NCBI GenBank assembly: GCA_030704615.1
Contig: CM060734.1
Location: forward strand, 53,010,001-53,074,000
DNA: 64,000 nt
From: Takakia lepidozioides
Taxonomy: Eukaryota > Plantae > Bryophyta
Direction: 5' to 3'
Shown piece by piece: positions 1 through 64,000 of the stretch (within the stretch, counting starts at the first letter, position 1; the number at the start of each line of letters is the position of its first letter). The position numbers were made by a program, and so were the translations under genes. The notes beneath the pieces were generated by a model, which had not been told where the DNA came from, did no database searches, and was given only the letters and a program-made list of their open reading frames with translations.

Positions 1-786
1 GTTGCCTTTCCTCCTTAACAGCTGCTGTATGCTGGTCAGAGCTGATGAGAGAGCTTTTCCCCCATCTTTCAGCCTCACGTAATAATGACATCTGAGTAGC
101 TTTGGTGGGTGCGGTCCATGGTACCCAGTCCCCTTCATCAATCTTGTTGCAAGAAGAAGTGTCTGGTTCTGAACCACTTGTTCCATTACTGTCTGAAGAA
201 CAAAACGTCTTAGTGGAACACTCACCCCCCATGTTTTCCTTGGCTGGGCATTCTGATGAGGAAGTCACCCGCGTTCTTCTTGTAGTTGGAGTGCTTGTCA
301 AGTCTTGAAGGAATGGTGTCTCTGCAAGCTTCCCTTTTCATTGTTCGATCTCTCTTTCCACAAGTTCACAGGCTGGATGTACCTCGCTCAGCTCCTTATC
401 ACGAGCACGAGATCCTCGGGTAATCACATGGATGGTGGGACAAGAGGGCATCAGATGCTCCCTTCCTTGTTGCTGATTGCAGTAGCCTCTTTCCTTCCTG
501 CACCCTTATCCTTCCAAATACCCTCCCTTACCAGATTGACAGAGCTTGATTGATCAATACCCTTTCCTTGTTTTTTTGTAGCAAAAGTCTGTGCAGCAAA
601 AGTCACCCCTCTTTCCTTCTCCATCTGGCATTATGCCTGGTTTCAGTTCTCCCTTCAATATGCCATGATCCTTGGTCAACATTCTACCTGTGGAAGGTCT
701 TACTATGCCCGGAACGAACTCAAATGAAAAGTCACCAAGTAAGTCTATGCCTATGTGGTGCTCTGAGTACAGCCACCAATATGGAT

Positions 787-2532
787 CTAGATCTGTTTCC
801 AAAGAAAATGACTTCCCAACAGTATTTTCTTGAAGTGCCAAAGGCCCCATACACATGCATAGTACTCTTCTCTTTTGCAAATCATCTCCCCTTTTTCACT
901 GCTATACCCTACTTGCCTATGAGCTTCTTCTCTCAACTCCTCCTTACCCTCCTTAAATTGAAATAACGAAGCATTGATGGCACCCCTATCCCAAGCTAGC
1001 TTAAGAAGATAGGCTCCATCCCTCTTTCTCCCTTCTCTTTTCTGACTGTACAGAGAAGTAGAGTATACCTCGATTTCCTCGGTTTCCTCAGCTGGTCCCA
1101 CTGGATACCTGCTTAGTGCATCTACGTTAGCATGCCTAGCACCTGCTCTGTGAACAATTTTAAACTCAAAATCTTGTAACATCATGATCCATCTACCCCT
1201 GCGTCCATATGCGTCACTTACCGTTGCCAACCACTCCAGTGGTTTGTGATCAGTCCTGATTACAAAAGGGGTTCCATACAGGTACTGCCGAAAGTGTAAT
1301 ACTCCCCACACCAGGGCATAGCATTCACCTTCCATAGGGTGATATTTGCGCTGAGCATCAGATAGTACCTTACTGGCGTATGCAATGACCCTCTCCTTTT
1401 TATACTCCTTTTGTGACAAGACTGCCCCTACTCCTTTGATGGACCAATCAACATCCAAGACGAACGGTCTTGAGAAATCTGGTCTTGCCAGGATGGGAGC
1501 AGTTACCAACTTCACCTGTAAGGCAGAAAAGGCGTTTTGTGCCTCTGCACTCCAGATAAACTTCACATCCTTTTTGGTTAGAGTGAACAACGGTACTGCC
1601 ACTCCAGCATATCCTTTGACATAGGGCCTATAGTACCCTGTCATGCCTAAGTAGCTTTTGAGAGCAGTGTGGTTTTTTGGCAAGGGAAACCTTTCAATAG
1701 CAGCTATCTTATCTGGATCAGGCCACGTTCCCTCTTCAGAGATCACATGTCCAAGGAATACCAACTGTAAGTTGGCAAAGTAACACTTGTCCGGATTGAG
1801 CCTAAGATTGGCCTTTCTAACCTTGCTCAATACTCTCTTTATATGTCCCACGTGATCTCCCCAGTCCTTGCTATGGATATTGACGTCATCTACAAAAACT
1901 TTAGCGCAATCTTTGATTTCTTCCTTGAGAACCCTATTCATCGTTCTCTGAAAGGTAGCAGTGGCATTTTTTAGCCCGAATGGCATGACTAGCCATTCAT
2001 ACAATCCCTTCTTTGTGATCACTGCTGTTTTGCCTATGTCTCGGTCGTCCATTTTGATCTGCCAAAAACCAGATTGTAAATCCAGCGCAGAAAACCACTT
2101 GGCTTTCCCCAACTGGTTTAAAACATCCTGAATCAATGGCATAGGGTAAGAGTCCCTTCTGGTTAAACGGTTTACTGGCCTAAAATCACCACAAAACCGC
2201 TTGGATCCATCCTTTTTTGGTGGAAGGGTAACTGGACACGACCATTCTGAGCTACTCTCTCTCATCTTGCCTTGTGAGATCAAAGTCTCAATTTGTCCTT
2301 GGACCTCGTCTTCCTCCCATTCTGATAGGCGGCTGGGACGACTTCTGCAAGGGGGAAAACCTTGTGTGTCAATTGTGTGTTCCACCTCACTGCAGTATCC
2401 CAAGTCAGCCTTGCTAAGAGCAAAGCATTCCTGGTTTGCTTTCAGCTCTTGTTCCAGCTCTATCCTATGTTCTGGGGCCAGTTCTGGGTTGATGTGCAGT
2501 CTGGATTTCAGACTTCTCCAACGACTCTCCAT
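787..2532 (-). CDS. Gypsy pol: reverse transcriptase + RNase H (frameshifted from upstream ORFs)
   Basis: RFCGDFRPVN, ALDLQSGFWQI, MPFGLKNA, FVDD; RNase H VLDVDWSIKGVGAVL and RTDHKPL. Confidence 0.95.
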   Translation of the reverse strand: MESRWRSLKSRLHINPELAPEHRIELEQELKANQECFALSKADLGYCSEVEHTIDTQGFPPCRSRPSRLSEWEEDEVQGQIETLISQGKMRESSSEWSCPVTLPPKKDGSKRFCGDFRPVNRLTRRDSYPMPLIQDVLNQLGKAKWFSALDLQSGFWQIKMDDRDIGKTAVITKKGLYEWLVMPFGLKNATATFQRTMNRVLKEEIKDCAKVFVDDVNIHSKDWGDHVGHIKRVLSKVRKANLRLNPDKCYFANLQLVFLGHVISEEGTWPDPDKIAAIERFPLPKNHTALKSYLGMTGYYRPYVKGYAGVAVPLFTLTKKDVKFIWSAEAQNAFSALQVKLVTAPILARPDFSRPFVLDVDWSIKGVGAVLSQKEYKKERVIAYASKVLSDAQRKYHPMEGECYALVWGVLHFRQYLYGTPFVIRTDHKPLEWLATVSDAYGRRGRWIMMLQDFEFKIVHRAGARHANVDALSRYPVGPAEETEEIEVYSTSLYSQKREGRKRDGAYLLKLAWDRGAINASLFQFKEGKEELREEAHRQVGYSSEKGEMICKREEYYACVWGLWHFKKILLGSHFLWKQI

Positions 2533-3161
2533 TTCTTCCTCTTGACTGGGTTCCCAATTTTTTTCTCCACCTGGCTTACAGAGTTAGCCATTCTCTGTCC
2601 TTCCTCTTGTGTGACAACCTGATTCCAATCATGGAAGTCATCCTCTATTTCTAGGTTGTTGTTCCCTAGTTCACCATTCCAAGCTTTCTGGTAAGCTTCC
2701 TGTATTATGGCAGCAGCCATGCTCTTATGGGTCTCTTCCTGAAGGAGTTCAGACATCCCTTGGTCCTCGAACAAGTCCTCCCCTAGGTTGACCTCGTCTA
2801 TTATTTCCTCAACATCCCTCAGTGCTGTTTCTACCTCCTTACTCTCCTCAGAGCCTCCCATCTCCTCATCTTTATCAGATTTAGAGGTGTCAGAACCTGA
2901 GGATGCTTCCTCCGTGTCCTCATATTCTTCCTCTGGTTTTCTTTTCTTCTCCCACAAGCCTAGGTACTGTTCATCTGACGTCAGGGTTAAGACATTACCT
3001 GCTGACGTACTGCTTGCATATCTCATTCTACTCTCGACCCCTCTATGGTAGGCTGTTTTGGTAACTGCAGGCTCATTATAATTGATGGTGTGCAAAGGGA
3101 AGTGAGGAAAATCCTTTCCTGGCCCATAGCGTACGCGAATTGTTTCAGCTTCGGTGTCCAC
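2508..3161 (-). CDS. Acidic protease-RT linker of the Gypsy polyprotein (frameshifted segment)
   Basis: 217-aa E/D-rich ORF abutting the Gag-PR ORF and overlapping the RT ORF. Confidence 0.6.
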   Translation of the reverse strand: MDTEAETIRVRYGPGKDFPHFPLHTINYNEPAVTKTAYHRGVESRMRYASSTSAGNVLTLTSDEQYLGLWEKKRKPEEEYEDTEEASSGSDTSKSDKDEEMGGSEESKEVETALRDVEEIIDEVNLGEDLFEDQGMSELLQEETHKSMAAAIIQEAYQKAWNGELGNNNLEIEDDFHDWNQVVTQEEGQRMANSVSQVEKKIGNPVKRKKWRVVGEV

Positions 3162-4804
3162 TACAGCGCCAAACTTTTGAGAAAGTCTAATCCCAGCAGC
3201 ATGTGATATGTATCCGTGTTCACCACCATAAAGGACAAACGATTGGTCAGTTCTCCTACTTTGACCTTGATGTCCTCAAGTCTGCCCATTGCAGTCTCAA
3301 GAGCACCTGAGGCTACTCTGTAATTTATATCCTTACTAGTAATGACAGATCCCATCAAACCAAGATCCCTGACTGTACTAGCTGATATTACAGAAAGCAT
3401 GGCACCAGTGTCAATCTGGCCTAATACTTGGTAATCTCCCATTGTAATCATTACATGAAGCGCTTTAACCTTACCTGTATAAGCATACGAGATCGTGGGC
3501 TCAGCGTGTGCTGAGTACAAAGGCCTTGGTACATCCTTAACAACTTCTACACTGTGAGTTGTCTCCCTTTGTTGGACCATTGCTCTTTCCACCACTTTGA
3601 CCAGCCCTTTTAATTTGTCTAACTCTCCGGGCACAGTCATGATCAGGTCCATGGGTGACAACGATATTCTCCCTTTGTAGAAGTGGTTCAAGATTCTGGA
3701 TTTCGTACCTCCTTCTATAGCATTCTTGAAATTGTTCTTTGGGTAGATTTCACTCTTGGTCTTGCTTGGCTGTTCACTGCTCTCACTATTCCTTTCTGGT
3801 GACCCTGTAGGTTCAACAATCGGACTCTGGACAGGTATGCGTGTCCTTGGAAGTCTGACTTCATTGATACTATTTCGTGACATCAGATCTGTCATCTCTG
3901 CGAGTACATCATCCTCATCATCATAGAACACATCTACAAAGTTAGTTCCCGGAGTTCCCATCATGGTTTGGTCGAGTTTTCTACCGCACTCACTCTCCGT
4001 ATGCCCGAGTAGCTTGCAAAAGTTGCATCTCACACCACACATTTCCGTGGAATGCCCGAACCGGTGACATTTGTCACACTTAGCTGGGGTTCTTCCTTCA
4101 GGACAATATGCAGCTATGTGACCTTCTTTGTGACAAACATTACAAAGGCGAACACGAGGTGGTGTTCTAGATCCCGAGCTTTCTCCTATGAATGGTCCCC
4201 TATCAAAGTACTTCTGTAGGGTAGTGTTCAGCTGGACAAGTCTTCTGTCCACAGGGTTAACAAACACAACTGACTCATCTGTATCATCTCCTTCCAATGG
4301 CTCTAGAGGTATTTCCCCTAACTTTCCCAGGCCCCTTTCAATCTCAATGGCTGTGTCAAGTGCTTCCTCTACATCAAGGAAGCGCCTGCCCAGCATTACT
4401 CTTGCTATTTCTGGTCTCAAACCTGCTGCAAATCTACGCCTCTGTTCCAAATCAGACGCCCCACTTCTTATAAATAACCGGTTCAACCTATCGAAGTATG
4501 TTTGAACCCTTTGTCTACTCTCCTGTTTAATGGTATCCATTCTTAGCCTAATTTCTGCCAAGTCAATGATACCAAACTTGGCTGAAATTGCTGCCCTAAA
4601 GTCCACCCAGTTGTTTGGTCTAGGGTTTTGTTTACGGTACCATTCATCAGCCTTGGCTCTCAGGTTGAGCCTTGCTACCTTGAAAGTTTTGTCCTCATTC
4701 AAATCCCTGACATCTGCCTCCATCTGAATCCTCTCCAGCCAGTCATTTACATCCTCACTATTCCTACCATGATAAGGCGCATCTATGCTGGTTGGACTGG
4801 TCAT
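3161..4804 (-). CDS. Gypsy Gag + aspartic protease
   Basis: Retrotransposon capsid-like region; CNVCHKEGHIAAYC, CDKCHRFGHSTEMC, CNFCKLLGHTESEC; protease IDTGA and LLGLDFL. Confidence 0.92.
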   Translation of the reverse strand: MTSPTSIDAPYHGRNSEDVNDWLERIQMEADVRDLNEDKTFKVARLNLRAKADEWYRKQNPRPNNWVDFRAAISAKFGIIDLAEIRLRMDTIKQESRQRVQTYFDRLNRLFIRSGASDLEQRRRFAAGLRPEIARVMLGRRFLDVEEALDTAIEIERGLGKLGEIPLEPLEGDDTDESVVFVNPVDRRLVQLNTTLQKYFDRGPFIGESSGSRTPPRVRLCNVCHKEGHIAAYCPEGRTPAKCDKCHRFGHSTEMCGVRCNFCKLLGHTESECGRKLDQTMMGTPGTNFVDVFYDDEDDVLAEMTDLMSRNSINEVRLPRTRIPVQSPIVEPTGSPERNSESSEQPSKTKSEIYPKNNFKNAIEGGTKSRILNHFYKGRISLSPMDLIMTVPGELDKLKGLVKVVERAMVQQRETTHSVEVVKDVPRPLYSAHAEPTISYAYTGKVKALHVMITMGDYQVLGQIDTGAMLSVISASTVRDLGLMGSVITSKDINYRVASGALETAMGRLEDIKVKVGELTNRLSFMVVNTDTYHMLLGLDFLKSLAL

Positions 4805-5245
4805 CCTTCTATTCTCTAGTCAAAGTTCAAACTGTTTCAACACCTAATTCTGACTCTAATTTTCCCGCAACTCCCTTAATGTTGACCTCTATACCACTCC
4901 CACTGTCCATTTCGCAACATCTCTACTCTACCTCCCCATGTCACCTCTCGTGCCATGGTATTTATCTTCAGCCACCTTCCTAACTCTCTTATCCAAAGTG
5001 CTATGGTTGTTCTTCCACCAGTATGTATTACTCTAAGACATAAATCACCATTCGCTATTCTCCAAGCAAGGTTGAAGAAGTACAAACAAGGGTCTGCGTG
5101 TGCATTTGGTGTGCGTCTGCTGAAGCAAATCAGCACATCTCCAATGCTTGGTTCATCAGGAATCAGTGTGTGGTCTCTTCCTGCCATCAAACCATCCAAT
5201 ACCAGTCAAGATCCCTAGCTAGTAGAAATCAAGATTTAACAACGT

Positions 5246-5258
5246 AGCTCTGATACCA
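5246..5258 (-). promoter_or_regulatory. Primer binding site (tRNA-iMet)
   Basis: Minus strand reads TGGTATCAGAGCT immediately inside the LTR. Confidence 0.9.
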
Positions 5259-7438
5259 AAAGAAGGGGCGTGAATCCCCTTCTGTATAATTCTAATTGTG
5301 CTCCCCTCCATTGGTTGCGGAGCAAGAGGAAAGAAGCGTTCTTTCTAATCTGTCCAACTGTCGTCACTTGGCTGTGGGTTCCCCTCAGCTCCTCCGTGAT
5401 CAGAGTTCAAGCAATCCTCATCCACGCCGCAGCGGAAGGGAAGACATGGATGGGGAGTCAATTTGTTGTTCACTCTTGGTTCTACCTTTTACACAACATC
5501 CCCTATCAGTAGGTACAGCACCAGCTATGCTGGTGCGATGTATTCAGTGATGCAAATCAGCCCAATGGCAGCGGTAAACACGATCCTTTATGTGAAGCCC
5601 ACTTGAGCAGTGACAGGTCGGAAATCCCCTTTTTGTAGTGGTGACACAGATTTAGGAGGAGGCAGCTCAGATCTTCATGGTCTGCAGGGGCACTGGTTTC
5701 TTTCAGGTTTTCTTCATCTCATCTCCCCAAATTGGCCAAACCCCCCCCCCAACAGCCCCTTAGAATTTGCAGCTCTCTCCTTGCCCAAATCCCATTTTTC
5801 ACTCTCTCTCTCTTTCTTTTCCCTTTTTGTCTGTTTCACTATCTGGTTTATGTCCCCAGGTTCCCCACTATTTCACAGCAGCAGATCTGTCATGTAATGT
5901 GAATGCACACGCTGCTAGGCATCCAGTGCGGCCAGCCTTGAAGTCATCCTCGGTCTCTCAAGACACAACCATCCCATCCATCAGTCTCTCTCTCTTTCTC
6001 TCTCTCTTGTCCCTTTTTTCAATGACCCATCGCTCAAACAGCTCTCATCTCTTTTGTCAGACTTCAACCCAAATACCCCAACATCCCTCTTTTCCCTTCA
6101 ACTGTGGAACGCAGTTGTTCAGATCCTGATCCCATAGTGAAATCACCTTATCCTTTGACATGTTTTTTTTTTGCAACTCCAGCTAACTATCATTGATCTC
6201 TCCAAACAAACAAGCCAGATCTACATTGGTTCCAGGTTATCACTACACACGGCAGCATGGTGTCCAGGTTTATGACACTGAATCAAAATGCAAGAATGAA
6301 GACAACAGTGACCATTCTGAATTCAGTGACGAACAGGCTCTCTCTTTCTCTCTCTCTTCACTTATTTCTCTCACTGTCATCACAACATCAGGTGCATCCA
6401 TCCTTTCCACGTTCTGGTCTGAAGTCCAGAGTCTCCATTCCCATTTCAAAAACTTTTTCTTGTCACATGTCTCTACCTTTTCTCTTCTGCCAAGATGGCA
6501 GTCCTAAATCTACCAAAGCAATTTCTAAGTCCAAGCAAAAAGAAGCCTCTGTTCATCGACTTATCTGTTTTTATCCACTAGTGAAGCGGCGGGTCTGCCT
6601 GTCAAGGTGGCACCTTGCCATCGCCCGTCAGCAGCCACTTCAACCCTTTCTCTTTGTCTTGATTCCAGACCTTATGACGCCATGATGGCTCCCTTCTTCA
6701 CTTGGACCATCCTGTGGCCTGACAACCAGATTACACTATGCAATTCTTCCTCTCGAATTGGCCTGGTCCTATAACAAGGAGACACAAAGCAGCTAGAAGC
6801 TTAATGACAGAGAACCTGAGATACCATGCAGCCAGAACTCCACATGCTTTACCTCCCCCCCATTGATTGTGCCCAGACCCTCTTCCCTGTGCTTTCAGCA
6901 GCTGGCCTTTTCCTTGCTTGCTCATCTGCCCATAACTATCATCTTCAAGGCACTGGCGGCAGTGGTGGTGCGCCGCTTTCCTTAGATGCTTCTATCTCTT
7001 GGAATTGATCATCACTACGAGAGAGGCGGCACCGCTTCTTTCTACACAGAATACCAAGCAGAGGCCTCTTAATGCCGCTTCCTAAGCCAAGCAAGATCCC
7101 ACCGCGCAGGTACAACCTCCTAACACAGGCTGCCCTGCCGACACCACTGCTTGCAACAGCCGCTACGAGCCATCCGTCATCTTCCTCTTCGTTTTTCTCA
7201 ACCCGCGATCTTTTAGGTCAAGAACCAAAGATGAAAACGTTCATCGCATGGATGAAAATGTGTACCGTCATGACTTAGCCATTTTCTCTTGGCAAAGCAT
7301 AAGTTCAGTGTGCTCATGAAATTACCTACATGAAGGGATATATCCTTTCTGCAGTTGGGATGACGGGCACTCCGTCATAGTGATGTAGGTCCTAATGGTA
7401 AACATATGTAATAATCTGTCCCCTGCATTCACACTACA
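5259..7438 (-). repeat. 5' LTR (~2.2 kb) of the Gypsy element
   Basis: Ends TTCACACTACA at 7438, the inverse of TGTAGTGTGAA that begins the second copy at 45569. About 10 bp at the PBS-side terminus are missing in this copy. Confidence 0.85.
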
Positions 7439-8790
7439 CTGGCGCATGCATTGAGAATACAAGTGAATGTGACCCTGTCGGGCGTCACCCCATCCTGTTG
7501 CATTTTCTCATAGATCTTGAAAACTTCCATAGCATCCCCATGCTGAGCATATCCTGCTACCAACGAACTCCACGAGACCACATCTCGTTTAGCCATACTG
7601 GCGAACACTTCACTTGACGCGCCTTCTTCATGCTGCCGCATTTTGCATACATGTCGATAAGGCTATTCTCCAAATTGATATAGGACGCAATCCCAACTTT
7701 CATGGTGTCAGCATGCACCTCTTTGCCCTTTTCCAGGGCTCCTAGGCTGGAACACGCATTGAGAACACAAACAAACGTGACTGTGTTGGCTCTCACCCCT
7801 GCTTGTTGAAAGCCTCCCTCCCAAACCCATGACAAGCATATCTTGCTATCAATGCACTTCAGGTGACCACATCTCGTGTAGCCATATTATCAAACACTTG
7901 CTGGGCATCTTTCCTGCTTTGCGCATTTTGCATACATGTCAACAAGTGTCAAGAGTATTCTCCAAATTTATATATGACATAATTCCAGCTTTGATGATGT
8001 CAGCATGGACCTACTGGCCCTTCTACAAATCTCCTAAGCTAGCATATGCATTGAGAACACAAATGAATGTGACCCTGTTTGGCATCATCCCTTCCTGTTG
8101 CATTTGCTCCTAGATCTTCAAAGCTTCCCTACCACACCCATGCTGAGCATATCCACGGCACTCCATGAAACCATATCTCGCTTATAGCCATATTATCAAA
8201 CACTTGTTGCGCATCCTTCATGACCCCACATTTGGCATACATGTCCACAAGGCTATTCTCCAGGTTTAAATATGACTTTATTCCATGTCTCCTAGGCTGG
8301 CACATGCTTTGAGACCGCAGATGAAGGTGATCTTGTCAGGGGTCACCCTTTCTCATTGCATTTGCTCATAGATTTTGAAGGCATCCTAGGCATGCTCATG
8401 CTTGGCATAGCCTGCCAACATCCCCCAGTCCATGTAAGCAAATCTCATTGTCAAACACTTGACGTGCATCCACCAAGCTACCGCAGTTGACATACATGTT
8501 GACAAGGGTATTGAGTAGATATACTATTGGCTTGCATCCACTTTGGATAATGTAGAAATGCACCTGCTTCCCTTGTGCTAGGTTTTTCATGTTCATACAT
8601 TCTTGCAAGAGAACGACATATGTATTCCAGTACGCTCGAATGCCTTGTTGGCTTAAAATGTGCAGCACATCTTTCAGTCGTCCTGCCTTACATAGAATCC
8701 TAACATACTGACAAGTGCCAGAGAGGGAACTACCCCTGCCGCCAGTCTCTTGTCCCAAAAACATCTCCGCCTCATTCAACCCTGCCATTC
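7439..8790 (-). pseudogene. PLS-class PPR pseudogene A, copy 1 (3' end cut by LTR)
   Basis: PPR motifs (LVNMYVNCGSLVDARQVFD, DMYAKCGS, DVVSWSSLVAGYAQHG) broken by stops and frameshifts. Confidence 0.9.
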
Positions 8791-9299
8791 TGCATGACTC
8801 AAAACTCTAAATCAAACCTTCAACCTCAAGTGCAACTTGTATTATACACCTAGATGCTTTTAAGAAATATGTACTGATGAGGGCCTTTGCGCATAATTAC
8901 AGTTATAAAACTAGCCAGACATGGTCATTGAGCATAATCTGTACCAAGCACATCTACTCACGTTAAACCTGAATCGTCATCTAAACAATACCCAATGTAT
9001 TCTTGGACGGGAACGCCATGGTGTGCATTGACATAACAACCATGGGATGTCATTGCCAGCTGAAGCACAATGCTAACCAACCCAAGAGAAAGAAAAGATA
9101 GAATCTAAGACATGAAGATGCACACTTGCTCCTGCATACAAAAGAACAAAACATTAGGATTACATGAAATGGCATACCAGTGGGCATTGATAATGTTGTT
9201 GTAAACGACAACATTAGGGGGTGTGCCCTCACTCTTTGCTCTCTGAAACCAGTGTTCTGCAGCACTTTCCACATCCCCAAACACAAGACTACGCTTCGT

Positions 9300-10290
9300 T
9301 CAGCCATATCATCAAACACTTGACGTGCCCCTTTCATGTGCCCACATTTGGCATACATGTTAACAAGGGTATTTTCCAGAGTTATGAAAGACGCAATTCC
9401 AGCTTTCATGAGTCAGCATGGACCTCTTTGCCCTTTTCCAGGTCTCGTAGGCTGGCACACGCATTGACAACCGAAATGAATGTGACATTGTTGGGCATCA
9501 CTGCTTCCCGTATCATTTGCTCACACAATTGGAGAGCCTCCTTACCCCATCCATGTTGAGCATATCCTGAGATCATCACATTCCATGAGACCACATCTCG
9601 TTCATCCATAGTGTCAAACACACTACGTGCATTTCTTATGCTCCCACATTTAACATACATGGCAACAAGGGCAGTGCCAAGAATGACATCTGACACAATT
9701 CCAGCCGTGACGATGTTAGCATGGAGTCTGGATCTCCTTGCCCTTATCCAGCTCTCCTAAACTGGCACACTCCTTGACAACAGAAATGAACGTAACCTTG
9801 TTGGGTGTCATCCCTTCCTGCATCATTTGCTGATAGACCTCAGGGGCCTCCCTAACACATCCATATTTCACATATCCTGCCATCATCGTAGTCCATGTAA
9901 ACACATCACGTTTAGGGATCGTGTCAAACAAATGGCATGCATCCACCACGCTTCCACACGTCACATACATGTTGACAAGGGTGTTGAGTACAAATAAGTT
10001 CGGCGTGTATTTACTTTGAATAATGTGGGTGTGCACCTGCTTTCCCCTTTCGAGGTCTCTAGTTTTGATACACTCCCGCAAGGTACAATGAGTCTGGCCA
10101 AACGTCTTGTTTGTTCAGAATGTACAGCGCCTCTTTCAGCTCTCCTGCCTTACATAGTGTCCTCACATCCTCAAAAGTGCCAGAAAAGTTGTTGACAATC
10201 CGCTCCCTTGCTCCTCTTTCCAAAGGAGTGATCTGGTGGAAGTTCTTGACTCCAACAATTGCATCTGATTCAATCCTGCCATCCTGTCTG
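9300..10290 (-). pseudogene. PLS-class PPR pseudogene B, copy 1
   Basis: ORF fragments 9716-10081, 9406-9696 and 9050-9409 with PPR motifs. Confidence 0.9.
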
Positions 10291-12660
10291 ATTCAAGAAC
10301 CTTAGTATAGAGTTTTCCAACCAGACTCCCAAAATATATCTCAAATCTCCTCAGGGCCTCAAGACAGATTTCTTATCAAGACAGGCTTGATGCTGCTTGA
10401 TTCCAACAATTGCATCTGATTCAACCCTGCAATCCTGCCGGATTCAAAACTCTTACTATAAGCTTTTCAAGTCAGACTCCCAAAATATATCTCAAATCTC
10501 CTCAGAACCTCAAAACTCTCATCAAGACAGGCCACATATTAGCAGGTCTACAAAACTAGTCTTGCAGATACATCGTTATTTTGCTGATGATTCAAGGTAT
10601 CCAACTCAAACAGATAGAATTGTTACTCTTTATTCTCAATGTATGAGATGTCCTAAACGTCCTCAATCAAGACATCCTCACCTTATCAAACCTGATATTG
10701 CACCACTGTGAAAGATCTGAGAAGTACTCTTGCCAGAGTTGTTCTGTGATGGCTTGACCTGTGTAAGACTACAAGAAGATGAGAATTTTGCCTCACTCAA
10801 ACTTCAAGAACATGCAGTCAGCTCCACATAAGAAGACACATTTGTGAGGAGGTGGTATTCAAACTCAGTTATCACTCCCATCATCGGAGTCAGTTACACA
10901 ATCTCCACATCAAAACATGCATTGGCTCAACATGCCATGAGCATAGGATGTGCCCAGCTTGTACCATCTAAGAAGTCAAGATATAGCATGGACAACTCCT
11001 CGGACACCCTCGTATTGGGAGAGAGGCCAGTACTCTCCTCTCCCTCTTTTTTGGAATAATAAACAGAAGGGGACGGAGGCCCCAAAACGAATTCAAAAGC
11101 GCAAGGAGAAATAAACCTTGCCAAACAACAGGGGCCGGAGCACTGCCCTGTAGCCAGCCCCCTGAAAACAGAAAAAGATAGAGAAAAGAGGGACAAACCC
11201 AAAGCCCCATAGCCCCAAGCCAACCACTGGGCCAGCAAGAGCGGAGAACCAAGGGATTCACGCACTCTCTCCTCTCTTTTATGTCATTGCCCTGGGAGGA
11301 GCATTTATTTCTCAAGACCACCTTCACAAGGTGCTAATCAGTTGCCTGATTTTCCAGTATTTTGTTGTGTTCTCCACCGTGGTTCCTTGCTATCCTTCTC
11401 TACCCTTTCACAAGCATGATGTGACTGGCAGTGCCATCACCAACACAGTTCCCATGTGTGTCAGACTGGGACTGGAGAACGAGTGTTAGAATCAACACAA
11501 TATTTTTTGGCATGATGTTTACCCACCCTCACACAATTACTCAATTCCCTGTGGTATCCACAACAAGGTCGAGGGGGTTACTATCCCAAAGGAACCATGT
11601 GTTCAAGGGTTTCTCATTGCCAATATTCGTAGGAACTGCCCATGAGAACATCCTTCTCCGCCATTATCCATCCTTCATGGAGACAGGCATTGCGTTGACG
11701 GAATCACAACACTGCATCCGGGGCACTAGCCCTATAATCTTACTCTGACAAAGAACCTGATGGGCTGTCCTCCCCCTAAAGATGGTACGTCACACGGCCT
11801 AAGGGTCCACGGAATCTATGGCAACGACAACCTCTCTCTCTCTGTCTCTCCCCCTCGACATACCAGAAGATTCCAGGAGATACAAGAGAAGCTTATGGAA
11901 GGAGGACAACGTTGTTGTTGACGATTACACTCACGTTTCTCTACATTACCATTTATGCCCACAAAGTGAATCCCTAGCTGGGTCATGGAGAATTTGGAGC
12001 CTGGAGCACTCCGCGCAAAAGGCTACCAGAATGTACCTTTCTTGAGTCTCCCTGCAGGCTGAGGAGGCTTCACAACCACTTGCAAGGGTCTCGGGCACGG
12101 CATTGCCAAGGTGGACGCCGGGTTCAGCTCCACGGCCCGGTCCATTAATCTGCTGCACGATGTGAGGCCTCCCGCCCTTTCACCGAAGAAGACAGGGCCT
12201 TCGATAAGTCTTCCGATTGCGCGAACAGAAGTTGCCCCGAGTACAATGTCAAAAAGAAAAGATGAAGAGGAAACGAGTAGCAACAAAACCGCAACACAAA
12301 AGAGATCAAAGGGGACTGCTACAGATTTCAAGCCATTGTGGCACTAGGGAACCTTCAAATCATGAAATGAAATCAACCCCAATTCTTTGGATGGGCAAAA
12401 TGCCAAGAGTAGTGAATGAGTTGGCCAGCGTTGAGCCCTCGTCCTCAGGTGAGATTGAGTTTGCAGGTGATCGTTTGCCCATGTGTGACGGCCAGAAAGA
12501 TTTTGCAACTGTCGTTGATTCCCCCATGTATTTCTTGGTTTGGATGCCCCTTCCTCTTTCGCTTTGTGTAACATGTGCGGTTTTCCTCGCTTTTTTTTTG
12601 TTTGTTTTGGCATCTTCAGCTTGGCAGCCCTGGAAGTGCATGGTTGCATCTCAAAAGCAC

Positions 12661-12885
12661 GAGTTGGTGAGATGAATGATCAAGGTCAGAGGGGTTAGAA
12701 AGGAGCCAGGTCGTTGCAAAAGCAGGAGTTGGTGAGAAGAATGATGAAGGTCAGAGGGGTTAGAGCCAGGTCATTGCTCCATTGAGATTTGCAACAGGGT
12801 GCACACCTTCGCTGTAAATGACAGGTTGCATCCCAGAATTAAGGAAATCCATGTTGAGCTGAGAAGATTGTCTGGGCAGATGAAG
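12661..12885 (+). pseudogene. PPR E/E+ domain fragment
   Basis: Translates GVRKEPGRC...EPGHCSIEICNRVHTFAVNDRLHPRIKEIHVELRRLSGQMK, resembling the PG box/E+ region of RNA-editing PPRs. Confidence 0.75.
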
Positions 12886-14389
12886 TGCCTTCAAAACATT
12901 TCACCCACTTTTCCCGTTTTAACGAAATCGTCCTTAAATTTTCATGTTGATTTCAGCAAGTTACAAGTTGAGTGAACCTTAGATAGTTTGCAATGCGTGT
13001 GCAAAGCTGGCAGCTCTGGAAAAGGCTGCTTCTGCATGTGATTCTTAGGGATTACTTGGGTTTGTTTTCATTGTTGTTCCATGCCACTCCATACTTGCTT
13101 TTGTTCTGTTTTCATTGTTGTTCCACGATTGTTGCGATGGTGGTTGCGATGGTGGTTTTCATTGCGATGTTGATTCTCACGATTGTTGGGGATGATAGAG
13201 TGACGACGAGCCCGACACGTTGGTGGTATCATCGACAGCTCCAACTGCTCGAGCAGTCACTCCAAAAGCCGCTACTCATCGCATGTTTGGATCGCCCAAC
13301 TTGGGGCAGGAGGGCAAACTAAATCCTTTTGTTGGTGGACGGGAGGACCTGCAGCGAGAGTACGACTGAAGGAGAGAGGGAGTGGGAGAGACTTTACATC
13401 TGACACAGATATCTTTGGACTGTAAATCAGTCTAGCTTGGCATAAGTGTTGGCAATGCAAAATTTGCATAGGAAGCATAGAAGATTGGCAAATCATCTTC
13501 AAAATTTTCGTGGAAGAAACCACATCGGAAAGAACCCATTTTGCCATTGTACAATGTCCAAGAACAAATGTGACTGCAGTAGCTATTATGGGAAAATGTA
13601 TTTGAGGTTTGCTCCCCTCATTAGATGGCTGCCTTCCCATCACTTATCCCAAAGACAAAAATCCCCCCTTCTCAACCACATTCCCGGTCCGTATTCCCCC
13701 CTAGTACAAAGCAGTGTAGGGATGGCAGACAAATGCCAGTTGAACATCTATTACAGGGACTTGAATCAGCCTAGAGCAACCAGCAGCCCTTGTCCCTCTA
13801 ATCTATCCTTCAAGACTGGATGCCCCTGGTAGGGCCCGCAGTCAAATCCCCACCCCCTAAGGCCAGCCCCTGTGCCTATATTATTCCCCTCAGGGAGCCT
13901 TGTGATATATGTATTATTCTAGTGACGACTAAAGGTGGGATACTATTTTTAATGTAGGGCTGGAATAGGATGCCATAGTGACACATCATGGTCACCATGT
14001 CATCATCGCCACATCATTGTCCCCACTTTTTTGGCTAGAAAAAAACAAAGAAAACAAAAAAGGATTTTGAAAATCTATTTTACAAATCTGCTCTAATATC
14101 GCTTGCTTTCTAGTGATCGAGACCAATGACCATCGTCAACAAGCATACAACAGTGACTGTAGGGAAAGAAAACTCAGTCCGTGACCATTTTTGATTCATT
14201 CAAATGAAATGGCTGACATACAAGATCGAAAAAACTTTGAATGTTTCAACTAGCTACACTTCTGTGCAGACTAGGCAATCTTGCAGCCTTGAAGGGTCTG
14301 ATATGGAATCCATCCTAGTCCTTCTACTGAAATCATGGATAACCATGACCACTTGCCCATGCCATAGTTTCTAACTGAGGAGAATGGTA

Positions 14390-15520
14390 CTATGGATGAT
14401 TAGTAACGCAATAAACCTCATTACCATAACCAGTACTTGCACATGTCGCAGCTTGTGGAGGAGGCACAACGGGAACGCCACCGTTGGGATATCTTGGAAA
14501 GCCACCAATGGGAAATCCTAGACCGCCGCCGCCGGGAAACAAACCTACGCCACTGGGATGTCCTGGAAAGCCACCATTGGGAAATCCCGTACCGCCGCCG
14601 CCGGGGAACAAATCGGGATAACCTCCGAAATGTCCAAAACTTCCAAACGGAGGAGGATGGCCTAGGAATGGATGTTTAGCGTCGAAGTTCTTCATATTAC
14701 CATACCCGCTTGCCGATGCCATAGCTTCTAGAGGACGCACACCGGGAAATCCTGGAAAACCACCACTGGGATATCCTCCAAAGCCACCAATGGGATGTCC
14801 TAGAAAGCCACCACTGGGATATCCTGGGAAGCCACCACTGGGAAATCCTGGACTGCCGCCGCCGGGAAACAAACCGGGATCACCTCCGAAATGTCCAATA
14901 CTTCCTCCTCCGACACTGGGATGTCCTGGAAAGCCACCACTGGGATATCCTGGAAAGCCACCAATGGGATGTCCTGGAAAGCCAACACTCGGATATCCTG
15001 GAAAGCCACCACTGGGAAATCCTCGACTACCGCCGCCGGGAAACAAACCGGGATCACCTCCGAAATGACCAATACTTCCTCCCCCGCCACTGGGATATCC
15101 TGGGAAGCCACCACTGGGATATCCTGGAAGGCCATCACTGGGAAATCCTGGACCGAGGCCGCCGATATTGGGATAATCTCCGACATGTCCAAATCTTCCA
15201 TGACTTTTTTCACTACTATTGAGGTTATTGCCAATACCTCCATCAGGAATTCCTTCACCGCTTGGATTTCTACTCTGAGAACCATCACCATCGGGCCCTA
15301 GAGGACTTCCTAGGGCTCCAAGATCATGACCAACATAAGGCCCAAAACTACTCAAAGGACTAGGATCACTAGCTTTGTTGTTGAGGTCCAAATCACCTAG
15401 CACGACACCCTCTGAATCATGCTTGTTCCCAACACCTTCACTTGCAGCTTGCACACTCCCTATTAACAAAATCAGAAACAAGAGGGAAGGCACCATACAA
15501 ATTTGTTGCACAGTCTTCAT
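14390..15520 (-). CDS. Secreted Gly/Pro-rich repeat protein, copy 1 (376 aa from the ATG)
   Basis: Hydrophobic N-terminal signal-like peptide ending VQA-A; GGFPG(Y/H)PS repeats; TATA box upstream; intact ORF. Confidence 0.85.
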   Translation of the reverse strand: MKTVQQICMVPSLLFLILLIGSVQAASEGVGNKHDSEGVVLGDLDLNNKASDPSPLSSFGPYVGHDLGALGSPLGPDGDGSQSRNPSGEGIPDGGIGNNLNSSEKSHGRFGHVGDYPNIGGLGPGFPSDGLPGYPSGGFPGYPSGGGGSIGHFGGDPGLFPGGGSRGFPSGGFPGYPSVGFPGHPIGGFPGYPSGGFPGHPSVGGGSIGHFGGDPGLFPGGGSPGFPSGGFPGYPSGGFLGHPIGGFGGYPSGGFPGFPGVRPLEAMASASGYGNMKNFDAKHPFLGHPPPFGSFGHFGGYPDLFPGGGGTGFPNGGFPGHPSGVGLFPGGGGLGFPIGGFPRYPNGGVPVVPPPQAATCASTGYGNEVYCVTNHP

Positions 15521-15633
15521 TGCAAGCAATCAATCCTTTAGCTGGACCTAAACCTCTTCCTCTCTTCCCAACTCTATAGCAAGATCACGCAGACGCACAC
15601 ATAAGTTGTTGGTAAGCCGCTCCAAAGACTTAG

Positions 15634-15642
15634 TTTATATAG
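15634..15642 (-). promoter_or_regulatory. TATA box of the Gly/Pro-rich gene
   Basis: CTATATAAA ~115 bp upstream of the ATG, also present in copies at ~34380, ~45375 and ~63230. Confidence 0.6.
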
Positions 15643-15809
15643 TGACTGAAGGCCAACGCCTTAAGCAGCATACTGATAAACATAGCTGCTGTTGGGCACT
15701 ATAGTAGTGTCCACAAATTTTTCTTTTCTTAAAAAAAGAAAAAGAAAAGTGTCTTCGGACTCAGTTTTCTTGTTTTTTTCTTTTCTTTTCTTTTCTTTTC
15801 TCCAAATTT

Positions 15810-17130
15810 AGATATGATGTCCCATGGACCTCTCTGCCCTTTTCTAGGGCTCCTAGGCTGGAACATGCATTGAGAACACAAATGAAAGTGACCTTGTTGG
15901 GCTTCACCCCCTCCTATTGCACCTGCTCGTGGACAGCCTCCCTACCAAACCCATGTTGGGCATATCCTGCTATCATCACACTCCATGAGACCACATTTCG
16001 TTTAGCCATACTGTCAAATACTTGTTGCGCATCCCTCATGCTCCCGCATTTGGCGTACATGTCAACAAGGACAGTCTCCAAATTTATATATGGTGCAATT
16101 CCAACTTTAATAATGTCACCATGGACGACTTTCCCCATTTCCAAGGCTCCTAGGTTGGCAAAAGCATGATAACACAAACAAAATGTGACCCTGTCGGGCT
16201 TCACACCTTGTTGTTGCATTTGTTCATAGATATTGAAAGCCTCCCTGCCACAACCATGTTGAGCATGTCCTGTTATCCTGGCATTCCATGATACCACATC
16301 TGGTTTGGCACCTGCTCGTGGACAGCCTCCCTACCAAACCCATGTTGGGCATATCCTGCTATCATCACACTCCATGAGACCACATTTCGTTTAGCCATAC
16401 TGTCAAATACTTGTTGCGCATCCCTCATGCTCCCGCATTTGGCGTACATGTCAACAAGGACAGTCTCCAAATTTATATATGGTGCAATTCCAACTTTAAT
16501 AATGTCACCATGGACGACTTTTCCCATTTCCAAGGCTCCTAGGCTGGCAAAAGCATTGATAACACAAACGAAATGTGACCTTGTCGGGCTTCACACCTTG
16601 TTGTTGCATTTGTTCATAGATATTGAAAGCCTCCCTGCCACAACCATGTTGAGCATGTCCTGTTATCCTGGCATTCCATGATACCACATCTGGTTTGGCC
16701 ATATTGTCAAATACGTGATGGGCATCCCTCATGCTTCCACATTGGCATCCATGTCCACAAGGCTATTCTCCAAGTTTACATAGGACACAATTCCAGCTTT
16801 GATTATGTCAGAATGGATGTCTTTACCCTTTTGCAGGGCTCCTAGGCTAGCCACACTCTGAGAACACAAATGAATGTGACTCTATCAGGCATGACCCCCT
16901 CTCGTTGCATTTATGCTTGGCATATCTTGCCATCATTGTTGTCCATGTACACAGATCTCGTTGAGACATTTTGTCAAATACTCGGCGTGCAGCCACAACA
17001 CTCCCACATTTGGCATACATTTTGACAAGGGTGCTGAGTAGAAAGATGCTTGGCTCCAATCCACTTTGAACAATGTGGGCATGCACCTGCAAGGCCTTCA
17101 TTTTGATGCACTCCTGCACGAGAGACAAAT
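15810..17130 (-). pseudogene. PLS-class PPR pseudogene C, with internal 389-bp tandem duplication (~15919-16307 / ~16308-16697)
   Basis: PPR ORF fragments 16847-17128, 16505-16732, 16273-16533 and 15914-16297. Confidence 0.9.
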
Positions 17131-17612
17131 AAGTATTGCAGTCCTTTGGATTGAGAATTGGTCGAACCCTCCTTGGGTGAAATCAGAGCTAGCTGCACGT
17201 CACGCACAACGAGGTGATGATTACACCATGGAGCTCCAGGCCAAGAATACAACAGGTTTTGTTTTGATGTTGATTATGCATTCTAACCTCAAATAAACAG
17301 AATTGGCACATGTCATATGCAATCTAGATGACTTTAGTAGTCTTTGCAACTTTGCGGACGCAACGTGGCCCTCCTTCCGCCAGAGCCGTTCTTATCCACG
17401 AGACGCCGGCGCCGAATTTCCATCCTGCAGGTCATTCGGAGCGGGGCCGGATGGAAATCCAGCGCCCAATTTCCATCCTGCAGGTAATTCGGAGCGAATT
17501 TTCATCCTGCAAGCAAAAAATTCCAAGCTTAGTGTGTACCCAGTCAAAAAATCGCGAAAAACTTGATGGAACGACTAAAAATTGTTGAAGAAGGGCTGAT
17601 ACGGGCATCTGC

Positions 17613-18702
17613 GGATGGAAATTCGGCGCCGTTTTTCCATCCGGGGGATGTTCTCTGTCGGCCAGGTGTCGGCCTCTCCCCCCGAGGCGACTTCATCCGT
17701 GCGCCCTCGGATGGAAATTCCGCGCCGTTTTCCATCCGGGGGATGTTCTCTGTCGGCCAGGTGTCGGCCTCTCCCCCCGAGACGACTTCATCCGTGCCCC
17801 CTCGGATGGAAATTCCGCGCCGTTTTTCCATCCAGGGGATGTTCTCTGTCGGCCAGGTGTCGGCCTCTCCCCCCGAGACGACTTCATCGGTGCGGCCTCG
17901 GATGGTAATTCGGCACCGTTTTTCCATCCGGGGGATGTTCTCTCTCGGCCAAGTGTCGGCCTCTCCCCCCGAGACAACTTCATCCAACGGGCCTCGGATG
18001 CAAATTCGGCGCCGTTTTTCCATCCGGGGGAAGTTCTCTGTCGGCCAGGTGTCGGCCTCTCCCCCCGAGACGACTTCATCGGTGCGGCCTCGGATGGAAA
18101 TTCGGCGCCGTTTTTCCATCCGGGGGATGTTCTCTGTTGGCCAGGTGTCGGCCTCTCCCCCGAGACGACTTCATCTGTGTGCCCTCGGATGGAAATTCGG
18201 CGCCGTTTGTCCATCCGGGGGATGTTCTCTGTCGGCAAGGTGTCGGCCTCTCCCCCCGAGACGACTTCATCGGTACGGCCTCGGATGGAAATTCGGCGCC
18301 GTTTTTCCATCCGGGGGATGTTCTCTGTCGGCCAGGTGTCGGCCTCTCCCCCTGAGACGACTTCATCCAACGGGCCTCGGATGGAAATTCGGCGCCGTTT
18401 TTCCATCCGGGGGAAATTCTCTGTCGGCCAGGTGTCGGCCTCTCCCCCCGAGACGACTTCATCCGTGCGCCCTCGGATGGAAATTCGCCGCCGTTTTTCT
18501 ATCCGGGGGATGTTCTCTGTCGGCCAGGTGTCGGCCTCTCCCCCCGAGACGACTTCATCCGTGCGCCCTCGGATGCAAATTCGGCGCCGTTTTTCCATCC
18601 GGGGGATGTTCTCTGTCGGCCAGGTGACGGACTCACCCCCGAGACGACTTCGTCCGACCGGCCTCGGATGCAAATTCGGCGCCGTTTTTCCATCCGGGGG
18701 AT
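17613..18702 (+). repeat. 96-bp GC-rich tandem repeat (~11 units), each with a 30-bp imperfect palindrome
   Basis: GGATGGAAATTCGGCGCCGTTTTTCCATCC recurs at 95-96 bp spacing (17613, 17709, 17804, 17900 ... 18666). Confidence 0.97.
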
Positions 18703-18959
18703 CTTCTGTGGCAGGCACGTGGGGCCGTCACCCTCCGATTGGACGTCCTGTCGAAGTAAATTCTGCGCCTCATTCCTGGGTACGGTTATATTAAATGGTG
18801 CTCTTTTCCTTTGCCACTTGCCCGACCTTCGCTCGTGACCCACGCGTTTCAAACCGAGACAACAACAACACTTCCTCGCTCCAAGCTCCTCATCTTCCCC
18901 ACACTCGCCCTTCCCTGCGCACCCTCTCTGCTTCCTGGCAGCCCTTTCAGTAGTCCTCG

Positions 18960-19510
18960 ATGGCGTGCCGGGATCCCAACAACTGCCCAAACAAGCATCG
19001 CACCCCGTGGGACTTCTCGCCCAAGTCAGGGGATATTTTCATATACATGCAAGATTGGATAGACCGCTCTCAGCAGAGGAGGGTGCACCTGTCCGCTCTT
19101 GAGTACCTTCCTGGCTTCCATGATCAGCCTCGCAGGGACGGGCTTGCGCGGCTTTGGTGCCTGCGAATCGTTGATCTGCAGTATCCACCTACATGGAACA
19201 TCCCCAAAAGCCGCACGGCCTTCCTACATCATTGGAGGTGCTGCCTGTGGGCCTACGAGGATTGCATCGGGTGTACGTACATGCCAAAGAGGATTCCATC
19301 GCAAAATGTGTATGGGGACATTCTCATAAGCTACGAGGATGAGTCATATGGACACAGTCTCTCCACAACAAAGATCTCGATTTACGATGGTGCATATATG
19401 GACATGACACCGTTGTCCACTACACCAAAGCAGAACGGGCTGCATCCATATTCTTCACCTACCGACACCCTGTCAGTCATGAGCTTGTTGAGAGGCCAAT
19501 GTAGGTTCCA
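18960..19510 (+). pseudogene. Unknown ~190-aa family member A (frameshift near 19398, premature stop)
   Basis: Aligns by eye with ORFs at 52034-52612 and 53144-53707. The C-terminus continues in another frame as GHDTVVHYTK...FTYRHPVSHELVERPM*VP. Confidence 0.8.
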
Positions 19511-20018
19511 GCTTCTTGGTGAGGATAGTGCAACACGGGAAAAAATTCCCAACTTACCTGAGCATGGATGGCATGCATACTTTTGGCTTCCCTCAGCTTG
19601 TGAGGGCATGCATACTTGTCACAGTTCATTATTAATAAAAATGTCTCCCTTGAACCAAAGTTCCACTTTTTGCGCAATGTTGCATTTTGTTGTATGTTGA
19701 CTTTTGGCAGCCAGGGTTTGGCACTCAATCTTGTAATCAGACCCACTGGAATGCCACCTCTGTCAGTTCCCTCTGTCCATGGGGAAGGTGCTTGCACGCT
19801 CACCCCCCCACGCTTCTTGTCAGACGACGTAATGATTGGTTTGTGCAACGCATCTGCACAGGTCATATACCTTTTGCAAGCGACGAAGCCTATTCACGAA
19901 TCCGGGGAGCCCACTCTCCCGAAAATCCACTGTCAGAGAGTTAATGAACCTTGTCTGCGGAATGCGGCCCTTGGCCTTTGCGCAATAACTGCCAACGGTA
20001 TTTAGTCAGAAGGTATAC

Positions 20019-20591
20019 GCCGCACCGATGAAGTCGTCTCGGGGGAAGAGGCCGACACCTGGCCGACAGAGAATATCCCCCGGATGGAAAAACGGCGCCG
20101 AATTTCCATCCGAGGCCGCACCGATGAAGTCGTCTCGGGGGGAGAGGCCGACATCTGGCCGACAGAGAACATCCCCCGGATGGAAAAACGGCGCGGAATT
20201 TCCATCCGAGGGCGCACGGATGAAGTCGTCTCGGGGGGAGAGGCCGACACCTGGCCGACAGAGAACTTCCCCCAGATGGAAAAACGGCGCCAAATTTCCA
20301 TCCGAGGCCCGTTGGATGAAGTTGTCTCGGGGGGAGAGGCCGACACCTGGCCGAGAGAGAACATCCCCCGGATGGAAAAACGGTGCCGAATTACCATCCG
20401 AGGCCGCACCGATGAAGTCGTCTCGGGGGGAGAGGCCGACACCTGGCCGACAGAGAACATCCCCCGGATGGAAAAACGGCGCGGAATTTCCATCCGAGGG
20501 CGCACGGATGAAGTCGCCTCGGGGGGAGAGGCCGACACCTGGCCGACAGAGAACATCCCCCGGATGGAAAAACAGCGCCGAATTTCCATCC
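20019..20591 (-). repeat. 96-bp tandem repeat (~6 units), inverted relative to 17613-18702
   Basis: Reverse complement of the left array. Confidence 0.95.
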
Positions 20592-21584
20592 GCAGACGCC
20601 CGTATCGGCCCTTCTTCAACAATTTTTAGTCGTTCCATCAAGTTTTTCGCGTTTTTTTGACTGGGTACACACTAAGCTTGGAATTTTTTGCCTGCAGGAT
20701 CGAAATTCGCTCCGAATTACCTGCAGGATGGAAATTGGGCGCTGGATTTCCATCCGGCCCCGCTCCGAATGACCTGCAGGATGGAAATTCGACGCCGGCG
20801 TCTCGTGGATAAGAACGGCTCGGGCGGAAGGAGGGCCACGTTGCGTCCGCAAAGTTGCAAAGACTACTAAAGTCATCTAGATTGCATATGACATGTGCCA
20901 ATTCTGTTTATTTGAGGTTAGAATGCATAATCAACATCAAAACAAAACCTGTTGTATTCTTGGCCTGGAGCTCCATGGTGTAATCATCACCTCGTTGTGC
21001 GTGACGTGCAGCTAGCTCTGATTTCACCCAAGGAGGGTTCGACCAATTCTCAATCCAAAGGACTGCAATACTTATCTGTCTCTCGTGCAGGAGTGCATCA
21101 GAATGAAGGCCTTGCAGGAGCATGCCCACATTGTTCAAAGTGGATTGGAGCCAAGCATCTTTCTACTCAGCACCCTTGCCAAAATGTATGCCAAATGTGG
21201 GAGTGTTGTGGCTGCACGCCGAGTATTTGACAAAATGTCTCAACGAGATCTGTGTACATGGACAACAATGATGGCAGGATATGCCAAGCATAAATGCAAC
21301 GAGAGGGGGTCATGCCTGACAGAGTCACATTCATTTGTGTTCTCAGAGTGTGGCTAGCCTAGGAGCCCTGCAAAAGGGTAAAGACATCCATTATGACGTA
21401 ATCAAAGCTGGAATTGTGTCCTATGTAAACTTGGAGAATAGCCTTGTGGACATGGATGCCAATGTGGAAGCATGAGGGATGCCCATCACGTATTTGACAA
21501 TATGGCCAAACCAGATGTGGTATCATGGAATGCCAGGATAACAGGACATGCTCAACATGGTTGTGGCAGGGAGGCTTTCAATAT

Positions 21585-21931
21585 TGTCAAGTTAAATAAG
21601 CACAGTGTGAAAACAGCTAGAATAAAACTAGTTATTTGTATTTAACACTTGGATTTAGGTCAAGTGTTAAATCAGGTGTCAAGTTTAGTTTGACACCTGG
21701 TCTGTCTTATCTTCACGAGAGCGGCAGTCGCGCAGCTCATCTCTCTCGAGTTGAGCCTGCGCGACCGAGCTCCTTCATGCGTTTAGATCTGAGTGTGCTT
21801 ATGATGGGAGTGTAGGTTGTTGTGGGGTGGAGTCCCCATAGCTTGGGGTGCCCCTGGCTCGACTTCTATTTCTAAGAGTGATGGTTTGGTTTTCATGCTT
21901 TGCATCGTGTGTGTCTTTAGCTTGCTTATCA
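21585..21931 (+). repeat. Terminal repeat A1 (LTR lacking its first 86 bp)
   Basis: Identical to 33365-33709 except two 1-bp indels. Confidence 0.95.
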
Positions 21932-21944
21932 CTCGAGAGAGATG
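21931..21944 (+). promoter_or_regulatory. Putative self-priming PBS
   Basis: ACTCGAGAGAGATG at the LTR end is the exact reverse complement of 21738-21751; no TGG tRNA-type PBS is present. Confidence 0.65.
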
Positions 21945-22246
21945 TGACCTCTTATCTGTGAGTGCAAGGTAGGAGTTAAGGGTTAGCACTTGTATGATTA
22001 CCTGTGTGTAAGTAGTGCTTAGTTTGAGAAGCTTTTAAAAAAAAAACAAAAAAAAAACATGCAGGTTTCGATCATCTCTGGTTTCTGGGTATATAGATGG
22101 TCCATGGAGGCAGGCTGCATGTCAAGCAGGGGCAAAGAACTGGTGTCTTTCCACTGGTAAGGATAGCGTTGGTTCTGGCATGAGGCCGCAGGGGCAGGAC
22201 GGAGCTATACTGCGGGGAAGCAGCCTTTATTCTGGTCAGTGAGGGC

Positions 22247-22462
22247 GTGAACAACTCACAGTGGGTGCGGCAAGCATTGGCGAAGCCAGAGCTGGCCAGG
22301 CAAGTTCTTGATGTGAAACTGCTGAAGACCACAGGTATTGACAAACAGCTGCTGCAGCTGATGGATGTGGCCATGCTTTGCACACACGAGGTGCCTGATA
22401 GACGCCCCTCCATGCAAGACGTGCTAAAGGTGCTCATTGGAATCCAGCACCAGCAGCGATAA
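22247..22462 (+). pseudogene. Captured receptor-like kinase C-terminal fragment
   Basis: QLLQLMDVAMLCTHEVPDRRPSMQDVLKVL resembles kinase subdomain XI of LRR-RLKs. Confidence 0.7.
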
Positions 22463-22594
22463 AGGGAGGGGATGACTTATAGCATGGGAGCAGCTTGGTC
22501 ACCTATGAGTCTGTCCAGCGGAAGGAGCAACGCCGTCACGTTTGAAGTAGTAAGGGCTCGCTGGAAGCTAGATGTGCAGGGGATCAATACTGAT

Positions 22595-23340
22595 GCAGCA
22601 GTCATCCGATGATAGGGCCCACAAACGGCCACTAACTTTGCCAAGGCCTTCGTCCCAAAGCTGACGGCATCGTCAAGCTTGCCCTTGTCCAAAGCTGTTT
22701 TAGACGATTCCAATAATGTCCGCCGACTACAGATGAGCAAGCAACTTGCTGTAGATAGGAACCATGCTGATAATGTCAACTCTCTTGAATGGGGTGGGCG
22801 TATCCAATTCATAGTCTCGAGGAGAAACTTCAATCCCTACCTTGTGACAAAGACCTCGAAGTATAGCATATTTGCGGAGCTCAGAATGAGTGACCTCTGC
22901 AACAAGCCTCCAGCCAAAACTCTTGGTCACAAAAACCTCAACCCATCTCCTGAAGGCAATCACAGCTGATGAGAGCACCACTGTATATGACACAAAGGAC
23001 TGTTCTTATTGAAGCAGTGGGCCCAAGCTTCAGAATGGGGAAGAGATTCCTACTGTTGTGGTTGTGGGAAGACCAGCGTGAAGGGGTGGAAATGCCCTCA
23101 ATGTGAACAGCCTCCGCACTCTTCTTCACTTGAGTGCTAATGGACGAGCACGGCCTTCCTCCGATGCTGAAGAGGTAAAAAATGCTGGGGGCTTGGTTTA
23201 TACACTGTTGGCAAAGAGCCTGGTCAGGCTGGACCAAGAGGATGAGAACAAGGATGACAGGAGCATTCGGTGGGAGTTAGGAGCATGCTGGGTGCAGCAT
23301 TTGCAGACTCAGGTAGTAGCTAAGAAGGAAAAGGCTCAAA
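22595..23340. pseudogene. Captured fragments of a CLU-family (REC/TSS-like) TPR gene in both orientations
   Basis: Minus: [21 protein letters not shown] and [39 protein letters not shown]. Plus: NSLRTLLH and IRWELGACWVQHLQ. Confidence 0.75.
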
Positions 23341-23359
23341 CCAATGTTGAGGGAGGCCC

Positions 23360-23810
23360 ATCGAAGCAGTTTCAGGCACCTCAAGCACCAAGTCCTTCGT
23401 CACCATTGGATTTTCCTTCTCTGTCTGGGCTTGAAGCAGTGAATGGGTCAGCCCTTTCCAGCAGGGCAAGCACGCTTGGTGGGGAGTCTAGATCTGTCCC
23501 GGATTTTGCAGCAGTTGTAAGAAAGCAAGCAGCACAACAGGCTGCGCAGTTGCAATATGAGAGGAATGGCGGGGGTTGAACTGTCCCTAGGAGGAGTTCG
23601 AGGCCTTTCACAAGTGCCTGGAGTTGGTGGCTTTCCCCGAGATGCAAGGGTTGCTCATGGAGTAAGGTTGGAACCATACCACCTTCATGGTCATGATGTG
23701 TATCAACCTCCACCAAGTTGGCTCGAGATCGGGGACACTGTTGGAAGTATGTACACTGATCTGCAAGAAGAAGCTCGTGACCATGCTCGCCGCCATGCTT
23801 GGCTTTGATG
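23360..23810 (+). pseudogene. Captured fragment resembling plant CID7-like (PAM2/Smr) protein
   Basis: DFPSL, DFAAVVRK, WLEIGDTVGSMYTDLQEEARDHAR. Confidence 0.55.
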
Positions 23811-25709
23811 GCCCACAAACTCCGCTTGTGGTAGGTCTTTGATCGGCCGAATTGGCCAAACACCCCACACCACCTCCTTGTTCCTGCTTGCTCGCGTAGG
23901 CTTGGCCATCGCTGCCCTCGTCTGCGTCCGCTTTGCCTCTCTCCCTGAGCGATGGCGAGAAAGTATTTAAATACTGAAGTGAAAGTATTTAAATTCGTCC
24001 AGAAAGGTAACCCCAAAATCAGCACACAAAGTAAATGAGGTGCCTTCGTATAACTGGTATTCACTGATCCTGACAACTATTTTGGCATGAGTCTAAGGAA
24101 TTCTTAGGGAACCTGCAGTGAATCGCAAAAAACGTGGGAACAGTTTGATGGCGAGAACGTTTTGGGTGTGAAAAATTAAAAGAAATTCGTTCTTTGATCT
24201 AATTTAAATTAGATAGAGCCTGTTTGGCCATAACTTTGGCCTACCAAGGCCGTTTGACCCAAAACTTGCACAGGGACCTACAGAAAGGGGAAATCTACCT
24301 ATCTAAACCTGGTTTCTGTTTGGGGACTCTGCTAAAAATCTATGGAATTTTTTAGAGTGTGAGTGTGCCACGAATATCCACAATCCTGTTTCTAGAACCT
24401 GTGCTGGGCCTATATGAGAGACAAACCTGTGGATGTACTCCCTGTATGGCTGGGGGAAATGAGGACGTAATTGAAGGGCAGGTCTCTTCTCTTAGCCTGT
24501 GCACACAAGGGGACAGGATCTATGTTTCCCAAGGAACTCAGACTGATTTGAGTGGAGAACAGTTGGACGAGTTGATTGCATACTGGGAGTCAGGCATTAG
24601 CAGTAGACAACAGACTGCTGTAGTTGGCATTGAGGGCCTCAATATCGCCTTGGACAGTCAGAACTCTGTTGGAGCCAGCAGTTCTGCAGCTGTAGGTGAA
24701 ATACCAAAGTGGGTGAAAGCTAGGCTTGGAACACAGCCAAAGACAGCTCCGGGGACCAAGGTGTTCAGCCACAAGGCCGTGGGTGTACTGGAGCAGAGGA
24801 GCAGGAGCACAAGTTTGTGCAATTAGACAGTGTTGCAGACGCACGACACGCTCTGCACAAGGCAACACGAACGGGGGTTCATTAGCGAGGACAAGTTTGT
24901 TCTGTTTGAATGCAGTCATCCGCAATGAAGACACCCGCAACCGTCTCAAGCTTTCGAGTTGAGAGACTATCAGACCCTACCTTTGTTTCTTTAGTGTTCA
25001 GTGAGCGGGAGATAGGGAGTACTGCTTTGTCTCTACCTGGCAGAAAGAGGAGGAGGTTAGAGCGAGCTACTGTAGCTTGGGACAAGGTGGTAGTTGGGAC
25101 TGGCAGGTTCTGGACATAGATATACCTCCTACACCTTACCATCAAGCAGAGCGAGGCACTTTGAGAGAAGTCTGGAGTTGATAGCATAGATCAGGATTAG
25201 ATCTTGCTTGGGGGGGCTTCTATTCTTCCCCTCCATCTCTGTACTATTTTCATTACCTTGTACTTGTAGTTGCCAAAGCCTCTCTTGGTGGAGGCCAGTC
25301 AGTCCGGGGGTTTTGGGCTGGGATATTCTGCAGGATCAACATTGCAGCTGGATTGGTTGGTGGGGGTGTTGATGTTTTGATTTCTTGTGTTTGGATCCCC
25401 CCCAACACCTGCATGCTTGACTGTGCGCCATGTTGGTTTTGTTTGGGCGCTTGTCTTTCATAGGGATTAGGCCGGATTTGATCACCGGTCAATCCTAGAG
25501 TATGCTCGGTGGTGAGGCTGGAGTGATGACCAGCAAGACCACCAGTGTTTCTTCTATGGTGAGGCTGGGTTGATGACCAGCCAACCATAGGAGTTCTTGC
25601 GGTGGATGCAGGTGCAGGTGCCCTGAGCCATTGGGATATGACCCTTAGACTGCAACAGGTGCCCCACCCGTGTCACTATTAGATTAGTACTAGAGCCTTA
25701 TAGTGTCAC

Positions 25710-27305
25710 GTGGAGGAGGTGCACATTGTGAGTGTCATTACGGAGTTACCCAAGGGTTTTGAGGGGAGTACGGCTACAAGCAACAGTGAGAGTGGGTTCA
25801 CAAGACGAGGTATTCGGTTCAGACCACCTTCACCGCCACCCTCAACTACTGTAGAGTCAGACACAGACTCGGAGGCTTCATCAACAGGTGTGCACTTTCA
25901 TTCGCCATTGTTGTGGGACGACATGGAGGAGATGTATGGAGCTACCAAGGGGCCTCGTAGGTACTCTGGAGCTGTGGGCACAATCGAGTTGGATGACTTT
26001 ATCCAGGAGTTCGACAGCTGGTGTGATTTGCAGCAGATGCGCAATCCACAGCTATTCACCCCATTCATGGCGTGGAAGGGACTGTTCCAGCATTTGGAAG
26101 GCCCGCCTATGGACGATTACCACGAGTTCAGGCGAGGACATGAAGCAGAGAGATGAGGAGTGGAGGATGTATTGGTCACCTGACTACGTCTCCATTACTC
26201 GAGGCACGACGCGACCCAGTAGCTGCATCAGTACCAATAGCTCCCACTGCCAGCACTAGTAGTGGAGCAAGTAGTGCTGGTACTTCTGAGGTGGTACCAG
26301 TTCAAAAGGTGCTCTCCTGCCACGACTACAACACATGTGCCTAGATTCAACCCGGTGGTGGAGTTCTTCCAGGAGTTGCGGAGGAACTACCAAGGTGTAC
26401 GGACAGAGAAGCTGCGAAGTTTGCAAGACTTCCAGCGCAAACCCAGTGAGAGCCTGCGAGAGGCGTACACTCGTATGAGGCGCTTGATAAGTGTGACCCA
26501 AGGGGTTACTGAAGCTCAGGCAATCCAGTTTTGGTATGGAATTCTGGACAAGGAGCTCAAGAGAAGGGTGCGAGATGCAACCCTGTTACAAGCAGCCCAA
26601 CCCACATTAGCAGATGTGTTTCTGCTGGCTGAGCGGATTGAGCTCAACATGGTGGAGGAGCGAGTTGTTACAATTGGATTTGGCAAGGACATGCCTGTAC
26701 GGGGCACAGCTGTCAGCCCACAAGCACAAGGGACTGCCCAACAGCGTGGTCAGGGGGGCAAGGTTGCCCAGCCCAAGTTCCATGGAGCTTACAGGGGACC
26801 TCAGGTGCAGAGGCCCGTGGCATCTTTTGCAGGCCAACAGCAACCAGGGGTGATATGTTGGACATGTGGAGGACCCCATGTCAAGAGAGATTGCCCAGAG
26901 AGTGGCAGAAGGCCGGCACAAGCACAGCCTGCACAGTTGCAGTGTGGGCATTGTGGCAAGTATGGGCATGGAGATGCCCAGTGTTATGACTTGCATCCTG
27001 AGTTGCGCCCAGGCCAGTTCCAAGGGAACAATGGTGGCCGGGGGCGAGGTGGACCAGCCCAAAGAGGACGAGGTGGTCGGGCACGAGGTGCAGGCCAAGG
27101 GCAAGCTCCACATGGCCAAGGACGCGGAGGTCAGGGTGTTGACCAAGGCATGGCCAATCGGCTTCAGCAGCTAGAGCAGAGGCTCGCTGCCATGGCTATA
27201 GCTCAGGCGGTACCGGCTCCCAGGCGGGATGGTCCACCTCCTGCTCCTGAGGGAGGAGATATGGGGGAGGAATGGGATTCATGTGCGGAGCAGCACTACC
27301 ACTAG
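25710..27305 (+). CDS. Gag (frameshifts near 26150-26330)
   Basis: IELDDFIQEFDSW, FQRKPSESLREAYTRM, knuckles CWTCGGPHVKRDC and CGHCGKYGHGDAQC, RGG-rich tail. Confidence 0.85.
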
Positions 27306-27801
27306 AGCAGGTGGAGTCTGCTGCAGCCGTGACTCGAGGAGCAGCACGAGTTCCTGAGCCACGAGGTGCAGAGGTGGAGTTGGATCCACAACGTGGGGAG
27401 GCAAGCCGTCAGGCAAGGCTGCCTCAGTCATTCACCTTGGCGGAGACAGTGTCAACGCCATCCATGGCACCTAGTTCTCGCCCGACTGTTACCGAGGCGG
27501 AGGTTACTATGCCATTGGGGAGAGCTACCGTGCAGCTGACACCTGCTACCAAGGCTAGTGCAGCCGGTGTGTTATTGGGGCAGCCACCTCTGTGTGTCAA
27601 GCCCCACTGTTCTCGGCACCATGATTGCGACGCCGGGGTGAGACCAGCTGCAGTGTTCAGACTAGCAGCAACACTCTGTGAGAGTGGAGAGGTCACTTCA
27701 TCTTCTGCGGAGTTAGTGGAAGGTGTAGTAGTGGCAGAGGGATCCTCGGATTTGAGGGTCAAGACTGCCACGGCAGCGCCTGGCAAGCTGCAGCTGCCAG
27801 A

Positions 27802-28341
27802 TTGACGGAGCTGCCAGCTAGGCCAGCCTTTGAGCGCGCCATGGTGACACCTGGAGTTGTCTTGTTAGACAACCAGGGAGGCATTTTCACTTTGAGTGGA
27901 CCGGCAGGCAAGAAGTACCGGCCACTGCGGGTCTTGTTGGACTCAGGAGCTCAGCCACTGATGTTGGGCAGAGCTGCTATTGCAGGTTTGGGCCTCATGG
28001 AGGCGGATATGGAGCCTTGTCCTTTCCAGATACAGACATCTCTGGGAGGATCAGAGCAGGCTCGCGGCATGACACGGCATCAGTTGGCTATTAGACTGCA
28101 GCCGGATCATCCTGTAGATGGCTCAGTGATGCGAGCCAAGGCCATTGTGACAGACGCGGTCTCTTACGATGTCCTCGTTGGTGGGGCAGTGTTATACCCC
28201 ATGGGCTTCACCCTGGATTTCTGGGAGGAGTCAGCATCCTACAGGCCTGGATGGCAGTCAGGGGATGGTCGCCGTGCACAGCTCCCTGTGACATTCATTG
28301 GGGGTATTGCAGCTGCCAGCGGGGCAAGATGCCAACACTAG
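27802..28341 (+). CDS. Aspartic protease
   Basis: VLLDSGAQP active site; YDVLVGGAVL. Confidence 0.85.
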   Translation: MTELPARPAFERAMVTPGVVLLDNQGGIFTLSGPAGKKYRPLRVLLDSGAQPLMLGRAAIAGLGLMEADMEPCPFQIQTSLGGSEQARGMTRHQLAIRLQPDHPVDGSVMRAKAIVTDAVSYDVLVGGAVLYPMGFTLDFWEESASYRPGWQSGDGRRAQLPVTFIGGIAAASGARCQH

Positions 28342-28639
28342 CCGCCTTCACAGCTGCAGTAGCTGGCCTGGAGAGTTGCTGGAAGGCAATGCCATGCAGA
28401 GGATGTGCCACCTCCAGCAGAGCAGGATGACATGCATGGTACGGCGGAGTTGCCTGCCATGGTTGCTCACACTCCGTTGTGGGGTACGAGCAAGGATTTG
28501 CAGCAGCTGCTGATGGACGGGTGCAACAAGCTTGGGTAGAAGCTTTTGTACCGTCAGGAGAGGAGGAGAGTGCGGTGATTGCACCAGGGCCACCTCAGTT
28601 GTCGCCATTGGACACCACACCTCTTGTGTGGCAGCCCGG

Positions 28640-29600
28640 ATGAAGGCATATGCCTTCTGGACTTTTGGCGGGATCAGCACTGGATTGGCTGCAGTGCTGC
28701 AGGCAGGTGTACGAGTTCGACGTTACCTGTATGTGGAGAGGGATGAGACTGCACGACGCGTCTCACTGCGCCATGTGCTCAGATGGTGCAGCAGCACCCT
28801 GAGTTGTTGCCGGTGTCTGCAGTTCGTGGATATCAGCAGGCCTTGCCAGCAGACATTTCGTTGCTGGGGGCGCAGGATTTGGAGCGGGTTGGCTCCATTG
28901 ATCTGGTAGTGGCAGGTTGGCCCTGCCAAGGGCATTCATCAGCCGGGCATGGCAATGGATTGCGAGACTCGAGGACGGGTCTGTTTTGGGAGATGGTGCG
29001 GATTTTGCGCCACTTGCAGCTTCATCAGCTGTATCTCCGGCATACATCTTGGAGAATGTGCCACTGATGGTGATTCTCGGGCCAGGGTGATGGCCAGTGT
29101 GCATCAAGTCCGGTCGTGGCTTGGGTCAGCAGTATTGCTGGATGCAGCTGCAGTGGGGTCACGGGCTCATCGTCCACGACTATGGTGGACTAACTTGATG
29201 CCACCCGCACTGCTCAAGCGTGCATTTGATGGGGTGCAGCGGCCAGCACACCTCACCGTGGATGGCATTTTGGACACAGGAAGGCAGTCTCAACGTGTGA
29301 GACACGATGACCGTTCGCCTTTGGCAGTGGTCAACAGGGTGGGTCAACCACGAGCAGCATTACCTACACTGCTCAGCTTCCCAGGATCCCATGCTTTTCG
29401 GGATGGTGGACCTGGCCTCCTGTGGGATGCTCAGTTGCAGCAGTTAGTGGAGCCTAATGCCGACGAGCGAGAGCGGGCTATGGGGTTTTCCACTGGGACC
29501 ACGGCGGTGCCTTCTCTTTCTGAGGCATCACGTCGTCAGGTGTTGGGGCAAGCAATGGATCTCAATTGCTTGACCTGGATTGTCAGCTTGGCTATGGCTG
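28640..29600 (+). CDS. C5-cytosine DNA methyltransferase domain (DNMT3-like motifs; several frameshifts as assembled)
   Basis: Motif I LLD/FGGISTG; II YVERD; III ADI; IV DLVVAGWPCQ (PCQ at 28921-28929); VI ILENVP (ENV at 29052-29060); VIII AHRPRLWWTN; IX ERERAMGF; X RRQVLGQAM. Confidence 0.9.
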
Positions 29601-29878
29601 AGCAACGTAGAGTGCGGAGTGCACTTCCCTTGATGGTCTCTCTGCCTACCGAGACGGTACAGGCAGCGAGTGGGGGCGAGCGGTGAGGACCACGAGGTGT
29701 AGACATCCATGGCACATGTGGGAGGTGCTCGAGGTTCAGAGGGAGTTGGCAGCGAAGGCAGCTGTGATGGATGAGGTTGGGGATTCTTCTCGGGATGAGG
29801 AGGTTCTCAATGATGAGATGATGGGGCAGGATGAGGCCTTGTCATTGACTGAGCAGGAAGGGGGTACTGCTCAAGAGG

Positions 29879-31290
29879 TTGCAGCATAGCAACCACGGGA
29901 CGCGTCCTACCTCTAAGCCCACTGGACTTAAGGTTGCAGTTACGGAGGACAATTGGGAGCCTGACATTGGACCCATTGTCACCGGAGGAGAGAGACGACG
30001 TATACGGCGGTTCCTGAGGGCTTACAGGAATTGCTTTGCCTTCAGTTTGAAGGACTTGGGAGCACTGAAGGGTCAAGAGATCCGTATTGAGTTGGCCACT
30101 GACACGCCAATCTTTCGGAGACCCTATAGATACAGTGACATGGAGAGGTCTTTGATTCAGATGAGGACTCAAGATCTCTGGGAGGCAGGTTTGGTGGAGC
30201 TCTCTGGTGGAGAGTATGCTTCAGCCACAGTGATGCCAGCTAAGAAGGATGTCTATGGCAATTGGACGGAGAGACGTATGTGCGGTGATTACCGGCCTGT
30301 AAATCGTCAGACCAAGTCCGATAGGTATGCCATGCCAACACCAGAGGAGATCTTTGATGCCATTGGGCATTCCAAGGTCTTTAGCACGTTGGATTTACGA
30401 TCCGGATATCACCAGTTGCCGATCAAGGAGGCGGATAAGCAAAAGACGGCATTCTGGGGGATCAATGAGCACGGGAAGGATTGCCTATACCAGTGGCGGT
30501 TCTTACCATTTGGGCTTAAAAACGCTCCCGCTGAGTTTCAAAGAGTCATGGACAGGATTCTAGCAGGGGTGGAGTTTGCTCGGTGCTACATAGATGACAT
30601 CATCATCTTTAGTGCTACGGTGGAGGAGCATGAGAGACACCTTCAGGGGGTATTTGAGCGCTTGAGGACGCACGGATTGAAGTTACATCCGGGCAAGTGC
30701 AAGTTTTTCCACAACCAGATTGAGTATCTGGGTCACATGATATATCCTGGAGGATTGGGGGTACAGCAGACTAAGGTAGAGTCCATTGCACAGGTTCCAC
30801 GCCCCACGGATGTGAGCCGAGTTCGAGCTTTCATGGGGTTAGCAAACTATTACAGACGGTTTGTTAAGGGATTTAGTGCCATTGCAAAGGCTCTAACCAA
30901 GCTGACCAAGGTGGACCAGGAGTGGCAGTGGGAAGATGAGCAAGAACAAGCTTTTCAAGAGCTCAAGGCGAGGTTGACCTCGGCGCCCATCTTGAGACGA
31001 CCTATCAGGGGGCGTCCTTTTCAGCTGCATACAGATTGGAGCATGCTGGGGCTTGGAGCGGTGCTCACACAGGTGGATGATGAGGGAAGAGAGTTCGTAG
31101 TGGCTTATGCTAGCCGCTCGAACAATGCTGCAGAGTCTAAGTATAGCTCATATGAGGGAGAATGCTTAGCTGCAGTGTGGGCCGTGGCACACTTCAGGTG
31201 CTATTTATACGGCAATCTCTTCACCCTTGTCACGGATCACCAACCACTCAAGTGGTTGATGGAGTCAGACAAGCTTACGGGAAGCTTGCA
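29879..31290 (+). CDS. Reverse transcriptase + RNase H
   Basis: RMCGDYRPVN, TLDLRSGYHQL, LPFGLKNAP, YIDD, LHTDWSMLGLGAVL, VTDHQPL. Confidence 0.97.
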
Positions 31291-32850
31291 CGGTGGGCAC
31301 TCATCCTTCAAGAGTATGACTTTCAGGTGGTGCATCGACCGGGTTTGGTCAATCGAAATGCAGATGGGTTGAGTCGCAATCCATGCACGAGCCAGCAGGA
31401 TGACACTGGAGCTCGGTGGCATGGTGAGACGGACGAGGAGATGGTGCCCGGATGGCATGCATCTGCATTTCTGTGTATCTTGGCAGCGGAAGGCCAGGTT
31501 GGACCTACAACAGGGATGACTGTAGATCAAGTGTCTGAGGACCCTGAGGCCAGCAATGAGCAGGGTGGCGCCAAAGATATACATGAGGATTCAGTTGTGT
31601 TGGACTACCTCCGCAGTGGAGACACGGCAGCCACTATGACTGCCAAGGAGAGGGATCGGATCCTACAACGAGCCAAGAGGTTCAGGTGGGAGGGGACACA
31701 CCTGCTCCGAGTGTGGGAGGATGGTCGAGTGAGGATTGTGCCTCACCCAACACAGCGGGCACGGTTAGTGCGGCATGCCCATGAGGAGTTGGGGCATTTT
31801 GGGGTGCGACGCACTCATAGTCTACTGCAGGGGCAGTATTGGTGGCGTGGTATGCACACAGAGGTGCAACAATTTGTGGCTAGGTGCATGGTGTGTGACA
31901 GGGTGCGTGCTTCATTCAACGCCCCTACTCCACAATTGCACCCTCTTCCGATCATGGGATTGGGCTACAGGTGGAGTCTTGACTTCGCAGGGCCGTTGCC
32001 ACTGACCATGCGCCACAACAAGTACGTGTTGGTGATGGTGGAGCACTTCTCCAAGTGGATTGAATTGGTTCCATTGCCTGATAAGGCTAGTGAGGGAGCT
32101 GCGTATGCATTCCTGGATTGTGTGCTTAGCCGATTCGGTGCTCCAGCTGAGGTACTCACGGACCAAGGGAGAGAGTTCTTGGGGGAGTTTCAGGCTTTGT
32201 GTGACAAGGCCTTGATAGACCACCGCACCACTTCTCGGGATCATCCTGAAGCCGATGGCTTGGCAGAGAGAGTTGTTCAGACAGTAAAGAGGGGTTTGCG
32301 CAAGTATGGCTTGCAGAAGGGACACCTAGGAGATTGGGACCTTCAGTTACCCTGTTAGCCATGGGCTACAGGTTCAGCAAGCAAGCATCACTTGCCTCCT
32401 TCTCACCATACTTTCTTCTCTTTGGCCGAGAGCCGGATTTGCCTACATCCATTCGCAGAGAAGCTGCTACAGTTCTTAACCTTGACGATCCGGACGTGTG
32501 GGCACGTGCATGTGAGCAGCGTGCAGAGTTGTTCAAGAGAGTCATGCCTATGGCTTTCGAGAACCTTGCCATTGCACAACACCGTGATACGTTGAGGTAT
32601 GCTACCATACGTGGTGGGGGCTATCGTCCTGGGGTTCGGAGATTCAACCCTGGTGACTATGTCTATCTGCAGCAGACTGCTCCTACGACCCTGGATGTGA
32701 CTGCAGGACGTGTTATTTTGAGGGTTCGAGAGGTCTTGCCCTCAGGCGTCTTGGTCTTGGAGGGTCGGGATGGCATCACTTGGAAGGACCATGTGCGTAA
32801 TTGTGCGCCATGTCACCTTCCGAATGTCGATGGCAGGATTGACCCAAAAC
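31290..32850 (+). CDS. DDE integrase (frameshift near 32355)
   Basis: HHCC zinc motif (HEELGH...CMVC), WSLDFAGPL, TDQGREF, AERVVQTVK, SPYFLLFGRE, FNPGDYVY. Confidence 0.95.
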
Positions 32851-32877
32851 CTGGCAGTGGTATCTGCAGGTTTGAGG

Positions 32878-33021
32878 TGCATGTTGTGTGGGTCTGCTAA
32901 AGGGGCAGCCACCATGCTGGTATGTGATCGGTGCTCTAGAGGTTGGCATATGGGATGCTTGACTCCACCTCTTGAGATGGTTCCGGATGGGGATTGGTTA
33001 TGTCCACATTGCATTGGATAG
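32878..33021 (+). CDS. C-terminal PHD finger of the integrase
   Basis: CMLC...MLVCDRCSRGWHMGCLTPPLEMVPDGDWLCPHC is a canonical C4HC3 PHD. Confidence 0.92.
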   Translation, partial: CMLCGSAKGAATMLVCDRCSRGWHMGCLTPPLEMVPDGDWLCPHCIG

Positions 33022-33268
33022 TGGGAGTGGATACAACCATGGGAGGCTAACAAGAAACGCAAGGCCCAGCTACTAGGAGACCTTGAACACACGAGATCTT
33101 GGCTCAAGTTCATAGATTGCAAGACGGCGACTAACGATGGGGCTACTCTTGTACCCGGCCTCTTGGTTATAGAGTTTGAGCACGATAAGACAGTGATAGA
33201 GGACTTAGTACGGCTGTGGCTATTACATCTTGTAGCTATCTGGAGGTAGAGGGACCTATCCACCAGCT

Positions 33269-33278
33269 AGGGGGCGAT
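33269..33278 (+). promoter_or_regulatory. Polypurine tract-like sequence
   Basis: AGGGGGCGAT directly before the TG at 33279. Confidence 0.6.
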
Positions 33279-33709
33279 TGTGCTAGACTACTTTATTGTG
33301 CATATATGTGTGGTGTGGTTGGACAGCGATGTAGTTGTGTAGCGATATGTATGCGCACGACAGCTGTCAAGTTAAATAAGCACAGTGTGAAAACAGCTAG
33401 AATAAAACTAGTTATTTGTATTTAACACTTGGATTTAGGTCAAGTGTTAAATCAGGTGTCAAGTTTAGTTTGACACCTGGTCTGTCTTATCTTCACGAGA
33501 GCGGCAGTCGCGCAGCTCATCTCTCTCGAGTTGAGCCTGCGCGACCGAGCTCCTTCATGCGTTTAGATCTGAGTGTGCTTATGATGGGAGTGTAGGTTGT
33601 TGTGGGGTGGAGTCCCCATAGCTTGGGGTGCCCCTGGCTCGACTTCTATTCTAAGAGTGATGGTTTGGTTTTCATGCTTTGCATCGTGTTGTCTTTAGCT
33701 TGCTTATCA
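33279..33709 (+). repeat. Complete LTR (B1 33279-33362, GC, A2 33365-33709)
   Basis: TG...CA bounded, follows the PPT, and its 3' end coincides with the A1 end. Confidence 0.85.
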
Positions 33710-33710
33710 T

Positions 33711-33795
33711 TGTGCTAGACTACTTTATTGTGCATATATGTGTGGTGTGGTCTGGACAGCGATGTAGTTGTGTAGCGATATGTATGCGCACGACA
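33711..33795 (+). repeat. Terminal repeat B2 (first ~85 bp of LTR repeated after the complete LTR)
   Basis: Matches 33279-33362 with one 1-bp indel. Confidence 0.95.
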
Positions 33796-34501
33796 ATATC
33801 TATGAACAAATGCAACAAACAGGTGTGAAGCCCGACAGGGTCACATTTCGTTTGTGTTATCAATGCTTTTGCCAGCCTAGGAGCCTTGGAAATGGGGAAG
33901 TCATCCATGGTGACATTATTAAAGTTGGAATTGCACCATATATAAATTTGGAGACTGTCCTTGTTGACATGTACGCCAAATGCGGGAGCATGAGGGATGC
34001 GCAACAAGTATTTGACAGTATGGCTAAGCGAAATGTGGTCTCATGGAGTGTGATGATAGCAGGATATGCCCAACATGGGTTTGGTAGGGAGGGCTGTCCA
34101 CGAGCAGGTGCAATAGGAGGGGGTGAAGCCCAACAAGGTCAATTTCATTTGTGTTCTCAATGCATGTTCCAGCCTAGGAGCCCTAGAAAAGGGCAGAGAG
34201 GTCCGACATCACATCTAAATTTGGAGAAAGAAAGAAAAGAAAAGAAAAAAACAAGAAAACTGAGTCCGAAGACTTTTCTTTTTCTTTTTTTAAGAAAAGA
34301 AAAATCTGTGGACACTACTATAGTGCCCAACAGCAGCTATGTTTATCAGTATGCTGCTTAAGGCCTTGGCCTTCAGTCACTATATAAAACTAAGTCTTGG
34401 AGCGGCTTACCAACAACTTGTGTGTGCGTCTGCGTGATCTTGCTATAGAGTTGGGAAGAGAGGAAGAGGTTTAGGTCCAGCTAAAGGATTGATTGCTTGC
34501 A

Positions 34502-35664
34502 ATGAAGACTGTGCAACAAATTTGTATGGTGCCTTCCCTCTTGTTTCTGATTTTGTTAATAGGGAGTGTGCAAGCTGCAAGTGAAGGTGTTGGGAACAAG
34601 CATGATTCAGAGGGTGTAGTGCTAGGTGATTTGGACCTCAACAACAAAGCTAGTGATCCTAGTCCTTTGAGTAGTTTTGGGCCTTCTGTTGGTCATGATC
34701 TTGGAGCCCTAGGAAGTCCTCTAGGGCCCGATGGTGATGGTTCTCAGAGTAGAAATCCAAGCGATGAAGGAATTCCTGATGGAGGTATTGGCAATAACCT
34801 CAATAGTAGTGAAAAAAGTCATGGAAGATTTGGACATGTCGGAGATTATCCCAATATCGGCGGCCTCGGTCCAAGATTTCCCAGTGATGGCCTTGATCCC
34901 AGCTTCCCAGGAGTGTGGCCTTCCAGGATATCCCAGTGGTGGCTTCCCAGGATATCCCAGTGGCGGAGGAGGAGGAAGTATTGGTCATTTCGGAGGTGAT
35001 CCCGGTTTGTTTCCCGGCGGCGCGGTAGTCGAGGATTTCCCAGTGGTGGCTTTCCAGGATATCCGAGTGTTGGCTTTCCAGGACATCCCATTGGTGGCTT
35101 TCCAGGATATCCCAGTGGTGGCTTTCCAGGACATCCCAGTGTCGGAGGAGGAAGTATTGGACATTTCGGAGGTGATCCCAGTTTGTTTCCCGGCGGCGGC
35201 AGTCCAGGATTTCCCAGTGGTGGCTTCCCAGGATATCCCAGTGGTGGCTTTCTAGGACATCCCATTGGTGGCTTTGGAGGATATCCCAGTGGTGGTTTTC
35301 CAGGATTTCCCGGTGTGCCTCCTCTAGAAGCTATGGCATCGGCAAGCGGGTATGGTAATATGAAGTACTTCGACGCTAAACATCCATTCCTAGGCCATCC
35401 TCCTCCATTTGGAAGTTTTGGACATTTCGGAGGTTATCCCGATTTGTTCCCCGGCGGCGGCGGTACGGGACTTCCCAATGGTGGCTTTCCAGGACATCCC
35501 AGTGGCGTAGGTTTGTTTCCCCCGGCGGCGGTCTAGGATTTCCCATTGGTGGCTTTCCAAGATATCCCAGCGGTGGCGTTCCCGTTGTGCCTCCTCCACA
35601 AGCTGCGACATGTGCAAGTACTGGTTATGGTAATGAGGTTTATTGCGTTACTAATCATCCATAG
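34502..35664 (+). pseudogene. Gly/Pro-rich gene copy 2 (frameshifted as assembled)
   Basis: Inverted copy of 14390-15520 with indels near 34895-35025 and 35520. Confidence 0.85.
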
Positions 35665-36834
35665 TACCATTCTCCTCAGTTAGAAACTATGGCATGGGCA
35701 AGTGGTCATGGTTATCCATGATTTCAGTAGAAGGACTAGGATGGATTCCACATCAGACCCTTCAAGGCTGCAAGATTGCCTAGTCTGCACAGAAGTGTAG
35801 CTAGTTGAAACATCCAAATTTTTTCGATCTTGTATGTCAGCCATTTCATTTGAATGAATCAAAAATGGTCATGGACTGAGTTTTCTTTCCCTACAGTCAC
35901 TGTTGTATGCTTGTTGACGATGGTCATTGGTCTCGATCACTAGAAAGCAAGCGATATTAGAGTAGATTTGTACAATAGATTTTCAAAATCCTTTTTTGTT
36001 TTCTTTGTTTTTTTTAGCCAAAAAAGTGGCGACAATGATGTGGCGATGATGACATGGTGACCATGATGTGTCACTATGGCATCCTATTCCAGCCCTACAC
36101 TAAAACTAGTATCCCACCTTTAGTCGTCACTAGAATAATACATATATCACAAGGCCCCCTGAGGGGAATAATATAGGCACAGGGGCTGGCCTTAGGGGGT
36201 GGGGATTTGACTGCGGGCCCTGCCAGGGGCATCCAGTCTTGAAGGATAGATCAGAGGGACAGGGGCTGCTGGTTGCTCTAGGCTGATTCAAGTCCCTGTA
36301 CTAGATGTTCAACTGGCATTTGTCTGCCATCCCTACACTGCTTTGTACTAGGGGGGAATACGGACCGGGAATGTGGTTGAGAAGGGGGGATTTTTGTCTT
36401 TGGGATAAGTGATGGGAAGGCAGCCATCTAATGAGGGGAGCAAACCTCAAATACATTTTCCCATAATAGCTACTGCAGTCACATTTGTTCTTGGACATTG
36501 TACAATGGCAATATGGGTTCTTTCCGATGTGGTTTCTTCCACGAAAATTTTGAAGATGATTTGCCAATCTTCTATGCTTCCTATGCAAATCCAATTTTGC
36601 ATTGCCAACACTTATGCCAAGCCAGACTGATTTCCACTCCAAAGATATCTGTGTCAGATGTAAAGTCTCTCCCACTCCCTCTTCCTTCAGTGTGGTCAGG
36701 AAAGCCAGTGAGGCCTAAATAGTCACTCAAACAGGGTCAGCAAACCTGACACAAGGAACGCCTAATGCATAGATAACCTGGACAGTAGAGGCTGAAGAAT
36801 GCAAACCTGGTGAAACCAAAACGACCAACCTAAA

Positions 36835-38289
36835 TCATTGTGCAAACAGACTTGACATGTTCTCTACTTCAATTCTAGATTTCCGGATGTCATCATGGAC
36901 CTGTTTCCCTTTTCCGAGAGCTCTGAGGCTGGCGCATGCATTGAGAATACAAGTGGATGTGACCATGTCGGGCGTCACCCCATCCTGTTGCATTTTCTCA
37001 TAGATCTTGAAAGCTTCCATAGCATCCCCATGCTGAGCATATCCTGCTACCAACGAACTCCACGAGACCACATCTCGTTTAGCCATACTGGCGAACACTT
37101 CACTTGACGCGCCTTCTTCATGCTGCCGCATTTTGCATACATGTCGATAAGGCTATTCTCCAAATTGATATAGGACGCAATCCCAACTTTCATGGTGTCA
37201 GCATGCACCTCTTTGCCCTTTTCCAGGGCTCCTAGGCTGGAACACGCATTGAGAACACAAACAAACGTGACTGTGTTGGCTCTCACCCCTGCTTGTTGCA
37301 TTTGCCTGTACATCTGGAAAGCCTCCCTCCCAAACCCATGACGAGCATATCTTGCTATCAATGCACTTCAGGTGACCACATCTCGTGTAGCCATATTATC
37401 AAACACTTGCTGGGCATCTTTCATGCTTTGCGCATTTTGCATACATGTCAACAAGTGTCAAGAGTATTCTCCAAATTTATATATGACATAATTCCAGCTT
37501 TGATGATGTCAGCATGGACCTACTGGCCCTTCTACAAATCTCCTAAGCTAGCATATGCATTGAGAACACAAATGAATGTGACCCTGTTTGGCATCATCCC
37601 TTCCTGTTGCATTTGCTCCTAGATCTTCAAAGCTTCCCTACCACACCCATGCTGAGCATATCCACGGCACTCCATGAAACCATATCTCGCTTATATTATC
37701 AAACACTTGTTGCGCATCCTTCATGACCCCACATTTGGCATACATGTCCACAAGGCTATTCTCCAGGTTTAAATATGACTTTATTCCATGTCTCCTAGGC
37801 TGGCACATGTTTTGAGACCGCAGATGAAGGTGATCCTGTCAGGGGTCACCCTTTCTCATTGCATTTGCTCATAGATTTTGAAGGCATCCTAGGCATGCTC
37901 ATGCTTGGCATAGCCTGCCATCATCCCCCAGTCCATGTAAGCAAATCTCGTTGTCAAACACTTGACGTGCATCCACCAAGCTACCGCAGTTGACATACAT
38001 TGACAAGGGTATTGAGTAGATATACTATTGGCTTGCATCCACTTTGGATAATGTAGAAATGCACCTGCTTCCCTTGTGCTAGGTTTTTCATGTTCATACA
38101 TTCCTGCAAGAGAACGACATATGTATTCCAGTACGCTCGAATGCCTTGTTGGCTTAAGATGTGGTGCACATCTTTCAGTCGTCCTGCCTTACATAGAATC
38201 CTAACATACTGACAAGTGCCAGAGAGGGAACTACCCCTGCCGCCAGTCTCTTGTCCCAAAAACATCTCCGCCTCATTCAACCCTGCCAT
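36835..38289 (-). pseudogene. PPR pseudogene A, copy 2
   Basis: Same fragments as 7439-8790 plus the 3' end. Confidence 0.9.
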
Positions 38290-38799
38290 TCTGCATGACT
38301 CAAAACTCTAAATCAAACCTTCAACCTCAAGTGCAACTTGTATTATACACCTAGATGCTTTTAAGAAATATGTACTGATGAGGGCCTTTGCGCATAATTA
38401 CAGTTATAAAACTAGCCAGACATGGTCATTGAGCATAATCTGTACCAAGCACATCTACTCACGTTAAACCTGAATCGTCATCTAAACAATACCCAATGTA
38501 TTCTTGGACGGGAACGCCATGGTGTGCATTGACATAACAACCATGGGATGTCATTGCCAGCTGAAGCTAACCAACCCAAGAGAAAGAAAAGATAGAATCT
38601 AAGACATGAAGATGCACACTTGCTCCTGCATACAAAGAACAAAACATTAGGATTACATGAAATGGCATACCAGTGGGCATTGATAATGTTGTTGTAAACG
38701 AAACATTAGGGGGGTGTGCCCTCACTCTTTGCTCTCTGAAACCAGTGTGTTCTGCAGCACTTTCCACATCCCCAAACACAAGACTACGCTTCGTTCAGC

Positions 38800-39770
38800 C
38801 ATATCATCAAACACTTGACGTGCCCCTTTCATGTGCCCACATTTGGCATACATGTTAACAAGGGTATTTTCCAGAGTTATGAAAGACGCAATTCCAGATT
38901 TCATGAGTCATCATGGACCTCTTTGCCCTTTTCCAGGTCGTAGGCTGGCACACGCATTGACAACCGAAATGAATGTGACCTTGTTGGGCATCACTGCTTC
39001 CCGTATCATTTGCTCATACAATTGGAGAGCCTCCTTACCCCATCCATGTTGAGCATATCCTGAGATTCACATTCCATGAGACCACATCTCGTTCATCCAT
39101 AGTGTCAAACACACTACGTGCATTTCTTATGCTCCCACATTTAACATACATGGCAACAAGGGCAGTGCCAAGAATGACATCTGACACAATTCCAGCCGTG
39201 ACGATGTTAGCATGGAGTCTGGATCTCCTTGCCCTTATCCAGCTCTCCTAAACTGGCACACTCCTTGACAACAGAAATGAACGTAACCTTGTTGGGTGTC
39301 ATCCCTTCCTGCATCATTTGCTGATAGACCTCAGAGGCCTCCCTAACACATCCATATTTCACATATCCTGCCATCATCGTAGTCCATGTAAACACATCAC
39401 GTTTAGGGATCGTGTCAAACAAATGGCATGCATCCACCACGCTTCCACACGTCACATACATGTTGACAAGGGTGTTGAGTACAAATAAGTTCGGCGTGTA
39501 TTTACTTTGAATAATGTGGGTGTGCACCTGCTTTCCCCTTTCGAGGTCTCTAGTTTTGATGCACTCCTGCAAGGTACAATGAGTCTGGCCAAACGTCTTG
39601 TTTGTTCAGAATGTACAGCGCCTCTTTCAGCTCTCCTGCCTTACATAGTGTCCTCACATCCTCAAAAGTGCCAGAAAAGTTGTTGACAATCCGCTCCCTT
39701 GCTCCTTTCCAAAGGAGTGATCTGGCGGAAGTTCTTGACTCCAACAATTGCATCTGATTCAATCCTGCCA
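38800..39770 (-). pseudogene. PPR pseudogene B, copy 2
   Basis: Matches 9300-10290. Confidence 0.9.
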
Positions 39771-42281
39771 TGTCTGATTCAAGAAACCTTAGTATAGAGT
39801 TTTCCAACCAGACTCCCAAAATATATCTCAAATCTCCTCAGGGCCTCAAGACAGATTTCTTATCAAGACAGGCTTGATGTTGCTTGATTCCAACAATTGC
39901 ATCTGATTCAACCCTGCAATCCTGCCGGATTCAAAACTCTTACTATAAGCTTTTCAAGTCAGACTCCCAAAATATATCTCAAATCTCCTCAGAACCTCAA
40001 AACTCTCATCAAGACAGGCCACATATTAGCAGGTCTACAAAACTAGTCCTGCAGATACATCGTTATTTTGCTGATGATTCAAGGTATCCAACTCAAACAG
40101 ATAGAATTGTTACTCTTTATTCTCAATGTATGAGATGTCCTAAACGTCCTCAATCAAGACATCCTCACCTTATCAAACCTGATATTGCACCACTGTGAAA
40201 GATCTGAGAAGTACTCTTGCCATAGCTGTTCTGTGATGGCTTGACCTGTGTAAGACTACAAGAAGATGAGAATTTTGCCTCACTCAAACTTCAAGAACAT
40301 GCAGTCAGCTCCACATAAGAAGACACATCTGTGGAGGTGGTATTCAAACTCAGTTATCACTCCCATCATCGGAGTCAGTTACACAATCTCCACATCAAAA
40401 CATGCATTGGCTCAACATGCCATGAGCATAGGATGTGCCCAGCTTGTACCATCTAAGAAGTCAAGATATAGCATGGACAACTCCTCGGACACCCTCGTAT
40501 TGGGAGAGAGGCCAGTAGTACTCTCCTCTCCCTCTTTTTTGGAATAATAAACAGAAGGGGACGGAGGCCCCAAAACGAATTCAAAAGCGCAAGGAGAAAT
40601 AAACCTTGCCAAACAACAGGGGCCGGAGCACTGCCCTGTAGCCAGCCCCCTGAAAACAGAAAAAGATAGAGAAAAGAGGGACAAACCCAAAGCCCCATAG
40701 CCCCAAGCCAACCACTGGGCCAGCAAGAGCGGAGAACCAAGGGATTCACGCACTCTCTCCTCTCTTTTATGTCATTGCCCTGGGAGGAGCATTTATTTCT
40801 CAAGACCACCTTCACAAGGTGCTAAATCAGTTGCCTGATTTTCCAGTATTTTGTTTGTTCTCCACCGTGGTTCCTTGCTATCCTTCTCTACCCTTTCACA
40901 AGCATGATGTGACTGGCAGTGCCATCACCAACACAGTTCCCATGTGTGTCAGACTGGGACTGGAGAACGAGTGTTAGAATCAACACAATATTTTTGGCAT
41001 GATGTTTACCCACCCTCACACAATTACTCAATTCCCTGTGGTATCCACAACAAGGTCGGGGGGTTACTATCCCAGAGGAACCATGTGTTCAAGGGTTTCT
41101 CATTGCCAATTCGTAGGAACTGCCCATGAGAACATCCTTCTCTGCCATTATCCATCCTTCATGGAGACAGGCATTGCGTTGACGGAATCACAACACTGCT
41201 GTCACATCCGGGGCACTAGCCCTATAATCTTACTCTGACGAAGAACCTGATGGGCTGTCCTCCCCCTAAAGATGGTACGTCACACGGCCTAAGGGTCCAC
41301 GGAATCTATGGCAACGACAACCTCTCTCTCTCTGTCTCTCCCCTCGACATACCAGAAGATTCCAGGAGATACAAGAGAAGCTTATGGAAGGAGGACAACG
41401 TTGTTGTTGACGATTACACTCACGTTTCTCTACATTACCATTTATGCCCACAAAGTGAATCCCTAGCTGGGTCATGGAGAATTTGGAGCCTGGAGCACTC
41501 CGCGCAAAAGGCTACCAGAATGTACCTTTCTTGAGTCTCCCTGCAGGCTGAGGAGGCTTCACAACCACTTGCAAGGGTCTCGGGCACGGCATTGCCAAGG
41601 TGGACGCCGGGTTCAGCTCCACGGCCCGGTCCATTAATCTGCTGCACGATGTGAGGCCTCCCGCCCTTTCACCGAAGAAGACAGGGCCTTCAATAAGTCT
41701 TCCGATTGCGCGAACAGAAGTTGCCCCGAGTACGATGTCAAAAAGAAAAAGATGAAGAGGAAACGAGTAGCAACAAAACCGCAACACAAAAGAGATCGAA
41801 GGGGACTGCTACAGATTTCAAGACATCGTGGCACTGGGGAACCTTCAAATCATGAAATGAAATCAACCCCAATTCTTTGGATGGGCAAAATGCCAAGAGT
41901 AGTGAATGAGTTGGCCAGCGTTGAGCCCTCGTCCTCAGGTGAGATTGAGTTTGCAGGTGATCGTTTGCCCATGTGTGACGGCCAGAAAGATTTCGCAACT
42001 GTCGTTGATTCCCCCCTGCATTTCTTGGTTTGGATGGCCCTTCCTCTTTCGCTTTGTGTAACATGTGCGGTTTTCCTCGCTTTCTTTTTGTTTGTTTTGG
42101 CATCTTCAGCCTGGCAGCCCTGGAAGTGCATGGTTGCATCTCAAAAGCACGAGTTGGTGAGATGAATGATCAAGGTCAGAGGGTTAGAAAGGAGCCAGGT
42201 CGTTGCAAAAGCAGGAGTGGTGAGAAGAATGATGAAGGTCAGAGGGGTTAGAGCCAGGTCATTGCTCCATTGAGATTTGCA

Positions 42282-42781
42282 NNNNNNNNNNNNNNNNNNN
42301 NNNNNNNNNNNNNNNNNNNNNNNNNNNNNNNNNNNNNNNNNNNNNNNNNNNNNNNNNNNNNNNNNNNNNNNNNNNNNNNNNNNNNNNNNNNNNNNNNNNN
42401 NNNNNNNNNNNNNNNNNNNNNNNNNNNNNNNNNNNNNNNNNNNNNNNNNNNNNNNNNNNNNNNNNNNNNNNNNNNNNNNNNNNNNNNNNNNNNNNNNNNN
42501 NNNNNNNNNNNNNNNNNNNNNNNNNNNNNNNNNNNNNNNNNNNNNNNNNNNNNNNNNNNNNNNNNNNNNNNNNNNNNNNNNNNNNNNNNNNNNNNNNNNN
42601 NNNNNNNNNNNNNNNNNNNNNNNNNNNNNNNNNNNNNNNNNNNNNNNNNNNNNNNNNNNNNNNNNNNNNNNNNNNNNNNNNNNNNNNNNNNNNNNNNNNN
42701 NNNNNNNNNNNNNNNNNNNNNNNNNNNNNNNNNNNNNNNNNNNNNNNNNNNNNNNNNNNNNNNNNNNNNNNNNNNNNNNNN
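42282..42781. other. Assembly gap (500 N)
   Basis: Run of N. Confidence 1.
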
Positions 42782-44106
42782 TAAATCATAATCTGATACT
42801 TATACGATACAATCACACTGTGTAGAGAGATCTGAGTGAAGCTGTGGAATGAATGGATGAGTTGATGGAATCCGATAGATTGATGAAGCAAACTGATACT
42901 TAATTATCAATAGTAAGGTAGCTAACATGAATGCGGAAAGGAAAACAAATAGGAAACACCCCCATGATACACTAGCTGCAGGTCATGACTGATTGTTCTG
43001 AGCGGGCTGAGTACTTAGAGATTTCCAACTCTTCTATCTTGGAGTTTCCGCCTCGGATAGCGAAGGGATGGGTGAGTAAAAGCCGCGCGACAAGAGGGAG
43101 TGGGAGAGACTTTACATCTGACACATATATCTTTGGATTGGAAATCAGTCTGGCTTGGCATAAGTGTTGGCAATGCAAAATTTGCATAGGAAGCATAGAA
43201 GATTGGCAAATCATCTTCAAAATTTTCGTGGAAGAAACCACATCAGAAAGAACCCATTTTGCCATTGTACAATGTCCAAGAACAAATGTGACTGCAGTAG
43301 CTATTATGGGAAAATGTATTTGAGGTTTGCTCCCCTCATTAGATGGCTGCCTTCCATCACTTATCCCAAAGACAAAAATCCCCCCTTCTCAACCACATTC
43401 CCGGTCCGTATTCCCCCCTAGTACAAAGCAGTGTAGGGATGGCAGACAAATGCCAGTTGAACATCTATTACATGGACTTGAATCAGCCTAGAGCAACCAG
43501 CAGCCCCTGTCCCTCTGATCTATCCTTCAAGACTGGATGCCCCTGGCAGGGCCCGCAGTCAAATCCCCAGCCCCTAAGGCCAGCCCCTGTGCCTATATTA
43601 TTCCCCTCAGGGGGCCTTGTGATATATGTATTATTCTAGTGACGACTAAAGGTGGGATACTATTTTTAGTGTAGGGCTGGAATAGGATGCCATAGTGACA
43701 CATCATGGTCACCATGTCATCATCGCCACATCATTGTCGCCACTTTTTTGGCTAGAAAAAAACAAAGAAAACAAAAAAGGATTTTGAAAATCTATTTTAC
43801 AAATCTGCTCTAATATCGCTTGCTTTCTAGTGATCGAGACCAATGACCATCGTCAACAAGCATACAACAGTGACTGTAGGGAAAGAAAACTCAGTCCATG
43901 ACCATTTTTGATTCATTCAAATGAAATGGCTGACATACAAGATCGAAAAAACTTTGAATGTTTCAACTAGCTACACTTCTGTGCAGACTAGGCAATCTTG
44001 CAGCCTTGAAGGGTCTGATATGGAATCCATCCTAGTCCTTCTACTGAAATCATGGATAACCATGACCACTTGCCCATGCCATAGTTTCTAACTGAGGAGA
44101 ATGGTA

Positions 44107-45261
44107 CTATGGATGATTAGTAACGCAATAAACCTCATTACCATAACCAGTACTTGCACGTGTCGCAGCTTGTGGAGGAGGCACAACGGGAACGCCACCG
44201 CTGGGATATCTTGGAAAGCCACCAATGGGAAATCCTAGACCGCCGCCGCCGGGAAACAAACCTACGCCACTGGGATGTCCTGGAAAGCCACCATTGGGAA
44301 ATCCCGTACCGCCGCCGCCGGGGAACAAATCGGGATAACCTCCGAAATGTCCAAAACTTCCAAACGGAGGAGGATGGCCTAGGAATGGATGTTTAGCGTC
44401 GAAGTACTTCATATTACCATACCCGCTTGCCGATGCCATAGCTTCTAGAGGAGGCACACCGGGAAATCCTGGAAAACCACCATTGGGATATCCTCCAAAG
44501 CCACCAATGGGATGTCCTAGAAAGCCACCACTGGGATATCCTGGGAAGCCACCACTGGGAAATCCTGGACTGCCGCCGCCGGGAAACAAACTGGGATCAC
44601 CTCCGAAATGTCCAATACTTCCTCCTCCGACACTGGGATGTCCTGGAAAGCCACCAATGGGATGTCCTGGAAAGCCAACACTCGGATATCCTGGAAAGCC
44701 ACCACTGGGAAATCCTCGACTACCGCCGCCAGGAAACAAACCGGGATCACCTCCGAAATGACCAATACTTCCTCCCCCGCCACTGGGATATCCTGGGAAG
44801 CCACCACTGGGATATCCTGGAAGGCCACCACTGGGATATCCTGGGAAGCCACCACTGGGATATCCTGGAAGGCCATCACTGGGAAATCCTGGACCGAGGC
44901 CGCCGATATTGGGATAATCTCCGACATGTCCAAATCTTCCATGACTTTTTTCACTACTATTGAGGTTATTGCCAATACCTCCATCAGGAATTCCTTCATC
45001 GCTTGGATTTCTACTCTGAGAACCATCACCATCGGGCCCTAGAGGACTTCCTAGGGCTCCAAGATCATGACCAACAGAAGGCCCAAAACTACTCAAAGGA
45101 CTAGGATCACTAGCTTTGTTGTTGAGGTCCAAATCACCTAGCACTACACCCTCTGAATCATGCTTGTTCCCAACACCTTCACTTGCAGCTTGCACACTCC
45201 CTATTAAGAAAATCAGAAACAAGAGGGAATTCACCATACAAATTTGTTGCACAGTCTTCAT
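44107..45261 (-). CDS. Gly/Pro-rich gene copy 3 (384 aa)
   Basis: Intact ORF with a different number of octapeptide repeats. Confidence 0.85.
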   Translation of the reverse strand: MKTVQQICMVNSLLFLIFLIGSVQAASEGVGNKHDSEGVVLGDLDLNNKASDPSPLSSFGPSVGHDLGALGSPLGPDGDGSQSRNPSDEGIPDGGIGNNLNSSEKSHGRFGHVGDYPNIGGLGPGFPSDGLPGYPSGGFPGYPSGGLPGYPSGGFPGYPSGGGGSIGHFGGDPGLFPGGGSRGFPSGGFPGYPSVGFPGHPIGGFPGHPSVGGGSIGHFGGDPSLFPGGGSPGFPSGGFPGYPSGGFLGHPIGGFGGYPNGGFPGFPGVPPLEAMASASGYGNMKYFDAKHPFLGHPPPFGSFGHFGGYPDLFPGGGGTGFPNGGFPGHPSGVGLFPGGGGLGFPIGGFPRYPSGGVPVVPPPQAATRASTGYGNEVYCVTNHP

Positions 45262-45568
45262 TGCAAGCAATCAATCCTTTAGCTGGACCTAAACCTCTTC
45301 CTCTCTTCCCAACTCTATAGCAAGATCACGCAGACGCACACACAAGTTGTTGGTAAGCCGCTCCAAAGACTTAGTTTATATAGTGACTGAAGGCCAAGGC
45401 CTTAAGCAGCATACTGATAAACATAGCTGCTGTTGGGCACTATAGTAGTGTCCACAGATTTTTCTTTTCTTAAAAAAAGAAAAAGAAAAGTGTCTTCGGA
45501 CTCAGTTTTCTTGTTTTTTTCTTTTCTTTTCTTTTCTTTTCTTTTCTCCAAATTTAGATATGATGTCC

Positions 45569-47102
45569 TGTAGTGTGAAAAGAAGGGGCGTGAATCCCCT
45601 TCTGTATAATTCTAATTGTGCTCCCCTCCATTGGTTGCGGAGCAAGAGGAAAGAAGCGTTCTTTCTAATCTGTCCAACTGTCGTCACTTGGCTGTGGGTT
45701 TCCCTCAGCTCCTCCGTGATCAGAGTTCAAGCAATCCTCATCCACGCCGCAGCGGAAGGGAAGACATGGATGGGGAGTCAATTTGTTGTTCACTCTTGGT
45801 TCTACCTTTTACACAACATCCCCTATCAGCAGGTACAGCACCAGCTATGCTGGTGCGATGTATTCAGTGATGCAAATCAGCCCAATGGCAGCGGTAAACA
45901 CGATCCTTTATGCGAAGCCCACTTGAGCAGTGACAGGTCGGAAATCCCCTTTTTGTAGTGGTGACACAGATTTAGGAGGAGGCAGCTCAGATCTTCATGG
46001 TCTGCAGGGGCACTGGTTTCTTTCAGGTTTTCTTCATCTCATCTCCCCAAATTGGCCAAACCCCCCCCCAACAGCCCCTTAGAATTTGCAGCTCTCTCCT
46101 TGCCCAAATCCCATTTTTCACTCTCTCTCTCTTTCTTTTCCCTTTTTGTCTGTTTCACTATCTGGTTTATGTCCCCAGGTTCCCCACTATTTCACAGCAG
46201 CAGATCTGTCATGTAATGTGAATGCACACGCTGCTAGGCATCCAGTGCGGCCAGCCTTGAAGTCATCCTCGGTCTCTCAAGACACAACCATCCCATCCAT
46301 CAGTCTCTCTCTCTTTCTCTCTCTCTCTTGTCCCTTTTTTCAATGACCCATCGCTCAAACAGCTCTCATCTCTTTTGTCAGACTTCAACCCAAATACCCC
46401 AACATCCCTCTTTTCCCTTCAACTGTGGAACGCAGTTGTTCAGATCCTGATCCCATAGTGAAATCACCTTATCCTTTGACATGTTTTTTTTTTTGCAACT
46501 CCAGCTAACTATCATTGATCTCTCCAAACAAACAAGCCAGATCTACATTGGTTCCAGGTTATCACTACACACGACAGCATGGTGTCCAGGTTTATGACAC
46601 TGAATCAAAATGCAAGAATGAAGACAACAGTGACCATTCTGAATTCAGTGACGAACAGGCTCTCTCTTTCTCTCTCTCTTCACTTATTTCTCTCACTGTC
46701 ATCACAACATCAGGTGCATCCATCCTTTCCACGTTCTGGTCTGAAGTCCAGAGTCTCCATTCCCATTTCAAAAACTTTTTCTTGTCACATGTCTCTACCT
46801 TTTGTCTTCTGCCAAGATGGCAGTCCTAAATCTACCAAAGCAATTTCTAAGTCCTAGCAAAAAGAAGCCTCTGTTCATCGACTTATCTGTTTTTATCCAC
46901 TAGTGAAGCGGCGGGTCTGCCTGTCAAGGTGGCACCTTGCCATCGCCCGTCAGCAGCCACTTCAACCCTTTCTCTTTGTCTTGATTCCAGACCTTATGAC
47001 GCCATGATGGCTCCCCTTCTTCACTTGGACCATCCTGTGGCCTGACAACCAGATTGCACTATGCAATTCTTCCTCTCGAATTGGCCTGGTCCTATAACAA
47101 GG
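45569..47102 (-). mobile_element. Truncated LTR of the same family as 5259-7438
   Basis: Starts TGTAGTGTGAA and is near-identical to 5259-~6779, then joins unrelated sequence. Confidence 0.92.
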
Positions 47103-50100
47103 GGTAAAATGTTCTTTGTGTGGGACGGGAATCACCGACTTCTCGCCTGGTGGGAGTACATCAAGCAGAACCATGCCAAGCACATTGGTTGGCATTACAT
47201 GGTGGAGTGTGTCATCCTGAAGGTGAAGGCGGCAGACTCCTCCCTGCTCAAGAATGCCATGGCGGACCTCAACTCGTAAGATACTCATACCCTCCCTAGC
47301 ACGTTCGAAATGCGGTGCCGCATTTCGGGTTCCATTCTGGTTTGTTTCCGTGCTTCCGTGTACTGAACTGGAGAGTGTGCCTTGCAGGGTCACTGAGAAT
47401 GCGTACGTGCATACCCACATGGCACATATGCTGTACAGGGTGAGGAAAACTGGTCTCACTGATCCGCAGATGTTTGCGGAAATGCTGGAGCCCGAGCTCA
47501 TTCAGAAAGCCGTTGCAAAAACAGACCGGACATGGTATCGTCTCACTATGGATGGAATGGTGGAGGTGATATACGAAGTAAGTCGTCCTCCAATTTCCCT
47601 CTGCTCATCCTTCCCCAATTTCCAGTAATCTTTCCACATGAATCGAATGTAACGCTTCTGCATGTTTTTGTTGGCAGTCAAACATCAAGCTGGATTTGGC
47701 CCATGCCAAACGCTTCTTCATGGAAAGTGAGGGGCAGGTCAAAACGTTGCAGTCATTGACTGAGCACTTGAAGGAAGCCGGTATCAAGTCCAGAACCAAA
47801 TACAAGTCAAAGCTTGTGAAGCTGGTGGCAATTGCAGATCCGGCACTTGGAAAGGACTTCATCCCCGAGATTGCAAAACACTATTCTCGGGCCATGCAGC
47901 CGACCATGCAATTGGAGAAACTGCATCACCTCTCAACGGCATGTGTGGAGGCGAAAGAGAAGGTGAGGTTTCAATGCACTGAAGTTCCTTCCTAGCAATA
48001 GCCACTCTCTTCCAGCTCCTGACATTGGATCGGAAATGGCAGACACGGTGGCTGTCGATCTGGAATGCATCCGAGAGCATAAGGACAATGTGGTCTTTTC
48101 CACTGGAAGTTTCCGACCCTGCAGTGGATGTGTGGCTCAACCGTATGACTTGGTGGTTCCAGGTAATTCAAGGTATTTCCCCAGATTTGCTTTTCTGACA
48201 TGAATTCCCTGAACTGCTACGTGACAATGCATTTGGGAATCGCAGGTAATGTCGAATGCGAAGGAGCAAGTCGTAATGCACACAAATTCGTTCGGCTTGT
48301 ACGTCAAATGGGATGGAACACAGACATTGGAAGACTACGTGACACGTTTCAGATGTGCGTACAAGGACAACCTTTTCGCCAGAGAGCTACAGACAGCAAG
48401 AAGGAGCGTGGAGTTTACACATCAGGAGGGAGCGGGGAAAGCTGCAATGCGAATTGTTTACAGGTGAAGCACAGCTGCCCTTGTATGCGAAGCCTGGTTA
48501 CGAGGTTTGTCTCGGAAATACGGCACCGCATTCGCATTTTATGTTTTCGGTGGCACTCTGCGAGTAGGTTGGTCTCAACTTTTGCTCACGCATGCTGACT
48601 GCCTTGCAGGTATATGAAATACGTGCTCCTTCAGACAGGGGCCCTGGCTCAAGAGCCCCCGTTCTTCATGGCTTGGACCGTGGCGGGCCCAAGCTGTGTC
48701 TACACACCCGAGATGCAGAAACAATGGCATCCCGCGCATCTCGTTGGATGCCCGTGGTACCTGGACATGTCTGGCGGTATTGTTGACGAGTCTGAGAAAG
48801 ATCTGCACGCCTTGGCAGAAGAGAAGAGAAAGGAAAGACGTGTCCCTGCTGGGCCAAAGTCGGCAAAGGAATCTGCTGCTCTGGAAGAATCCAGAAAGGC
48901 AGCTGAGATGGCACAAAAGACGGTGGATGCAGCTGTGCAGGCCCAACAGAAGGGGTCGAAGAAGAGGACTCGCCAGCAAGGAGCAGCTGTTGTGACACCC
49001 ACCAAAACGAAGAAGCAGAAACAACCTGTTCAGGAAGAGGGTGAGGAAGAGGACTCCGATGGAGACTTTGCAACCAGCCCACCCCCCCAAACGCAAGCTG
49101 CCTCCCCTGTGCCCACCGTTGTCACGAGAGGCACGAGAACTAGCTCGGCAAAGAAGGCACTCTTCAACCCCCAGGGGGGCACCCTTTCGAGCCGGTGGAA
49201 ATGAAGAGGCCAAAAGTGGCTCCCGAAACAGTGGTCCAGTGTGTAAATGAGAGTTTCTTGGCGGCTTTGGATGGACGGGCAGCCAAGTTGGCATACATGA
49301 AGACCATGGAGGGTCTGAAGGGCAGAGCACTGAAGAAGGCGACTGCCGAAGAGCCTTCCGACACCCCAGGATTTCAGAATATGGTCTCGTTCTTTGAGAG
49401 GGTGTGTGCAGACAAGGATTGTAGGAGGGGCGGAAATGCCACCGAGTGGTCTTGCGATATGATCATCTTAGATATTCCGGACGGAGAGCCTGTGGAAGGA
49501 CTGCAAGCTTTGCCATCTTGGAACAGGTACTCGGAGGACTTTTGGAAGAAAGGATTCGAGCTTGCCCGCATGGTGTTGGACGACAGAGGCTGTGTGGTTG
49601 TCCTGGCGAGCAGAGGAAAAAACACTCAGACAGGAATTGCGAAGTGGACCCGCAAGAGCGCCGTCCCGATTCTGAAAAAGAAGTGGACGTGCATCAACAC
49701 ACTGGGCCTTTGGTCGGAAGGGAAGAAGGTGATTACGACACTGGCACTCGTCCATTCATTTGCTTGGGTGTTTTCAAATGCGGTGCCGCATTCGGTTTCT
49801 AATCGTTTTCCCCCTGTGTATGCAGACGAAGCAGTTCGATGCATACTGCTTTATGAAGGAGAACTCCACCTTTGCTTTCCGGAAGGAGGGAGGAAAGGGT
49901 GACCCGAACTGCGGCCCACTCGATTACGACGTTCTGTTCAACAACGTTCCCAAGGAACTTCTCCCTCATAGCCTCACTTCAACGGAACCCCTGCGGTACT
50001 CACGGACTCGGAGCCCTGCCTTCATTCAGACAATTATGGAAACATGCACAGACGTGGAGGGCACAGTGCTCGACCTCATCTGTGGGACATGTATGCAGAA

Positions 50101-50764
50101 TCTTGATCTATGCTGTTCTGCAAATTCTCGTTAGGATGTAGTTCGCAACATCTGAAGCGCCATGTGGTAATGTGTGGATGGCATTGTAACAGGTGCCTCA
50201 ATGTGGGCTGGGCGGTTTTCCGACCGGCACCTCTTTGCCTACGAGGAGGATTCATCCGTGTGGGGATCCCATCTGGAAGGGCTGCAACGGAATGTTAAGG
50301 CTCCCGACAGAGCGGAAGTCTCCTCGGATTCGTCGGAGTCCGAGGAAGACACAGTGGACATTGATGCGGAGGAGAACCCGGAATACGAGTGAGTGCAAAC
50401 ATTGTAAGTTTGCAAAGCCTTCTGGGTCATTTATGTCAAACGAATTTCCCGACTGTGGTTCTCATTAGTCTCGTTGATGATTGTCATGTGCAGGATTGCA
50501 GGGTCCGGGTCGAAACATGTAGGGCCTACACTTCCTGCCAGGAAGAATGTCCCGTTCTTTGCGAGGGCCGACTTCATGACGAGCCCGGTGAGGGACTACT
50601 CCCTTCCTAGTTATGCAGCTAAACTCGCAAATACAGCGATTAGAAGAAGTGAGAATCCCAGTAAAGTAGAGCAGCTCAGACAGGTAGACGAGTACGAAAG
50701 TACATATGTGATTCAGCGGATGAGAGCGACGCAGACAGGGAGGAAGACGACCCAACGGAGGTGA
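47103..50764 (+). CDS. Spliced gene (5'-truncated, one frameshift near 49170): ParB-like N-terminal motif + beta-class N6A/N4C DNA methyltransferase-like domain
   Basis: Exons <47103-47275, 47388-47577, 47678-47962, 48016-48162, 48246-48463, 48610-49728, 49826-50090, 50193-50388, 50494-50764; all GT-AG with matching phases. Motifs FVWDGNHRL, CDMIILDIPDG and RSPAFIQTIMETCTDVEGTVLDLICGT. Confidence 0.75.
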
Positions 50765-51047
50765 GATGGACAGCTCCGCAAGGGGAAGATGGGATTTTCG
50801 AAAGCCTGGCCAACGAGCAGTCCGCTGGAGATGAGAAAGGCACTGAGGGGGTGGAGGCGGAGCAAGACAGTCTAGAACAGGATGAGGATTCGGATGATTT
50901 TCAAGATTAATAGAATTTTAATGAAGTCTCTGTAAATGTAAATTCTCTTTCAGAGTATATAAAGGAAATTCTGCCAGACATTCGTGACCCCTCTCCAGTG
51001 TGCATTCCAGCCACACAATCGCTCAAACCACGACGCTCCCAAAATCA

Positions 51048-51779
51048 GAAATGGGGCACCGCATTTCCAAAATTTTGGCAACTCTAAGAACCTCTTTTGG
51101 AAATGCGGCACTGCATTTCAAAAACAGGGGAGGGACTAAATTTTCCATTTCAATGTTGGCATAGTAAAAAGTAATCGGCCGATTGGAAATGCGGTGCCGC
51201 ATTTCCAAAATTTCCTTTGTCCACACGCCAGTTTTGGCCTCTCCCGCTCATTGCATGGATGCCACCACGCTTACAGAGGTCGAACAAGGAGGTCGAACAA
51301 GGAGGTCGAGATGGCGGAATTGAAAATGCGGTGCCGCATTTCCATATTGGGGATGGTCGTTGTTCGAACTGCAGGCCCATCAGCAAAAATTGGCACCGCA
51401 TTCCATTGTAAAAAAAGTCGATGACGGACATGGAAATGCGGCGCCGCATTTCCAGAACGGACATCGCAATTTGTCCATTTGCAGACCCTCTCACGGAAAT
51501 GCGGTAACGCATTCCATCGCGCTGGTCGGAAATGTCACACTTTTCGAAGTGTTGGACGGAAATGCGGCACCGCATTCCCTTGTCCAAAAGAAGTTTCCAT
51601 TGCCAAGCTGGAAATGCGTCGCCGCATTTGCAATGCCAACCTCGTTGTCTGTCCAATTTATAGACCCGTGTTGGTATTTTGTGTACCTGGACGGAAATGA
51701 TGCACCGCATTTCCTTGTCCCACATGGAAATGCGGTGCCGCATTTCGATGCCGACATGGAAATGCGGTGCCGCATTTCC
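51048..51779. repeat. Array of ~12 palindromic 22-bp motifs with unique, variable spacers
   Basis: GGAAATGCGG(T/C)(G/A)CCGCATTTCC-like copies at ~51048, 51099, 51185, 51322, 51386, 51432, 51495, 51558, 51610, 51693, 51726, 51758. Confidence 0.9.
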
Positions 51780-52033
51780 ATGTCCGACATGGCGTTACTC
51801 TGGTATATTCTTGACACATGACTCACATACCGGTTACTCTGCTATATTCATCCGGACAGACACATTGTAGAAATGAGACATCAAATTGTAAACAATGGGC
51901 CAATTCCGACAGTTATTCAACAGAATGAAACAATCACACAGAAGTGAGGTACGATGGGTTTATTGATCGGACACGATGTCTCACATTTACCAACTGCAGA
52001 CAGAACTAAGCCCTTCCTCCTTCTACATGGGCT

Positions 52034-52612
52034 TCACCAAGTCGACGGAACTTCGATACCCCTCAAAACAAGCTCATCACTGCTGCGGCACCTCGAGGTA
52101 AACTGCAATTCGGTCGTTCTGCTGCCCTTGCTGGAGCCGACGACAATGTCATGTCCATCAATGATACCACCATCATACATTGACAAGGTCACTGTGGGCC
52201 TCATGTGCCCGTGCGATTCGTCTTCGCAACTCAGCCGAATGTCTCCATACACTGGAAGAGCGGAGTGATCTGCACGTATATAGTTTTCCCCGGTGCCGTC
52301 CTCCCTGGTCCACTGACAGCAGTTCCACCGCCAAAGCGAGGCCGTGCGTGATCTGTCCGGCATCCCTTTCCAGCTTGGTATATCGAGGTCAACAATTTTC
52401 AGGACCCACGGACCGCATTGACCCTCGCCCTCACCTCGCTCAAAGCGGTAATAGCCCTCCAGATACTCCATTGCGCGCAAAGACTCTTGCTTGATTCCAG
52501 CAGCGTCTGTGAAAACAGAGAGCCAGACAATGATGTCTCCTGATTCTGGTTTGAACATAGCATAATCGTGGCCATGATAAGGGCAGGCGGCTGGATTTCG
52601 GCGGCACGGCAT
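52034..52612 (-). CDS. Unknown ~190-aa family member B (192 aa)
   Basis: ATG at 52612 (MPCRRNP...); homologous to members A and C. Confidence 0.8.
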   Translation of the reverse strand: MPCRRNPAACPYHGHDYAMFKPESGDIIVWLSVFTDAAGIKQESLRAMEYLEGYYRFERGEGEGQCGPWVLKIVDLDIPSWKGMPDRSRTASLWRWNCCQWTREDGTGENYIRADHSALPVYGDIRLSCEDESHGHMRPTVTLSMYDGGIIDGHDIVVGSSKGSRTTELQFTSRCRSSDELVLRGIEVPSTW

Positions 52613-53143
52613 CCTTGAAAAAGAGTAGGGGAGTACGCTCAATGACAGCAGCTCCCGGATGGAGGAGGAGCAGCGCGGTGGCTGGAAAAAGTTCAAGCTA
52701 ACGCTGCAATTCCTCACAAACACTCCAGGGCACATTTAAAATTCCCCCCTACAGGATCCTGGACCGATGAAGATTGGCTGCTTCATGAATGTAGCCGTTT
52801 CAGTTTCCTACCCTGCCATGCAAACTATGGGCACTCACTGCCAGGTGGGCCGATAGCCACTGGACACGACGAAGTCCATCCCCTCTTCGATGTAAATGCG
52901 GCGCCGAATTTCCATCCGGGGGGATGGACTTCGGTGGCAGATCTCAAACTATAACTTCTTGATGAGAAAGATGTATGGGTTCATCCACCTCCGTCGGTGG
53001 GTACGTGGGACCCAGATGCTCCATTATTGGAGGCCGGACTGCTCTTCCGCTTCGCATCATTTCCAAAATCTAAGGGCTTCGTAGCTGTCCGCAAGGTCAT
53101 TGTCATCTGCATCCAAGTCGTCCTCAGGTCCTCCTTTGCAAGG

Positions 53144-53707
53144 ATGCCGTGCTTCCGGAACCGGGACGACTGCCCATTTGGAGGCATCGATTATGCAATG
53201 TATTCGGCCACATCGGGAGACATTGTTATCTGGTACACAGATTACACAGAAGATACTGGTTCGATTGTGGAAACATTGGTGGCTTTTGAGTATATCGTAG
53301 GCCACTACGCCTTCGAGCGGGGTGACGATCTTGGTCTGAGGAGTCCGTGGCTCCTGCGCATCCTCGATTCCGATTTTCCCAGCTACGACGGTCACCCATG
53401 CAGAAGAAGGCGCACTGCTATGCTGTTGCGGTGGAACTGCTGCCACTGGACGTGGGTGGACTCCATCGGAGAGACCTATTCTCCTCAAGGAGTGCGCTCC
53501 TCTTCTCCATTGTATGGGGACATTCGCATTGGTGTGGACGACGAAAACGTGAAGATTTCCATATTCGATGGTGGTATGATTGAAGGGCAGGACATTGTGG
53601 TGAACATCACTAGGGGCGGTACAACGGCTGCAATTGACTTTACATGGAGGAGCCCCATGACTCATGAGCTAGTTCTGAGAGCAGTCGAAGTCCCATTGAC
53701 AACGTGA
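53144..53707 (+). CDS. Unknown ~190-aa family member C (187 aa)
   Basis: ATG at 53144 (MPCFRNR...); divergently oriented paralogue of B. Confidence 0.8.
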   Translation: MPCFRNRDDCPFGGIDYAMYSATSGDIVIWYTDYTEDTGSIVETLVAFEYIVGHYAFERGDDLGLRSPWLLRILDSDFPSYDGHPCRRRRTAMLLRWNCCHWTWVDSIGETYSPQGVRSSSPLYGDIRIGVDDENVKISIFDGGMIEGQDIVVNITRGGTTAAIDFTWRSPMTHELVLRAVEVPLTT

Positions 53708-54088
53708 CTTGTATTCAGTAGGCACAGGGCTCAAGATTTGATGGCACAATCAGCACAGTAGACGTGCTTCAAATGCAATTCATGTGGATCAATAAAAACC
53801 TCATTGTGCCCTCTTTTTATTCTATTTTGTGTCCATCGTTCCCAGAATGCGTCATTGCTCATTTTGTTTGGGATTAGGAGTGTGGGTGGATTTTGCAAGT
53901 GGCTGGTAGGCTGAAATGGGCCCCCATTGTACAGAGCAGTACCACCCTACCATTCGCGAAACATTGCCTTTCAATATATAATTCTAAATAACATTGCCGA
54001 ACCTCCTTCATCGGGAGGTCCTTCTCCCCCTATGACCGTGGCACCCTAAACCCTATTCCCGCGGACACTCATTTCCGGAAAATAGTGC

Positions 54089-54170
54089 TGCTCATGTTTT
54101 TTTCCACACTTACGACTCTGCTCATGGCTCATGCCGCTCATGGCTCATGGCTCATGAAATAGCAGCCCCC
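54089..54170. repeat. GCTCATG short repeats and sharp island boundary (possible transposon terminus)
   Basis: About six GCTCATG copies followed by AATAGCAGCCCCC abutting the middle of a Gly/Pro-rich gene. Confidence 0.45.
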
Positions 54171-54982
54171 GAAGATTTGGACATGTCGGAGATTATCCCA
54201 ATATCGGCGGCCTCGGTCCAGGATTTCCCAGTGATGGCCTTCCAGGATATCCCAGTGGTGGCTTCCCAGGATATCCCAGTGGCGGGGGAGGAAGTATTGG
54301 TCATTTCGGAGGTGATCCCGATTTGTTTCCCGGCGGCGGTAGTTGAGGATTTCCCAGTGGTGGCTTTCCAGGATATCCAAGTGTTGGCTTTCCAGGACAT
54401 CCCATTGGTGGCTTTCCAGGATATCCCAGTGGTGACTTTCCAGGACATCCCAGTGTCGGAGGAGGAAGTATTGGACATTTCGGAGGTGATCCCAATTTGT
54501 TTCCCGGCGGCGGCAGTCCAGGATTTCCCAGTGGTGGCTTCCCAGGATATCCCAGTGGTGGCTTTCTAGGACATCCCATTGGTGGCTTTGGAGGATATCC
54601 CAGTGGTGGTTTTCCAGGATTTCCCGGTGTGCCTCCTCTAGAAGCTATGGCATCGGCAAGCGGGTATGGTAATATGAAGTACTTCGACGCTCAACATCCA
54701 TTCCTAGGTCATCCTCCTCCGTTTGGAAGTTTTGGACATTTCGGAGGTTATCCCGATTTGTTCCCCGGCGGCGGCGGCGGTACGGGATTTCCCAATGGTG
54801 GCTTTCCAGGACATCCCAGTGGCGTAGGTTTGTTTCCCGGTGGCGGCGGTCTAGGATTTCCCATTGGTGGCTTTCCAAGATATCCCAGCGGTGGCGTTCC
54901 CGTTGTGCCTCCTCCACAAGCTGCGACATGTGCAAGTACTGGTTATGGTAATGAGGTTTATTGCGTTACTAATCATCCATAG
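54171..54982 (+). pseudogene. Gly/Pro-rich gene copy 4 (5'-truncated)
   Basis: Begins mid-gene at GAAGATTTGGACATG; lacks the signal peptide. Confidence 0.85.
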
Positions 54983-56153
54983 TACCATTCTCCTCAGTTA
55001 GAAACTATGGCATGGGCAAGTGGTCATGGTTATCCAGGATTTCAATAGAAGGACTAGGATGGATTCCATATCAGACCCTTCAAGGCTGCAAGATTGCCTA
55101 GTCTACACAGAAGTGTAGCTAGTTGAAACATTCAAAGTTTTTTCGATCTTGTATGTCAGCCATTTCATTTGAATGAATCAAAAATGGTCATGGACTGAGT
55201 TTTCTTTCCCTACAGTCACTGTTGTATGCTTGTTGACGATGGTCATTGGTCTCGATCACTAGAAAGCAAGCGATATTAGAGCAGATTTGTAAAATAGATT
55301 TTCAAAATCCTTTTTTGTTTTCTTTGTTTTTTTCTAGCCAAAAAAGTGGCGACAATGATGTGGCGATGATGACATGGTGACCATGATGTGTCACTATGGC
55401 ATCCTATTCCAGCCCTACACTAAAACTAGTATCCCACCTTTAGTCGTCACTAGAATAATACATATATCACAAGGCCCCCTGAGGGGAATAATATAGGCAC
55501 AGGGGCTGGCCTTAGGGGGTGGGGATTTGACTGCGGGCCCTGCCAGGGGCATCTAGTCTTGAAGGATAGATCAGAGGGACAGGGGCTGCTGGTTGCTCTA
55601 GGCTGATTCAAGTCCCTGTAATAGATGTTCAACTGGCATTTGTCTGCCATCCCTACACTGCTTTGTACTAGGGGGGAATACGGACCGGGAATGTGGTTGA
55701 GAAGGGGGGATTTTTGTCTTTGGGATAAGTGATGGGAAGGCAGCCATCTAATGAGGGGAGCAAACCTCAAATACATTTTCCCATAATAGCTACTGCAGTC
55801 ACATTTGTTCTTGGACATTGTACAATGGCAAAATGGGTTCTTTCCGATGTGGTTTCTTCCACGAAAATTTTGAAGATGATTTGCCAATCTTCTATGCTTC
55901 CTATGCAAATTTAATTTTGCATTGCCAACACTTATGCCAAGCCAGACTGATTTCCAGTCCAAAGATATCTGTGTCAGATGTAAAGTCTCTCCCACTCCCT
56001 CTTCCTTCAGTGTGGTCAGGAAAGCAAGTGAGGCCTAAATAGTCACTCAAACAGGGTCAGCAACCTGACACAAGGAACGCCTAATGCATAGATAACCTGG
56101 ACAGTAGAGGCTGAAGAATGCAAACCTGGTGAAACCAAAACGACCAACCTAAA

Positions 56154-57615
56154 TCATTGTGCAAACAGACTTGACCTGTTCTCTACTGCAATTCTAGATT
56201 TCCGGATGTCATCATGGACCTGTTTCCCTTTTCCCAGAGCTCTGAGGCTGGCGCATGCATTGAGAATACAAGTGAATGTGACCCTGTCGGGCGTCACCCC
56301 ATCCTGTTGCATTTTCTCATAGATCTTGAAAGCTTCCATAGCATCCCCATGCTGAGCATATCCTGCTACCAACGAACTCCACGAGACCACATCTCGTTTA
56401 GCCATACTGGCGAACACTTCACTTGACGCGCCTTCTTCATGCTGCCGCATTTTGCATACATGTCAATAAGGCTATTCTCCAAATTGATATAGGACGCAAT
56501 CCCAACTTTCATGGTGTCAGCATGCACCTCTTTGCTCTTTTCCAGGGCTCCTAGGCTGGAACACGCATTGAGAACACAAACAAACGTGACTGTGTTGGCT
56601 CTCACCCCTGCTTGTTGCATTTGCCTGTACATCTGGAAAGCCTCCCTCCCAAACCCATGACGAGCATATCTTGCTATCAATGCACTTCAGGTGACCACAT
56701 CTCGTGTAGCCATATTATCAAACACTTGCTGGGCATCTTTCATGCTTTGCGCATTTTGCATACATGTCAACAAGTGTCAAGAGTATTCTCCAAATTTATA
56801 TATGACATAATTCCAGCTTTGATGATGTCAGCATGGACCTACTGGCCCTTCTACAAATCTCCTAAGCTAGCATATGCATTGAGAACACAATTGAATGTGA
56901 CCCTGTTTGGCATCATCCCTTCCTGTTGCATTTGCTCCTAGATCTTCAAAGCTTCCCTACCACACCCATGCTGAGCATATCCACGGCACTCCATGAAACC
57001 ATATCTCGCTTATAGCCATATTATCAAACACTTGTTGCGCATCCTTCATGACCCCACATTTGGCATACATGTCCACAAGGCTATTCTCCAGGTTTAAATA
57101 TGACTTTATTCCATGTCTCCTAGGCTGGCACATGCTTTGAGACCGCAGATGAAGGTGATCATGTCAGGGGTCACCCTTTCTCATTGCATTTGCTCATAGA
57201 TTTTGAAGGCATCCTAGGCATGCTCATGCTTGGCATAGCCTGCCATCATCCCCCAGTCCATGTAAGCAAATCTCATTGTCAAACACTTGACGTGCATCCA
57301 CCAAGCTACCGCAGTTGACATACATGTTGACAAGGGTATTGAGTAGATATACTATTGGCTTGCATCCACTTTGGATAATGTAGAAATGCACCTGCTTCCC
57401 TTGTGCTAGGTTTTCATGTTCATACATTCTTGCAAGAGAACGACATATGTATTCCAGTACGCTCGAATGCCTTGTTGGCTTAAAATGTGCAGCACATCTT
57501 TCAGTCGTCCTGCCTTACATAGAATCCTAACATACTGACAAGTGCCAGAGAGGGAACTACCCCTGCCGCCAGTCTCTTGTCCCAAAAACATCTCCGCCTC
57601 ATTCAACCCTGCCAT
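56154..57615 (-). pseudogene. PPR pseudogene A, copy 3
   Basis: Matches 36835-38289. Confidence 0.9.
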
Positions 57616-58129
57616 TCTGCATGACTCAAAACTCTAAATCAAACCTTCAACCTCAAGTGCAACTTGTATTATACACCTAGATGCTTTTAAGAAATATGTA
57701 CTGATGAGGGCCTTTGCGCATAATTACAGTTATAAAACTAGCCAGACATGGTCATTGAGCATAATCTGTACCAAGCACATCTACTCACGTTAAACCTGAA
57801 TCGTCATCTAAACAATACCCAATGTATTCTTGGACGGGAACGCCATGGTGTGCATTGACATAACAACCATGGGATGTCATTGCCAGCTGAAGCTAACCAA
57901 CCCAAGAGAAAGAAAAGATAGAATCTATTACATGAAGATGCACACTTGCTCCTGCATACAAAAGAACAAAACATTAGGATTACATGAAATGGCATACCAG
58001 TGGGCATTGATAATGTTGTTGTAAACGACAACATTAGGGGGTGTGCCCTCACTCTTTGCTCTCTGAAACCAGTGTTCTGCAGCACTTTCCACATCCCCAA
58101 ACACAAGACTACGCTTCGTTCAGCCATAT

Positions 58130-58820
58130 CATCAAACACTTGACGTGCCCCTTTCATGTGCCCACATTTGGCATACATGTTAACAAGGGTATTTTCCAGA
58201 GTTATGAAAGACGCAATTCCAGTTTTCATGAGTCAGCATGGACCTCTTTGCCCTTTTCCAGGTCTCGTAGGCTGGCACACGCATTGACAACCAAAATGAA
58301 TGTGACCTTGTTGGGCATCACTGCTTCCCGTATCATTTGCTCATACAATTGGAGAGCCTCCTTACCCCATCCATGTTGAGCATATCCTGAGATCATCACA
58401 TTCCATGAGACCACATCTCGTTCATCCATAGTGTCAAACACACTACGTGCATTTCTTATGCTCCCACATTTAACATACATGGCAACAAGGGCAGTGCCAA
58501 CAATTCCAGCCGTGACGATGTTAGCATGGAGTCTGGATCTCCTTGCCCTTATCCAGCTCTCCTAAACTGGCACACTCCTTGACAACAGAAATGAACGTAA
58601 CCTTGTTGGGTGTCATCCCTTCCTGCATCATTTGCTGATAGACCTCAAAGGCCTCCCTAACACATCCATATTTCACATATCCTGCCATCATCGTAGTCCA
58701 TGTAAACACATCACGTTTAGGGATCGTGTCAAACAAATGGCATGCATCCACCACGCTTCCACACGTCACATACATGTTGACAAGGGTGTTGAGTACAAAT
58801 AAGTTCGGCGTGTATTTACA
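58130..58820 (-). pseudogene. PPR pseudogene B, copy 3 (internal deletion)
   Basis: Matches 9300-10000; deletion near 58820. Confidence 0.85.
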
Positions 58821-61800
58821 AATAAGTTCTTGACTCCAACAATTGCATCTGATTCAATCCTGCCATCCTGTCTGATTCAAGAACCTTAGTATAGAGTTTT
58901 CCAACCAGACTCCCAAAATATATCTCAAATCTCCTCAGGGCCTCAAGACAGATTTCTTATCAAGACAGGCTTGATGCTGCTTGATTCCAACAATTGCATC
59001 TGATTCAACCCTGCAATCCTGTCGGATTCAAAACTCTTACTATAAGCTTTTCAAGTCAGACTCCCAAAATATATCTCAAATCTCCTCAGAACCTCAAAAC
59101 TCTCATCAAGACAGGCCACATATTAGCAGGTCTACAAAACTAGTTCTGCAGATACATCGTTATTTTGCTGATGATTCAAGGTATCCAACTCAAACAGATA
59201 GAATTGTTACTCTTTATTCTCAATGTATGAGATGTCCTAAACGTCCTCAATCAAGACATCCTCACCTTATCAAACCTGATATTGCACCACTGTGAAAGAT
59301 CTGAGAAGTACTCTTGCCAGAGCTGTTCTGTGATGGGTGTAAGACTACAAGAACATGAGAATTTTGCCTCACTCAAACTTCAAGAACATGCAGTCAGCTC
59401 CACATAAGAAGACACATCTGTGAGGAGGTGGTATTCAAACTCAGTTATCACTCCCATCATCGGAGTCAGTTACACAATCTCCACATCAAAACATGCATTG
59501 GCTCAACATGCCATGAGCATAGGATGTGCCCAGCTTGTACCATCTAAGAAGTCAAGATATAGCATGGACAACTCCTCGGACACCCTCGTATTGGGAGAGA
59601 GGCCAGTACTCTCCTCTCCCTCTTTTTTGGAATAATAAACAGAAGGGGACAGAGGCCCCAAAACGAATTCAAAAGCGCAAGGAGAAATAAACCTTGCCAA
59701 ACAACAGGGGCCGGAGCACTGCCCTATAGTCAGCCCCCTGAAAACAGAAAAAGATAGAGAAAAGAGGGACAAAGCCAAAGCCCCATAGCCCCAAGCCAAC
59801 CACTGGGCCAGCAAGAGCGGAGAACCAAGGGATTCACGCACTCTCTCCTCTCTTTTATGTCATTGCCCTGGGAGGAGCATTTATTTCTCAAGACCACCTT
59901 CACAAGGTGCTAATCAGTTGCCTGATTTTCCAGTATTTTGTTGTGTTCTCCACCGTGGTTCCTTGCTATCCTTCTCTACCCTTTCACAAGCATGATGTGA
60001 CTGGCAGTGCCATCACCAACACAGTTCCCATGTGTGTCAGACTGGGACTGGAGAACGAGTGTTAGAATCAACACAATATTTTTTGGCATGATGTTTACCC
60101 ACCCTCACACAATTACTCAATTCCCTGTGGTATCCACAACAAGGTCGAGGGGGTTACTATCCCAAAGGAACCATGTGTTCAAGGGTTTCTCATTGCCAAT
60201 ATTCGTAGGAACTGCTCATGAGAACATCCTTCTCCGCCATTATCCATCCTTCATGGAGACAGGCATTGCGTTGACGGAATCACAACACTGCTGTCACATC
60301 CGGGGCACTAGCCCTATAATCTTACTCTGACGAAGAACCTGATGGGCTGTCCTCCCCCTAAAGATGGTACGTCACACGGCCTAAGGGTCCACGGAATCTA
60401 TGGCAACGACTTCATTTCATGATTTGAAGGTTCCCCAGTGCCACGATGGCTTGAAATCTGTAGCAGTCCCCTTCGATCTCTTTCGTGTTGCGGTTTTGTT
60501 GCTACTCGTTTCCTCTTCATCTTTTCTTTTCGACAGCGTACTCGGGGCAACTTCTGTTCGCGCAATCGGAAGACTTATCGAAGGCCCTTTCTTCTTGGGT
60601 GAAAGGGCGGGAGGCCTCACATCGTGCAGCAGATTAATGGACCGGGCCGTGGAGTTGAACCCGACGTCCACCTTGGCAACGCCGTGCCCGAGACCCTTGC
60701 AAGTGGTTGTGAAGCCTCCTCAGCCTGCAGGGAGACTCAAGAAAGGTACATTCCGGTAGCCTCTACTGTCCAGGTTATCTATGCATTAGGCGTTCCTTGT
60801 GTCAGGTTGCTGACCCTGTTTGAGTGACTATTTAGGCCTCACTTGCTTTCCTGACCACACTGAAGGAAGAGGGAGTGGGAGAGACTTTACATCTGACACA
60901 GATATCTTTGGACTGGAAATCAGTCTGGCTTGGCATAAGTGTTGGCAATGCAAAATTAAATTTGCATAGGAAGCATAGAAGATTGGCAAATCATCTTCAA
61001 AATTTTCGTGGAAGAAACCACATCGGAAAGAACCCATTTTGCCATTGTACAATGTCCAAGAACAAATGTGACTGCAGTAGCTATTATGGGAAAATGTATT
61101 TGAGGTTTGCTCCCCTCATTAGATGGCTGCCTTCCCATCACTTATCCCAAAGACAAAAATCCCCCCTTCTCAATCACATTCCCGGTCCGTATTCCCCCCT
61201 AGTACAAAGCAGTGTAGGGATGGCAGACAAATGCCAGTTGAACATCTATTACAGGGACTTGAATCAGCCTAGAGCAACCAGCAGCCCCTGTCCCTCTGAT
61301 CTATCCTTCAAGACTAGATGCCCCTGGCAGGGCCCGCAGTCAAATCCCCACCCCCTAAGGCCAGCCCCTGTGCCTATATTATTCCCCTCAGGGGGCCTTG
61401 TGATATATGTATTATTCTAGTGACGACTAAAGGTGGGATACTAGTTTTAGTGTAGGGCTGGAATAGGATGCCATAGTGACACATCATGGTCACCATGTCA
61501 TCATCGCCACATCATTGTCGCCACTTTTTTGGCTAGAAAACAACAAAGAAAACAAAAAAGGATTTTGAAAATCTATTTTACAAATCTGCTCTAATATCGC
61601 TTGCTTTCTAGTGATCGAGACCAATGACCATCGTCAACAATCATACAACAGTGACTGTAGGGAAAGAAAACTCAGTCCATGACCATTTTTGATTCATTCA
61701 AATGAAATGGCTGACATACAAGATCAAAAAAACTTTGAATGTTTCAACTAGCTACACTTCTGTGCAGACTAGGCAATCTTGCAGCTTGAAGGTCTGATAT

Positions 61801-61886
61801 GGAATCCATCCTAGTCCTTCTACTGAAATCATGGATAACCATGACCACTTGCCCATGCCATAGTTTTCTAACTGAGGAGAATGGTA

Positions 61887-63116
61887 CTATGGATGATTAG
61901 TAACGTAATAAACCTCATTACCATAACCAGTACTTGCACATGTCACAGCTTGTGGAGGAGGCACAACGGGAACGCCACCGCTGGGATATCTTGGAAAGCC
62001 ACCAATGGGAAATCCTAGACCACCGCCGCCGGGAAACAAACCTACGCCACTGGGATGTCCTGGAAAGCCACCATTGGGAAATCCCGTACCGCCGCCGCCG
62101 CCGGGGAACAAATTGGGATAACCTCCGAAATGTCCAAAACTTCCAAACGGATGAGGATGGCCTAGGAATGGATGTTTAGCGTCGAAGTACTTCATATTAC
62201 CATACCCGCTTGCCGATGCCATAGCTTCTAGAGGAGGCACACCGGGAAATCCTGGAAAACCACCACTGGGATATCCTCCAAAGCCACCAAGGGGATGTCC
62301 TGGAAAGCCGCCACTGGGATATCCTGGGAAGCCACCACTAGGAAATCCTGGACTGCTGCCGCCGGGAAACAAACCGGGATCACCTCCGAAATGTCCAATA
62401 CTTCCTCCTCCGACACTGGGATGTCCTGGAAAGCCACCACTGGGATATCCTGGAAAGCCACCAATGGGATGTCCTGGAAAGCCAACACTCGGATATCCTG
62501 GAAAGCCACCACTGGGAAATCCTCGACTACCGCCGCCGGGAAACAAACCGGGATCACCTCCGAAATGACCAATACTTCCTCCCCCGCCACTGGGATATCC
62601 TGGGAAGCCACCACTGGGATATCCTGGAAGGCCACCACTGGGATATCCTGGGAAGCCACCACTGGGATATCCTGGAAGGCCACCACTGGGATATCCTGGG
62701 AAGCCACCACTGGGATATCCTGGAAGGCCATCACTGGGAAATCCTGGACCGAGGCCGCCGATATTGGGATAATCTCCGACATGTCCAAATCTTCCATGAC
62801 TTTTTTCACTACTATTGAGGTTATTGCCAATACCTCCATCAGGAATTCCTTCATCGCTTGGATTTCTACTCTGAGAACCATCACCATCGGGCCCTAGAGG
62901 ACTTCCTAGGGCTCCAAGATCATGACCAACAGAAGGCCCAAAACTACTCAAATGACTAGGATCACTAGCTTTGTTGTTGAGGTCCAAATCACCTAGCACA
63001 ACACCCTCTGAATCATGCTTGTTCCCAACACCTTCACTTGCAGCTTGCACACTCCCTATTAACAAAATCAGAAACAAGAGGGAAGGCACCATACAAATTT
63101 GTTGCACGGTCTTCAT
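61887..63116 (-). CDS. Gly/Pro-rich gene copy 5 (409 aa)
   Basis: Intact ORF with the most octapeptide repeats. Confidence 0.85.
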   Translation of the reverse strand: MKTVQQICMVPSLLFLILLIGSVQAASEGVGNKHDSEGVVLGDLDLNNKASDPSHLSSFGPSVGHDLGALGSPLGPDGDGSQSRNPSDEGIPDGGIGNNLNSSEKSHGRFGHVGDYPNIGGLGPGFPSDGLPGYPSGGFPGYPSGGLPGYPSGGFPGYPSGGLPGYPSGGFPGYPSGGGGSIGHFGGDPGLFPGGGSRGFPSGGFPGYPSVGFPGHPIGGFPGYPSGGFPGHPSVGGGSIGHFGGDPGLFPGGSSPGFPSGGFPGYPSGGFPGHPLGGFGGYPSGGFPGFPGVPPLEAMASASGYGNMKYFDAKHPFLGHPHPFGSFGHFGGYPNLFPGGGGGTGFPNGGFPGHPSGVGLFPGGGGLGFPIGGFPRYPSGGVPVVPPPQAVTCASTGYGNEVYYVTNHP

Positions 63117-63409
63117 TGCAAGCAATCAATCCTTTAGCTGGACCTAAACCTCTTCCTCTCTTCCCAACTCTATAGCAAGATCACGCAGACGCACACACAA
63201 GTTGTTGGTAAGCCGCTCCAAAGACTTAGTTTATATAGTGATTGAAGGCCAAGGCCTTGAGCAGCATACTGATAAACATAGCTGCTGTTGGGCACTATAG
63301 TAGTGTCCATAGATTTTTCTTTTCTTAAAAAAAGAAAAAAGAAAAGTGTCTTCGGACTCAGTTTTCTTGTTTTTCTCTTTTCTTTTCTTTTCTTTTCTCC
63401 AAATTTAGA

Positions 63410-64000
63410 TATGATGTCACCATGGACCTCTCTGCCCTTTTCCAGGGCTCCTAGGCTGGAACATGCATTGAGAACACAAATGAAAGTGACCTTGTTGGGC
63501 TTCACCCCCTCCTGTTGCATCTGCTCGTAGATCTGGACAGCCTCCCTACCACACCCATGTTGGGCATATCCTGCTATCATCACACTCCATGAGACCACAT
63601 TTCGTTTAGCCATACTGTCAAATACTTGTTGCGCATCCCTCATGCTCCCGCATTTGGCGTACATGTCAACAAGGACAGTCTCCAAATTTATATATGGTGC
63701 AATTCCAACTTTAATAATGTCACCATGGACGACTTTCCCCATTTCCAAGGCTCCTAGGCTGGCAAAAGCATTGATAACACAAACGAAATGTGACCCTGTC
63801 GGGCTTCACACCTTGTTGTTGCATTTGTTCATAGATATTGAAAGCCTCCCTGCCACAACCGTGTTGAGCATATCCTGTTATCCTGGCATTCCATGATACC
63901 ACATCTGGTTTGGCCATATTGTCAAATACGTGATGGGCATCCCTCATGCTTCCACATTGGCATCCATGTCCACAAGGCTATTCTCCAAGTTTACATAGGA
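63410..64000 (-). pseudogene. PPR pseudogene C, further copy (runs off the window)
   Basis: ORF fragments 63170-63748 and 63720-63947. Confidence 0.9.

Follow-up and report, generated by a model that had tools for sequence, protein, structure and literature searches.

A DNMT3-type cytosine methyltransferase within a split-repeat Ty3/Gypsy retrotransposon of the bryophyte Takakia lepidozioides

The window analyzed here, a stretch of 64,000 nucleotides from the bryophyte Takakia lepidozioides, contains a 12.2-kb Ty3/Gypsy retrotransposon (21585-33795) with TG...CA ends, whose features are described below on the plus strand. Pfam matches place its domains in the order Gag, protease (PR), DNA methyltransferase (DNMT), reverse transcriptase (RT), RNase H (RH), integrase (IN), and PHD finger, with the Gag and protease matches lying below the cut-off. 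The PR-RT-RH-IN order with a DDE integrase, together with the TG...CA ends and a short target-site duplication, is that of Ty3/Gypsy elements. The duplication is the tetranucleotide ATAT, present on the left at 21581-21584 inside a PPR-type repeat and again on the right at 33796-33799, and three paralogous empty PPR-type sites on the minus strand (near 16620, 16230, and 63835) carry ATAT once. An arrangement with two identical terminal LTRs was rejected, as the repeats are split in the form A...B-A-B, an exception common to the KnitGypsy-Dnmt3 element discussed below. Repeat A1 (21585-21931, 347 nt) starts with TG and forms the 5′ end. Close to the 3′ end, repeat comparison identified B1 (33278-33362, ending in GACA), followed by A2 (33365-33709, 99.4% identity to A1) and B2 (33709-33795, 98.9% to B1), which forms the 3′ end and ends in CA. 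B1 is joined to A2 by the palindrome GACAGCTGTC (33359-33368), whose halves are the right and left ends of the element. A purine-rich tract directly before B1 (33266-33277), likely the plus-strand primer, lies in the same place ahead of B in relatives. Since A1 and A2 differ by only two 1-nt indels, the insertion is young.

The coding region of this copy is interrupted by frame breaks. Gag with zinc knuckles (25924-27300; PF03732, E = 0.0018, below cut-off; 46% to homologous protein P0090) is frame-broken and is followed by an aspartic protease (27919-28140; PF13975, E = 0.0087, below cut-off) with an LLDSGA motif common to homologues, and by the methyltransferase domain (28640-29635). Beyond an amber codon lie RT and RNase H (29948-31370; PF00078, E = 9.5e-33; PF17919, E = 1.3e-33), broken near 31280, and the DDE integrase (31747-32850; PF17921, E = 1.1e-16; PF00665, E = 1.6e-14), broken near 32350 and 32850 and made up of a zinc finger (31747-31911), a core (31966-32247), and a C-terminal part. 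A PHD finger (32878-33012; PF00628, E = 1e-11) ends the integrase. Upstream of Gag, the stretch 22068-24237, whose limits are those of depth bins and to which no strand was assigned, is a low-depth insertion holding host gene fragments, among them a CLU/REC-type fragment at 23100-23330 whose top matches are in Sphagnum (60%) and Physcomitrium (55%); together with the PPR arrays beside the element, this points to a bryophyte and likely a moss as host. In DNA runs X1 and X2, contigs over the element were about a thousandfold deeper than over this stretch, and in X6 about a hundredfold, a contrast that gives no copy number. It agrees with a large family and singles out 22068-24237 as a low-copy insertion, which is likely absent from the typical family member. 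An A-rich run (22036-22060) precedes this insertion. A second Gypsy element in the window (790-4819, minus strand) encodes Gag, protease, RT, and RNase H and has an acidic spacer, with no methyltransferase, between protease and RT.

The initial annotation had placed a set of C5-methyltransferase motifs in canonical order between protease and RT, and reading of the sequence confirmed them: FGGISTG from 28664, PCQ at 28921-28929, ENV at 29052-29060, RAHRPRLWWTNL from 29162, ERAMGF at 29471-29488, and LGQAMD at 29543-29560. In C5 methyltransferases, these are known as motifs I, IV (PC), VI (ENV), VIII (RxR), IX, and X; the whole set lies within 28664-29566, spread over three frames. A profile search recovered the domain in four pieces (28664-28780; 28774-29028, E = 3e-39; 29022-29069; 29069-29635, E = 2e-108) and thereby indicated four breaks within the catalytic domain, near 28664, 28778, 29026, and 29068. 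The annotation had counted the lack of a PF00145 match as evidence against itself, and such a match was obtained without any frame repair at 28747-29064 (E = 2.1e-11; 44.2 bits, the cut-off being 22). Taken alone, the pieces 28514-28906 and 28910-29683 had no Pfam match. There are hints that the four breaks may include assembly errors. Contigs from other copies carried single-base indels at 29068, 29680, 31278, 32353, and 32846 (among the matches listed, 12 of 141), the differences between A1 and A2 are all indels, and host duplicates in the window are gap-rich, for example with 25 gap openings against 41 mismatches. A 2173-nt contig from run X5, guessed to be RNA, spanned 29516-31684 with two other letters, and 29012-29445 had no cover in that run, which was counted neither way. 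A weak ZSWIM8 match at 29611-29886 (E = 0.0004, below cut-off) was set aside.

The assignment of the domain to the DNMT3 type, also suggested at the outset, was supported by two comparisons. The closest solved structure for a profile of 24 family members was DNMT3A (E = 1.4e-21), with DNMT3C and DNMT3B next, and the same profile reached 2e-9 with DRM-type, 9e-7 with bacterial, and 2e-5 with DNMT2 enzymes. DNMT3A/B were likewise the top structural matches of a model of homologue P0010, itself of moderate quality (pLDDT 63; 129 of 398 residues below 50). The motifs run from I to X without permutation, and therefore the domain is not a DRM. Judged by its sequence, the window domain is of the DNMT3 type.

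The domain is widely shared. Its C-terminal piece matched 85 longer proteins, the best being from Calypogeia fissa (74%) and Marchantia polymorpha (about 70%), with Sphagnum and Spirogloea also among the organisms, and a profile search yielded 525 clusters (50%-identity representatives) at E = 1e-30 or better, the family including Closterium, Tetraselmis, Haematococcus, K. nitens, and Mesostigma. Homologues occupy the same element position in Marchantia, Calypogeia, Sphagnum, Closterium, and Klebsormidium; the initial annotation's own caveat, that the domain might be an out-of-frame capture private to this copy, thus fell away. In a DNMT tree of 199 rows (thinned at 75% identity from 268 family domains), the window piece grouped with Marchantia, Calypogeia, Sphagnum, and four further rows with a support of 0.998. 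In a FastTree phylogeny of 166 RT rows, the window grouped with Marchantia and the related loci L055, L014, L020, and L025 at 0.98, within a clade including Klebsormidium, Closterium, Tetraselmis, and Haematococcus that was separated from angiosperm and animal Gypsy elements at 0.93; both tree sets were picked by similarity to the query and are free of host DNMTs and reference lineages. The wide range, which takes in Mesostigma, Klebsormidium, Closterium, bryophytes, Tetraselmis, and Haematococcus, suggests that the domain was acquired early and not within the Klebsormidium lineage. Two scans of viral contigs found no relative.

The catalytic Cys is present in 260 of the 268 family domains, the Glu in 265, and each of the motif VIII arginines in 259. 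In 101 of 268 domains, EC replaces PC, with Glu for Pro before the Cys. Where dS could be estimated, DNMT dN/dS between lineages was 0.06-0.18 (several distant pairs were saturated), including 0.09 and 0.14 for the window against L055 and 0.14 and 0.06 for the unsaturated pair L075/L077, in which RT gave 0.05. Decayed Sphagnum-like copies gave DNMT values of 0.31-0.81, apart from a single value of 3.8 obtained on 79 codons, and RT values of 0.39-0.59; as RT decays alike in the same pairs, the decay followed insertion. The family DNMT is under purifying selection. Among 408 proteins, the DNMT stands either after the protease, with 63 proteins ending there, or between RNase H and integrase, 42 proteins showing the complete order RT-RH-DNMT-IN-PHD. 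A large sister group (P0075, P0063, P0066, P0073, and P0197) has the latter arrangement, and the domain has therefore moved within the polyprotein at least once.

The position of the enzyme between protease and RT, as initially annotated, was borne out, but its placement within pol proper was not: the domain ends the Gag-PR frame, and an amber stop precedes RT. This codon (29887-29889) is followed by CAA CCA (29887-29895 in all), is conserved in relatives, and has RT in the same frame behind it. Many homologous proteins stop about 100-135 residues past motif X. Among 80 loci, which are the best 80 of 270 and biased to one Sphagnum-like family, the stop site was covered in 62 and read TAG in 44, TAA in 16, and TAC in 2; the stop is followed by CAA CCC, one base off the consensus, at 57 of the 62 sites in the Sphagnum-like family. 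The probe used for this count missed five divergent loci, which were read singly: TAG CAA CCA in L055, TAG CAA TCA in L074, TAG CAG TTA in L075 and L077, and TAG TAG CCA in L079. The pattern TAG CAR YYA is thus found in the window, L055, L074, L075, and L077, with Pro, Ser, or Leu as the second codon; bases that are kept while the encoded residue varies point to an RNA signal. UAG CAR YYA is the readthrough context of the tobacco mosaic virus (TMV) type (PMC2754532), identical here in the stop codon and six-base 3′ context, with the difference that the predicted site of the window would split Gag-PR-DNMT from RT in a retrotransposon. An intact version of this plan was found in L077, with 1369 open codons, one TAG, and then 1047 open codons in frame. 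In the relatives P0114 (2811 aa), P0079, and Closterium P0170, the DNMT runs into RT without a stop. We consider it very probable that the amber codon would end translation for most ribosomes, RT-RH-IN-PHD being made by the minority that read past it. The DNMT would then be made at the level of Gag, and RT and integrase at a fraction of that level.

The initial annotation was right about a land-plant host. The element is no peculiarity of a single plant and belongs to an old green-lineage clade that includes a published element of Klebsormidium nitens. This element, KnitGypsy-Dnmt3 (de Mendoza et al. 2018, PMC5890265), shares with the window the same Gypsy domains, a non-permuted, intronless DNMT3-type domain in the Gypsy polyprotein region, purifying selection on the DNMT, and a DIRS-like repeat layout (Fig. 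4c legend). In the RT tree, the K. nitens proteins belong to the same clade as the window. Gene model KFL_013780020, whose DNMT shares 45% identity with the window piece, ends in protease and DNMT, and RT is in the next-numbered model, on a contig of equal length; we infer that KFL_013780010/20 is the element of PMC5890265. The two differ in that KnitGypsy-Dnmt3 comes from an alga and is stated to have DNMT and RT in one ORF, whereas the window copy comes from a land plant and has an amber stop between them; the K. nitens gene models are split as well. The PHD finger, self-priming, and palindromic junction of the window are absent from the text of PMC5890265 compared here, in which "PHD" has 0 occurrences (figure images and supplementary figures lie outside this comparison), and its main text describes a K. 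nitens-lineage acquisition and DIRS-like repeats, without mention of Marchantia. Judging from these sequence comparisons, the window would add to elements of this kind a land-plant range, a predicted readthrough control, self-priming, and a palindromic end junction. In the literature covered, in which most subscription papers are missing, we found no report of such elements in bryophytes, of the readthrough site, or of self-priming. PMC12344493 and bioRxiv 10.64898/2026.05.21.726589 refer to streptophyte DNMT3 retrotransposons, and their supplementary trees may include bryophyte members.

Three other groups of elements invite comparison. The chromovirus Tcn1, found in mosses and club-mosses, and the Tf1/Sushi chromoviruses (Neumann et al. 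2019, PMC6317226) also replace the tRNA primer by self-priming and end the integrase with a chromatin reader; in the window, however, the reader is a PHD finger and not a chromodomain, and DNMT and split repeats are added. With a PHD finger in place of the chromodomain, the element does not match a Tcn1 chromovirus; our RT tree was built without a Tcn1 reference. DIRS elements, including SymbioDIRS-Dnmt3, have the A1...B1-A2-B2 layout in common with the window (the two A and two B repeats are spelled out for DIRS in the review file of PMC5890265), but the window element has a DDE integrase, TG...CA ends, and a 4-bp target duplication. Membership in the DIRS order was rejected, with an rve integrase present and no tyrosine recombinase found by Pfam in the frames scanned. 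Finally, the EpiLTRs of Cymbomonas and Euglena (bioRxiv 10.64898/2026.05.21.726589) combine an LTR element with a cytosine methyltransferase and a chromatin reader, as here, although their DNMT is sister to DNMT4, is accompanied by DAM and a chromodomain, and is called distinct from streptophyte Gypsy-DNMT3.

The element's ends bear on how the split repeats may arise. The arrangement A...B-A-B was found in five of the loci with both ends visible (L015, L053, L054, L065, and L068); nested elements were rejected as its source because the repeats interleave and recur in relatives. A predicted self-primer and transcript start inside A1 (21738-21751) is a 14-nt perfect complement of the primer-binding site directly after A1 (21931-21944), as would be expected for self-priming of the Tf1/Tcn1 type (PMC6317226). 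The pairing had a fold z of -4.85, and 0 of 200 shuffles were as strong. Six relatives were examined, of which three had a complement of at least 10 nt (17 nt in L065, 11 nt in L053, and 10 nt in L002) and the other three had none of at least 9 nt. Transcription very likely starts inside A1, with the first 13-14 nt priming the minus strand. The B|A palindrome GACAGCTGTC is kept in the Sphagnum-like family and in the distant L074 and L077, and at the A2|B2 junction, the primer-defined ends are joined precisely in the window and in four of the five relatives listed, L068 having extra bases. Distinct 3′ ends read B-A in 7 cases and ended after B in 11 (the count omits one copy located at a contig end and another on the reverse strand), and B stood before A at none of 16 distinct 5′ ends. 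Target duplications of 4 nt were exact in five of eight distinct insertions and one transition off in three; a 5-bp duplication, which fits five of nine insertions, was rejected in favor of 4 bp, which fits all nine when a single mismatch is allowed.

What is inserted is thus normal cDNA in circularly permuted form, produced by a DDE integrase. We give roughly even weight to the possibility that the cDNA ends are joined, forming A2|B2, and that the integrase then cuts the internal B|A palindrome to leave the permuted repeats. A plain two-LTR circle cut at either palindrome also predicts the form A-B-A...B, which was seen in 0 of 16 cases; the absence of this mirror form makes an unbiased two-LTR circle too simple. 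L017, L022, L025, L043, L057, and L071 end after B without A2-B2, and the three of these with both ends seen have 4-nt duplications. Such copies may come from B1-B2 recombination or one-LTR circles and, lacking a 3′ A, would be dead ends.

The PHD finger may indicate where these insertions are directed. Its nearest solved counterparts are those of CHD4, PHF12, KDM5B/KDM5A, and ATXR5, with likeness also to PHF21A and BAZ2. The fingers of KDM5, CHD4, PHF21A, and BAZ2 are readers of unmodified H3, and the Gly followed by an aromatic residue before the His, which is present in 103 of 113 family PHDs, is unlike K4me3 readers. Likeness and pattern together make targeting to silent chromatin plausible, and we think that the finger probably reads unmodified histone H3 tails and steers insertion there. 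PHD and DNMT co-occur throughout the clade. PHD fingers are also common in Chlamydomonas elements (PMC8557442).

Modestly favored here is that the window contains a recent, frame-broken copy of the KnitGypsy-Dnmt3 kind, in which the DNMT, ending the Gag-protease frame, was likely made at the level of Gag and packaged and would methylate the element's own cDNA. The cycle could proceed as follows: (i) the transcript would start inside A1, its own first 13-14 nt priming the minus strand; (ii) the amber stop would hold most ribosomes, and readthrough by a minority would yield RT-RH-IN-PHD; (iii) the DNMT, at the level of Gag, would likely be packaged in the particle; (iv) the primer-defined cDNA ends would be joined (A2|B2) and the B|A palindrome cut by the integrase, giving permuted repeats; (v) the PHD finger would bind unmodified H3 tails and so bring insertion into silent chromatin; and (vi) the methyltransferase would act on the cDNA no later than insertion, probably at CG, and each new copy would thus bring a self-made, heritable mark. 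Step (vi) we regard as about evenly poised. Methylation of the element's own cDNA in the particle is preferred since expression at the level of Gag would put the enzyme where cDNA is made, and it appears to be the likeliest role. Expression at the level of Gag cannot apply to the 42 of 408 proteins in which the DNMT stands between RNase H and integrase. A footprint of extra methylation in the form of CG depletion was not found when the element was compared with the DNMT-less Gypsy at 790-4819, which served as the control within the window: CG observed/expected was 0.57 against 0.41 in RT-RH and 0.33 against 0.41 in gag. De novo CG methylation has been shown for the SymbioDIRS DNMT3; the KnitGypsy-Dnmt3 domain gave no DNA methylation in yeast, a result its authors called inconclusive (PMC5890265).

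An active enzyme could instead work on host chromatin: carried along in the integration complex, it would methylate DNA near the insertion site or at other places, the PHD finger guiding it much as the ADD domain guides animal DNMT3. The co-occurrence of PHD and DNMT across the clade, the likeness of the finger to readers of unmodified H3, and the 42 of 408 proteins in which DNMT adjoins integrase in one chain would all suit such a role. In the window's own branch, however, the stop divides the DNMT, grouped with Gag, from the PHD finger, grouped with the integrase, the protease would be expected to separate the two, and the K. nitens methylome is ordinary and plant-like (PMC5890265), so that we regard this role as unlikely. 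The enzyme could also serve replication other than by epigenetic marking, by methylating or binding RNA, an RNA:DNA hybrid, or the att palindrome and thus governing end joining or the choice of cut. The odd ends and the DNMT do travel together from Klebsormidium (PMC5890265, Fig. 4c legend) to bryophytes, many Sphagnum-like copies, as well as the window, L074, and L077, have a CG immediately within their right end, and there is no general loss of CG; the closest structures are nevertheless those of DNA-acting DNMT3, far above DNMT2 (E = 1e-21 against 2e-5), and we hold such a role to be improbable. That the domain is a mere passenger, either a host DNMT3 captured without benefit to the element or a capture that happened once, in this copy, would agree with its four breaks and the raised dN/dS of the decayed Sphagnum-like copies but is largely refuted, and in our view very improbable, given the parallel RT decay after insertion, between-lineage dN/dS below 0.2, the 525 homologous clusters, and nearly invariant catalytic residues.

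Returning to self-methylation of the cDNA, a wider reading is offered only tentatively, namely that an ancient Gypsy lineage present throughout green plants and abundant in bryophytes, including Marchantia, carries a DNMT3 writer loaded by readthrough, methylates its cDNA before contact with the host, is aimed by a PHD finger, and integrates in a way so far undescribed among LTR elements, through joined cDNA ends and the cutting of an internal palindrome by a DDE integrase. If this were true, self-methylation would become testable in a genetic model. Since 2018 it has been a puzzle that a retrotransposon should retain the very enzyme with which hosts silence it, and the puzzle persists partly because the known carriers are algae that are hard to manipulate; the homologues in Marchantia polymorpha make it approachable in a plant for which CRISPR and methylation mutants are available. 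From the conserved stop, both the site and the amount of enzyme production can be predicted, and the combination of split repeats and a DDE integrase suggests a mode of integration that awaits explanation. Such elements may escape LTR finders built on two equal repeats, and element-borne DNMT domains can inflate counts of host DNMT genes.

Elsewhere in the window, the region 47000-54000 is GC-richer, with a CG observed/expected of 0.75 and several ORFs of 200-295 codons, four of which were scanned and had no Pfam match, and an assembly gap of 500 N lies at 42282-42781. Glycine/proline-rich ORFs occur on the minus strand near 14393-15529, 44110-45270, and 61890-63125; one was scanned, with no Pfam match. 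PPR arrays (PF01535) flank the methyltransferase element, and two inverted arrays of a 96-nt tandem repeat (17612-18747 and 19931-20688) lie beside a duplicated PPR block. Segmental duplicates at 7439-16900, 33796-42281, and 54171-64000 are 96-99% alike and occur in both orientations, the duplicated unit containing degenerate PPR arrays along with a glycine/proline-rich protein, which has a hydrophobic N-terminus and 24-nt repeats.

Follow-up and report, generated by a model that had tools for sequence, protein, structure and literature searches.

A truncated plant gene with a beta-class amino-methyltransferase fold, a likely ParB-type N-terminus and palindromes in its introns

The window (the whole stretch of Takakia lepidozioides DNA analysed, 64,000 nucleotides) contains a copy of a spliced plant gene, truncated at its 5' end and frameshifted, that joins a likely ParB-type N-terminus to a beta-class methyltransferase fold. 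On balance, and with modest confidence, it is taken to be a likely accessory gene belonging to a giant DNA transposon; the intact protein is proposed to bind palindromes of its own element. The combination of a methyltransferase fold whose active site is altered with palindromes in the introns and behind the gene points to such a likely leftover accessory gene. Direct observation covers the introns, the truncation, the frame break, the class of the C-terminal fold, the change in motif IV across the family and the palindromes.

The gene lies on the + strand in the region 47103-50910 and is predicted to be spliced, with eight GT-AG introns that could all be located in the sequence. Its exons are compared with five metagenome loci, L001-L005, among which the matches in L001 and L002 are identical and appear to be one locus. 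The features of the gene and of the 7-kb block that holds it are the following:

47102..47103, no strand: left rearrangement junction, where host-cluster DNA (45578-47102) abuts the truncated gene
47103..47275, + strand: exon 1, 5'-truncated, second half of the ParB-like domain with WDGNHR; 36% identity to L002 9426-9584
47276..47387, + strand: intron 1, phase 2, GT-AG; position and phase match L002; perfect-armed palindrome at 47306-47327
47388..47577, + strand: exon 2, open frame; its start resembles L002 past the matching intron
47578-47677, + strand: intron 2, GT-AG
47678..47962, + strand: exon 3, 35% identity to L005 228-395 (E 4e-5 within the loci)
47963-48042, + strand: intron 3, likely extent; the frame would also hold with a closer acceptor at 48015
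48043..48162, + strand: exon 4, following the 80-nt version of intron 3
48163-48245, + strand: intron 4, GT-AG
48246..48463, + strand: exon 5, open frame, GT-AG ends
48464..48609, + strand: intron 5, GT-AG; degenerate palindrome at 48515-48534
48610..49728, + strand: exon 6, with a CPWYLD motif and a basic/acidic linker; past the frame break comes the catalytic half of the methyltransferase fold, whose motif IV, DIPD, is at 49471-49482
49729..49825, + strand: intron 6, GT-AG; acceptor position as in L002; degenerate palindrome at 49775-49794
49826..50090, + strand: exon 7, covering motif X and the region of motif I, with VLDLICGT at 50066-50089
50091-50192, + strand: intron 7, GT-AG; donor at the equivalent place in L002 and L005
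50193..50388, + strand: exon 8, end of the SAM-binding half and an acidic stretch; retention of intron 8 would bring in a stop in frame at 50390-50392
50389-50493, + strand: intron 8, GT-AG
50494..50910, + strand: last exon, with its probable end; the frame followed in the preliminary description stops at 50764
51048..51778, no strand: palindrome array, 11 copies with up to 4 mismatches and a 12th with 5 mismatches at 51385
52034..52612, - strand: ORF A, about 192 aa from its Met; 49% identity to ORF B, 36% to an ORF at 18960
52870..52933, no strand: palindrome in the stretch that separates ORFs A and B, which are divergent; akin to each of the window's two palindrome families
53144..53707, + strand: ORF B, 187 aa, with 49% identity to its paralogue ORF A
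54170..54171, no strand: right junction, where the block abuts the middle of an inverted glycine-rich gene copy

The preliminary description had proposed nine exons joined in perfectly compatible phases over about 950 codons. Its eight GT-AG introns hold, and its motifs FVWDGNHRL, DMIILDIPDG and RSPAFIQTIMETCTDVEGTVLDLICGT/CASMWAGRFSDRHLFAYE lie at the positions claimed, but the splice model comes to 2858 nt, which is not a multiple of three, and reaches a stop at codon 534, owing to a shift of frame within exon 6 around 49165-49180, at C and G runs. The frame change is visible as the overlapping ORFs 48599-49204 and 49144-49902. The T content of the introns is 28-36% versus 17-27% in the exons, none of which carries an in-frame stop, and introns 1, 6 and 7 share protein position and phase with the plant loci L002/L005. 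The 80-nt form of intron 3 is the only one with which L005 is collinear, and a CTGAC branch-like site lies 24 nt before its end. Exon 5 has no relative among the sequences found. A ninth intron (49041-49174) was considered as a rescue of the frame and rejected, since its composition is exon-like (13% T, 60% GC) and three relatives (P0005, P0014, P0017) cross the region in a single ORF. The 3' end of the gene is probably at 50910, and not at 50764, reached through a second frame break near 50660; the acidic tail that follows is an 81-codon open frame with 33% D+E, and GC drops from about 0.5 to 0.22 at 50900. Altogether 855-944 codons are left, the lost N-terminus not counted. This copy most likely yields no working protein and, being broken, serves as a pointer to a family and not as a working enzyme.

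The 5' end at 47103 is not a gene start, because 45578-47102 duplicates 5258-6779 with 99.2% identity and the latter continues with a different sequence. In L002 the ORF extends for 68 more residues upstream of the match to exon 1, and at least 68 residues are therefore absent before 47103, leaving the ParB-like domain without its start. The in-frame stretch 47046-47102 was considered as a part of this domain and ruled out as duplicated flank DNA. Neither TIRs nor a target-site duplication were found at the junctions of the 7-kb block, and none of the 57 ORFs of the island and its neighbours within the window matches a transposase family; ORF A has no noteworthy match in Pfam, PHROGs or NCBIfam. 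The earlier suggestion that the gene rides on a mobile island is likely, though unproven.

The C-terminal domain has the fold of beta-class DNA amino-methyltransferases, as previously proposed, and in the exon order motif IV precedes motif I. The relative P0025, a member of the 90% cluster of the hit P0015, scores 29.8 bits against PF01555 (cut-off 26.7) and matches the DpnA-type M1.HpyAVI at E 6e-4. Its predicted model, which was built with an alignment including this gene's exon and is confident only at residues 1-129, matches CcrM (E 2.5e-5) and M.BceJIV, and among the best VIA matches are MTA1 (Z 9.2, rmsd 2.8, 123 aligned) and M.MboIIA (Z 9.1, rmsd 4.8, 135 aligned). P0025 also matched 106 phage records; the 20 of 106 listed are DNA methylases, with overlap only at the motif I region. 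By ESM features the gene's own exon falls to PF01555 clusters (0.90), while its exons alone have no Pfam match and a sequence search of the PDB with the motif IV exon profile found nothing. Exon 7 is 41% identical to P0020, 33% to P0025 and 30% to L001/L002. Relatives at E<=0.001 number 19 among 1.84 billion representatives. No near-identical relative was present in 95 candidate metagenome stretches, and no full-length annotated relative was found, which is a weak negative. L006, one weak match out of 140 in the genome collection (E 7e-6, 49 residues), is unsupported by the family profile and was set aside.

A DGxHR motif after a hydrophobic strand is a feature of ParB/Sulfiredoxin domains, and both this gene and L002 have VWDGNHRL. 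ESM features of the exon point to the ParB clan, with matches to DUF6551 (0.91) and to a ParB_N cluster (0.88), 32% of whose members carry the family. A ParB-type N-terminus, as in the preliminary description, is likely on the grounds of motif and ESM match, and the ParB fold is only suggested: profile and sequence searches with the exon (Pfam, PHROGs, NCBIfam, PDB) gave no match, and a model from two sequences (pLDDT 36, best Z 2.2) has no ParB fold among the matches listed, a result that excludes nothing. In tblastn against phage and plasmid DNA the ParB exons matched only at E>=4, none of 88 candidates in viral contigs contained the exon, and no DNA-binding helix-turn-helix was identified.

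A 20-bp palindrome, GAAATGCGG-NN-CCGCATTTC, occurs three times in the introns of the gene, 11 times in the downstream array and once further on. Palindromes, truncation and frameshift do not figure in the preliminary description. With up to 2 mismatches there are 13 copies, all within 47103-54170, as against a maximum of 0 in 50 shuffles, the motif tested being derived from the same data. All three palindromes within the gene are intronic, for which the chance under random placement is about 0.006, and the array 51048-51778 has a fold z-score of -11.35 against 20 shuffles. The exact palindrome has no match in viral contigs. A related palindrome family at 17454-20750 adjoins a paralogue of ORF A/B with no methyltransferase copy there, so the binder could be another protein.

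All of the loci L001-L005 are decayed, with stops or frame breaks, a behaviour like that of repeats. In L002 the WDGNHR exon lies about 550 nt ahead of the methyltransferase exon, so that DGxHR and methyltransferase exons occur together in an independent plant locus, and in L005 exons 3 and 4 precede the methyltransferase exon. None of 103 ORFs in L002-L005 matches a transposase, and no palindrome array comparable to the present one was seen near the relatives in L001-L005. The attribution of the present gene to a land plant is drawn from PPR genes, LTR elements and the PHI-1 gene adjoining L002. An ultimately prokaryotic origin of the gene is likely, as the preliminary description held in proposing horizontal transfer, but the shared intron positions point to old residence in plants and not to a recent transfer.

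The preliminary description had suggested inspecting motif IV in paralogues. Inspection of the 19 relatives gives D-x-P-x throughout the family: D is kept in 19/19 and P at position 3 in 18/19, P is at position 2 in 0/19, and W and G downstream are invariant in a 24-row alignment. DIPD in this gene departs from the canonical (D/N/S)PP(Y/F/W). The consensus of the SAM-binding motif I is DPFxGxG; this gene has DLICGTC and L002 has DFIVGTC, while P0025 has a near-canonical VVDPFLGCG. The Cys of motif I is no lesion of this copy, as L002 has GTC across the equivalent intron. The departure of motif IV, noted earlier as a caveat on catalysis, is a family trait and not decay of this copy. Intact members could be active DNA amino-methyltransferases with a D-x-P-x-G...P-x-W-N active site, placing 4mC or 6mA on their own element, a possibility that is given a minority weight. 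The conserved residues speak for it, as do the aromatic fourth residue (F, DLPF) of 5/19 relatives, the motif I of P0025, and the unusual strand-4 motifs in other clades of eukaryotic permuted methyltransferases (available text of PMC4738411, section 8). Against this, the aromatic residue is absent here and in 14/19 relatives, none has P at position 2, motif I is altered in both this gene and L002, and replacing S and Y of SPPY abolishes the activity of N4CMT, as the accessible part of PMC8885841 reports. Methylation activity is doubtful. The DIPD subgroup has probably lost methyl transfer or retains it only weakly, and the fold would then serve as a DNA- or SAM-binding module, while the DLPF subgroup may still be active.

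Two further readings concern the state of this copy. One, held to be unlikely, is that the living plant has an intact gene and that truncation and frame breaks are both assembly artefacts of a highly duplicated region. The lack of in-frame stops in the exons, the position of both frame breaks at homopolymer runs, a 500-N gap and many 95-99% identical duplicates in the window, and 207 indels versus 785 substitutions in 24 overlapping pairwise alignments would fit such errors; however, only 46 of the 207 indels fall in runs of at least 3, the block meets a different host-cluster sequence at each of its two sharp junctions, and the related loci are broken as well. Assembly error may well lie behind the frame breaks and is less likely behind the truncation. 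More improbable still is a pseudogene of a domesticated host gene, comparable to Marchantia DN4MT1 and bdelloid N4CMT, with palindromes that are unrelated miniature-element footprints or sites for ORF A/B proteins. The intron positions conserved with another plant, the failure to find a transposase in the 57 window ORFs or the 103 ORFs of L002-L005, and the palindromes flanking the ORF A/B paralogue at 17454-20750 agree with this account, but the known domesticated enzymes retain SPPY in the published text available, the relatives are very diverse with all loci seen decayed, and no annotated full-length protein was found (a weak negative).

Under the preferred reading of a transposon accessory gene, a dimer of the intact protein would recognise GAAATGCGG-NN-CCGCATTTC both in the array behind the gene and in the gene's introns, much like ParB acting on parS. 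Once docked, the protein would tether its methyltransferase-fold domain to DNA of the element and alter the chromatin or methylation state there, probably against host silencing. A bolder and more speculative version, to which only limited credence is given, is that a ParB-parS-like system encoded by transposons exists in land plants: a clamp would load at palindromes placed within the introns of its gene and behind it, and its methyltransferase fold, with a rebuilt D-x-P-x-G...P-x-W-N active site found across the family, would shield or mark the element against host silencing. The intronic palindromes offer a precise candidate target for the protein, which makes self-targeting testable by one binding assay.

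The domain pairing itself is not new, as ParB-methyltransferase accessory genes have been published from algal giant transposons (PMC12477816, available text). Ectocarpus Sola1-1_Ec32 encodes a 1104-aa accessory protein with ParB-like and N4C/N6A DNA methyltransferase domains, proposed by the authors to bind and modify its own transposon; its gene is transcribed, and the element around it is complete, measuring 21.5 kb and having a transposase and TIRs of 282 bp; green algal examples are attributed there to Iyer et al. 2011 (PMC12477816). Sola1-1 and the present gene would share the domain pairing and have similar expected lengths; in contrast, the present gene is in a plant and is broken, and neither a transposase nor termini are seen around it. 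The account as available gives no tested function or target for the algal examples. The locus would extend this kind of accessory gene to a land plant, for which an incomplete survey of the literature found no report of such a gene, and shows an altered catalytic motif conserved across a diverse family.

In Plavaka elements of red algae, according to the portion of 10.1101/2025.02.11.637652 at hand, PAG3 of Bostrychia combines a ParB-like domain with a 2OG oxygenase and adjoins inverted-repeat arrays proposed as binding sites, and PAG2 combines PF01555 with SET. An array adjoining the gene is likewise present here, with 11 copies and three more in introns. Both systems would pair a ParB-like gene with inverted-repeat arrays and carry an amino-methyltransferase on the element, but ParB and methyltransferase are in separate genes in Plavaka and probably in one gene here, where palindromes are also intronic. 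The PF01555 enzymes CcrM, M.BceJIV, M1.HpyAVI and M.MboIIA have the same fold and the order of motif IV before motif I, whereas the present gene has D-x-P-x for (D/S)PP(Y/F/W), an altered motif I, introns and a long part N-terminal to the fold. Marchantia MpDN4MT1a/b and bdelloid N4CMT are also eukaryotic beta-class amino-methyltransferases of prokaryotic type, N4CMT having introns too; they function as host enzymes and have SPPY, and the accessible text of their descriptions (10.1101/2021.02.12.428880, PMC8885841) makes no mention of ParB. VANC21 of VANDAL elements has been shown experimentally to bind motifs of its own element in introns and tandem repeats (PMC5735166, available part). The analogy with VANC is functional only, that of an element protein with short targets of its own in introns and repeats, with no shared domain known. 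If the proposal is true, the transposon ParB-parS-like system would parallel VANC while deriving from prokaryotes, with the palindrome as its directly testable target.

The gene at 47103 to probably 50910 (+) is real, but the model first given for it is wrong. The motifs quoted in the preliminary description are found in the sequence, and its eight introns are genuine GT-AG introns, with a T content of 28-36% compared to 17-27% in the exons. The protein positions of introns 1, 6, and 7 match those in related plant loci, and the end of intron 3 at 48042, with a branch-like CTGAC lying 24 nt before it, is the sole choice giving a gapless alignment with the related plant locus L005. Instead of the open spliced product that had been claimed, these exons add up to 2858 nt and run into a stop at codon 534. 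Within exon 6 the reading frame shifts around 49165-49180, where runs of C and G lie. One more intron (49041-49174) would give a 907-aa frame but was rejected: its composition would be 13% T and 60% GC, and both of its sides are matched within one unbroken ORF by each of three related proteins (P0005, P0014, and P0017). The change is therefore read as a frame break. A second break is likely near 50660, and an acidic frame of 81 codons (33% D+E) ends at 50910, where GC drops to 0.22. There are no in-frame stops inside any exon of the gene, and the damage is therefore recent, or in part an assembly error.

In Pfam, none of the 10 exon pieces of the gene has a meaningful score. A full HMMER search with 49201-49728 finds 19 relatives at E<=0.001, which measure 83-376 aa and seem to be fragments of exons; the 18 listed are all below 50% identity, as is the best match (24-40%). 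The related protein P0025, which shares a 90% cluster with the relative P0015, extends into VVDPFLGCG, lies above the PF01555 cut-off (E 7e-7), and matches M1.HpyAVI (PDB) and phage DNA methylases. Exon 7 is 41% identical to P0020, another relative, and 33% to P0025. The P0025 structure model, confident over residues 1-129 only, has CcrM and M.BceJIV as its top structural matches; VIA-align places MTA1, M.MboIIA, and M.BceJIV at Z 8.9-9.2, and two tRNA methyltransferases tie at Z 8.6. In motif IV, position 1 is D in 19/19 relatives, position 2 is P in 0/19, position 3 is P in 18/19, and position 4 is F in 5/19, with exactly DIPD in three of the 19. Because this pattern is shared across the relatives, the deviation from DPPY/SPPY is, judged by sequence, an old family trait. 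By analogy with N4CMT, whose activity is abolished when S and Y are lost (PMC8885841), it is doubtful that members of the DIPD group are catalytically active.

The linkage of the WDGNHR motif to the methyltransferase is seen again in the related locus L002, which a PHI-1/EXORDIUM gene shows to lie within plant DNA.
9216-9587: L002 WDGNHR exon, preceding the methyltransferase exon (from about 10132)
14165-15523: L002 PHI-1/EXORDIUM gene (PF04674, E 3e-92)
18100-19300: L002 tandem array with a repeat of roughly 72 bp, further downstream

L002 is without the middle exons, and exons 3 and 4 are present in L005. A ParB assignment of the N-terminal part is likely. HMM searches and a two-sequence structure model gave no result for this domain; ESM features of 56 residues of this part lie near DUF6551 (0.91), which we take to be ParB-like, and a ParB_N cluster (0.88).

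The gene start is a junction, because 45578-47102 duplicates 5258-6779 (99.2% identity) and the latter copy then runs into unrelated sequence. In L002, the same GK-F-VWDGNHRL stretch is preceded by 68 residues more than in the gene. Terminal repeats and a target-site duplication are absent from both ends of the block containing the gene (47103-54170). The DNA of the window is that of a plant: it carries PPR genes, reverse-transcriptase/RNase H ORFs, a repeatedly duplicated glycine-rich gene, and many direct and inverted duplicates at 95-99% identity.
54170/54171: right end of the block, abutting an inverted glycine-rich gene at its middle
14390-15529, 34493-35536, 44107-45270, 54171-54982, 61887-63125: glycine/proline-rich gene, five copies in both orientations
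7400-11800, 36900-41300, 56200-60400: PPR gene region, three near-identical copies (97-99%)
787-4819, 25704-32900: two LTR-retrotransposon-type coding regions with reverse transcriptase and RNase H matches
22730-23005 (-) match and 23082-23579 (+): eIF3_p135 (CLU-type) ORF, Pfam above cut-off, probably a host gene fragment
about 42281-42780: assembly gap, 500 bases N

The glycine/proline-rich gene has GGFPGYPS repeats and a hydrophobic N-terminus, some copies are broken, and the one copy scanned has no Pfam match. Both LTR-retrotransposon-type regions have several overlapping frames. Further PPR fragments also occur, and the PPR cluster gives the impression of recent, repeated rearrangement or of over-assembly.

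The palindrome GAAATGCGG-NN-CCGCATTTC has 34 copies in the window at <=4 mismatches (shuffle mean 0.34, max 3, n=50) and 13 at <=2 mismatches (shuffle max 0). The block holds 15 of the 34, along with two of three paralogous Cys/Trp-rich ORFs (36-49% identity).
introns 1, 5, and 6: three palindromes inside the gene
51048-51778: palindrome array, eleven copies
52893: single palindrome
52034-52612 (-): Cys/Trp-rich ORF A
53144-53707 (+): Cys/Trp-rich ORF B
18960-19700 (+): paralogue of ORFs A and B

The remaining 19 are members of a related family, found within 96-bp tandem repeats (17454-20750) that surround the ORF A/B paralogue. These repeats form oppositely oriented arrays at 17350-20840 (11.4 and 6.0 copies), which lie in an inverted duplication (16620-18179 / 20023-21584); each unit contains a long imperfect palindrome related to that at the methyltransferase gene. 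All three ORFs adjoin CGGCGCCG-centred palindromes, ORFs A and B being divergent around that at 52870-52933, and none has a notable family match in Pfam, PHROGs, or NCBIfam. No comparable array was seen near the gene relatives in the metagenome loci L001-L005.

In our preferred reading, a giant DNA transposon would carry the intact gene as an accessory gene, and the gene's product would bind the element's palindromes via its ParB-like half and middle region and so bring the methyltransferase fold onto the element. We infer this binding, as well as dimerisation, any CTP role, and any silencing effect. A phage ParB can activate a DNA-modifying partner with no requirement for its NTP-binding residues (PMC13229309), so the ParB part may function other than as a sliding clamp. 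Against this reading, the ORF A and B proteins are rival candidates for the palindrome binder, and no transposase was found in the 57 window ORFs (a count that leaves out five further ORFs used as controls) and 103 locus ORFs scanned. The gene has a CpG observed/expected ratio of 0.71 and ORFs A/B one of 0.78, compared to 0.36-0.51 in a PPR copy and the two retroelements; the higher ratio fits less methylation-driven decay, but the difference could equally come from age or origin.

Eukaryotic clades from phage ParB-terminase loci are catalogued in PMC4738411, the available part of which names no land-plant clade with this ParB-methyltransferase architecture, and the literature searched gave no report of such a land-plant gene. 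In contrast to the DIPD of the gene, Marchantia DN4MT1 has TSPPY (10.1101/2021.02.12.428880). Bostrychia PAG3 adjoins inverted-repeat arrays (10.1101/2025.02.11.637652), and VANC21 binds motifs within its own element, in introns and in tandem repeats (PMC5735166). Overall, the gene represents a broken member of a gene kind already known, in a new host group, with an active-site motif rebuilt across its family and a concrete candidate target site.
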